A stretch of 32,383 bases of DNA from an uncultured Bacteroidales bacterium. GTDB taxonomy: Bacteria > Bacteroidota > Bacteroidia > Bacteroidales > CAZSJF01. A program made the position numbers and the translations under genes. Numbering within the stretch: the first letter of the stretch is position 1; each line of letters opens with the position of its first letter. The DNA lies in the NCBI GenBank assembly GCA_964606705.1, contig CAZSJF010000002.1, positions 1 to 32,383 on the forward strand, in the 5' to 3' direction. Positions 1 to 32,383 of the stretch are shown one piece after another. The notes under the pieces are model-generated. The model had not been told where the DNA came from, searched no databases, and saw only the letters and a list, made by a program, of their open reading frames with translations.

Positions 1-1
1 A

Positions 2-1027
2 GGTGATGCATGGGATGATTATATCGGCTGTGATGTTGGACGCGGTTCATATTTTGTTTATAACGGGAAACAGGTTGATGGAACAGGCTTGCCGGGTCAT
101 TATGGCGATCAGCCGCCTGCACAGGCAGTTACTATATTAGGCGGCCCTTATGTGGATGCTGACGGAGAAGACAATCCTGAATATACAGGCAACTGCTCTA
201 TCCTTAGCAACCCTGAAGTAAATGACCAGTATGCAATAAACGGCCTGAACTTTGGTGACAGCATAATTGACAACGAAAGAATGGGTATGACAGGGTTCGT
301 TTATTTCAATAACACAATGGGTGTTCAGGGAGATCCAAAAACTGCAGTTGAATATTACAATTACTTAAAAGGTATATGGAGGGACGGGCTGCCTATGCAG
401 ACAGGAGGCAACGCACACCCCAACGACCCTGAAGCCAGCGGGCCTGTTTGCAAATATATGTTTCCCGATAATTCAGATTCATGTAACTGGGGAACAGATG
501 GTGTTCCAACTCAGTTTCCTGATGGCGGCATGTACTGGACAGAAGCACAGGCAGGAAATATATATGGTGACAGGAGAGGTTTAGGAACAATTGGGCCTTT
601 TACTTTTGAAGCAGGTACAATTCAGGAACTCGACCTTGCTTTTACGTGGGCAAGGGCAGATTCAGGTGGGCCGCTTGCTTCTGTGGAATTACTGAAGGTG
701 ATGATAGACTCAGTAAGGACAGCATATAAAAATAATGAAAATCCATGCGGTGGATTAATTCAAAGTGTTAAAGAGCATAAACAACTTGTCAGGGAAATGA
801 AAGTATATCCCAATCCTGCAGAAACTTTTTTAAATGTAGAACTGAATGTTAATGACACAAAGACCCGATACAGCATCTATGATATCTGCGGTAAGATTGT
901 TGTAAAAGGAAATTTAAATTCAGGAACACTGCATAAAATATCTGTTGATAATCTGAACAAAGGATTCTATGTCCTCAGGATAAATGATAGCAGCAGTATG
1001 TTCAGTACAAAATTCGTTAAACAATAG
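2..1027 (+). CDS. T9SS cargo protein with C-terminal sorting domain, 5' end cut by the window edge
   Basis: The frame is open from nt 2 with no stop, and the ORF-track start at 89 is a TTG inside that frame. The C-terminus has the KVYPNPAETFLNVEL...GFYVLRI pattern typical of the Por secretion tail. The catalytic or binding part was not recognised. Confidence 0.75.
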   Translation, partial: GDAWDDYIGCDVGRGSYFVYNGKQVDGTGLPGHYGDQPPAQAVTILGGPYVDADGEDNPEYTGNCSILSNPEVNDQYAINGLNFGDSIIDNERMGMTGFVYFNNTMGVQGDPKTAVEYYNYLKGIWRDGLPMQTGGNAHPNDPEASGPVCKYMFPDNSDSCNWGTDGVPTQFPDGGMYWTEAQAGNIYGDRRGLGTIGPFTFEAGTIQELDLAFTWARADSGGPLASVELLKVMIDSVRTAYKNNENPCGGLIQSVKEHKQLVREMKVYPNPAETFLNVELNVNDTKTRYSIYDICGKIVVKGNLNSGTLHKISVDNLNKGFYVLRINDSSSMFSTKFVKQ

Positions 1028-1065
1028 GATTATAGTTTTTTTGGTTACTAATCAATCCTTTGGAG

Positions 1066-1090
1066 AGGCAGCCTTGTGGCTGCCTTTTTT
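1066..1090 (+). terminator. Rho-independent terminator
   Basis: AGGCAGCC-TTGT-GGCTGCCT hairpin followed by T6, about 40 nt after the stop at 1027. Confidence 0.6.
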
Positions 1091-1241
1091 GTTTTAATAA
1101 TTTATAAAGAATTATGAGATATAAAAAGGAAATCAATATAACTTTTTAATATTCTATATCTGTTGTTACAGGCAGTGTTCGGTGTTCAATATTTTGAAAT
1201 AATTTTTTATGTATTTTTACATTTACATTTTTACAATTATA

Positions 1242-1249
1242 TATCTTTG
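1242..1249 (+). promoter_or_regulatory. Candidate Bacteroidota -7 box (TAnnTTTG)
   Basis: TATCTTTG lies 20 nt upstream of the ATG at 1269. This is a motif match only. Confidence 0.35.
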
Positions 1250-1268
1250 TACTATAAAAATTTTTATT

Positions 1269-3038
1269 ATGAAAAAAATATACATTTTTATTTATTGCTG
1301 GATGATTTGTTTTGCAGCGTTTACACAAAACGATACTGTTTTTACTCTAACATCTACAGCGTCAAATGCCGCTTCATGGTTAAGAAACCTGAATCCTGCT
1401 CCGGGGACAGGTCGTATAGGAATATTACAGGGAGAAATGGGGCCTCTGGTGCTGGGGCAAAATGCACGTTCAGTTGTTGACACATCCAGCGTTTATGATT
1501 TGTATAATAATCCTGCATATTTTACTCCTGCCCTCACGAATGCACAGGTTAAGTTGTCAAATTATTTTGTGCTGGCGCGGAAAATGGGCGTTTTTGCAAT
1601 GCGCGGCCCCGAATCCTTTTCATGGGCACTGATAGAACCTGTTCCGGGAACATATTCGTATTTGTTGACGGATACTATTGTTACAATAGCTAACAGAAAC
1701 GGTGTAAACGTAATTGCTACCATCAATCCTTACGCTGATTCGTCAATGGAATGTAATAATTTATCAGGTTCCGGCTGCACCAATCTGTTCGGTTCCAATG
1801 CTGCAATGTATTTTATTAACAATGGGCGTACGGGAAAGATATGTGATGGCGATACCACACGATATAAAACATTTATCCAGAATCTGGTTGAACGTTATGA
1901 TTATGATGGCATAGATGATATGCCGGGGCTGACACAGCCTGTAATTTATTATGAATTCAATAATGAACCTGAAGGCCCATGTGGAAATTTTATAGGGCCG
2001 ACAAATTACGGTCATGATTTGCGGATGACATACGACGCCATGAAAGCCGCTTGCAGTGAATGTCAGTTGTTGCATGGCGGAACAATAGGCAGGTATGATT
2101 CCACTTTTTGGAAAGACTTTTACGATATAGAACATGATTATTTTGAAGTGGCTAATCTTCATGTGAACGAACCACGTGATACGGCTTTTAATTTCGATTT
2201 TCTCACAGACCAGTTGCACTTTGTGGAAGAAAAGACCGAATTGTATGGGAAAGATTATGATATCTGGATTACGGAATTTGGCATTTATCAGGGTTCTCCG
2301 CATGGCCCTGACACCACGCCGTATATCTCGGAAGAAAGCCAGGCAGCACGCTACGCTAAATTATATGCTTATGGACTTGCTAATAATATTGAAGTTGTGT
2401 TTTATGACCAGCAGGGAGATACCATATCAGGCATAGGCGGCTCAGCTTTACTTTACAGGGCTGGTATGTTACGTCAGGCAAAGTTATGTTTATTAACCTT
2501 ATGGCTGATGAATTATAAGTTCAATGATATTGATTCCGCTCAGGTGAATATGTTCAGCACAGATGTCGATTTCTCTACCGGACATGTCAGGGTTTTTAAA
2601 TCAGGCATGCAATATGATATCGTCTGGGGGCTGGGCAGCCTGCCGCCTGATATTACAGGTGAAAAGCAATGTACTGATATTTACGGAAATATAAGCATAC
2701 AGGATGTAAGTACATTATCGTTTCCTTTATCATCAAATCCGCTTATTATTGAAGATGTGTCAACAGGGGTGGGAAATATAAAAAATGAAACTGTAAAAGT
2801 GAACGTATTTCCGAATCCGGCAAACGATGAAATGCATGTAAATATCAGGAATGTAAACTTTTCAGGCAACAATTATTTTCTGAGGGTTTATGATATTATT
2901 GGACAGTTGAAAATAAGCTATAAAATAGTAACTCTTGATAACACTTTCAATATTTCGGATTTATCCGGCGGATTTTATTTGTATGATATTTTACAGAATG
3001 ACATTGTTGTATCGAACGGGAAATTTATAAAAGAATAA
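1269..3038 (+). CDS. Secreted clan GH-A-like (beta/alpha)8 glycoside hydrolase with T9SS C-terminal domain
   Basis: The ATG at 1269 gives the signal peptide MKKIYIFIYCWMICFAAFTQ, so the track start at 1209 is an AT-rich upstream extension. FNNEPEG and IWITEFG resemble the acid/base and nucleophile Glu motifs of clan GH-A. The C-terminus has VFPNPANDEMHVNI...GGFYLYDI (CTD). Confidence 0.7.
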   Translation: MKKIYIFIYCWMICFAAFTQNDTVFTLTSTASNAASWLRNLNPAPGTGRIGILQGEMGPLVLGQNARSVVDTSSVYDLYNNPAYFTPALTNAQVKLSNYFVLARKMGVFAMRGPESFSWALIEPVPGTYSYLLTDTIVTIANRNGVNVIATINPYADSSMECNNLSGSGCTNLFGSNAAMYFINNGRTGKICDGDTTRYKTFIQNLVERYDYDGIDDMPGLTQPVIYYEFNNEPEGPCGNFIGPTNYGHDLRMTYDAMKAACSECQLLHGGTIGRYDSTFWKDFYDIEHDYFEVANLHVNEPRDTAFNFDFLTDQLHFVEEKTELYGKDYDIWITEFGIYQGSPHGPDTTPYISEESQAARYAKLYAYGLANNIEVVFYDQQGDTISGIGGSALLYRAGMLRQAKLCLLTLWLMNYKFNDIDSAQVNMFSTDVDFSTGHVRVFKSGMQYDIVWGLGSLPPDITGEKQCTDIYGNISIQDVSTLSFPLSSNPLIIEDVSTGVGNIKNETVKVNVFPNPANDEMHVNIRNVNFSGNNYFLRVYDIIGQLKISYKIVTLDNTFNISDLSGGFYLYDILQNDIVVSNGKFIKE

Positions 3039-3159
3039 TTAAAACCTTTTTCAATAAGTCAAGTATATTAGCGAATAAAATTTATAGTTTGTTTTTCTGC
3101 AGAAATTTTGACAGGGGAAGCAGGTATAATGTTTGTATTTTTCTGAAAATATTTCATTT

Positions 3160-3663
3160 ATGACGAGTTTAAAAGAACTGCCCCAGCTGGCAAAGCGCGC
3201 CGAAGCGGAAAATAAAAAATTCTTCGCCCGTCTGAAAAAAAATCACCCCAGAGACCTTGACAAGATAGTGCAGAAAATTCACGAAAATGTTTTTTCCCGC
3301 ATCAGTTGCCTTGAATGTGCTAATTGCTGTAAGACCATCAGTCCTGCCGTTACTGATAAAGATATTGAGCGAATAGCGAAGTTTCTGAAAATACGTCCTG
3401 CTTCTTTAACTGAAAAATATTTTCATCTTGACAATGATAATGATTATGTTTTTAACGACACACCCTGTCCTTTTCTCAACGAAGATAGATATTGCCGTAT
3501 TTATAAAATACGTCCTAAAGCCTGTTATGAATACCCGCATACAGACAGGAAACGCTTTATTCAGATATCGGATATTACCTTAAAAAATATATCAGTTTGC
3601 CCTGCTGTATATGAAGTGGTGGAAAAACTGAAAAGGAATTACAGTTCATTATATTCGCAATAG
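3160..3663 (+). CDS. YkgJ-family cysteine-cluster (CxxCxxCC) protein
   Basis: It carries CLECANCCK plus downstream CPFL...CRIY...C, typical of the UPF0153/CxxCxxCC family. The ATG at 3160 (MTSLKEL) is preferred to the TTG at 3133. Confidence 0.7.
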   Translation: MTSLKELPQLAKRAEAENKKFFARLKKNHPRDLDKIVQKIHENVFSRISCLECANCCKTISPAVTDKDIERIAKFLKIRPASLTEKYFHLDNDNDYVFNDTPCPFLNEDRYCRIYKIRPKACYEYPHTDRKRFIQISDITLKNISVCPAVYEVVEKLKRNYSSLYSQ

Positions 3664-3741
3664 TATTTATTTAAATAATAACAGATAAATAAGTTGCTGA
3701 GAAAAGTTCATTAAGCTTGACGAGATGCCGAAGCATCGAAA

Positions 3742-3749
3742 TATATTTG
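3742..3749 (+). promoter_or_regulatory. Candidate -7 box (TAnnTTTG)
   Basis: TATATTTG lies 58 nt upstream of the ATG at 3807. This is a motif match only. Confidence 0.35.
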
Positions 3750-3806
3750 CAGCATACTTGTTATTTTAACACAAATACATAAATTAGCAGATAAATTCTG
3801 AAAACT

Positions 3807-5513
3807 ATGAGAAAATTATTACTATTATTTGCGATTACCGCAGCAGGACTGCTGCTTAATGCCCAGGATGCAAAATTTGAATGGGCCGGGCAAATTGGAG
3901 GAACAAGTGTCGACGAGGGTTATTTTATAACCATAGATGGAGCAGGTAATGTTTATACAACAGGAGATTTTAGGGACACGGTTGATTTTGACCCGGGAGC
4001 TGGGGTATACAACCTGATTTCTGACACAGAAAGCGCAGATATTTTTTTAAGCAAACTGGATTCATCAGGTAATTTTATATGGGCAAAACGGATGGGTGGA
4101 AAAAATAATGATTATGGCATTTCTATAACCATAGATGAAGCAGGTAGTGTTTATGTAACAGGAGTTTTTATAGACACAGTAGATTTTGACCCCGGAACTG
4201 GAATATATAACATAATCTCGACCGGACAAATGGATATTTTTATATGCAAATTAGATTCATCGGGTAATTTTAAATGGGCTGAACAAATCGGTGGAACAAA
4301 TGTGGATTATGCTCGTTCTATAGCCATAGATGGAGCAGGTAATATTTATCTAACAGGAGTTTTTGAAGGTGTGGCTGATTTTGACCCCGGACCTGAAACA
4401 TACGAAATGACTTCGGCAGGTGATTATGATATTTTTATAAGCAGGCTGGATTCATCAGGTAATTTTAAATGGGCTAAACAATTTGGTGGGGTAAGTTATG
4501 ATGTTGGTGAATCCATAGCAACAGACCAAGCATGTAATGTTTATACAACAGGATTTTTTATGGGGACAATAGATTTTGACCCCGGGGCAGGTGTGTGTAA
4601 TCTGGTATCTGCCGGGGGAAGCGAAGATATTTTTATAAGTAAACTGGATTCGTCAGGCAATTTCAGATGGGCTAAACGGATGGGTGGAACAGATAGAGAT
4701 ATGCCTATTTCCATAGCTACAGACGGTGCTGGCAATGTTTATACAACAGGAAATTTTGAAGGTATAGCTGATTTTAACCCAGGAGCAGAAACCTGTGAGT
4801 TCACTGTTATTGGAAATAATGGCGATATTTTTATAAGCAAGCTGGATTCATCAGGCGATTTTGTATGGGCTAAACAAATAGGCGGGGAAGATAATGATGT
4901 TGGCGAATCTATAGTCACAGACGAAGCAGGTAATGTTTATACAACCGGGATCTTTAGTCTTTTAGTTGATTTTGACCCCGGGACAGAAGTGTATGAGTTG
5001 GCTTCACTTGGGTCATATGAGATTTTTGTAAGTAAACTGGATTCATCGGGTAATTTTGTATGGGCCAAACGAATAGGAGAGGCTGATACTGATGGTAGTT
5101 TATCCATAGCAGTGGATGGAGTAGGTAATATTTATACAACCGGATTTTTTCGAAGTACTGTAGATTTTGATCCCGGAGCAGAAATACATAACCTGACTTC
5201 AGCAGGTGATTATGATATTTTTATTCAGAAAATGTCACCGGCAGCTTCAGGTATTGAAGATATTTATAATAATGAAGGTATTGTTATTTACCCGAACCCC
5301 ACTAATGGAACATTTAATTTATCAATGAATGGAATAAAAGAGAATGTGAATGTTTCAATATTGAATATTCAGGGACAGGTTATTTACAGCGAAGAAATAA
5401 ATGCATCAACATATAACTATCGGATTGATTTATCAGCTTATCCCAAAGGGATTTATTTTATAAAACTTACTAATGACAATATAAATGAAGTAAGAAAAAT
5501 AATTGTCGGCTGA
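3807..5513 (+). CDS. SBBP (beta-propeller) repeat protein with T9SS C-terminal domain
   Basis: It has a signal peptide and seven repeats of LDSSGNFxWAKxxGG..D.G.SIAxDGAGNVYTTGxFxGxxDFDPG. The C-terminus has VIYPNPTNGTFNLSM...GIYFIKL. Confidence 0.85.
   Translation: MRKLLLLFAITAAGLLLNAQDAKFEWAGQIGGTSVDEGYFITIDGAGNVYTTGDFRDTVDFDPGAGVYNLISDTESADIFLSKLDSSGNFIWAKRMGGKNNDYGISITIDEAGSVYVTGVFIDTVDFDPGTGIYNIISTGQMDIFICKLDSSGNFKWAEQIGGTNVDYARSIAIDGAGNIYLTGVFEGVADFDPGPETYEMTSAGDYDIFISRLDSSGNFKWAKQFGGVSYDVGESIATDQACNVYTTGFFMGTIDFDPGAGVCNLVSAGGSEDIFISKLDSSGNFRWAKRMGGTDRDMPISIATDGAGNVYTTGNFEGIADFNPGAETCEFTVIGNNGDIFISKLDSSGDFVWAKQIGGEDNDVGESIVTDEAGNVYTTGIFSLLVDFDPGTEVYELASLGSYEIFVSKLDSSGNFVWAKRIGEADTDGSLSIAVDGVGNIYTTGFFRSTVDFDPGAEIHNLTSAGDYDIFIQKMSPAASGIEDIYNNEGIVIYPNPTNGTFNLSMNGIKENVNVSILNIQGQVIYSEEINASTYNYRIDLSAYPKGIYFIKLTNDNINEVRKIIVG
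3870..5232 (+). repeat. In-frame tandem coding repeat, 7 units of 195-198 bp
   Basis: The CTGGATTCATCAGG-type cores start at 4056, 4251, 4446, 4644, 4842 and 5037. The spacings are 195, 195, 198, 198 and 195 nt. Confidence 0.8.
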
Positions 5514-5529
5514 TCAACTTCCCGATAGT

Positions 5530-7665
5530 TTAAAATTTAACCCTCATCTGTACTTTTATTTCTGATTTGATATTTCCGTCTATCTCATCCAGGTCTGTAC
5601 CTATGGTGCTTCGGTTGCTGTAATAGCTTTGTGCATATCTCAGCCATATATCAACATTCCTGCTGACTTCATATTTTATGACAATATAAAAGCGGCTGCC
5701 CCTGTAATAATAAGCAGGGATGGAATATCCATACAGGACATCATTTTCATAAGCATAAATACTTTCATCATAACTGTCAGCATCAAACAGGGCATACCTG
5801 CATGAAAAAGAAAACGGGCTTTTTAAATTTTTATAAGAAACATCCTGAAAGATCAGGTAGCCGTATTTTGCAGGGCTGTCGCCGGTTCTGTAATCAACAA
5901 ATTCAACACGGTTTTTAAGCCTGAAAGACGGCGACACCTGATATGAAAAGTTGCACCTGTAATTTCTTTTTATTGTTTTTTCGATATAATTAATATAATC
6001 TGATCCATCTGCGCTGTTTAAGTTTCTGTTCTGCTGCCTGAACCTGAAATACATCTCTGTCTGCTTTGACGGAGCATAAGTAATCTGTGTCATATACTCA
6101 GTACCGTGCGATGGTGCGTCCACTCTGTATTTCAGCCACGGAAAATTGAAATTGTCATTATATGCAGAAATTGCCCATTTGCTGCCGGCTTTGATGTTTA
6201 CACCTATGCATATTCCTTCTTCATTGCTGTTATTGCTGTTTTCTCCGAAGGCATTGCTGTAAATGGACTGGTAGTCTTTGTCATATTTTCTGTGCACCAG
6301 GGAAAAAGTCAGATGCGGGTCAGGGACCATCAGCAGTCCGTTAATAAATCCCATGCCTCCGTTATCACTTCTGGCAACCTCTCCGAAAATATTTATTGTT
6401 TTTATGTAGTAATTATAGTCAATACCTGTATTTATGTTTTCTTTTCCGGTGAAGTCAAACTGATTATATAAAGCCATGTCCTTTTTTATTTCCGAGTCAA
6501 ATATTGTTTTACATGCTGTAGCCCCTATGTTGAATTGCCTGTTTTTAAAAGCTATATGTGTCCCGAAAATTGTCTGCCCGAGAGCATCCTTATCTTCAAC
6601 TTCGCTTGGTTTCCTGTGCAGGCCTCCTGATTGCAGCGAACTCACATACAGGATGTCATTTGTTAAAGAATCAATCCCTGAAATATTTGCATCAACATGT
6701 TTTTGTGAATAGAAAACAGATATCTCCAGTTTCTTTATTTCTATTGTTGTGGCGACGCCTCTCATGAATTCATTTTCATCAGTGGAGGTATAAGGGCTGA
6801 AGCCCTGCGGGCTTTTTTTGAAACCTGCGACTTCTCCTGATCTGCCGAAACTCAACCCTGTCCATAAAGTCAACCCCTGCCCGAACTGTGCATTGTAGTC
6901 GCCTATTGCCAGGGCTTTTATTTTCCCCATGTTTCTCATGAAAAAGTGGGCGGAATAAAAATCAAATCCGTTTTTCTGCGTACCGGTAAAAAATTCTTCA
7001 CCAGGGTCTTTTTCAGCAGTGATGCCGCAGCTGATGTTATTCAGGTAGGTGAACCTGTAACGCATATATATTTTTTCCGGCCCGCCAGGGTATCTTGAAT
7101 TTATATCTTCAGCATCTTCAAAAGGAGTGTATCCCTTCTGCTCTTCAAGTGTACGCTGGTACCTTATAAAAAAATCATTTTCACCTTCCTGAATTATTTT
7201 TTTTAAATGGAACTGAGGTATGTCCAGTGCTGATTCTATAGTCACATAAGGCATTATCCTGTTTATCAGTTCCGCATCAAAACCATCCACAGACTGCAGC
7301 TCATTAAGGGAAATGAGTTTGCCGTTTTCCTGTATGTGCTTTATGAGATTGTATATCTGCACGTCGTTTAAAAAGTGCAGCTGCCTCATCTCTTCAGGGC
7401 TTGCTGTATTAAGATTAAGAGGAGCCGATTCAAAATGCCTTATATCTTCGATCAGCTGGGTATAATCAAGTTCTTCATCCGAATTTTCAGAAATATATTC
7501 AATTTGCTGCTCTATTTCCTGCGATTCTTCAACATCATTTATGGATGTGTCTTTAAGTATGGAATCCTGAGCAGAGCTACTCAGGAATGCACTATTTGAA
7601 AGGAAGACAAGTATTGCTGTTGTTTTCTGGAAATTGAAACTATACTGAAAAATTCCGGCTTTCAT
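5530..7665 (-). CDS. Helix-hairpin-helix (ComEA-like) domain protein fused to a predicted outer-membrane beta-barrel
   Basis: After the signal peptide comes LNLNTASPEEMRQLHFLNDVQIYNLIKHIQENGKLISLNELQSVDGF, a ComEA-type HhH. The remaining 550 aa or so are rich in alternating aromatic and Gly residues and end in ...VQMRVKF (terminal Phe), as in OM barrels. Confidence 0.65.
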   Translation of the reverse strand: MKAGIFQYSFNFQKTTAILVFLSNSAFLSSSAQDSILKDTSINDVEESQEIEQQIEYISENSDEELDYTQLIEDIRHFESAPLNLNTASPEEMRQLHFLNDVQIYNLIKHIQENGKLISLNELQSVDGFDAELINRIMPYVTIESALDIPQFHLKKIIQEGENDFFIRYQRTLEEQKGYTPFEDAEDINSRYPGGPEKIYMRYRFTYLNNISCGITAEKDPGEEFFTGTQKNGFDFYSAHFFMRNMGKIKALAIGDYNAQFGQGLTLWTGLSFGRSGEVAGFKKSPQGFSPYTSTDENEFMRGVATTIEIKKLEISVFYSQKHVDANISGIDSLTNDILYVSSLQSGGLHRKPSEVEDKDALGQTIFGTHIAFKNRQFNIGATACKTIFDSEIKKDMALYNQFDFTGKENINTGIDYNYYIKTINIFGEVARSDNGGMGFINGLLMVPDPHLTFSLVHRKYDKDYQSIYSNAFGENSNNSNEEGICIGVNIKAGSKWAISAYNDNFNFPWLKYRVDAPSHGTEYMTQITYAPSKQTEMYFRFRQQNRNLNSADGSDYINYIEKTIKRNYRCNFSYQVSPSFRLKNRVEFVDYRTGDSPAKYGYLIFQDVSYKNLKSPFSFSCRYALFDADSYDESIYAYENDVLYGYSIPAYYYRGSRFYIVIKYEVSRNVDIWLRYAQSYYSNRSTIGTDLDEIDGNIKSEIKVQMRVKF

Positions 7666-8498
7666 TATTCAGGCTTTGTATTATTAAAAGTATAGATAAG
7701 GGAAAGCTGCGGGGTATAGCCCAGAACCTGATGTATTCCTGTGGCAAAGTCGAATTTCAGATTTCCCAGTTCAAGCCCGAATCCAAAAGTGTTTGATATC
7801 GGATTTGTTTTTATTCCGGTTCTCAGGTAAAGTTCTTTAACAACATGGTATTCAAGGCCGGCTTTAACTGACGGGCTGTAGTTGATATTTTTTTCTGTTT
7901 CAATGCATGCAAAGACTTTCTCGGAGAATTTATAGGACAATCCTGCACAGAGTATGGTCGGAATTCTTTCATCATCATAATCTGCCAGTTTTACTCTTAT
8001 GGGATTGAATATATGCGCCCCTATACCGAAGTTTTTATTGAACATATAGATAACTCCTGCTTCAAATGTTACAAGGTCTCTTTTTCCGTAGTTTTCAGCA
8101 ATGTGAGTTGAGAGATAATCCAGTTGTATTCCTGCGGATAAATTTTTACTTAAAGCTTTTCCGTAAGCAAGCCCGGCTTTTTTTTCGTTGTACAGCGAAT
8201 AACCGAAATAAGAAAGGTTTACTCCGAAAACCCCTGAGTTTGTGGGCACAATAACAGCACCGGATTTTAAGCTTAATTCTTTCATCAGGAAGCGGTTTTC
8301 GTAATATATTCCGCCAGCCGGATTTTTATAATTTGCCAGACCTGCCTGGTTGTTGCTTACCGCCCAGAAGTCACACAGGGTTACTGATGAATTTCCCATT
8401 GCCGCTGAACGCCCTCCCGCTGTGGTATTGTCGTGTGAAGCTGCTGCCTGCAGCGAAAGCATTAGATATGTTCCTGTTATCAGTATTATCTTTTTCAT
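7665..8498 (-). CDS. PorV/PorQ-family-like outer-membrane beta-barrel protein
   Basis: It has a signal peptide, then GGRSAAMGNSSV..DFWAVSNNQAGLA, which resembles the N-terminal motif of PorV/PorQ-like barrels. Beta-strand periodicity runs throughout. Its stop overlaps the downstream ATG (TAATG at 7665). Confidence 0.5.
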   Translation of the reverse strand: MKKIILITGTYLMLSLQAAASHDNTTAGGRSAAMGNSSVTLCDFWAVSNNQAGLANYKNPAGGIYYENRFLMKELSLKSGAVIVPTNSGVFGVNLSYFGYSLYNEKKAGLAYGKALSKNLSAGIQLDYLSTHIAENYGKRDLVTFEAGVIYMFNKNFGIGAHIFNPIRVKLADYDDERIPTILCAGLSYKFSEKVFACIETEKNINYSPSVKAGLEYHVVKELYLRTGIKTNPISNTFGFGLELGNLKFDFATGIHQVLGYTPQLSLIYTFNNTKPE

Positions 8499-8698
8499 TT
8501 CAAGGTTAAATCTGTTTTATAAAAATCCTGCTTTCAAATTTAGATATTTTTTTATATCTGTGGTTTTTACTATATTTGTTTTAGACTATTTTGTTAAAAA
8601 ATAATACTTTTTGATGTGTCCTGTATTTTTTATTATTTTGGGAAACATTTCAGAGGCCAGGTAGTCTTAAAATTGATTTGCCCGGAAAACGTATTGAT

Positions 8699-11341
8699 AT
8701 GAAAAAAATTTACATAATTATTTTGTTTTTATTTTTCGGGGTAAATTCTTTTGCAGTTCATATTTCACTTAAATCTGCTGAAAAGGTAGCGGTTAATTAT
8801 TACAAACATTATAATGCAAAAATTCAGGACTATACGATTGCAGATGTAATTGCGATGCTATATGAAGGTGATACAACTTTTTATGTGTTTGTATTCAAAT
8901 CAGGCGGATATGTTATGATTGCCGCTGATGATGCTTCTGTTCCTGTTCTCGGTTTTTCAGCAGATAAGAATTTTGATAAGAATAATATTCCTCCGAATGC
9001 ACAGTTGTGGTATAATAACCAATACAGCAGGCAGATAAAATATATTATTGATTCTGATCTGGATAATTCCCAGACAATCAAAGAATGGGATAAAATAAGA
9101 AACAATTATTTTACAGATGATGAAAGTAAGGATGTCGGCCCTTTGTGTACAACAATATGGGACCAGGGTTGTTATTATAATGCGTTATGTCCGGTAGATG
9201 CTGGTTCATGTGGGCGTACATACACTGGTTGTATGGCCACAGCTATGGCACAGATAATGAAATACTGGAACTATCCTGCCACAGGTACAGGGTCTAATTC
9301 ATACAATCATCCTGACTATGGAGTATTATCGGCAAATTTTGGTGCTACAACTTACGACTGGGGAGTTATGCCGGATTATGTGTCTTCTTCCAATACAGCT
9401 GTTGCAACATTAATGTATCATTGCGGAATTTCTGTTTATATGTATTATAGCCCTGACGGTTCAGGGTCTCAGGAATATTATGTTTCGCCGGCATTAATAA
9501 ATTATTTTAACTACCAGAGCACGGCAGAACTTAAATACAAATCTGAATTTTCATCTGCTAACTGGATCAACCTGCTGAAGGCAGACCTGGATGCCTCAAG
9601 GCCTATGCTATACTGCGGATATGATAACAGCGCAGGAGGCCACGCTTTTGTATGCGACGGATACAATAGTTCAAATCAGTTCCATTTCAACTGGGGATGG
9701 TCAGGGTCGGGTGACGGTTATTATACAATTGGAAGTCTGAATCCGGCTTCATATCAGTTTAACTATTACAACTGTGTTATTTGCAGGATACAACCCCCGG
9801 ATTTAAACAATCCTGTTGCGATGTTCACTGCCAGCACGACAATCCCTGCTGTTGGCAGCAGTGTGGATTTTACCGACCATTCCACAAATAATCCGACAAG
9901 CTGGAGCTGGTCATTTCAGGGAGGCAGTCCGTCAACTTCTACCGAACAGAACCCGCAAAACATAACATATTCAACAGCAGGAAAGTATCAGGTTTCACTA
10001 ACTGCTGTCAATGCCAACGGACAGGATACAAAGGTAAAAACAAAATATATAAACGTCGGGGGGACTCCGACTGCATGGGAAAAACAAAACTCAGGTTTCA
10101 CCACTCCCAGCAGGGGCATTAACCAGATATTTATTGTTAATCCATATGTGGTGTGGGCAAAAGCATACGATGGTACAGATCCTGCAAATGTCATAAGGGA
10201 ATTTACAAGAACAAATAATGGGGGCATAGACTGGACTCCAGGCACAATAAGTTTTACAGGCTCTGATATTTACGGTGTTGCAAACATCTTTGCTTTTAAG
10301 GATACAGTTGCATTTGCAGCAATGTATCCGACCGGTGATAACGGAGGTGTAATTGTGAAAACCACCAACGGAGGAACTTCCTGGTCAATTGCCAACTCTC
10401 CTGATTTCTCTTCAAGCTGGCTTGATTTTATCCACTTTTTTAACAATAGTGACGGTGTATGTGTCGGAGATCCCAGCGGCAGCGAATATGTAATTTATAC
10501 AACAACCAATGGTGGCAGTACTTGGACTGTCGTATCTGGCGCTAATATCCCGGATGCAACCACAGGAGAAACAGCAATTGTAAATTATTTTGACACTTAT
10601 CAGAATACTATCTGGTTTAGCACAACAAAAGGCAGGGTATATAAGTCAACAGACAAAGGATACACATGGACCGTTTCATCAACAGGATTAAATACATATA
10701 CTAATGTCATATTCAAAGATGATAATGTCGGTTTTGCTTTGAGAGAGTCTTCACCATATACAATTAAAAAAACCACCAATGGCGGCACATCATGGACAAC
10801 GGTATATCCATCAGGGTATTATGTAAAGAGTCCAAATCTTGACTATGTTCCCGGAACACCTTCAACATGGGTTGATGTGAGTGGAGGCCCCGGCAAAGGC
10901 TCTTCATATAGTATTAATGATTGTTCAAGTTTTTTAAACATTGATACCGGCTCTGTTCAATACACATGTGTGAAGTTTTATGATATGAATACAGGCTGGG
11001 CTGGCGGATTTAATACAGATGCCAGTGACGGGGGAATTTATAAATGGGATACTTCAATGTTGGTTTTAGCTTTAAAGGAGATATCAGCCCCTGAAAAGAT
11101 CAAGATATATCCGAACCCGACAAACAGTATTGTAAATATTGAACTGGATGCTGCTGCAAAAGGGAAAGCCTGTATAACTTTGTATAATATTTTCGGAGAG
11201 AAGCTGTTCTCAAAAGACTATAACCTGGATGCCAGCACCTGGCTTCAGATGGATATGTCAGACAACAGTACAGGAATTTATTTGTTGACTATTGATACAG
11301 GTAAAAAAATAATCACAAGGCGTATCTCTCTTATCAGATGA
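8699..11341 (+). CDS. Multidomain C10-family (streptopain-like) cysteine peptidase: pro/inhibitor-like N-domain, C10 domain, PKD domain, BNR/Ycf48-like propeller and T9SS CTD
   Basis: WDQGCYYNALCP and GCMATAMAQIMKYWNYP mark the C10 domain (Cys codon 9230-9232), with GGHAFVCDGY (His codon 9641-9643). A PKD-like segment reads FTDHS..WSWSF..G.Y.VSL.A.N. Repeats such as TNGGTSW and STDKGYTW follow. The CTD is KIYPNPTNSIVNIEL. The ATG at 8699 gives signal peptide MKKIYIIILF. Confidence 0.85.
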   Translation: MKKIYIIILFLFFGVNSFAVHISLKSAEKVAVNYYKHYNAKIQDYTIADVIAMLYEGDTTFYVFVFKSGGYVMIAADDASVPVLGFSADKNFDKNNIPPNAQLWYNNQYSRQIKYIIDSDLDNSQTIKEWDKIRNNYFTDDESKDVGPLCTTIWDQGCYYNALCPVDAGSCGRTYTGCMATAMAQIMKYWNYPATGTGSNSYNHPDYGVLSANFGATTYDWGVMPDYVSSSNTAVATLMYHCGISVYMYYSPDGSGSQEYYVSPALINYFNYQSTAELKYKSEFSSANWINLLKADLDASRPMLYCGYDNSAGGHAFVCDGYNSSNQFHFNWGWSGSGDGYYTIGSLNPASYQFNYYNCVICRIQPPDLNNPVAMFTASTTIPAVGSSVDFTDHSTNNPTSWSWSFQGGSPSTSTEQNPQNITYSTAGKYQVSLTAVNANGQDTKVKTKYINVGGTPTAWEKQNSGFTTPSRGINQIFIVNPYVVWAKAYDGTDPANVIREFTRTNNGGIDWTPGTISFTGSDIYGVANIFAFKDTVAFAAMYPTGDNGGVIVKTTNGGTSWSIANSPDFSSSWLDFIHFFNNSDGVCVGDPSGSEYVIYTTTNGGSTWTVVSGANIPDATTGETAIVNYFDTYQNTIWFSTTKGRVYKSTDKGYTWTVSSTGLNTYTNVIFKDDNVGFALRESSPYTIKKTTNGGTSWTTVYPSGYYVKSPNLDYVPGTPSTWVDVSGGPGKGSSYSINDCSSFLNIDTGSVQYTCVKFYDMNTGWAGGFNTDASDGGIYKWDTSMLVLALKEISAPEKIKIYPNPTNSIVNIELDAAAKGKACITLYNIFGEKLFSKDYNLDASTWLQMDMSDNSTGIYLLTIDTGKKIITRRISLIR

Positions 11342-11400
11342 TATAAGAATTTTTTTAAATGGCAATAAAATTTAATTAACAACCAAAAAATAAAAAAATT

Positions 11401-12780
11401 ATGAAAAAGACGATTTTATTTACCTGCCGAACGGCATGGCTTTTAGCGGCATTCTTTGCATTGATTTCACAGAATAAAGCACAAGTGCCCTGGATACAAC
11501 AGAATACAGGTTTTACAACTCCTCAGAGAGGGATCGATCAGATATTTATTGTAGATCCTGATATTGTGTGGGCAGTAGCTTATGATGGGGCAGATGAGAT
11601 GCATTTTGTCAGGGAATTTACACGAACAACAAACGGTGGAACAACGTGGACACCGGGGACAGTAAATTTTGCGGGAGATACTTCATATGGCATTGCCGGC
11701 ATATTTGCTTTTAATGATACAGTAGCGTTTGCCGCATTGCATCCGGTTCCTATTGACAGTAATGGAGGAGCGATTGCAAAAACCATTGACGGAGGAGCTA
11801 CATGGTCAATTGCCAATTCCCCCGACTTCTCTTCAAGCTGGCTTGATATAGTTCATTTTTTTAACAGCAATGATGGTGTATGTGTCGGAGATCCAGATAC
11901 CAGCATTGATGAATATGTTATTTATACTACAAATGACGGCGGCAATACATGGAATATAGTGCCCGGCACTAATATCCCGGATCCGGATGAATGGGAAACA
12001 GCAGTGGTTGCGTTTTTTGATACTTATCAGAACACGATATGGTTTGGTTCAACAAGTGGCAAAGTATATAAGTCAACAGACAAAGGAAATACCTGGACTG
12101 CCTCATCAACAGGGTTAACTAGTTATGTTAATGTCAGATTTAAAAATGACAGTGTCGGATTTGCCATGTTGCAAACAACTCCATATACATTCAGAAAAAC
12201 TGTTAACGGCGGCTCATCCTGGTCAACACTATATCCGTCAGGGTATTTTACAAAGCTTCCGCATATTGATTTTGTCCCGGGAACAGTTTCAACATGGGTT
12301 GATGTAAGTTGTGGGCCCGGAATAACTGCAGGGCCTAACAAAGGTTCGTCATTCAGCATAAACGATTGTGTAAGTTTTATGAACATTGACACAGGTGTGA
12401 CCCAATATACCTGTGTGACTTTTTATGACCAGAATACAGGCTGGGCAGGCGGATTTAATATTGATTCTACAACAGGAGGTATTTACAAATGGGACTCTTC
12501 ACTGATAGTAGGCATGAACAAAATACCGGAAGTTGAAGAGATCAATATTTTTCCCAATCCTGCAAATGATATTATAAATATTGAACTTGGCGGTAATGCA
12601 GCAGATAAAGTCAATATTACTTTGTATAATATTATCGGAGAAAAACTTTTTTCAGAGAATTATCAGAATGTCAATAACAGGATTCAGCTGGATATATCAG
12701 GTAATGTTGCAGGAATTTATTTATTGACTTTAAATGCAAATAATAAATTAATTACCAGGCGCATATCTCTTATTAAATAA
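11401..12780 (+). CDS. BNR/Ycf48-like beta-propeller protein with T9SS CTD, paralogue of the C-terminal half of the upstream C10 peptidase
   Basis: It is colinear with residues encoded by about 10078-11341. I counted 39/58 identical residues in one hand-aligned block. It has a signal peptide, and its CTD is NIFPNPANDIINIEL. Confidence 0.8.
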   Translation: MKKTILFTCRTAWLLAAFFALISQNKAQVPWIQQNTGFTTPQRGIDQIFIVDPDIVWAVAYDGADEMHFVREFTRTTNGGTTWTPGTVNFAGDTSYGIAGIFAFNDTVAFAALHPVPIDSNGGAIAKTIDGGATWSIANSPDFSSSWLDIVHFFNSNDGVCVGDPDTSIDEYVIYTTNDGGNTWNIVPGTNIPDPDEWETAVVAFFDTYQNTIWFGSTSGKVYKSTDKGNTWTASSTGLTSYVNVRFKNDSVGFAMLQTTPYTFRKTVNGGSSWSTLYPSGYFTKLPHIDFVPGTVSTWVDVSCGPGITAGPNKGSSFSINDCVSFMNIDTGVTQYTCVTFYDQNTGWAGGFNIDSTTGGIYKWDSSLIVGMNKIPEVEEINIFPNPANDIINIELGGNAADKVNITLYNIIGEKLFSENYQNVNNRIQLDISGNVAGIYLLTLNANNKLITRRISLIK

Positions 12781-12805
12781 ATAAACCATAAACATAACTC
12801 ATAAA

Positions 12806-12973
12806 ATGTTTAGAGTTAAAAGCAACATATTGTTGATTGTACTTCTTTTATTTCTTGTATCAGCTTGTACAACAACAGCTAGATCTAAAAGGGCTAAAAA
12901 GAAGAAATGCAGGGAATGTTTTCCTTTTAGTGAATATCGTCCTACAAAAAACAAAATAACAGAAATATCATAA
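12806..12973 (+). CDS. Small putative lipoprotein (55 aa), absent from the ORF track
   Basis: My translation is MFRVKSNILLIVLLLFLVSACTTTARSKRAKKKKCRECFPFSEYRPTKNKITEIS. It has a hydrophobic signal with an LVSAC lipobox, then a polybasic stretch and CxxC. It fills an otherwise empty 212-nt gap. Confidence 0.45.
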   Translation: MFRVKSNILLIVLLLFLVSACTTTARSKRAKKKKCRECFPFSEYRPTKNKITEIS

Positions 12974-12992
12974 CCTGAAAAATGAAAAATTT

Positions 12993-13925
12993 ATGAAAAA
13001 AATAGTTTTACTTTTTATAATATTTTTTGTATTGATTTTACAAAATCAGGCTCAGACAGTAACCGACATTGACGGCAATGTTTATAACACAGTAACCATT
13101 GGCACACAGACATGGATGGCTGAAAACCTGAAAGTAACACATTATCGCAACGGGGATTCCATACCATACGTAACAGACAGCCTTGGCTGGATGAATATTT
13201 TATTTGACACTGGTGCATATTGTTACTACAATTGTGATACGAATTTAAGAGCTGTTTATGGTAATATATATAATCCGTATTCTATTATAGACAGCCGCCA
13301 TTTATGCCCTGAAGGATGGCATGTTCCCACTGAAGCAGAATGGCAGACGCTATCTGATTTTCTCGGAGGACAATATGTTGCAGGCGGCAAGATAAAGGAG
13401 GTCGACACGACACACTGGAAGAGCCCCAACACAGGCGCAACAAATGAAAGTGGTTTTACCGGTTTGCCAGGGGGATGTAAATCGGGGTGGTATATGGGTA
13501 TGGGTGACATAGGCGAATGGGTAACATTTGCCTCTGAAGATACAACATTCGGAATTGTAACAATATATAATTCCTATGCATGGTTTTCTATAATGATGGG
13601 AACCCCTTGGTGGCCTGTAAATGAATATAATGGCAACTCCGTTCGTTGTATATGTGATTCAACTGTGATACAGATTCATAAAATTAATAATAATGAAGGC
13701 ATGCATATTTATCCGAATCCTGCAAAGGATAAAATAACTATTAATTATGCTGGAAGAGAAGATATGAATATGTTTATTTACAATATTGTTGGAGAATGTG
13801 TATTAAAAAGAGAACTAAATAATACCACAAATGAAATTGACATCCGTTCTTTGTCTGAAGGGATGTATATAATTAAAATTGCAGGCGCGCAAGGGACAAT
13901 GCAGTCAAAATTAATTAAAGAGTAA
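12993..13925 (+). CDS. Fibrobacter succinogenes major paralogous (FISUMP) domain protein with T9SS CTD
   Basis: VTDIDGNVYNTVTIGTQTWMAENLKVTHYRNG and GWHVPTEAEW are hallmark motifs of that domain. The CTD is HIYPNPAKDKITINY. Confidence 0.8.
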   Translation: MKKIVLLFIIFFVLILQNQAQTVTDIDGNVYNTVTIGTQTWMAENLKVTHYRNGDSIPYVTDSLGWMNILFDTGAYCYYNCDTNLRAVYGNIYNPYSIIDSRHLCPEGWHVPTEAEWQTLSDFLGGQYVAGGKIKEVDTTHWKSPNTGATNESGFTGLPGGCKSGWYMGMGDIGEWVTFASEDTTFGIVTIYNSYAWFSIMMGTPWWPVNEYNGNSVRCICDSTVIQIHKINNNEGMHIYPNPAKDKITINYAGREDMNMFIYNIVGECVLKRELNNTTNEIDIRSLSEGMYIIKIAGAQGTMQSKLIKE

Positions 13926-13968
13926 TAAGTTTTTTATTAAATTCGCTTTCTGATAAACAATTTTGTAT

Positions 13969-14880
13969 ATGTCAATAAAAACAAGCAATCTTACCAAAAT
14001 ATATGGTACGCAGAAAGCGCTGGATAATGTTTCTTTTCATGTGAATTCAGGCGAAATAGTCGGGTTGGTGGGTCCTAACGGCGCCGGAAAGTCAACAATA
14101 ATGAAGATAATATGCTGCTTTATCCCTCAGAGTTCCGGTGATGCTTCGGTTTGCGGGTATGATGTCATGGAACAGTCGCTTGAGGTAAGGAAAAAAGTTG
14201 GCTACCTGCCTGAAAACAACCCTCTTTACCTTGATATGTATGTCAGGGAATACCTTTCATTTGTTGCTGATTTATACAAGTTGGGAAAGAAAAGCAAAAG
14301 CAGGGTTGATGAAATGATCAGTATTGTCGGGCTTGAACCTGAACAGAAGAAAAAAATAGGAGCATTATCAAAAGGCTACAGGCAAAGGGTTGGCCTTGCA
14401 CAGGCATTGATACATGAACCTGAAGTGCTTGTGCTTGATGAGCCTACCTCCGGGCTTGATCCCAACCAGATAGTTGAAATAAGAAATCTTATAAGCAGGC
14501 TCGGAAAAGAAAAGACCGTTTTGTTTTCAACCCATATAATGCAGGAAGTCGAGGCTATATGTGACAGGGTGATTATTATTAATAAAGGCAAAATCATCAC
14601 AGATGAATTATCAGAGGATCTGTATAAAAATACTTCTGCCAGTCAGATTATTATTGTTGAGTTTGACGCAGCCATTACGGAAGCCGCGCTGAAAGCTGTT
14701 AGCGGAATTGCAAAGGTAAAAAGGATGGAAGGAAATATTTACGAAGTGGAAGCGAAGTCTGATAAAGACATCAGGGCTGATATTTTTCAGTTTGCTGTTA
14801 ATAATAACCTGAAAGTCCTTTCCATGCAGAAGTCAGGACAAAGCCTTGAAGAAATTTTCCAAACCCTGACCAAGAAATGA
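13969..14880 (+). CDS. gldA: Gliding-motility-associated ABC transporter ATP-binding protein GldA
   Basis: It has Walker A GPNGAGKST, signature LSKGYRQR and Walker B LVLDEP. The N-terminal MSIKTSNLTKIYGTQKALDNVSF and LPENNPLYLDMYVREYL closely resemble GldA. The ATG at 13969 is preferred to the TTG at 13963. Confidence 0.8.
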   Translation: MSIKTSNLTKIYGTQKALDNVSFHVNSGEIVGLVGPNGAGKSTIMKIICCFIPQSSGDASVCGYDVMEQSLEVRKKVGYLPENNPLYLDMYVREYLSFVADLYKLGKKSKSRVDEMISIVGLEPEQKKKIGALSKGYRQRVGLAQALIHEPEVLVLDEPTSGLDPNQIVEIRNLISRLGKEKTVLFSTHIMQEVEAICDRVIIINKGKIITDELSEDLYKNTSASQIIIVEFDAAITEAALKAVSGIAKVKRMEGNIYEVEAKSDKDIRADIFQFAVNNNLKVLSMQKSGQSLEEIFQTLTKK

Positions 14881-14890
14881 AATGTTAAAC

Positions 14891-16885
14891 TTATTTTGTA
14901 TTACCACAGTATTTGTCAATTTCTTTCTGCACCTGAGTTAGTCCAAGCGACAGGGCTTTTCTGAAATCCTCACATGCCTCTTCATTTTTATACCCGCCTT
15001 TGATCTTTGCCAGGCCCCGCATCCCATATGACAGAGGGAAAGAAGGATTTAGTTTTATAGATTTATCCAGATCTGTGACAGCAGTCATGAAATTCCCATT
15101 GTTAAATTCGGCAAAACCCCGGTATGCATAAGCATCTGCATAAAGACTGTCTGACTTTATTACCTTTGAAAAATTTTCAATAGCCTGATTGAAATCATAT
15201 AAATTATACAAAGCAAAACCTTTCTCAAAGTACAGTGTCGGATAATTGAATCCAAGCTCATCTGCCTTTTTCAGGTCTTCGATGGCTCCGCCGAAATCTC
15301 CGTTAAGGTTTTTGCAGTGGGCACGGTTAAACCATACAGTTTCCATGGAAGGGTCAAATTGTATGGCCCTGTTGAAATCTGTTATGGCTTCGTAACAATT
15401 TTCGAGTTTTTCTTTGATAAGCCCCCTGTTGTTAAAATAACTTGCCTCGACAGGCCCGAGAGAAATGGCTTTGTTGAGGTCCGACAAAGCTCTGTTGAGT
15501 TCGCCTGTCTGGAAATATACATATCCGCGGTTTGCATAAGCACGCGGTAAATGCGGATGTAATTTAATGGCTCTGTTAAAATCTTCTAACGCACCTTTTA
15601 TATCGCCGTCTTCTCTTTTTACATCACCGCGGCAGTTGAGTGCTGTATAAGCGTTAGGATTTTTTGACAGTATGTCGTTTAACAGGCTCATGCTTGTATT
15701 CCACACTTTTGCCCGCTCATGTGCATAAACTGCCTGAAATAAAAACAAAGGAATAAGTAAGTACAGAAATATTTTTAATTTAGGTTTGTTTGTTATAAGC
15801 CATTCTGCAAAATAACCGATTATGAAGAAAATACCGATGCCCGAAATGTATATATACCTGTCGGCAATGATATAATTTGATATGGGTATCCATTTTAGGA
15901 ATATGAAAATATTGACCAGGAAAAATAATAATCCGAAAGATATGTACTTATTCTTTGATATTTTACGGTAAAAGAAGTAAAAAAATGCCAGCAGGGAAGG
16001 CAATAACAGCCATAAATACCATGGGGCACCATTATCTGTAAATGAAGGGTAAGCGTAATAAGCAGTCAGGTTCACAGGTATCAGTGTTTTATAGATGTAT
16101 AACAACAGGATATATGGCGGATAGATAAAAACATCCGTATATGACAACCACAAACTGCTTTTGTCAACATATCCGGTTTTCTGCTGTGATAAAATAGCTA
16201 TTATTCCGAATATTACGGCAACTGCAAAAAAAGGCAGTTTAGCCGGCAGCATTTTTCTCTTAAATGCATTATGTCCGCGGAAATAATCTGTTATTATAAG
16301 GCATAAAGGCAAAAGCACTCCCTGTCCTTTGGAAAGGCAGGACAGAATGAAAAGAATGAACGAAGAAACAAAATATTTCTTTTTGCCTGTATCGGAATAA
16401 TTCAGGTACATAAGTAAGGACAGCAGGAAGAAAAAGGCAAATAACACATCCTTGCGCGCTGTTGCCCATGCAACTGCTTCAACATTCATAGGGTGTACGG
16501 CAAACATGATCATGCATATGCCGGCTATCAGCGTTTTTCCTGTCAGCTTGCGGATAAATAAAAATACAAGTACAGCATTTGCCATATGCAGAATAATATT
16601 ATGCAGATGAAAAAAATAAGGTTTTAACCCGAATATCTGGTAATCCACACCAAGTGATATTAATGTAAGAGGGTGGTAATGACCTTCAAAGGAACGTGTA
16701 AATATTTTATGAAGGCTGCTGATGCTGAAATGGCGTATTAATTTATTGGATATTATGTAAATGCTGTCGTCCCAGCTTACAAAATCATTCAACAAACAGG
16801 GATAATAGATGATCAGTATTAAAAAAACTGATGATGCCAGCCATATCCACTTTTTTTTCATAATGCTTTTTCCCGGGAAAAACAT
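14891..16885 (-). CDS. Polytopic membrane protein (GT-C/PMT-like N-terminal domain) fused to C-terminal TPR repeats
   Basis: The first 390 aa or so contain many hydrophobic helices. The C-terminal 270 aa hold repeated 34-aa TPR-like units (A..Y..RG......G....A..DF..AI.L.P). An alternative ATG lies at 16861. Confidence 0.7.
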   Translation of the reverse strand: MFFPGKSIMKKKWIWLASSVFLILIIYYPCLLNDFVSWDDSIYIISNKLIRHFSISSLHKIFTRSFEGHYHPLTLISLGVDYQIFGLKPYFFHLHNIILHMANAVLVFLFIRKLTGKTLIAGICMIMFAVHPMNVEAVAWATARKDVLFAFFFLLSLLMYLNYSDTGKKKYFVSSFILFILSCLSKGQGVLLPLCLIITDYFRGHNAFKRKMLPAKLPFFAVAVIFGIIAILSQQKTGYVDKSSLWLSYTDVFIYPPYILLLYIYKTLIPVNLTAYYAYPSFTDNGAPWYLWLLLPSLLAFFYFFYRKISKNKYISFGLLFFLVNIFIFLKWIPISNYIIADRYIYISGIGIFFIIGYFAEWLITNKPKLKIFLYLLIPLFLFQAVYAHERAKVWNTSMSLLNDILSKNPNAYTALNCRGDVKREDGDIKGALEDFNRAIKLHPHLPRAYANRGYVYFQTGELNRALSDLNKAISLGPVEASYFNNRGLIKEKLENCYEAITDFNRAIQFDPSMETVWFNRAHCKNLNGDFGGAIEDLKKADELGFNYPTLYFEKGFALYNLYDFNQAIENFSKVIKSDSLYADAYAYRGFAEFNNGNFMTAVTDLDKSIKLNPSFPLSYGMRGLAKIKGGYKNEEACEDFRKALSLGLTQVQKEIDKYCGNTK

Positions 16886-16992
16886 AAAATATAAGTTCCC
16901 TTAAAGGTGATTTTTGTGTTTTTTATCCAAAATTAAAACTTTAAAGATGTAAAAGTATATAATATGAAATTTATTTTATTTAAATAATTATG

Positions 16993-17000
16993 TAATTTTG
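16993..17000 (+). promoter_or_regulatory. Candidate -7 box (TAnnTTTG) for metK
   Basis: TAATTTTG lies 46 nt upstream of the ATG at 17046. Confidence 0.4.
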
Positions 17001-17045
17001 CAGTTAGAATAGAAGTATTTGATTATTAACTTAAAAATATTTAAA

Positions 17046-18393
17046 ATGGGATATTTATTTACGTCAGAATCCGTTTCGGAAGGTCACCCGGATAAAGTAG
17101 CAGACCAGATATCAGACGCGCTGTTGGATGAGTTTTTAAGATGGGACCCGGAATCAAAGGTCGCATGCGAAACCCTTGTTACAACAGGATTAACTGTGTG
17201 TTGGGTGTGTTTGGGGGGTGGTTTGCAGCGGCGAAGTCAAAACTGCAGGTTATGTTGATATTCAGAAAATAGCCAGAAAAGCTATTTATGACATAGGATA
17301 TACAAAGTCCGACTATAAATTTGATTCGGAAGCATGCGGTGTGATATCAACGATACATGAACAGTCACCGGATATAAACCAGGGTGTTGTAAGGCAGAAA
17401 AAAGAAGACCAGGGTGCCGGAGACCAGGGCATGATGTTCGGCTATGCCAATAAAGACATGGATAACTATATGCCTCTTCCTCTGGAACTATCACATATTT
17501 TGTTGCAGGAACTTGCTGCTATCCGCAGGGAAGGCAAAGTTATGAAATATCTGCGCCCCGACTCAAAATCACAGGTTACCGTTGAATATGACAATAACGG
17601 GAAACCAAAAAGAATAGACACTATCGTCGTTTCAACCCAGCATGATGAATTTATATTACCGAAAAGTTGCTCTGAAAAGGATATAAAATCTGCTGAGAAA
17701 GCAATGCAGGATAAGATAAAAGAGGATGTTGAAAAAATCCTTATACCAAGAACCAAGAAAACTTTACCCGAAAGGATCAATAAGCTTTTTCAGAAAAATT
17801 ATAAATTGTATGTTAACCCTACAGGAAAATTTGTAATTGGCGGCCCGCACGGAGATACAGGCCTTACAGGAAGAAAAATCATTGTTGACACTTACGGTGG
17901 AAAAGGCGCACATGGCGGCGGGGCTTTCTCAGGAAAAGACAGCTCTAAAGTTGACCGCTCGGCAGCTTATGCGGCAAGACATATAGCCAAAAATCTTGTG
18001 GCAGCAGGTGTTTCCGATGAAATCCTGGTTCAGGTTGCTTATGCCATTGGCATTGCCCAGCCTGTAGGATTGTATGTCAATACTTTCTGTACGTCAAAAC
18101 TTAAAATTGCAGACAGCGAAATAGCAGAAAAAGTAAGCAAGATCTTCGACATGCGCCCCTATGCAATAGTGAACAGGTTCGGCCTTAAAAACCCAATCTT
18201 CCAGAAAACAGCTTCATACGGACATTTTGGAAGAAGCAACTATGTGAAAGAAGTGGAAGTTTACTATAAGAACAAAGATACTTATACTAAAAAAGTAGAT
18301 GGCGTAGATAAGACCTTTAAAAAAGTTGAATTCTTTGCATGGGAAAAGCTTGATTATGTTGATAAGGTAAAAAAGGAATTCGGCCTGAAATAA
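17046..18393 (+). pseudogene. metK: S-adenosylmethionine synthetase, reading frame broken by a 25-nt insertion (possibly an assembly artefact)
   Basis: [28 protein letters not shown]...[10 protein letters not shown] (frame 0) continues as [16 protein letters not shown]... (frame +1). Further on are GAGDQGMMFGYA and GGGAFSGKD.SKVDRSAAY. Removing 17193-17217 gives an ungapped match to the E. coli MetK layout ...ACETYVKTGMVLVGGEITT.... Confidence 0.9.
17193..17217 (+). other. 25-nt GT-rich insertion ACTGTGTGTTGGGTGTGTTTGGGGG, adaptor- or primer-like
   Basis: It sits exactly between codons TTA (Leu) and GTG (Val) of metK. Positions 17198-17215 are the exact reverse complement of 32366-32383, the last 18 nt of the window. 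Confidence 0.85.
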
Positions 18394-18448
18394 AGCTGTA
18401 TATAAAAACATAAATTCTTTTCCTCATTAATTTTAAAACATAATCATT

Positions 18449-18982
18449 ATGCAAATAACTTTATCTGACCTTGAAAAATCTATCAGGACGATTCCTGATT
18501 TTCCCAAAAAAGGGATCATGTTCAAAGACATAACCACTGCCCTGAAACGGCCGGAGATGTTCAACTTTATGGTTGAGACCATCTATGATTACTACAAGGA
18601 CAGTAAAATAACAAAAGTTGTAGGCATTGAATCACGTGGTTTCATATTGGGCAGTGCCCTGGCATACAAAATGGGAATTGGTTTTGTCCCTATAAGAAAA
18701 CCCGGAAAACTGCCTGCAGAAACATATTCAAAAACATACACTCTTGAATATGGCGAAGATTCCATCGAAATACATAAAGATGCATTATCAGAAAAAGATA
18801 TTGTCCTGCTGCACGACGACCTTCTGGCTACAGGAGGCACAATGTCAGCTGCAATAGAGCTTGTAAAAATATTTAATGTGTCGGGAGTAAAAGTTAATTT
18901 CCTGTGTGAGCTTTCTTTCCTGAAAGGAAGAGAATTACTCGGCAAATATGGCGTGGATGTTTTTTCTTTGTTAAAATTATAA
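18449..18982 (+). CDS. apt: Adenine phosphoribosyltransferase
   Basis: IRTIPDFPKKGIMFKDIT is present, together with the PRPP-binding motif VLLHDDLLATGGT. The 177-aa length is typical. Confidence 0.9.
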   Translation: MQITLSDLEKSIRTIPDFPKKGIMFKDITTALKRPEMFNFMVETIYDYYKDSKITKVVGIESRGFILGSALAYKMGIGFVPIRKPGKLPAETYSKTYTLEYGEDSIEIHKDALSEKDIVLLHDDLLATGGTMSAAIELVKIFNVSGVKVNFLCELSFLKGRELLGKYGVDVFSLLKL

Positions 18983-18991
18983 ACTTAAAAG

Positions 18992-19471
18992 ATGAGAAAA
19001 ATATTTTTTGCTTCGCTTATTGTCGTCCTTGCTTCATGCGGACACAAGAAAATTTTTGAAAAACATCTTGATATTGAGAATTATTCATGGAACAGGTATA
19101 AGAAGTTTGAATATACAGTGCCTGTGAAAGAAAAGGACGTAAATTATGACATATATATAGCTGTAAGGCATATCACACAATATCCTTTTGCAAACCTTAT
19201 GGTTGGATTAAGCATTTATTACCCCGGTGGCGAGGAAAGGTATGATGAGTTTGACCTGATCCTGCGTGATAAAAGCGGGAAACTCATAGGCGACGGGACC
19301 GGTGATATATGGGATATTTCAATACCTGTTATTAAAAACATATCTTTTAAAGAAGCCGGCAATTACAAGTTTGAAATAGAGAACCTGATGCCCAAATTCG
19401 AAACCCCCGGTATAATGCAGATAGGGCTTATCGTTAAAAAAGCTGACAAAAAAACAACTCCCTCATCTTGA
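18992..19471 (+). CDS. gldH: Gliding motility lipoprotein GldH-like
   Basis: It has lipobox LASCG and is 159 aa long. Y.F.NL...L....P.G, L.L.D..G...G.G.G and G.Y.F.I.N.M......GI..IGL.V.K match my memory of the GldH family pattern. Confidence 0.65.
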   Translation: MRKIFFASLIVVLASCGHKKIFEKHLDIENYSWNRYKKFEYTVPVKEKDVNYDIYIAVRHITQYPFANLMVGLSIYYPGGEERYDEFDLILRDKSGKLIGDGTGDIWDISIPVIKNISFKEAGNYKFEIENLMPKFETPGIMQIGLIVKKADKKTTPSS

Positions 19472-21276
19472 ATTTGAACAAGCATTCTGAAAATTTGCAG
19501 GAAATTATTAAAACACTTCCGGATTCTCCGGGCGTCTACCAGTTTTTTGACAAGACTGCCAGAATGATATATGCAGGGAAAGCAAAAAGCATCAGGAAAA
19601 GGGTGCAGTCTTACTTCAGGGAGCCTTATGATAACAATAAGATAGAGGTACTCGTAAAACAAATTAAAGATATCAGGTGCATAATTGTCAGTAATGAATC
19701 CGAAGCCTTACTCCTTGAAAATAATCTTATAAAAGAGCATCAGCCGAAATACAACGTCAAACTGAAGGACGACAAGACATTTCCGTGGATATGTGTAACA
19801 AAAGAGGACTTTCCCAGAGTATTTTCCACACGCAGTATTGTGAGGAACGGTTCAAAATATTACGGACCTTTTGTCTCTTTGAAGTTTTTGCGTGCTTTAA
19901 CGGATCTGATACGGCAACTGTACCCTCTTAGAACCTGCCGCCTGGCCCTGACGGAAGAAAGTATTGCAGATAAAAAATATAAAAGATGCCTTGAGTTCCA
20001 CCTAGAAAATTGTAAAGCGCCCTGCGAAAACCTGCAGAGCAGGGAAGAATACAACAGCAACATAACAGAGATACAGCAGATACTGCGCGGAGATATAGGC
20101 AGTATCCTCCGGAAATTCAAAGATCTGATGTATAAGCATTCCGGGAAGCATGAATTTGAAAAAGCACAGGCGATCAAGGAAAAGATAGAGCTTCTGTCGG
20201 GTTATCAGAGCAAATCAGTTGTTGTAAATCCTGATATCACTGATGTTGATGTTTTTTCAATAGTTTCAGATGAAAAGTATGGATATGTGAATTACCTGAA
20301 GATACTGAATGGTGCAATCGTTCAGTCATACACAACAGAGCTGCAGAAGAAGCTTGATGAAAGTGATGAAGAACTTATTTCAATAGCAATAGCAGAATGC
20401 CGCCAAAGGTTTGAAAGCTGTGCAAAAGAGATTATTATTCCGTTTCAACTGGATATTGAAATACCGGATACAAATTTTATTGTTCCCCAGATAGGAGACA
20501 AAAAGAAACTTTTAAAATTGTCTGAAAATAACATTCAGTATTACAAAGCAAAAAAACAATTGCACAGCCCTGCTCCTGACAGAAGCGCCCGCATTCTCGA
20601 ACAGATGAAAAAAGACCTGCGGCTGAAAGAGATTCCTGTCCATATCGAATGTTTCGATGTTTCAAACATACAGGGAAAATTTGCCGTTGCTTCAATGGTT
20701 GTATTCAGGAATGCCAGGCCGCTGAAGAAGGAGTACAGGCATTACAACATCAAGACCGTTGAAGGTGCAAATGACTATGCATCCATTGAAGAAATAGTCT
20801 ATCGCCGCTATAAACGGCTTCTTGATGAAGAACAGCCGTTGCCACAACTTATTATTATTGACGGGGGAAAAGGACAGCTCAGCGCATCTGTTAAAAGTTT
20901 AAAGAAAACAGGCATGACAGGTAAAGCAGGTGTAATAGGCATTGCAAAAAAGCTGGAAGAGATATATTATCCGGGAGACCCTGTTCCACTCTACCTGAAT
21001 AAAAAATCAGAAACCCTCAGGCTTATCCAGCATATCAGGAATGAAGCCCACCGCTTCGGGATAACACATCACAGGAATAAAAGAGAGAAAGAAACTATCA
21101 AAACCGAACTGACAGAAATAAAAGGCATAGGAAAAGCTGCTGCGCAAAAGCTTCTTAAAAAATACGGCTCTGTAAATGCTGTTAAGGCTTTAAAGATATC
21201 AGAACTTGAAGATACTATCGGTAAAGCAAAAGCAAAGATTGTCTTTGAATATTTTAGGGCCTTAGGTAAGTTGTAA
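19468..21276 (+). CDS. uvrC: Excinuclease ABC subunit C
   Basis: It has a GIY-YIG N-terminus (PGVYQFFD...IYAGKAKSIRKRV), a UVR domain, an RNase H-like endonuclease domain and a C-terminal (HhH)2 (LTEIKGIGKAAAQKLLKKYGS). There is no in-frame ATG before GIY-YIG. The TTG at 19468 overlaps the gldH stop. Confidence 0.9.
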   Translation: MNLNKHSENLQEIIKTLPDSPGVYQFFDKTARMIYAGKAKSIRKRVQSYFREPYDNNKIEVLVKQIKDIRCIIVSNESEALLLENNLIKEHQPKYNVKLKDDKTFPWICVTKEDFPRVFSTRSIVRNGSKYYGPFVSLKFLRALTDLIRQLYPLRTCRLALTEESIADKKYKRCLEFHLENCKAPCENLQSREEYNSNITEIQQILRGDIGSILRKFKDLMYKHSGKHEFEKAQAIKEKIELLSGYQSKSVVVNPDITDVDVFSIVSDEKYGYVNYLKILNGAIVQSYTTELQKKLDESDEELISIAIAECRQRFESCAKEIIIPFQLDIEIPDTNFIVPQIGDKKKLLKLSENNIQYYKAKKQLHSPAPDRSARILEQMKKDLRLKEIPVHIECFDVSNIQGKFAVASMVVFRNARPLKKEYRHYNIKTVEGANDYASIEEIVYRRYKRLLDEEQPLPQLIIIDGGKGQLSASVKSLKKTGMTGKAGVIGIAKKLEEIYYPGDPVPLYLNKKSETLRLIQHIRNEAHRFGITHHRNKREKETIKTELTEIKGIGKAAAQKLLKKYGSVNAVKALKISELEDTIGKAKAKIVFEYFRALGKL

Positions 21277-21546
21277 CGTTCCGCGTGTTGCTTCCAGTTG
21301 CCGATTTCAAGACTCTTTACTGTCTGTATCACCCTTGTGTTGACGTGTTTTAATTTTTTTATTTTAAGCGTGGGAGAAAATTTTTGAAATTCTTTTCTGG
21401 GGTTGACTTTGCAAGCTCTTTGACAAAGCTTCGATTTTAGGGTTGGCTCGTGTAGCTTGGGCAATGTGCTTGCAAATAGCATTGGCTAAAATACAAATTG
21501 TTAATAACTTTTTTGGTGAGAGACTTTAGAAATATTTTTTATTGAT

Positions 21547-21568
21547 TAATTTTGTCAAATATTGACAA
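21547..21568 (+). promoter_or_regulatory. -7 box TAATTTTG overlapping the palindrome TTGTCAA-ATA-TTGACAA, a putative operator of the HTH-MTase operon
   Basis: The -7 motif is at 21547-21554. The perfect 7-bp inverted repeat arms are at 21552-21558 and 21562-21568, 10 nt upstream of the ATG at 21578. Confidence 0.5.
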
Positions 21569-21577
21569 GTCGTTAAA

Positions 21578-21898
21578 ATGCAAAATTCAAAATCTGATTT
21601 AGGACAGTTTTTCAGAAAACTCCGCAAAGAGAAAGATGAAACTTTACATCAGGTGTCAAAGGGAACTGACATTGATTCTCCGATGTTAAGTAAGATTGAG
21701 AGAAGTGATAGAATGCCAACCCTTGAACAACTCAAAAGGTTATGCAAGTATTTCAAAGTTGCAGAAGCGGATTTGAAAGTGATGCACACGGCAGAAAAAA
21801 TAATTAAGGAATACGGTGTCAATGAAACAACCTACGAAGCTGTTAGAATGGTTGAGGAACAAATAACTCCTTTCCTTAAAAAAATCAGAGCGAAATGA
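21578..21898 (+). CDS. XRE-family helix-turn-helix transcriptional regulator
   Basis: LGQFFRKLRKEKDETLHQVSKGTDIDSPMLSKIERSDRMPTLEQLKRLCKYFKV is a classic HTH_3 pattern. Its stop overlaps the next start (ATGA at 21895-21898). Confidence 0.8.
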   Translation: MQNSKSDLGQFFRKLRKEKDETLHQVSKGTDIDSPMLSKIERSDRMPTLEQLKRLCKYFKVAEADLKVMHTAEKIIKEYGVNETTYEAVRMVEEQITPFLKKIRAK

Positions 21899-23649
21899 GT
21901 CCTGTAGAATCTTATACAAAGGAATATCGAAAAGTGAATGGGGTATTTTACACTCCCTCGTTTCTTGCTGAATATCTATCAAAAAAAATTGTCAAATATT
22001 TAGGCAGTAGAAATATTGCAACAATTATTGATCCTGCTTGCGGTGATAGTATTTTGCTACGAAGTTTTGCAAATGAGTTATTGGAAAATTCTTATAAAAA
22101 TCTTCCAAAGATTTTTGGAGTAGATAAAGACATAAATGCAATTATAAGTTCAACTTCAAAATTTGCTGACAAACCTTTGAAAAGGATTGAAACAAGATTT
22201 AATCATACGGATGGGTTATTTCCTGTCAAAGGGAAAAAATCAATTGAAGGTTGGATTGAATTGCGAAAGGAATTAAAAAGCAAAAGCGGTTTTGATATCG
22301 CTATTAGTAATCCTCCTTGGGGTGCAGAATTGAATGGTTATGACCCTATTATTTTGAATTTCAATTTTGCTTTAGCAAAAGGACAGTTTGATATTTTTGA
22401 TTTATTTGTTGAAGTTATTTTGAATAACCTCAATGAAAATGGGATTTACGGATTAATTCTTCCCGATTCTGTTTTCAGTCAGGAACAAGCTAGATTCAGA
22501 TGCTTACTTTCAAAGAATACAACCATTCATTTAATCGCACGATTAGGAGAAAAAATATTTCCTGAAATAAACAGGGCTTGTGTCATTATAGTTGGTGAAA
22601 AAGCAAAAGCAAAAAGCAATCATCAAGTTGATTGTTTTCGTCTGTCTTCAAATTACAAGAAACAGGTAATTGCAAATGAATTATCGTTGGAAGAAGTTGA
22701 AAAGGAATTGATACACAAAGTTCCTCAAAGCAGATTTTTTGAAAATGACAATTATATTTTTGATATTGACTTAAAAACGAATGAGCAACAAACTTTTGAT
22801 AAAATTCAAAACAATAGTTTGTCTGTCAAACAATATGTAAAGAATACAAGAGGTGCTGAAATTTCAAAGAAGGGTGTTGTGTGTCAATGTCCTAAATGTC
22901 AACACTGGATGCCTTACCCAAAATCAAAGCAACCAGCTTGCAACAACTGTAATACACCATTCAATATCGAAACTGTCACTAAAGAAAAAATCATTCTCAA
23001 TCACAATGGAGTTGGAAATTTAAAATTGAAAGTTGGCGAAGATTTATTTCGGTTTACTTCGGTTTCTAAAAGTTGGATTAACACCTTGAAAGAAGGAATC
23101 AACTACAAAGATTTAAGTATTTACAACGGTGATAAAATTCTTGTTAGAAAAACTGGAGTTGGAATTACTGCAAGTATGGATTATGAAAATGCAGTTACTA
23201 ATCAGGTTGTTTACATTTTGAAATTGAAACCTGGCGTTGAAAAAAACTTGTCATTGGAATTTGTATTGGCAGTTCTTAATTCAAGGGCAATGACTTACTA
23301 CCTAATAAAAAAGTTTGGAGAGAATGAATGGAAAAGTCATCCATACTTAACACAAACAATGCTTGTAAATTTGCCATTCCCGAAAATTGATTTCAATTCT
23401 TCTGATGCAAAGAAGTTGATTAACCGTGTTACAAAAATTGTGAGAAACGAAGTTTCTAAATCAAAAGAAAAAAACATTGCAAAAGCGAATGACCTTTTCA
23501 TTGAAAGAGTCGTTGCACATTTTTTTAAAATGAATCAAACAGATTATAAAGCAATTTTTGAAACGCTTAATTCTTCGGAACAACTAATTCCTATTAGGCG
23601 ATTGTTGAATTGCAACACCAAAGAGATTTTTACAGTAAATGGGTTATAG
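21895..23649 (+). CDS. N6-adenine DNA methyltransferase, Eco57I/TaqI-like (gamma-class) with TaqI_C-type target-recognition domain carrying a Cys4 ribbon insertion
   Basis: GVFYTPSFLAEYL is present. Motif I is IIDPACGDSILL and motif IV is ISNPPWG (22309-22320). Further elements are FDIFDLFVE...GIYGLILPDSVF and the C-terminal ILVRKTG...NQVVYIL...LAVLNSRAMTYYL. The ribbon is CQCPKC...CNNC (22882-22950). Confidence 0.85.
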   Translation: MSPVESYTKEYRKVNGVFYTPSFLAEYLSKKIVKYLGSRNIATIIDPACGDSILLRSFANELLENSYKNLPKIFGVDKDINAIISSTSKFADKPLKRIETRFNHTDGLFPVKGKKSIEGWIELRKELKSKSGFDIAISNPPWGAELNGYDPIILNFNFALAKGQFDIFDLFVEVILNNLNENGIYGLILPDSVFSQEQARFRCLLSKNTTIHLIARLGEKIFPEINRACVIIVGEKAKAKSNHQVDCFRLSSNYKKQVIANELSLEEVEKELIHKVPQSRFFENDNYIFDIDLKTNEQQTFDKIQNNSLSVKQYVKNTRGAEISKKGVVCQCPKCQHWMPYPKSKQPACNNCNTPFNIETVTKEKIILNHNGVGNLKLKVGEDLFRFTSVSKSWINTLKEGINYKDLSIYNGDKILVRKTGVGITASMDYENAVTNQVVYILKLKPGVEKNLSLEFVLAVLNSRAMTYYLIKKFGENEWKSHPYLTQTMLVNLPFPKIDFNSSDAKKLINRVTKIVRNEVSKSKEKNIAKANDLFIERVVAHFFKMNQTDYKAIFETLNSSEQLIPIRRLLNCNTKEIFTVNGL

Positions 23650-24721
23650 ATACATCGGCTCTAAGGACAAACTTTCTGATATTATCATTTCGGAAATTAA
23701 GTCCACAAAAAAAGGAGCAAAACATATTATTGATTTGATGGCTGGCACTGGACTTTTTTCATTGGCACTTCGTGAAAAAGGGTTTCAAGTATCGGCAGTT
23801 GATGTTATGACATATTCATATCATCATTTGAATGTGCATTTGTTTTTGAATGAAGCTCCTTCATTCAAAGGAATGGAAGTGATTAATGATTTTGAAAAAT
23901 ACCAAACTCAAAATTTATTTGGTGGAAGTAATTACGAAAAGGTTTTGAATTACTTGAACAATTTAAATCCAGTTAAAGGATATTTCTACAATGAATTTAG
24001 TCCAGAAGGAGAACCAACCAACACATTAAGACCACGAAAATATTTCACTTCTAAGAATGCTGCAAAGATTGATGCAATCAGAAATGAAATTAAAAATCTG
24101 CGAAAGAAAAATATCATAACTGAATATGAGCATTCTCTTTTATTGCACGATTTGATAATGGCTGCAAATGATATTGCAAACATTGCAGGAACTTACGGTC
24201 ATTACTTGTCAAAGTTTGTAAAGAGAGCCAAAGACCCGATTTTACTTTATGCTTCATCATTTTCAAATGGTGGAAATGTAAAGGGTCACAAAGTTTTCAG
24301 AGGTTATGCAGAAGATATTGCAAGTAAGTTGTCGGGCGATATGTGCTACATTGACCCACCGTATATCAAGCGACAATATGCAGCAAACTATCACATACTT
24401 GAAACGCTTGCAAGAGAAGATGAACCCGAAGCAATTGGAGAAAGTGGTTTAAGACCTTGGAGAGACCAGTATTCAAACTTTTGTTCCAAGGTAAAAATCA
24501 GAAGTTCATTTGATGAAATTCTAACTAAAATAAATTGCGATGACTTTCTGATTAGTTACAGTGAAGATGGATTGTTGCCGATTGATGATTTAATTTCTTT
24601 CTTGTCGAGTTACGGCAAAGTTGTCAAGAAAGATATTAAGTATAAACGATTCAAAAGTCGGATTGATAGTAAGAAAGAAGCAACACTGAATGAATACCTC
24701 ATTCACTTGCATCGCAATTAA
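23639..24721 (+). CDS. D12-class (Dam-like) N6-adenine DNA methyltransferase
   Basis: It has N-terminal RYIGSK, the AdoMet motif LMAGTGLFSL and catalytic DPPY (24353-24364, in CYIDPPYIKRQY). It overlaps the upstream MTase by 11 nt. Confidence 0.8.
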   Translation: MGYRYIGSKDKLSDIIISEIKSTKKGAKHIIDLMAGTGLFSLALREKGFQVSAVDVMTYSYHHLNVHLFLNEAPSFKGMEVINDFEKYQTQNLFGGSNYEKVLNYLNNLNPVKGYFYNEFSPEGEPTNTLRPRKYFTSKNAAKIDAIRNEIKNLRKKNIITEYEHSLLLHDLIMAANDIANIAGTYGHYLSKFVKRAKDPILLYASSFSNGGNVKGHKVFRGYAEDIASKLSGDMCYIDPPYIKRQYAANYHILETLAREDEPEAIGESGLRPWRDQYSNFCSKVKIRSSFDEILTKINCDDFLISYSEDGLLPIDDLISFLSSYGKVVKKDIKYKRFKSRIDSKKEATLNEYLIHLHRN

Positions 24722-25767
24722 TCAGTCAATGTTTGTTCTACTGTTGTAATATGATTGAAATGCCATGTGATTGTGTAAGCAATTCCGTTAATAGTAATGG
24801 GAAGTTGTCTGTCAGTAATATTATTAAGATTGATTTCAGAAACTTCTGCGTAATGCAACATTCTATGAATTAATGGGCTTACTACAATAGCATTTGCATA
24901 TGCATCAGAACCGTTTTCTCCTAAAGGAATTAAGTGATGAACTTCTGAATAAAATTCTCCGTCCCTTTTTATGAAAGTGAATTGCTCCCCTGTAATTTGA
25001 CATCGTCCAGCATAAAGATCTTTTAAATTCCTCACCAACCGATTATTTCTTTGACGAATTCGCATCACTCGGTTTACAATTTCTGGTTGCGTATTCGTAT
25101 CAATTAATTCTTGTAATCGTGGAGAAGTATCTTCTAACTCTAATTCTGTCTCAACATCTTGTTCTGTGGGAATATCATTAGCAACTGTAGCTGCATTAAA
25201 ATAAAATGGGCACACTTGATTCGTTGTTTCAATAAAAAGTTTTCCCCTGAATTTTAAATAACCTGCGGATTCTTGAGTAAACATTTTGCTTAACGCAACA
25301 TTGCCTATCCAATTTGCAGGAATTTGATTTTGAAGAAACCAACCTGCCCAATACTCTCCGTCAGTTGTTTTAACAATATAAACTACAAGATTCTCTGCAT
25401 CTGGATTGTAGTCATTTGGAAAACCGTTGTCAGGATGCCAAGAAGGAACTCTGTTTGATGCTCTGCTATGAATCTTCTGTGATGCAATACTTACAGAAGC
25501 TGCTCGTCTTTGGTAAATTCTAAGTGTTATTAGTGAAACAATTCCCAAGCTATTAATTCTGAAATCCCATTGCGGTCTGTCGCCAGCACCAACACCAGTG
25601 TTGACACCTAAGAAGTCAAACCATCTTTGAAGTTGAATATCAGCAATTGGAAAATCAATGTATGACTGTCCGCCTCCGCCTTCTTCTTCTCCTCCAACTT
25701 TGTTGATGTGTCGGAAATCGGCATAGGTCATTCTTCTGAACACTAAACTGTCAACTCTTTTTTCCAT
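24718..25767 (-). CDS. HNH-family nuclease (McrA-like HNH core, aa 252-306) with an unrecognised N-terminal domain; putative restriction endonuclease
   Basis: The HNH core is YAGRCQITGEQF...EVHHLIPLGENGSDAYANAIVVSPLIHRMLHY. The N-terminal 190 aa or so match no family I recognise. An acidic linker (PTEQDVETELELEDTS) follows. The start overlaps the stop of the upstream HTH gene (TAATG at 25765-25769). Confidence 0.75.
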   Translation of the reverse strand: MEKRVDSLVFRRMTYADFRHINKVGGEEEGGGGQSYIDFPIADIQLQRWFDFLGVNTGVGAGDRPQWDFRINSLGIVSLITLRIYQRRAASVSIASQKIHSRASNRVPSWHPDNGFPNDYNPDAENLVVYIVKTTDGEYWAGWFLQNQIPANWIGNVALSKMFTQESAGYLKFRGKLFIETTNQVCPFYFNAATVANDIPTEQDVETELELEDTSPRLQELIDTNTQPEIVNRVMRIRQRNNRLVRNLKDLYAGRCQITGEQFTFIKRDGEFYSEVHHLIPLGENGSDAYANAIVVSPLIHRMLHYAEVSEINLNNITDRQLPITINGIAYTITWHFNHITTVEQTLTD

Positions 25768-25976
25768 TAGAAAAGCTTTTTAATGTCAATATCAAGTGCT
25801 TTGGCAATTTTCTCAATGTTGATAAGAGTTATATTTTTTTCAGCTCTTTCAATCATGCCAATATATGTCCGATGTAATTCAGCTCTAAAGGATAATTCTT
25901 CCTGAGAAAGACCTTTTTTCTTTCTTAAAATCCTTACTTTTTCACCAAATCTAATGAGTATTTTTTTGTTATCCAT
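25767..25976 (-). CDS. Small XRE-family HTH protein, controller (C) protein-like
   Basis: The 69-aa product from the ATG at 25976 reads MDNKKILIRFGEKVRILRKKKGLSQEELSFRAELHRTYIGMIERAEKNITLINIEKIAKAL. The track start at 25997 is a TTG lying inside the predicted promoter. The gene sits directly upstream of the nuclease and is translationally coupled to it. Confidence 0.75.
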   Translation of the reverse strand: MDNKKILIRFGEKVRILRKKKGLSQEELSFRAELHRTYIGMIERAEKNITLINIEKIAKALDIDIKKLF

Positions 25977-25994
25977 TGAGCAAATATCAAAGTA

Positions 25995-26034
25995 CAAAGC
26001 TATTTATAGTATGCAAAACACACAACATACTATA
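25995..26034 (-). promoter_or_regulatory. -7 box TAGCTTTG plus adjacent perfect palindrome TATAGTATG-N12-CATACTATA (putative C-box operator)
   Basis: On the minus strand TAGCTTTG occupies 26002-25995. The 9-bp inverted repeat arms are at 26005-26013 and 26026-26034, immediately upstream. Confidence 0.5.
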
Positions 26035-26287
26035 GTTAGCATTTTAGCGTTGGCAAAATTGCACTCTTTGGCAAGTTTTGGTTTGTGGATCGGTTCGTAT
26101 GGTTGGCAGTCATTCTGATTTGTCTTTCTTTTCTTTCTTTTTAAGCTTGTTGCCAACTTATTTATAGGCGCACCTTTATTACACCTATCTAGCAAATATA
26201 ATATTTATTAAGATAACCTATAGTGTGCTTTCAGGATAAAATAAAAAAATAAAAGCCACAGGATGAACAACGAGTTGCTTTTACATG

Positions 26288-26295
26288 TACTTTTG
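26288..26295 (+). promoter_or_regulatory. Candidate -7 box (TAnnTTTG)
   Basis: TACTTTTG lies 33 nt upstream of the ATG at 26328. Confidence 0.35.
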
Positions 26296-26327
26296 CAGGG
26301 CCTGAGTTTAAAAATTACAATAATTAT

Positions 26328-26765
26328 ATGAAGAAGAAAGTAACAGAACCCAACAATGTTTATACTGCAAGGCTTGTAAAAAGCGAGGACCTGAATCATC
26401 ACAAAACATTATTTGCGGGAAGAATAGCTGAATGGTTTGTTGAAGCCGGCTTTCTGGCTGCTGCAAAACTGTTTGATCCTAAAAGAATTCTTTGCCTTAA
26501 TATACATGGCATGCATTTCACCAAACCTGTACTGGCAGGACAGATACTGGATTTCACTTCAAAAATAGTCTATACGGGAAAAAGCAGTCTAATAGCATAT
26601 ATACAGGTAAAAAAAGATGATGACAATGATCCTTTTGTGAGGGGCTTTATCACCTTTATTTGTGTGGATGAAAACACCAGGCCTGTGCTTCATCATATTG
26701 AGATCAAGCCGAAAACTGAAGAGGATATAACCCTGTACGATAAGGCAAAGTGTTTAAAAAAGTAG
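26328..26765 (+). CDS. Hotdog-fold acyl-CoA thioesterase
   Basis: RLVKSEDLNHHKTLFAGRIAEWFVEAGFLAA plus the size (145 aa) resemble YciA/acyl-CoA hydrolase-type 4HBT proteins. Confidence 0.75.
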   Translation: MKKKVTEPNNVYTARLVKSEDLNHHKTLFAGRIAEWFVEAGFLAAAKLFDPKRILCLNIHGMHFTKPVLAGQILDFTSKIVYTGKSSLIAYIQVKKDDDNDPFVRGFITFICVDENTRPVLHHIEIKPKTEEDITLYDKAKCLKK

Positions 26766-26849
26766 GCCCGGTACAGCTATAAACCTGCAACAACAATTTC
26801 CCTGAATAAATATCTATACAACACTTATCCCGGGAATCAGTTATCTGCA

Positions 26850-27023
26850 TTAATGCTTGTAGATGCGTTTGTCTGTAACAGGCATATTGTGCACGCTGTC
26901 ACAACTGATTATAGTATCCTGCGTGCTTCTGTTCTTATAAGATACAGGCACAGTGGTTTCCTTTTCACATGATGTGAAGGAAAAAGCAAAAATAACAGCT
27001 GATACAATTAATAGTGTTTTCAT
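26850..27023 (-). CDS. Small putative lipoprotein (57 aa), absent from the ORF track
   Basis: My translation is MKTLLIVSAVIFAFSFTSCEKETTVPVSYKNRSTQDTIISCDSVHNMPVTDKRIYKH. It has a signal peptide and an FTSC lipobox, and it lies in a 560-nt otherwise unassigned gap. Confidence 0.4.
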   Translation of the reverse strand: MKTLLIVSAVIFAFSFTSCEKETTVPVSYKNRSTQDTIISCDSVHNMPVTDKRIYKH

Positions 27024-27325
27024 GGCTTTGTTTTTTTATGCCTGCATCCCAGCAGGCGTTATAAAAAACTAAAATTTACTCCAATATATATTCGGAAATT
27101 GCTGAAAACAAATGAAATATACGCCCGCAGGACATAAGCATACAAATGCACAGAAAAAAATAATGAAGCGGGAAGAAGGGTTATTTTATGGCTTTCATAC
27201 AGGTATTGTGATTTTTGTATATCATTTCACACTGTTTGCAGATTAGGCGGCATATTATATATAATATTTTTTTATCTTGCCTCTTTTATTAATATCTTTA
27301 ATCTTAAATTTATCCGGGCAGACAG

Positions 27326-28375
27326 ATGAAAATAAATTTTATAAAAAACCACCCTTTATTTGTCAGAATATCCCTGCATGTTTTATTCTGGATAGTTTAT
27401 TTTATCATTAACACTTTGCTGTACGTTGTGCCTACGGAAAATTCCTTTATGGAGCTTTTGCCCCAGCTGTTAATGTTCCTGCCTGTTGACATGTCTGCCA
27501 CTTATTTCACCCTTTATTTCCTGATGACTAAATTTCTTTTCAAAAAAAGATACGTCTCATTCTCCGCACTTTTTATCATATCCGTGGTCTTTTTTATAAC
27601 TATTGCCCAGGTAATCCGTTACTACATATATGTTCCCCATTATCATCCTGAATATGTCGGGAAGTGGAAGTTTTACCAGTTTGATTATTTTTATATCCTT
27701 GTGGCAACTTATGCTGTTGTGATATTTGCGGCGGCAATCAAGTTGACAAAATACTGGATTAAATATCAGCAGGAACAGGCAGACCTTAAAAGTCAGAATA
27801 TACAGAGCGAACTCGCCCTGCTGAAATCACAGATCAATCCGCACTTTTTATTCAACACGCTGAATAACATCGACTCAATGATACTGAGCGACCGGGACAA
27901 AGCCTCTGATTCAATAATAAAACTCTCCGAAATAATGAGGTATATGCTTTATGAAGCAAATGCTGAAAAAGTACCCCTTGAAAAGGAAATTGAATATATC
28001 AGGAATTTCATAAATCTTCAGTTGCTAAGAGTTTCAGATCAGAATTTTATAAAATTAACAGTAAACGGAAATACTGAAAATAAGTTCATTACCCCGATGT
28101 TATTTATCCCGTTTGTCGAGAATGCGTTCAAGCATGGAAATAAAAATGTCAGAATGCCTGCAGTGTCTGTAAACGTTGACATATCCGACGAAATTCTTAT
28201 TTTTGAAGTTGTGAATTATATAAATAAAGATGCTGTAAGTAAAGACAAAACAGGAGGAATAGGGCTTTATAACGTACGAAAAAGGCTTGATTATATATAT
28301 CGTGAAAAATATGAGCTTTATATTAAAGACACAGATAATATTTTTAAGGTAAAATTAATACTTAAAGAGTTATGA
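27326..28375 (+). CDS. LytS/YehU-type sensor histidine kinase
   Basis: It has an N-terminal multi-TM region, then QINPHFLFNTLNNI (His_kinase domain) and a C-terminal HATPase-like segment (FVENAFKHG...GGIGLYNVRKRL). Confidence 0.85.
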   Translation: MKINFIKNHPLFVRISLHVLFWIVYFIINTLLYVVPTENSFMELLPQLLMFLPVDMSATYFTLYFLMTKFLFKKRYVSFSALFIISVVFFITIAQVIRYYIYVPHYHPEYVGKWKFYQFDYFYILVATYAVVIFAAAIKLTKYWIKYQQEQADLKSQNIQSELALLKSQINPHFLFNTLNNIDSMILSDRDKASDSIIKLSEIMRYMLYEANAEKVPLEKEIEYIRNFINLQLLRVSDQNFIKLTVNGNTENKFITPMLFIPFVENAFKHGNKNVRMPAVSVNVDISDEILIFEVVNYINKDAVSKDKTGGIGLYNVRKRLDYIYREKYELYIKDTDNIFKVKLILKEL

Positions 28376-29112
28376 AAATAAGATGCATTGCAATAGACGA
28401 CGAACCTCTTGCATTGAACAAGATGAAAAACTATATAGGGAAAGTCCCTTTTCTTGACCTTGTTGCAACATTCAACAACGGCATAGATGCAATAAGTTTT
28501 ATAAAAGACAATAAGGTGGATCTCATGTTCCTCGATGTACAGATGGATGAACTGACAGGCATACAGATGCTTGAAACACTAAAGGAAAGGCCGAAAGTGA
28601 TACTGACAACAGCCTATGACTCCTATGCTTTAAAAGGCTATGAACTTGATGTATGCGACTACCTTCTTAAACCTATTTCTTTTGAAAGATTCCTTCAGTC
28701 TGTAAACAAAATCTTTGATCTGCTTAGTAATAAAAATCATGAATCTGTAAAGTTGTCAAGTGAAACCGGACAGGAAAACAAAAAGGAAAAATTTGTTTTT
28801 ATTAAAACAGAATACCGGATGCAAAAGGTTAATTTTGACGATATACTCTACATAGAAGGTATGAAAGATTATCTTCTTATACGCACCATTACTGAAAAAA
28901 TTATGACTTTGCAGAATTTCAGGAAGATGGAAGAGCTTTTACCGCCCGATAATTTTATAAGGACACATAAGTCTTACATGGTAGCAATAAACAAGATAGA
29001 AAGCATAGAAAGAAACCGTATAAAAATTAAAGACAAGCTTATTCCCATAGGAGACACATACAAAAAAGCATTTTCTGATTTTTTTGAAAAGAATAACCTT
29101 AAACTGCAATAG
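28372..29112 (+). CDS. LytR/AlgR-family response regulator (REC + LytTR)
   Basis: The REC domain reads IRCIAIDDEP...DLMFLDVQMDELTG...KP. The LytTR domain reads ILYIEGMKDYLLIRT...IRTHKSYMVAINKI. An ATGA overlap joins it to the kinase gene. Confidence 0.9.
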   Translation: MKIRCIAIDDEPLALNKMKNYIGKVPFLDLVATFNNGIDAISFIKDNKVDLMFLDVQMDELTGIQMLETLKERPKVILTTAYDSYALKGYELDVCDYLLKPISFERFLQSVNKIFDLLSNKNHESVKLSSETGQENKKEKFVFIKTEYRMQKVNFDDILYIEGMKDYLLIRTITEKIMTLQNFRKMEELLPPDNFIRTHKSYMVAINKIESIERNRIKIKDKLIPIGDTYKKAFSDFFEKNNLKLQ

Positions 29113-29121
29113 CGGGTTTTA

Positions 29122-29307
29122 CTATTCAACCACTATTTTACCTGTTTTGATGATCCTGGTTTCACTGTATATAAGGTAAAAATACATGCCTTTCTGCAGA
29201 TACGAAATGTTGATATTATATAAAGCATTTGACCGGAAAGAGCCGCTATAAACATCCCTGCCTTCAATATCTGTAAGTTTAACGGTCAGATTTTCTTTGT
29301 TGCTGTT
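29122..29307 (-). pseudogene. 3' remnant of a T9SS C-terminal sorting domain gene (last 61 codons only)
   Basis: The minus-strand translation NSNKENLTVKLTDIEGRDVYSGSFRSNALYNINISYLQKGMYFYLIYSETRIIKTGKIVVE* matches the distal part of a Por secretion tail. An in-frame TAA lies immediately upstream (29308-29310). There is no start codon and no YPNP motif. Confidence 0.55.
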
Positions 29308-29351
29308 TTAATGAAACCAAGTTTTTCATCTGAATTTTGGACTGTGTCAGG

Positions 29352-30017
29352 TTATTTTTTGGCTCTTATTATTTCTCTTTTCCCTGCAGGGCCGGCAAGT
29401 TTTTCTACCAGAAAGCCGGAAGATTTTAATGCTCTTTTAACATCCCCTTTGGAAGAATAAGTTAGAAGCATGGCTCCATATGTCATGGAATCAAAAAGTT
29501 TTCTGAAGACTTGCTCTGTCCATAGTTCAGGCTGAACATCAGGAGCAAATGCATCAAAATAAACAAGGTGAAATTTTTCTTTCACTAGATCAACATCTTC
29601 AATGCGGTTTTTAATTTTATGGATGGAAAAATTATCTGAAATAAATATATCAGTACCCCATTGTGTTGAATGAATTTTCAGAAAAACATCTTTTGAATTT
29701 TTATAATTTAACAAAACCGGATAATTCAGAATGGAATAAATTTCTTCACTTAAAGGTTCTGGTTCAACTGAAACGTATTTAACTTTCTTTTCTCTCTTCT
29801 CTGCCTCAAAATAAGTAAGCAATGCGTTAAGCCCCGTGCCGAAGCCTATTTCCAGAATATTTACCGCTCCTTCAATAGTTAGTGCATTAAAACCATTATT
29901 AATGAATATATGTTCTGATTCCTGAATTGCTCCGAATGTTGAATGATAATGCTCGTTCAGTTCCGGCACAAAAAGTGTGTGGGAGCCATCCTGTGTTATT
30001 TTTAATTCAGTAGTCAT
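29352..30017 (-). CDS. mnmD: tRNA (mnm5s2U34) methyltransferase, stand-alone MnmC methyltransferase-domain homologue
   Basis: TQDGSHTLFVPELNEHYHSTFGAIQESEHIFI, ILEIGFGTGLNALLT and VYFDAFAPDVQPELWT are characteristic motifs. The ATG at 30017 (MTTELK) avoids overlap with cobO, and the track start is at 30053. Confidence 0.7.
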   Translation of the reverse strand: MTTELKITQDGSHTLFVPELNEHYHSTFGAIQESEHIFINNGFNALTIEGAVNILEIGFGTGLNALLTYFEAEKREKKVKYVSVEPEPLSEEIYSILNYPVLLNYKNSKDVFLKIHSTQWGTDIFISDNFSIHKIKNRIEDVDLVKEKFHLVYFDAFAPDVQPELWTEQVFRKLFDSMTYGAMLLTYSSKGDVKRALKSSGFLVEKLAGPAGKREIIRAKK

Positions 30018-30042
30018 TATTGGGATTTTGAAATACCAGAGA

Positions 30043-30558
30043 TCACTTTTCAATCCCTGCTCTTGCCTTTATGCCTTTCTGATAATAATGTTTTATCTCT
30101 TTCATTTCAGTTACAAGGTCGGCTTTATCGATAAGTTTCTTATTTGCATTACGACCTGTTACAACAACTTCAATATGAGCCGCCCTGCTTTCAATTGCAT
30201 CAATAAGTTCGTCAACACTGAAAAGATTATAATAAACGGCAATGTTAGCTTCATCAAGTATGACAAGCTGATATTTCCCTGACTTTAAAATTTCAGTTAC
30301 TTCTTTCAGTCCTTTTCTTGCAGCCTGTATATCCTCCCTTTTCGGTTCTTTTTTTATAAAGCAATTCAGGCCATACTGTTTAACGGTGATTTGTTTTTTG
30401 AAAACTTTTAAAGAATCAAGCTCGCTGTAATGCATTCCTTTAACAAACTGTGCTATAAAAACTTTCAATCCTGCACCTGCAGCCCTCAGTGCAAGGCCTA
30501 ATGCGGCAGTGGTCTTTCCTTTGCCGTTTCCTGTATAAACATGTATCATGCCTTTCAT
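30043..30558 (-). CDS. cobO: Cob(I)yrinic acid a,c-diamide adenosyltransferase
   Basis: It has IHVYTGNGKGKTTAALGLALRAAGAG (P-loop) and LVILDE. Its 171 aa are typical of CobO/BtuR. Confidence 0.85.
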   Translation of the reverse strand: MKGMIHVYTGNGKGKTTAALGLALRAAGAGLKVFIAQFVKGMHYSELDSLKVFKKQITVKQYGLNCFIKKEPKREDIQAARKGLKEVTEILKSGKYQLVILDEANIAVYYNLFSVDELIDAIESRAAHIEVVVTGRNANKKLIDKADLVTEMKEIKHYYQKGIKARAGIEK

Positions 30559-30566
30559 AAACTTGC

Positions 30567-31895
30567 TTATTTATTATATACCAGATGAATATTAACTATT
30601 GAATCAGGCACTGTTACACTATTGATGAATGTACCGCCGGGGTAAAGATACGCTTTAACTTCATTGGATTCAGCAGTATATACGTAACCACTCAGGGATT
30701 CATACGCGATTTTCCCCGGCTGTATGCCTGTTTTAAATGATGATAAGGATTTATCATAGCTGTTAAATTTTAATATACCCGTCTCATGTGCTATTAAAAA
30801 ATTGGTTTCATCAACTTGTGCAACAGAATATATAAAGCCTGACGGGACAGAAACAGGCTCGGACAAAGTATTGCCATCTATGCTGTATATGTTGATGATA
30901 CCTGTATTATCATTATTTGCAAAAACTATGACACTGTCACCTTTTTCAAAAAGTTCAACGACAGAGTAATCTATCAGTTTCTGGTGCCAGAAGACCTGAG
31001 AAGAATAATAATAAACAGCCAGATATTTATAAGTGTTATAAACATCTTTCAATTCCATGACCAGATAATTATCAATTTTAATGATTTTTGCCGGGTAAAA
31101 ATCACTGTGAATACTGTTGTCCAGGTTTATGCGCAGCTGCAAAGAACTGTTATCGTCAAATGCGTCTATCTTTCCGCTGTAGAAAGAAACATAAAGCCAG
31201 TCGTTGAGATACAGGTTTTCAAAATAAAAATTATCCGGGTTTCCAACCCCGCTTGGTATAGTACTTCCCTGCTGTGTGCATGTGGTTAAATTATACAGAT
31301 TAACGCCGTCAATATACCTGCCTGCTATTGCAAGGTAATCATACTTTGAATTAACCATTGAGGCAGCATAATCCATATCGGCTGTAAATTTATAAGTTGA
31401 AGTAAATGACGAATCTACCTTATAAACAGGAACAGTGCTGCTGCCTGATTTCGTTATTACACACAGATATTGATATTTCAGAGGTATGGCATCTATATTG
31501 ATCCTTCTGTATAAGTTAGTGGTATTAGAGCCATCCATTGCCTGAACCAGAATATAATATTTTCCGCCTTCAAGCATTTTGTCATATATAGGATAGTCTA
31601 TATTGATGTCGTATGTTTTACTTTCCGGATAAATGGAAACAGTGTTTAAAACAGGAATCAGGTTTTCATCCACAAGCTGGACTTTTATGTATTCAAGGGT
31701 CGTTTCATCAGTAACTATAGCTGAAATGGTAATTGTGTCGAGGACATCAAAATAAGTACCTTCAGCAGGCAATGTAATTGTAATTTCAGGAGGGAGTTCG
31801 TCTTTGTCCTTTTTGCAGGAAACAAAAACAGATGATAAAATAATAACCAGTATCAATATTTTTTTATAACCATCCCATTCCTGTAAAGAAGTCAT
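30567..31895 (-). CDS. Hypothetical lipoprotein: Ig-like (DUF4625-like) N-domain plus a probable beta-propeller-like body
   Basis: Lipobox VFVSCKKD is followed by PPEITITLPAEGTYFDVLDTITISAIVTDETTLEYIKVQL (Ig-like) and a long beta-rich region. No catalytic motif was recognised. Confidence 0.6.
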   Translation of the reverse strand: MTSLQEWDGYKKILILVIILSSVFVSCKKDKDELPPEITITLPAEGTYFDVLDTITISAIVTDETTLEYIKVQLVDENLIPVLNTVSIYPESKTYDINIDYPIYDKMLEGGKYYILVQAMDGSNTTNLYRRINIDAIPLKYQYLCVITKSGSSTVPVYKVDSSFTSTYKFTADMDYAASMVNSKYDYLAIAGRYIDGVNLYNLTTCTQQGSTIPSGVGNPDNFYFENLYLNDWLYVSFYSGKIDAFDDNSSLQLRINLDNSIHSDFYPAKIIKIDNYLVMELKDVYNTYKYLAVYYYSSQVFWHQKLIDYSVVELFEKGDSVIVFANNDNTGIINIYSIDGNTLSEPVSVPSGFIYSVAQVDETNFLIAHETGILKFNSYDKSLSSFKTGIQPGKIAYESLSGYVYTAESNEVKAYLYPGGTFINSVTVPDSIVNIHLVYNK

Positions 31896-31904
31896 TGCTG
31901 TGAT

Positions 31905-32306
31905 TTAATAATTTTTAATGAATGGCTTGACAAATCCTTCGCTACGGTCGTTAATCAGGCGGACAAGATAATAACCTGCCGGCAACTCATCGGTTGATAT
32001 TGAAATGACCGATGAAACAATGCGGGATGGCTCTGTTGTTTTCAGCAATTTACCTGTGATGCTGTATATTTCAACAGAACGAATGGTTCGTAAAGAACTA
32101 GGTATGCTTATAAACAGATTATCAGCTACAGGATTTGGGTATAACTGGAAAGACTGATTTGACGAAATGGTATTGTTGACATATGTTGTTAACGGTGAAA
32201 CAACCAGAAGTTGATTTACAAGAGGGTTTGTAACAACTGTATTTTCATACATATTCGGCCACTGAACAACGACAGAGTCAACAGTAGTGTTTGTGTCGAT
32301 AGAAAA
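31905..32306 (-). CDS. T9SS cargo protein, C-terminal part only (5' end lost at the fold-back and contig end)
   Basis: The CTD is QLYPNPVADNLFISI...GYYLVRL. The minus-strand frame stays open upstream of the track Met (32252) through 32306 and on to the window end, where the sequence becomes an inverted copy of itself. Confidence 0.6.
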   Translation of the reverse strand, partial: FSIDTNTTVDSVVVQWPNMYENTVVTNPLVNQLLVVSPLTTYVNNTISSNQSFQLYPNPVADNLFISIPSSLRTIRSVEIYSITGKLLKTTEPSRIVSSVISISTDELPAGYYLVRLINDRSEGFVKPFIKNY

Positions 32307-32359
32307 GTTCAGTGGCCGAATATGTATGAAAATACAGTTGTTACAAACCCTCTTGTAAA
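32215..32359. repeat. Perfect 53-bp inverted repeat (arms 32215-32267 and 32307-32359, 39-nt loop), a fold-back at the contig end
   Basis: TTTACAAGAGGGTTTGTAACAACTGTATTTTCATACATATTCGGCCACTGAAC and its exact reverse complement were read directly from the sequence. Confidence 0.9.
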
Positions 32360-32383
32360 AAACAACCCAAACACACCCAACAC
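32360..32383. other. Terminal tail AAACAACCCAAACACACCCAACAC, adaptor- or primer-like, sharing an 18-mer with the metK insertion
   Basis: Positions 32366-32383 are the reverse complement of 17198-17215. The tail is not part of the fold-back arms. Confidence 0.6.

Follow-up and report, generated by a model that had tools for sequence, protein, structure and literature searches.

The stretch of DNA analysed here, referred to as the window, comprises 32,383 nucleotides of an assembly from an uncultured Bacteroidales bacterium (C2:1-32383) and contains the metK gene, which encodes SAM synthetase, in two parts on the forward strand. The 5′ part (17046..17196; delimited from PF00438, the open reading frame listing and the sequences of relatives) starts with the ATG at 17046 and is readable as coding sequence up to 17192. 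The next four bases, ACTG at 17193-17196, are either native, in which case they belong to T and V codons like those of the closest relative, or filler. The 3′ part (17227..18393; delimited from PF00438 positions 50-99, PF02772 and PF02773) is certainly template-derived from 17227 onward. In the open reading frame list, the metK start is held by an upstream frame of 79 codons (17019-17258) that then leaves the frame of the gene, and the remainder of metK lies in an open frame of 391 codons (17218-18393) ending in ...DKVKKEFGLK and a stop codon. The neighbours of metK are, upstream and on the minus strand, a gene for a TPR-repeat protein of 664 residues (14891-16885) and, downstream, one for a 177-residue phosphoribosyltransferase (18449-18982). 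Rfam returned no match to any RNA element or riboswitch at E <= 1 in 16700-17400, and no known SAM riboswitch was detected at the same threshold in the 160-nt region directly upstream of metK (16886-17045). Nothing in these surroundings suggests a mobile element.

The two parts fit together as a single protein. Positions 17046-17192 match the Pfam profile S-AdoMet_synt_N (PF00438) from profile position 2 to 47 (E 9e-24), and positions 17218-18390 match the same profile from 50 to 99, followed by the central (PF02772) and C-terminal (PF02773) domains. Thus the join is gapless in profile coordinates, and the N-terminal, central and C-terminal S-AdoMet_synt domains are present in order, and the GHPDK motif agrees with that of all 96 readable relatives. 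The spacing of TTG, five residues and GE is likewise the same in 96 of 96 (81 found by pattern and 15 by eye, in a count that leaves out three further loci without an N-terminus), 19 of 19 genome relatives among them. Relatives read TTGL-TV-CSGEV or TTGL-VV-CSGEV at the junction. The earlier note had described metK as split with no gap at the join, and both the profile positions and the spacing bear this out.

The 3′ part is 60-79% identical to the MetK proteins of relatives, and this locus is the sole metK match in the assembly. No sequence from the same species was found for the native junction: the best GTDB relative, all GTDB relatives being of other families, has 75% protein identity and the best metagenome relative 79%, and the native junction is accordingly modelled on relatives. 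Since the profile is contiguous and the spacing invariant, a net removal of 25 nt would restore a normal MetK of ~440 residues. An insertion of 22 nt, which would leave one extra codon, was ruled out by the same invariant spacing and contiguous profile. Judged from these comparisons, the metK of the organism is almost certainly a normal, uninterrupted gene of ~440 codons.

Primer sequence at the junction and at the window end

Within the window, the 18-mer GTGTTGGGTGTGTTTGGG has exactly two matches, at 17198-17215 on the forward strand and at 32366-32383 on the reverse strand. Only 0.02 copies are expected by chance, and two or more matches were obtained in 0 of 100 shuffles. The recurrence is real, and the earlier statement that the 18-mer inside metK is the reverse complement of the last 18 nt of the window, beyond chance, is confirmed. 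The sequence around 17180-17240 reads ...ACAACAGGATTA ACTG TGTGTTGGGTGTGTTTGG GGGGTGGTTTGC AGCGGCGAAGTC..., in which 17197-17214 is identical to the constant part of a whole-genome-amplification (WGA) primer, 5′-TGTGTTGGGTGTGTTTGG-K10-N2, printed in PMC10781638 and PMC11187207. The whole 30-nt primer (18 constant bases, K10 and N2) lies at 17197-17226 on the forward strand. Its constant 18-nt part, that of the WGA universal primer, occupies 17197-17214 as an exact match to the published oligo, and its degenerate tail occupies 17215-17226, with K10 = GGGGTGGTTT, all ten K positions being G or T, and N2 = GC. Of the 18-mer shared within the window, 17 nt therefore belong to the constant part, and the remaining base comes from the degenerate tail, where the two copies agree by accident.

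In one of the two papers that print this primer, Klenow polymerase extends it on fragmented single-cell DNA, after which PCR follows. PMC4833346 lists the same 18-mer as a 'WGA-specific' adapter for trimming, and variants of it are used in PMC6961581 and PMC10168098. A longer universal primer that contains the 18-mer is given for the GenomePlex WGA and TransPlex WTA kits in bioRxiv 10.1101/2023.07.29.551099. The constant 18 nt are identical in the kit primer and here, whereas the kit primer is extended at its 5′ end by the four bases GTGG and has a tail of N9, and the version found here, as in PMC10781638 and PMC11187207, has ten G/T and two random positions after the constant part. The copies in this assembly start at the T of TGTGTT and carry K10N2: 249 terminal copies have one base upstream of the 17-mer core, in every case the primer's own T, and a second base is present in 4. 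They thus correspond to the version in those two papers and not to the GTGG/N9 form. The suspicion raised earlier that the 18-mer is a synthetic oligo is in this way substantiated by an exact match to a published WGA universal primer, the K10N2 tail included.

The second copy lies on the minus strand at 32355-32383 and adjoins a scaffold gap of 10 N. Its tail (32355-32366) is the reverse complement of GTTGTTTTTTAC and reads, along the window sequence, GT followed by ten A/C bases, after which come 17 of the 18 constant bases at 32367-32383. The run of A/C-only bases before the constant part on the forward strand is what the reverse complement of a K10 tail produces. Position 32383 had been taken for a contig terminus; scaffold C2 is in fact 40,819 bases long, with 10 N at 32384-32393, so that the window ends at the edge of a gap.

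The sequence leading up to this gap is itself rearranged. A fold-back chimera spans 32215..32359, with a perfect 53-nt inverted repeat (32215-32267 versus 32307-32359) and a strand switch at the 6-nt microhomology GTTCAG (32307-32312). The repeat shows that the strand being made ran as far as GTTCAG, switched there, and then copied its own upstream sequence back to the primer at the 5′ end of the amplicon. Positions 32313-32383 are an artefact and not genomic sequence in this arrangement. Beyond the gap, scaffold C2 repeats 32284-32312 and then diverges, the divergent sequence being presumably the true continuation. The same configuration is frequent elsewhere: the sequence following the primer is found again in the assembly at 45 primer sites, and at 28 of these the other occurrence is within the same contig, in inverted orientation. 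Scaffold ends thus often carry inverted duplications, by which the assembly is inflated. Chimeras of MDA were reportedly described by Lasken and Stockwell in 2007 as fold-back or inverted products that arise through template switching at microhomology, and the window end, with its 53-nt fold-back and 6-nt microhomology, resembles them, as do the 28 of 45 sites inverted on the same contig. The metK junction differs in that a forward primer stands between collinear flanks and nothing is inverted. No description of this arrangement was found in the papers on the primer cited here.

Primer copies across the assembly and in other genomes

The assembly comprises 3,067,102 bases in 494 scaffolds and is 82.7% complete. 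The 17-mer core of the primer occurs in it 410 times (221 forward, 189 reverse), against 0 times for the core read backwards as a control, and the full 18-mer occurs 358 times. By place, 285 copies lie where a scaffold ends, 102 adjoin N gaps and the other 23 are embedded within contigs, so that 387 of the 410 mark a scaffold end or the edge of a gap, and the earlier expectation that the 18-mer, if technical, would be enriched at the ends of other contigs proved correct. In all 285 terminal copies the 5′ end of the primer is at the scaffold end and the tail points inward, the opposite orientation being found 0 times. Counted by end, primer is present at 286 of the 988 ends of scaffolds and at 102 of the 248 edges of gaps, and 118 of the 124 N runs are exactly 10 N long. 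When all 410 copies are aligned on the core, G or T makes up 97-100% of the bases at positions +1 to +10, and beyond them, starting with +11, the share of G+T is ~0.46-0.55, i.e. genome-like. Such an order, with a constant 18-mer, ten G/T positions of random choice and then unique sequence, points to a degenerate primer and not to a genomic repeat. Tandem full or partial copies are seen at C89:1-70, C94:1-45, C432:1-50 and C469:1-50 and at the ends of C115 and C321, and these look like assembled primer-dimer products.

The 18-mer was found in 0 of 60 genomes of relatives from the same order (54 of them at least 90% complete, and no other member of the family among the 60). When prokaryote genomes were scanned, with each species represented once, it was found at no fewer than 107 loci, in at least 110 copies, in assemblies labelled as several unrelated phyla. 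Among the matches listed, 82 of 110 copies are at record ends of these assemblies, and positions +1 to +10 are 92-99% G/T with ordinary composition after them. Being absent from the 60 relatives and present in unrelated phyla, the oligo tracks a laboratory method and not a lineage.

Several of the 23 embedded copies are primer concatemers. The clearest counterpart of metK is a group-1 glycosyltransferase on C45 (C45:8151-9060, equivalent to L131:1352-2261, minus strand), which reads ...NNCGI, then the 30-nt primer (L131:1509-1538), then PINPKEITDAV.... The interruption is collinear: the Pfam profile Glyco_trans_1_2 is matched up to position 83 before the primer and from 101 to 136 after it. 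Like metK, this gene thus has a false frameshift, the second such case in the assembly. When Pfam was applied to the open frames flanking nine other embedded copies, collinearity was clear only for C45. At the embedded primer of C340 (L136:715-744), ~26 nt of the locus are directly duplicated on both sides; the duplicates differ by one T in a T run, and the junction and the native continuation both have TG. The embedded copy of C372 is a fold-back, and that of C441, whose far flank has stops in all frames, looks non-collinear.

Limits and origin of the metK junction

The earlier note had placed the insertion at exactly 17193-17217. The net gain of 25 nt holds; the exact limits do not, since three native 9-mers fit equally well. 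Nor is the accompanying statement that no flanking bases were lost established: the 12 bases after the constant part, GGGGTGGTTTGC, are primer-derived and lie over the native priming site at 17215-17226. The native gene must have 9 nt between GGATTA and AGCGGC. With H1, GTGGTTTGC (VVC, the boundary of the earlier note), tail and template agree at 9 of 12 positions, and ACTG is left as filler without explanation, such an extension at the 5′ end being seen in no other copy of the primer. With H4, ACTGTTTGC (TVC), the tail matches at 6 of 12 with a 6-nt run at its 3′ end and 1 nt of microhomology, and ACTG and GTTTGC are both native. With H2, ACTGTGTGC (TVC), the tail matches at 5 of 12, with 4 nt of microhomology (TGTG) to the 5′ end of the primer. 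Both VV and TV occur among relatives. The codons of H4 agree with those of relatives, TTA ACT GTT in L038 and TTA ACA GTT TGT in L032, the closest genome relative, whose protein reads L-T-V-C-S.

As a yardstick for the tail we used 45 primer sites at which the template under the tail is visible elsewhere in the assembly. The matches per 12 positions were 4 at one site, 5 at one, 6 at five, 7 at six, 8 at thirteen, 9 at eleven, 10 at five and 11 at three, giving a median of 8 of 12, with 7 of the 45 sites at 6 or fewer. This yardstick favours H1, and the structure of the junction favours H2 or H4. Whichever of the three is chosen, the net gain is 25 nt and the gene is intact. With H2 or H4, five native bases have given way to the 30-nt primer; with ACTG counted as filler, the number is 9.

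We conclude with very high confidence that the GT-rich stretch in metK is an untrimmed WGA primer left in the assembly, that is, a technical artefact. The source DNA was almost certainly amplified by a GenomePlex-type WGA with a primer consisting of 5′-TGTGTTGGGTGTGTTTGG, ten G/T and two random bases, and the primers were left in place before assembly. Most amplicon ends then became scaffold ends or gap edges, and a few primers ended up in the interior of contigs. At metK, the primer would have annealed through its tail GGGGTGGTTTGC so that the amplicon began at 17227, and the primer-bearing 5′ end of this amplicon would have been joined to the sequence directly upstream. A 30-nt primer standing in place of ~5 native bases (9 with ACTG as filler) would yield the net gain of 25 nt and the frameshift. 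The reading preferred earlier, in which metK is intact in vivo, is thus supported by the identity of the oligo, by its degenerate tail, by its distribution, by its absence from the 60 relatives and by its presence in assemblies of unrelated phyla. What speaks against it is that ACTG stays without explanation under the boundary of the earlier note, and that the two boundaries which do explain it (H4 and H2) imply tail matches of only 6 of 12 or 5 of 12, against a median of 8 of 12.

Two accounts of the sequence dispense with an artefact. If the deposited assembly is taken as it stands, the chromosome would carry a real 25-nt insertion, with metK inactivated or recoded, or a tiny GT-rich mobile element. 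We consider this extremely improbable: the stretch is identical to a synthetic primer, degenerate-tail design included, 387 of 410 copies sit at scaffold ends or gap edges, and neither a target-site duplication, whose absence had already been pointed out, nor terminal inverted repeats are visible in 17180-17240. Furthermore, the 18-mer is in 0 of 60 relatives, the same oligo occurs in unrelated phyla, and metK is single-copy here and generally essential. An insertion sequence or MITE was rejected, there being no target-site duplication or inverted repeats, with 23 of 410 copies embedded and none in the 60 relatives; no common structure was seen in the flanks of the other embedded copies. The alternative of a real tiny insertion in an organism without SAM synthetase, entertained before, is unsupported. 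A natural GT-rich repeat, for example G-quadruplex-forming or telomere-like, that breaks the assembly and resembles the primer by accident would also account for so many copies and for their location at the ends of contigs. It does not fit a constant 18-mer with exactly ten randomly chosen G/T bases behind it and unique sequence thereafter, 285 of 285 terminal copies in a single orientation, absence from all 60 relatives searched, or an oligo printed in PMC10781638, PMC11187207 and PMC4833346, and its probability is negligible.

How the primer came to stand between collinear flanks is a separate matter. The join was probably made in a chimeric molecule, through template switching at a short microhomology during low-temperature Klenow-type extension or PCR. 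The most economical mechanism, as we infer it, is a switch in cis: a strand being synthesised along the locus would have changed over to that end of an amplicon, itself born at the locus, which carries the complement of the primer. Alternatively, the same artefact could have been joined by the assembler or gap closer only, with no molecule ever carrying the primer between collinear flanks: a contig ending in the 5′ part of metK and a primer-started contig would have been connected through a TG or TGTG overlap or by paired-read support. The presence of primer at 102 of 248 gap edges, together with 118 of 124 N runs of exactly 10 N, indicates that the scaffolder routinely set primer-ended contigs side by side, and one such join, closed without Ns, may have given rise to the metK junction; under one reading of the boundary, the first bases of the primer, TGTG, can also overlap native TGTG. 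De Bruijn assemblers, however, require k-mer support for a gapless path. The 26-nt flank duplication of C340 arises more easily from a real chimeric molecule, and there are many fold-back chimeras (28 of 45 sites), which cannot exist except as real molecules. A join by software alone is plausible and on balance doubtful.

Embedded primers are a recurring by-product in this assembly, and it is possible, if somewhat unlikely, that GenomePlex-type WGA reproducibly makes 'primer bulge-in' chimeras. The 3′ end of an amplicon strand, bearing the primer complement, would re-anneal through 1-4 nt of microhomology beside its own priming site and be extended. The flanks would stay collinear with a net ~25 nt inserted between them, and an affected gene would look frameshifted. 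The geometry of both metK and the C45 glycosyltransferase is compatible with such an event.

Consequences for the use of the assembly

The likeness to adaptor or vector contamination is close: a synthetic oligo sits at contig ends and at times internally, where it causes false frameshifts and pseudogenes. Such contamination in public assemblies is flagged by VecScreen/UniVec or by NCBI FCS-adaptor screens. The assembly analysed here serves as a species representative and yet contains 410 untrimmed primer copies, and at least two of its genes, metK and the C45 glycosyltransferase, are falsely frameshifted. This affects whatever gene calls and counts of pseudogenes are made from it, as well as estimates of its completeness and conclusions on pathways. 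This assembly, and other public ones with the oligo, need primer trimming and re-assembly, and apparent pseudogenes beside GT-rich or AC-rich 18-mers in such assemblies are not credible. The value of the result is thus a practical one of data hygiene, and its biological import is small: the locus holds no new mobile element, and SAM synthetase should not be reported as missing from the organism.

What the first reader, a model, noticed from the sequence alone, without database searches (positions are those of the whole stretch)
21277..26327. Lower-GC island between uvrC and a thioesterase gene: two adenine MTases and an HNH nuclease, each operon with its own HTH controller
About 4.4 kb of coding sequence is flanked by 300-nt and 330-nt non-coding stretches. 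My spot GC counts on 60-nt samples gave 35% (22021-22080), 38% (24001-24060) and 28% (25201-25260) inside the island. The flanks gave 45% (20041-20100, uvrC) and 43% (26401-26460). These are small samples only, but they are consistent with horizontal acquisition. On the plus strand, an XRE-HTH, an Eco57I/TaqI-like gamma-class m6A MTase (NPPW) and a D12-class m6A MTase (DPPY) are all translationally coupled. Converging on the minus strand are a 69-aa C-protein-like HTH and a 349-aa HNH nuclease. Two separate adenine MTases with one nuclease is the classic layout for an asymmetric (Type IIS-like) recognition site needing one MTase per strand. I infer a Type II/IIS restriction-modification (R-M) system with an HNH-type endonuclease and dual transcriptional control. 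No integrase, transposase or tRNA marks the borders. The combination (Cys4-ribbon MTase, D12 MTase, McrA-like HNH with an unknown N-domain, two controllers) is not a system I can name.
Basis: partly seen in the sequence, partly recalled or inferred. Interest (0 to 1): 0.7.

Follow-up and report, generated by a model that had tools for sequence, protein, structure and literature searches.

The report
Restriction-modification cassette with B3-HNH nuclease
This is a mobile five-gene bacterial restriction-modification (anti-phage) cassette whose DNA-cutting enzyme joins a plant-type 'B3' DNA-reading domain to an HNH cutting domain, a combination I found no description of; otherwise it follows familiar rules.

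Summary
Five genes lie at 21578-25997: an HTH regulator, a gamma-class m6A methyltransferase (NPPW, Cys4 ribbon, TaqI_C) and a D12 m6A methyltransferase (DPPY) on the plus strand. They converge on a C-protein gene and a 349-aa HNH nuclease gene on the minus strand. GC is 33.5% against 37.6% for the rest of the window, and GC3 is 0.24-0.35 against 0.36-0.41.

The "unknown" N-terminal domain of the nuclease models confidently (pLDDT 87). Its best fold match is the B3-like DNA-recognition domain of the Type IIS enzyme BfiI.

In 16 of 16 related loci with readable flanks, the nuclease converges on the same two methyltransferases. The loci span Bacteroidota, Proteobacteria and small plasmids. Neighbours include integrase, resolvase, IS and conjugative-transposon genes.

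The same N-domain also occurs fused to a McrB-like GTPase. In 6 of 6 loci read, that fusion sits just downstream of the same MTase pair; in the four where the next gene is readable, a McrC/LlaJI-type nuclease follows. This is the LlaJI layout, which restricts unmethylated asymmetric sites.

The recognition site, cleavage position and regulator functions remain inferred. I rate it a new variant of a known kind, of moderate interest.

The parts
21546..21568 (+). Candidate promoter and operator of the MTase operon. TAATTTTG (21546-21553) fits the Bacteroidota -7 consensus TAnnTTTG. It overlaps the perfect palindrome TTGTCA-AATAT-TGACAA (21552-21568), which ends 10 nt before the HTH1 start codon.
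   Evidence: The sequence is. The palindrome occurs once in the window, but 17 of 100 shuffles give at least one match, so position and conservation carry the argument. TTGYCA-N5-TGRCAAGT, overlapped by TAnnTTTG, is conserved upstream of HTH1 orthologues in L010 and L011; L001 keeps the palindrome but its -7 box does not fit the consensus. DNA similarity to L001 begins at 21538. The function is inferred; the promoter consensus is from my own knowledge.
21578..21898 (+). HTH1: a 106-aa XRE-family HTH protein, translationally coupled to the first MTase. It is the putative autoregulator of the MTase operon.
   Evidence: HTH_3 E 1.3e-9. PADLOC HTH_VI 2.7e-11, but only weak Control_protein hits. 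Orthologues (49-75% identity) or other HTH_3 proteins hold the same position in L001, L003, L004, L005, L010, L011, L103, L105 and L106.
21895..23649 (+). M1: a 584-aa gamma-class N6-adenine DNA methyltransferase. It has an NPPW catalytic motif, a Cys4 zinc ribbon (C332, C335, C349, C352) and a TaqI_C specificity domain.
   Evidence: N6_Mtase 9.8e-19, Eco57I 9.5e-15, TaqI_C 4.5e-12. PADLOC MTase_II 1.3e-27. NPPW and the four cysteines are invariant in 12 orthologues.
23639..24721 (+). M2: a 360-aa D12-class N6-adenine DNA methyltransferase with a DPPY motif.
   Evidence: MethyltransfD12 1.8e-31. PADLOC MTase_II 2.5e-66, and a match to the first half of a 646-position MTase_II profile. DPPY is invariant, with 69% mean column identity over 12 orthologues, including those of LlaJI-type loci.
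25183..25767 (-). Nuclease residues 1-195: the B3-like (DNA-binding pseudobarrel) domain, the predicted sequence reader.
   Evidence: No Pfam or PDB sequence match. The AF2 domain model has pLDDT 86.7 and pTM 0.84. Foldseek gives BfiI 2c1l_A (E 9.9e-5, prob 1.00, TMq 0.45) and the BfiI-C/DNA complex 3zi5_A (E 4.5e-4, TMt 0.53), then ARF, UbaLAI and LEC2 B3 domains. G31, Q34, Y36, D38, R87, Q97, F116, P117 and A141 are invariant across the HNH- and McrB-fused forms.
24718..25182 (-). Nuclease residues 196-349: a variable, low-confidence linker (about 196-227), a long helix (228-251), the HNH catalytic core (about 252-310) and a conserved C-terminal beta-hairpin plus helix.
   Evidence: EcoKMcrA HNH 6ghc E 3.1e-9 over residues 225-309, and Foldseek prob 1.00. 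PADLOC mREase_IV 1.6e-10 over 226-309. H277, H278, N292, H301 and H305 are invariant in 53 homologues. pLDDT is 58-63 at residues 200-230. Linker length varies among homologues: +17 aa and about +48 aa.
25767..25976 (-). C protein: a 69-aa controller HTH (76 aa if the TTG at 25997 is used). Its stop codon overlaps the nuclease ATG (TAATG).
   Evidence: HTH_3 7.3e-15. PADLOC Control_protein models 2.4e-24, 4.8e-20 and 3.3e-17. An HTH gene holds the same position in L002, L003, L004, L010, L105 and L106. It is absent in L001, L009, L011, L102 and L103.
25995..26036 (-). Candidate C-box and promoter. On the minus strand: ACTATAGTATG (26036-26026), a 12-nt spacer, CATACTATA (26013-26005), then TAGCTTTG (26002-25995), which fits TAnnTTTG. 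The C-gene ATG lies 19 nt further downstream.
   Evidence: The sequence is and the inverted repeat is I1. ACTATAGT occurs once in the window, although 30 of 100 shuffles give at least one match. Classical C-box-like repeats sit upstream of the controller genes in L010 (ACTTATAGTCCGTAGACTTATA) and L005 (GACTATAGTCCGT). The function is inferred.

Best explanation
The island is a self-contained, horizontally mobile Type II restriction-modification cassette, most likely of the Type IIS kind.

Proposed mechanism:
- The nuclease is a two-module enzyme. Its N-terminal B3-like pseudobarrel reads a short DNA sequence, probably asymmetric, when the adenines in it are unmethylated.
- A flexible linker of variable length delivers the C-terminal HNH (beta-beta-alpha-metal) domain to cut nearby.
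- The two N6-adenine methyltransferases, gamma-class M1 and D12-class M2, each protect the host by methylating an adenine in that site, most probably one strand each.
- The C protein binds the inverted repeat upstream of its own gene. It delays and then limits expression of the translationally coupled nuclease.
- HTH1 binds the TTGTCA-N5-TGACAA palindrome that overlaps the MTase-operon promoter and autoregulates HTH1-M1-M2.

Shown here: gene content, catalytic motifs, the fold of both nuclease domains, strict co-occurrence of nuclease and MTase pair, mobility, and conserved operator-like repeats.

Inferred: restriction of unmethylated DNA, site asymmetry, one MTase per strand, cleavage outside the site, and the regulatory logic.
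For: 1. Domain assignments and invariant catalytic motifs: NPPW, DPPY, and H277/H278/N292/H301/H305.

2. N-domain fold. The confident domain model (pLDDT 86.7, pTM 0.84) has as its best PDB matches the DNA-recognition domain of the Type IIS enzyme BfiI, followed by other B3 domains. The full-length model independently gave ARF1 and UbaLAI B3 domains plus the McrA HNH domain.

3. Co-occurrence. In 16 of 16 loci with readable flanks, the nuclease converges on D12 plus gamma MTase genes. The hosts are Chitinophagaceae, Flavobacterium, Aquaticitalea, Elizabethkingia, Dysgonomonas, Fibrella, Pseudoalteromonas, Marivita, a Paracoccus plasmid and metagenomic contigs.

4. LlaJI-type sister systems. 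The same N-domain (34-44% identity) is fused to a McrB-like AAA_5 GTPase in about 33 of the 75 longer representative clusters. In 6 of 6 such loci it lies directly downstream of the same MTase pair (D12 61-63% and gamma 41% identical to the window's). A McrC/RE_LlaJI protein follows in the four loci where that gene is readable. This is the LlaJI layout. In LlaJI the McrB-like R1 subunit is the sole specificity determinant for an unmethylated asymmetric site protected by two MTases (PMC1459862). R1 binds DNA through a B3 domain (PMC7680126, PMC12707154).

5. Regulation. The C-protein match is strong, its gene overlaps the nuclease gene, and C-box-like repeats are present. The HTH1 operator is conserved in three other loci.

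6. Mobility. The composition is shifted. The flanks differ in every genome, with integrase, relaxase/T4SS, resolvase, IS66 and IS110 neighbours. DNA similarity to the closest cassette is confined to 21538-25769.
Against: - No biochemical or methylome data exist for any member that I could find. The recognition sequence, its asymmetry and the cleavage position are unknown.
- The B3 assignment rests on predicted structure, with moderate TM-scores (0.45-0.53) and no sequence-level match to Pfam or PDB.
- B3-like domains in EcoRII and UbaLAI read the pseudo-palindrome CCWGG, so the fold alone does not prove an asymmetric site.
- Two MTases can also serve a symmetric site, as in DpnII-type systems (from my own knowledge).
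- The structural zinc site of McrA-type HNH domains is not kept: in the alignment, McrA's CENC...CPNC corresponds to CQIT...SPLI. The effect on activity is unknown.
- The operator motifs are not statistically exceptional within the window alone.
- Neither HTH gene is universal in the family.
- An empty-site comparison to prove insertion could not be made.
Confidence: 0.75

Rival explanations
1. It is the same R-M system, but it recognises a symmetric or pseudo-symmetric site (Type IIP/IIE-like). The two MTases would then be redundant or specialised, for example for double- versus single-stranded or hemimethylated DNA as in DpnII/MboI-type systems, rather than one per strand.
For: B3-like domains of EcoRII and UbaLAI read CCWGG as monomers (PMC2770665, PMC5766183; the UbaLAI B3 domain is among the fold hits). 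Two-MTase systems for palindromic GATC are known (from my own knowledge). Nothing here determines the site.
Against: The best fold match is the Type IIS enzyme BfiI. The sister systems have the LlaJI layout, whose prototype reads an asymmetric site with two MTases (PMC1459862). The two MTases belong to different classes with unrelated specificity domains, yet they are kept together in all 22 of 22 loci read, which fits two different strand sequences.
Confidence: 0.15
2. The HNH protein is a modification-dependent (Type IV, McrA-like) nuclease that merely sits beside an unrelated pair of MTases. This is what the automatic annotation '5-methylcytosine-specific restriction protein A' implies.
For: The HNH core is most similar to EcoKMcrA, and the only PADLOC hit is mREase_IV. 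JGI names for homologues say McrA. The N-domain is also fused to McrB-like GTPases, and most McrBC systems are modification-dependent.
Against: The similarity to McrA covers only the HNH core. The N-domain does not match NEco, SRA or PUA readers; it matches B3 sequence readers. Linkage to the same two MTases is strict (16 of 16 and 6 of 6 loci), whereas PUA-HNH Type IV enzymes are typically not near MTases (PMC6765204). A C protein is coupled to the nuclease. The McrB-fused relatives have the LlaJI organisation, which restricts unmethylated DNA (PMC1459862).
Confidence: 0.05
3. The cassette acts mainly as a selfish addiction module or as an epigenetic regulator, and restriction of phage is weak or lost in this particular copy.
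For: The cassette is mobile and sits next to IS, resolvase and conjugative genes. C-controlled R-M systems are known to cause post-segregational killing (from my own knowledge). One relative (L001) has a split M1 gene.
Against: All five ORFs in the window are intact and their catalytic residues are conserved. Addiction and defence are not mutually exclusive and use the same mechanism.
Confidence: 0.05

Closest known systems
BfiI / BmrI (Type IIS, ACTGGG 5/4)
   Same: A two-module enzyme in which a B3-like pseudobarrel reads an asymmetric site and a separate nuclease domain cuts outside it. BfiI-C is the best structural match to the window's N-domain (PMC3973309, PMC4081073).
   Different: In BfiI the B3 domain is C-terminal and the nuclease is a metal-independent PLD domain. 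Here the B3-like domain is N-terminal and the nuclease is HNH. There is no detectable sequence similarity.
LlaJI (Lactococcus pNP40; H. pylori LlaJI) R-M system
   Same: Two MTases together with a restriction protein whose N-terminal B3 domain is the specificity determinant for an unmethylated asymmetric site (PMC1459862, PMC7680126, PMC12707154). Sister loci of the window's family have exactly this layout, with the same N-domain and the same MTase pair.
   Different: LlaJI uses two m5C MTases and cuts through a McrB-like GTPase plus a McrC-like nuclease. The window has two m6A MTases and a single-chain HNH nuclease with no NTPase. The genes converge instead of forming one operon.
Type IIS HNH enzymes (MnlI, HpyAV, MboII, Hin4II, HphI, Eco31I)
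   Same: Asymmetric-site enzymes with a separate HNH (beta-beta-alpha-metal) cleavage module, accompanied by two MTases or a fused pair (PMC4081073, PMC2441816).
   Different: As far as I know their recognition domains have not been described as B3-like. I could not compare sequences because REBASE is not available here, so homology to one of them is not excluded.
EcoKMcrA (Type IV)
   Same: Closest solved HNH core (E 3e-9 over about 85 residues), with the same N-reader/C-HNH order.
   Different: McrA has the NEco 5mC-reading domain and a CCCH zinc site, and no cognate MTase. The window's protein has a B3-like domain, lacks three of the four zinc ligands, and is always linked to two MTases.
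C-protein-controlled Type II systems (PvuII, AhdI, Esp1396I, etc.)
   Same: A small HTH controller immediately upstream of, and overlapping, the R gene, with inverted-repeat C-boxes in its promoter.
   Different: The window's repeat (9-nt arms, 12-nt spacer) differs from the classical GACT...AGTC boxes. A second, unrelated XRE-type HTH heads the MTase operon.

Membership tests
Type II restriction-modification system | DNA methyltransferase(s) with intact catalytic motifs | tested here: met
   NPPW (gamma class) and DPPY (D12 class) are present and invariant in 12 orthologues. Pfam and PADLOC hits support both.
Type II restriction-modification system | A separate endonuclease gene stably linked to the MTase gene(s) | tested here: met
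   16 of 16 HNH-type loci carry both MTases converging on the nuclease.
Type II restriction-modification system | Cleavage of unmethylated DNA at or near a defined sequence, blocked by the cognate methylation | not testable with these tools
   This needs biochemistry or methylome data.
Type IIS subtype | Separate recognition and cleavage domains in one polypeptide | tested here: met
   The AF2 models show a B3-like domain (residues 1-195), a variable low-pLDDT linker and an HNH domain.
Type IIS subtype | Asymmetric recognition sequence with cleavage outside it | not testable with these tools
   This is inferred only from the two dissimilar MTases, the BfiI-like reader and the LlaJI-type sister systems.
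B3 / DNA-binding pseudobarrel superfamily | Seven-stranded pseudobarrel fold matching known B3 domains | tested here: met
   Foldseek: BfiI 2c1l prob 1.00, E 9.9e-5, TMq 0.45; 3zi5 TMt 0.53; ARF, UbaLAI and LEC2 B3 domains follow. The TM-scores are moderate and the structure is predicted.
B3 / DNA-binding pseudobarrel superfamily | Sequence-profile match to a B3 family | tested here: not met
   A 36-sequence profile has no PDB hit, and none of the 36 members scanned singly has a Pfam hit. Membership therefore rests on the fold alone.
HNH (beta-beta-alpha-metal) nucleases | Conserved His-Asn-His catalytic residues | tested here: met
   H277/H278, N292, H301 and H305 are invariant in 53 homologues. 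They align with the EcoKMcrA HNH domain.
HNH (beta-beta-alpha-metal) nucleases | Structural CCCH/CCCC zinc site, typical of the McrA-type subgroup and not required of all HNH domains | tested here: not met
   Only C256 is kept. McrA's CxxC...CxxC positions read CQIT...SPLI (alignment).
Type IV McrA-like modification-dependent nuclease | Modified-base reader domain (NEco, SRA or PUA) | tested here: not met
   The N-domain fold search returns B3 domains, not NEco, SRA or PUA domains. 6ghc aligns over the HNH part only.
Type IV McrA-like modification-dependent nuclease | No cognate MTase for its own target; usually solitary | tested here: not met
   It is always adjacent to the same two MTases (16 of 16 loci).
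LlaJI-type (McrBC-like) R-M system | McrB-like GTPase R1 and McrC-like R2 subunits | tested here: not met
   There is no AAA+ or McrC gene in the window. They are present only in sister loci L013-L015 and L099-L101.
C-protein-controlled R-M system | Controller-family HTH protein immediately upstream of, and co-transcribed with, the R gene | tested here: met
   PADLOC Control_protein 2.4e-24. The stop and start codons overlap as TAATG.
C-protein-controlled R-M system | C-box operator in the C/R promoter, bound by the C protein | tested here: inconclusive
   An inverted repeat lies at 26005-26036, next to a promoter-like TAGCTTTG. Related repeats occur in L010 and L005. Binding was not tested, and the motif is not statistically exceptional.

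The most novel reading that the evidence does not exclude
The nuclease may found a biochemically uncharacterised restriction-enzyme family: the first in which a B3-like pseudobarrel reader is fused to an HNH cutter. It has no Pfam model and is annotated only as 'HNH endonuclease' or 'McrA'.

In addition, the reader domain together with its two-MTase partner may behave as a portable specificity cassette. That cassette has been coupled to two quite different cutting machines: a single-chain HNH domain, and a GTP-driven McrBC/LlaJI motor nuclease. If so, this is a natural experiment in swapping restriction effectors around a fixed recognition and protection unit, and a possible source of a new Type IIS specificity.
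Probability: 0.45. Interest if true: 0.55.

Novelty: new variant of a known kind. Interest (0 to 1): 0.45.

Why it matters
Restriction enzymes with separable reading and cutting modules are the raw material for engineered nucleases and for new cloning enzymes. A compact 349-aa B3-HNH enzyme with its own pair of MTases would add a domain combination I did not find described.

The family is common: over 500 close homologues and 223 clusters at 50% identity. It is spread across phyla and onto plasmids, yet it is mis-annotated as McrA. That label would lead defence-system surveys to count it as Type IV.

The pairing of one reader domain and one MTase pair with either an HNH domain or a McrBC-type motor gives a clean comparative system. 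It could show how restriction systems exchange effector modules while keeping self/non-self discrimination intact.

Tried and rejected
1. Empty-site test for insertion. I fetched 80 metagenome loci encoding thioesterase relatives. The best is only 69% identical, none has uvrC within 8 kb, and there is no synteny with the window. The test was uninformative. Mobility is argued from the differing flanks of the cassette elsewhere.

2. Sequence-level identification of the N-domain. A phmmer/hmmsearch profile against PDB, and each of the 36 members singly against Pfam, gave nothing. Only structure prediction helped.

3. Named relatives of the MTases among solved structures. There was only a weak hit for M1 (2f8l, E 3e-4) and none for M2.

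4. NCBIfam gave no specific family for any of the five proteins.

5. Flanking direct repeats or att-like sites. Only weak repeats (71% identity or less) link the two borders, so this was rejected. There is no tRNA and no Rfam family.

6. Sigma-70 promoter and terminator scan. The counts are not above shuffled expectation. Bacteroidota-type promoter motifs were read by eye instead.

7. Recognition sequence. It cannot be derived here: REBASE and methylome data are not available, and 32 kb is too little for site-avoidance statistics.

8. Independent fusion events within the HNH class were considered. This was rejected because distant members (37-44% identity) align over their full length.

9. The Hosford & Chappie 2018 paper could not be opened. 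Its result is cited through PMC7680126 and PMC12707154.

Full report
**Observation**

- Plus strand: a 106-aa protein (21578-21898), a 584-aa protein (21895-23649) and a 360-aa protein (23639-24721), each overlapping the next.
- Minus strand: a small ORF (25767-25997 from TTG, or 69 aa from the ATG at 25976) whose stop overlaps the start of a 349-aa ORF (24718-25767).
- The two operons converge and overlap by 4 nt.
- The flanks are uvrC (19468-21276) and a 4HBT thioesterase (26328-26765).

Pfam, PADLOC and NCBIfam scans give:

| Protein | Main hits |
|---|---|
| Both small proteins | HTH_3 |
| Minus-strand small protein | PADLOC Control_protein, E 2.4e-24 |
| 584-aa protein | N6_Mtase, Eco57I, TaqI_C |
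| 360-aa protein | MethyltransfD12, E 1.8e-31 |
| 349-aa protein | No Pfam family; residues 225-309 match the HNH domain of EcoKMcrA (PDB 6ghc, E 3e-9) and PADLOC mREase_IV |

Composition:

- The island is 33.5% GC against 37.6% for the rest of the window. It is the lowest 5-kb window in the sequence.
- GC3 is 0.24-0.35 for the island genes against 0.36-0.41 for the neighbours.
It is weak relative to the downstream flank (35.4%).
- No tRNA or Rfam element is present.

**What the nuclease is**

A search of 5.8 billion proteins found 512 homologues. The best 120 are all about 348 aa and 59-93% identical. Their only names are 'HNH endonuclease', 'hypothetical' or the JGI label '5-methylcytosine-specific restriction protein A'.

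In an alignment of 53 of them, H277, H278, N292, H301 and H305 are invariant. Three of the four zinc ligands of McrA are replaced (alignment).

The N-terminal 220 residues have no Pfam or PDB sequence match, even as a 36-sequence profile.

Structure prediction resolved the N-domain:

- The full-length model (pLDDT 82) hit B3 domains (ARF1, UbaLAI) and the McrA HNH domain.
- A domain-only model (pLDDT 86.7, pTM 0.84) hit BfiI (2c1l, E 9.9e-5, prob 1.00, TMq 0.45). It also hit the BfiI C-terminal recognition domain bound to DNA (3zi5, TMt 0.53), followed by ARF, UbaLAI and LEC2 B3 domains.

The protein is therefore a B3-like 'DNA-binding pseudobarrel' reader joined to an HNH cutter. The join is a linker that is poorly conserved, low in pLDDT and variable in length among homologues. 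B3-like domains are the sequence readers of EcoRII, BfiI, UbaLAI and NgoAVII (PMC3973309, PMC4267654, PMC5766183).

**Context in other genomes**

They do not.

- In every locus with a readable downstream flank (16 of 16), the nuclease converges on a D12 MTase followed by an N6_Mtase/Eco57I/TaqI_C MTase.
- These loci are L001-L006, L009-L011, L096-L098, L102, L103, L105 and L106.
- The hosts span Bacteroidota (Chitinophagaceae, Flavobacterium, Aquaticitalea, Elizabethkingia, Dysgonomonas, Fibrella), Gamma- and Alphaproteobacteria (Pseudoalteromonas, Marivita) and 16-19 kb Rhodobacterales plasmids.
- The flanks differ everywhere. They include a phage-type integrase (L009), a conjugative-transposon relaxase/T4SS (L010), resolvases (L011, L102), IS66 (L105), IS110 (L106) and a GmrSD fragment (L001).
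- Nucleotide similarity between the window and the closest cassette (L001, 78%) is confined to 21538-25769.

The cassette is therefore mobile, although no mobility gene lies in the window itself.

**A second effector on the same reader and MTases**

An exhaustive HMMER search with the N-domain alone found 223 clusters.

- Among the 75 longer hits, about 42 are 325-450 aa (reader plus HNH) and about 33 are 500-711 aa.
- All six such loci that I could read have the order gamma MTase, D12 MTase, reader-McrB. In the four where the following gene is readable, a McrC (PF10117) or RE_LlaJI (PF09563) protein comes next, all on one strand.
- Their D12 MTase is 61-63% identical to the window's, and the gamma MTase about 41%.
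- The Cys4 ribbon, NPPW and DPPY are invariant across both system types.

This is the organisation of LlaJI. In LlaJI the McrB-like R1 is the sole specificity subunit for the unmethylated asymmetric site GACGC/GCGTC, which is protected by two MTases (PMC1459862). The R1 N-terminal domain is a B3 domain that binds DNA site-specifically (PMC7680126; PMC12707154).

The window's family thus shares its reader and its protection unit with bona fide 'restrict-unmethylated-DNA' systems. This is strong indirect evidence that the HNH enzyme does the same.

**Regulation**

Upstream of the C gene lies an inverted repeat, ACTATAGTATG-N12-CATACTATA (26036-26005 on the minus strand). It is followed by TAGCTTTG, which fits the Bacteroidota -7 promoter consensus TAnnTTTG (the consensus is from my own knowledge). 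Controller genes in L010 and L005 are preceded by classical C-box-like repeats.

Upstream of HTH1, the perfect palindrome TTGTCA-AATAT-TGACAA (21552-21568) overlaps TAATTTTG. TTGYCA-N5-TGRCAAGT overlapped by TAnnTTTG recurs before the HTH1 orthologues of L010 and L011; L001 keeps the palindrome but its -7 box does not fit the consensus.

Within the window alone neither motif is statistically exceptional. The case rests on position and conservation.

The full five-gene, two-HTH layout recurs in L003, L004, L010, L105 and L106. Other loci keep only one HTH gene or none. The regulators are therefore accessory modules.

**Interpretation**

The best-supported reading (confidence about 0.75) is a mobile Type II, probably Type IIS-like, R-M cassette.

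- The B3-like domain reads an unmethylated, probably asymmetric site.
- The tethered HNH domain cuts nearby.
- M1 and M2 methylate an adenine, probably one on each strand.
- C times nuclease expression, and HTH1 autoregulates the MTase operon.

The main rival is the same system acting on a symmetric or pseudo-symmetric site (0.15). Type IV PUA-HNH enzymes are characteristically not next to MTases (PMC6765204).

**Novelty**

Every component class is known:

- HNH Type II and IIS enzymes (PMC4081073).
- B3-like readers in PD-(D/E)XK, PLD and McrB contexts.
- C proteins.
- Two-MTase Type IIS systems.

I found no description of a B3-like reader fused to HNH (literature searches), and the domain has no Pfam model. 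I could not query REBASE, so a characterised or methylome-assigned relative may exist.

I therefore rate it a new variant of a known kind. Interest is moderate (0.45). The most interesting aspect is the apparent exchange of HNH and McrBC-type effectors around one reader-plus-MTase unit.

Noticed in passing
L001:10119-11877 (Chitinophagaceae MAG, closest cassette): The gamma-MTase orthologue is split into two overlapping ORFs (10798-11877 and 10119-10892). tblastn shows a frame change near residue 345. It is either a pseudogene or an assembly error. A GmrSD_C (Type IV) fragment lies just upstream of the nuclease (7159-7626), which suggests a defence island.
   Followed up: partly
L007:8001-8998 and L008:2563-3560 (Acidobacteriaceae MAGs): The nuclease homologue matches in two different frames (residues 3-144 and 141-295) and runs into the contig end. 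It may be a frameshifted copy, and its MTase context is unreadable.
   Followed up: no
window 21408-21476: A 23-nt imperfect inverted repeat (83% complementary, 23-nt loop) lies in the non-coding stretch between uvrC and the cassette. It is outside the region shared with L001. It may be a uvrC terminator or an insertion scar.
   Followed up: no
window 27326-29112: Two overlapping ORFs lie downstream of the thioesterase: 349 aa (multi-pass membrane N-terminus) and 246 aa. By eye they look like a LytS-type histidine kinase and a LytTR response regulator. No domain search was run on them. This region is also relatively AT-rich (about 34% GC), which weakens the island's compositional contrast on that side.
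   Followed up: no
window 1001-1500, 8501-9000, 12501-13000, 13501-14000, 16501-17000: Other short low-GC patches (28-31% in 500-nt windows) occur elsewhere in the window. A low 500-nt GC value alone is therefore not specific to the R-M island.
   Followed up: no
L011:5960-6535 and L102:4362-4901: In a Fibrella chromosome and on a Paracoccus plasmid, a small serine recombinase/resolvase gene sits directly upstream of the nuclease gene. This hints that the cassette can travel with a resolvase.
   Followed up: partly
window 23639-24721 (D12 MTase): The D12 MTase aligns over its whole length with the first half (positions 2-339) of a 646-position PADLOC MTase_II profile. That profile may represent fused two-domain Type IIS MTases of the FokI/LlaI kind; this is my recollection and was not verified.
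   Followed up: no
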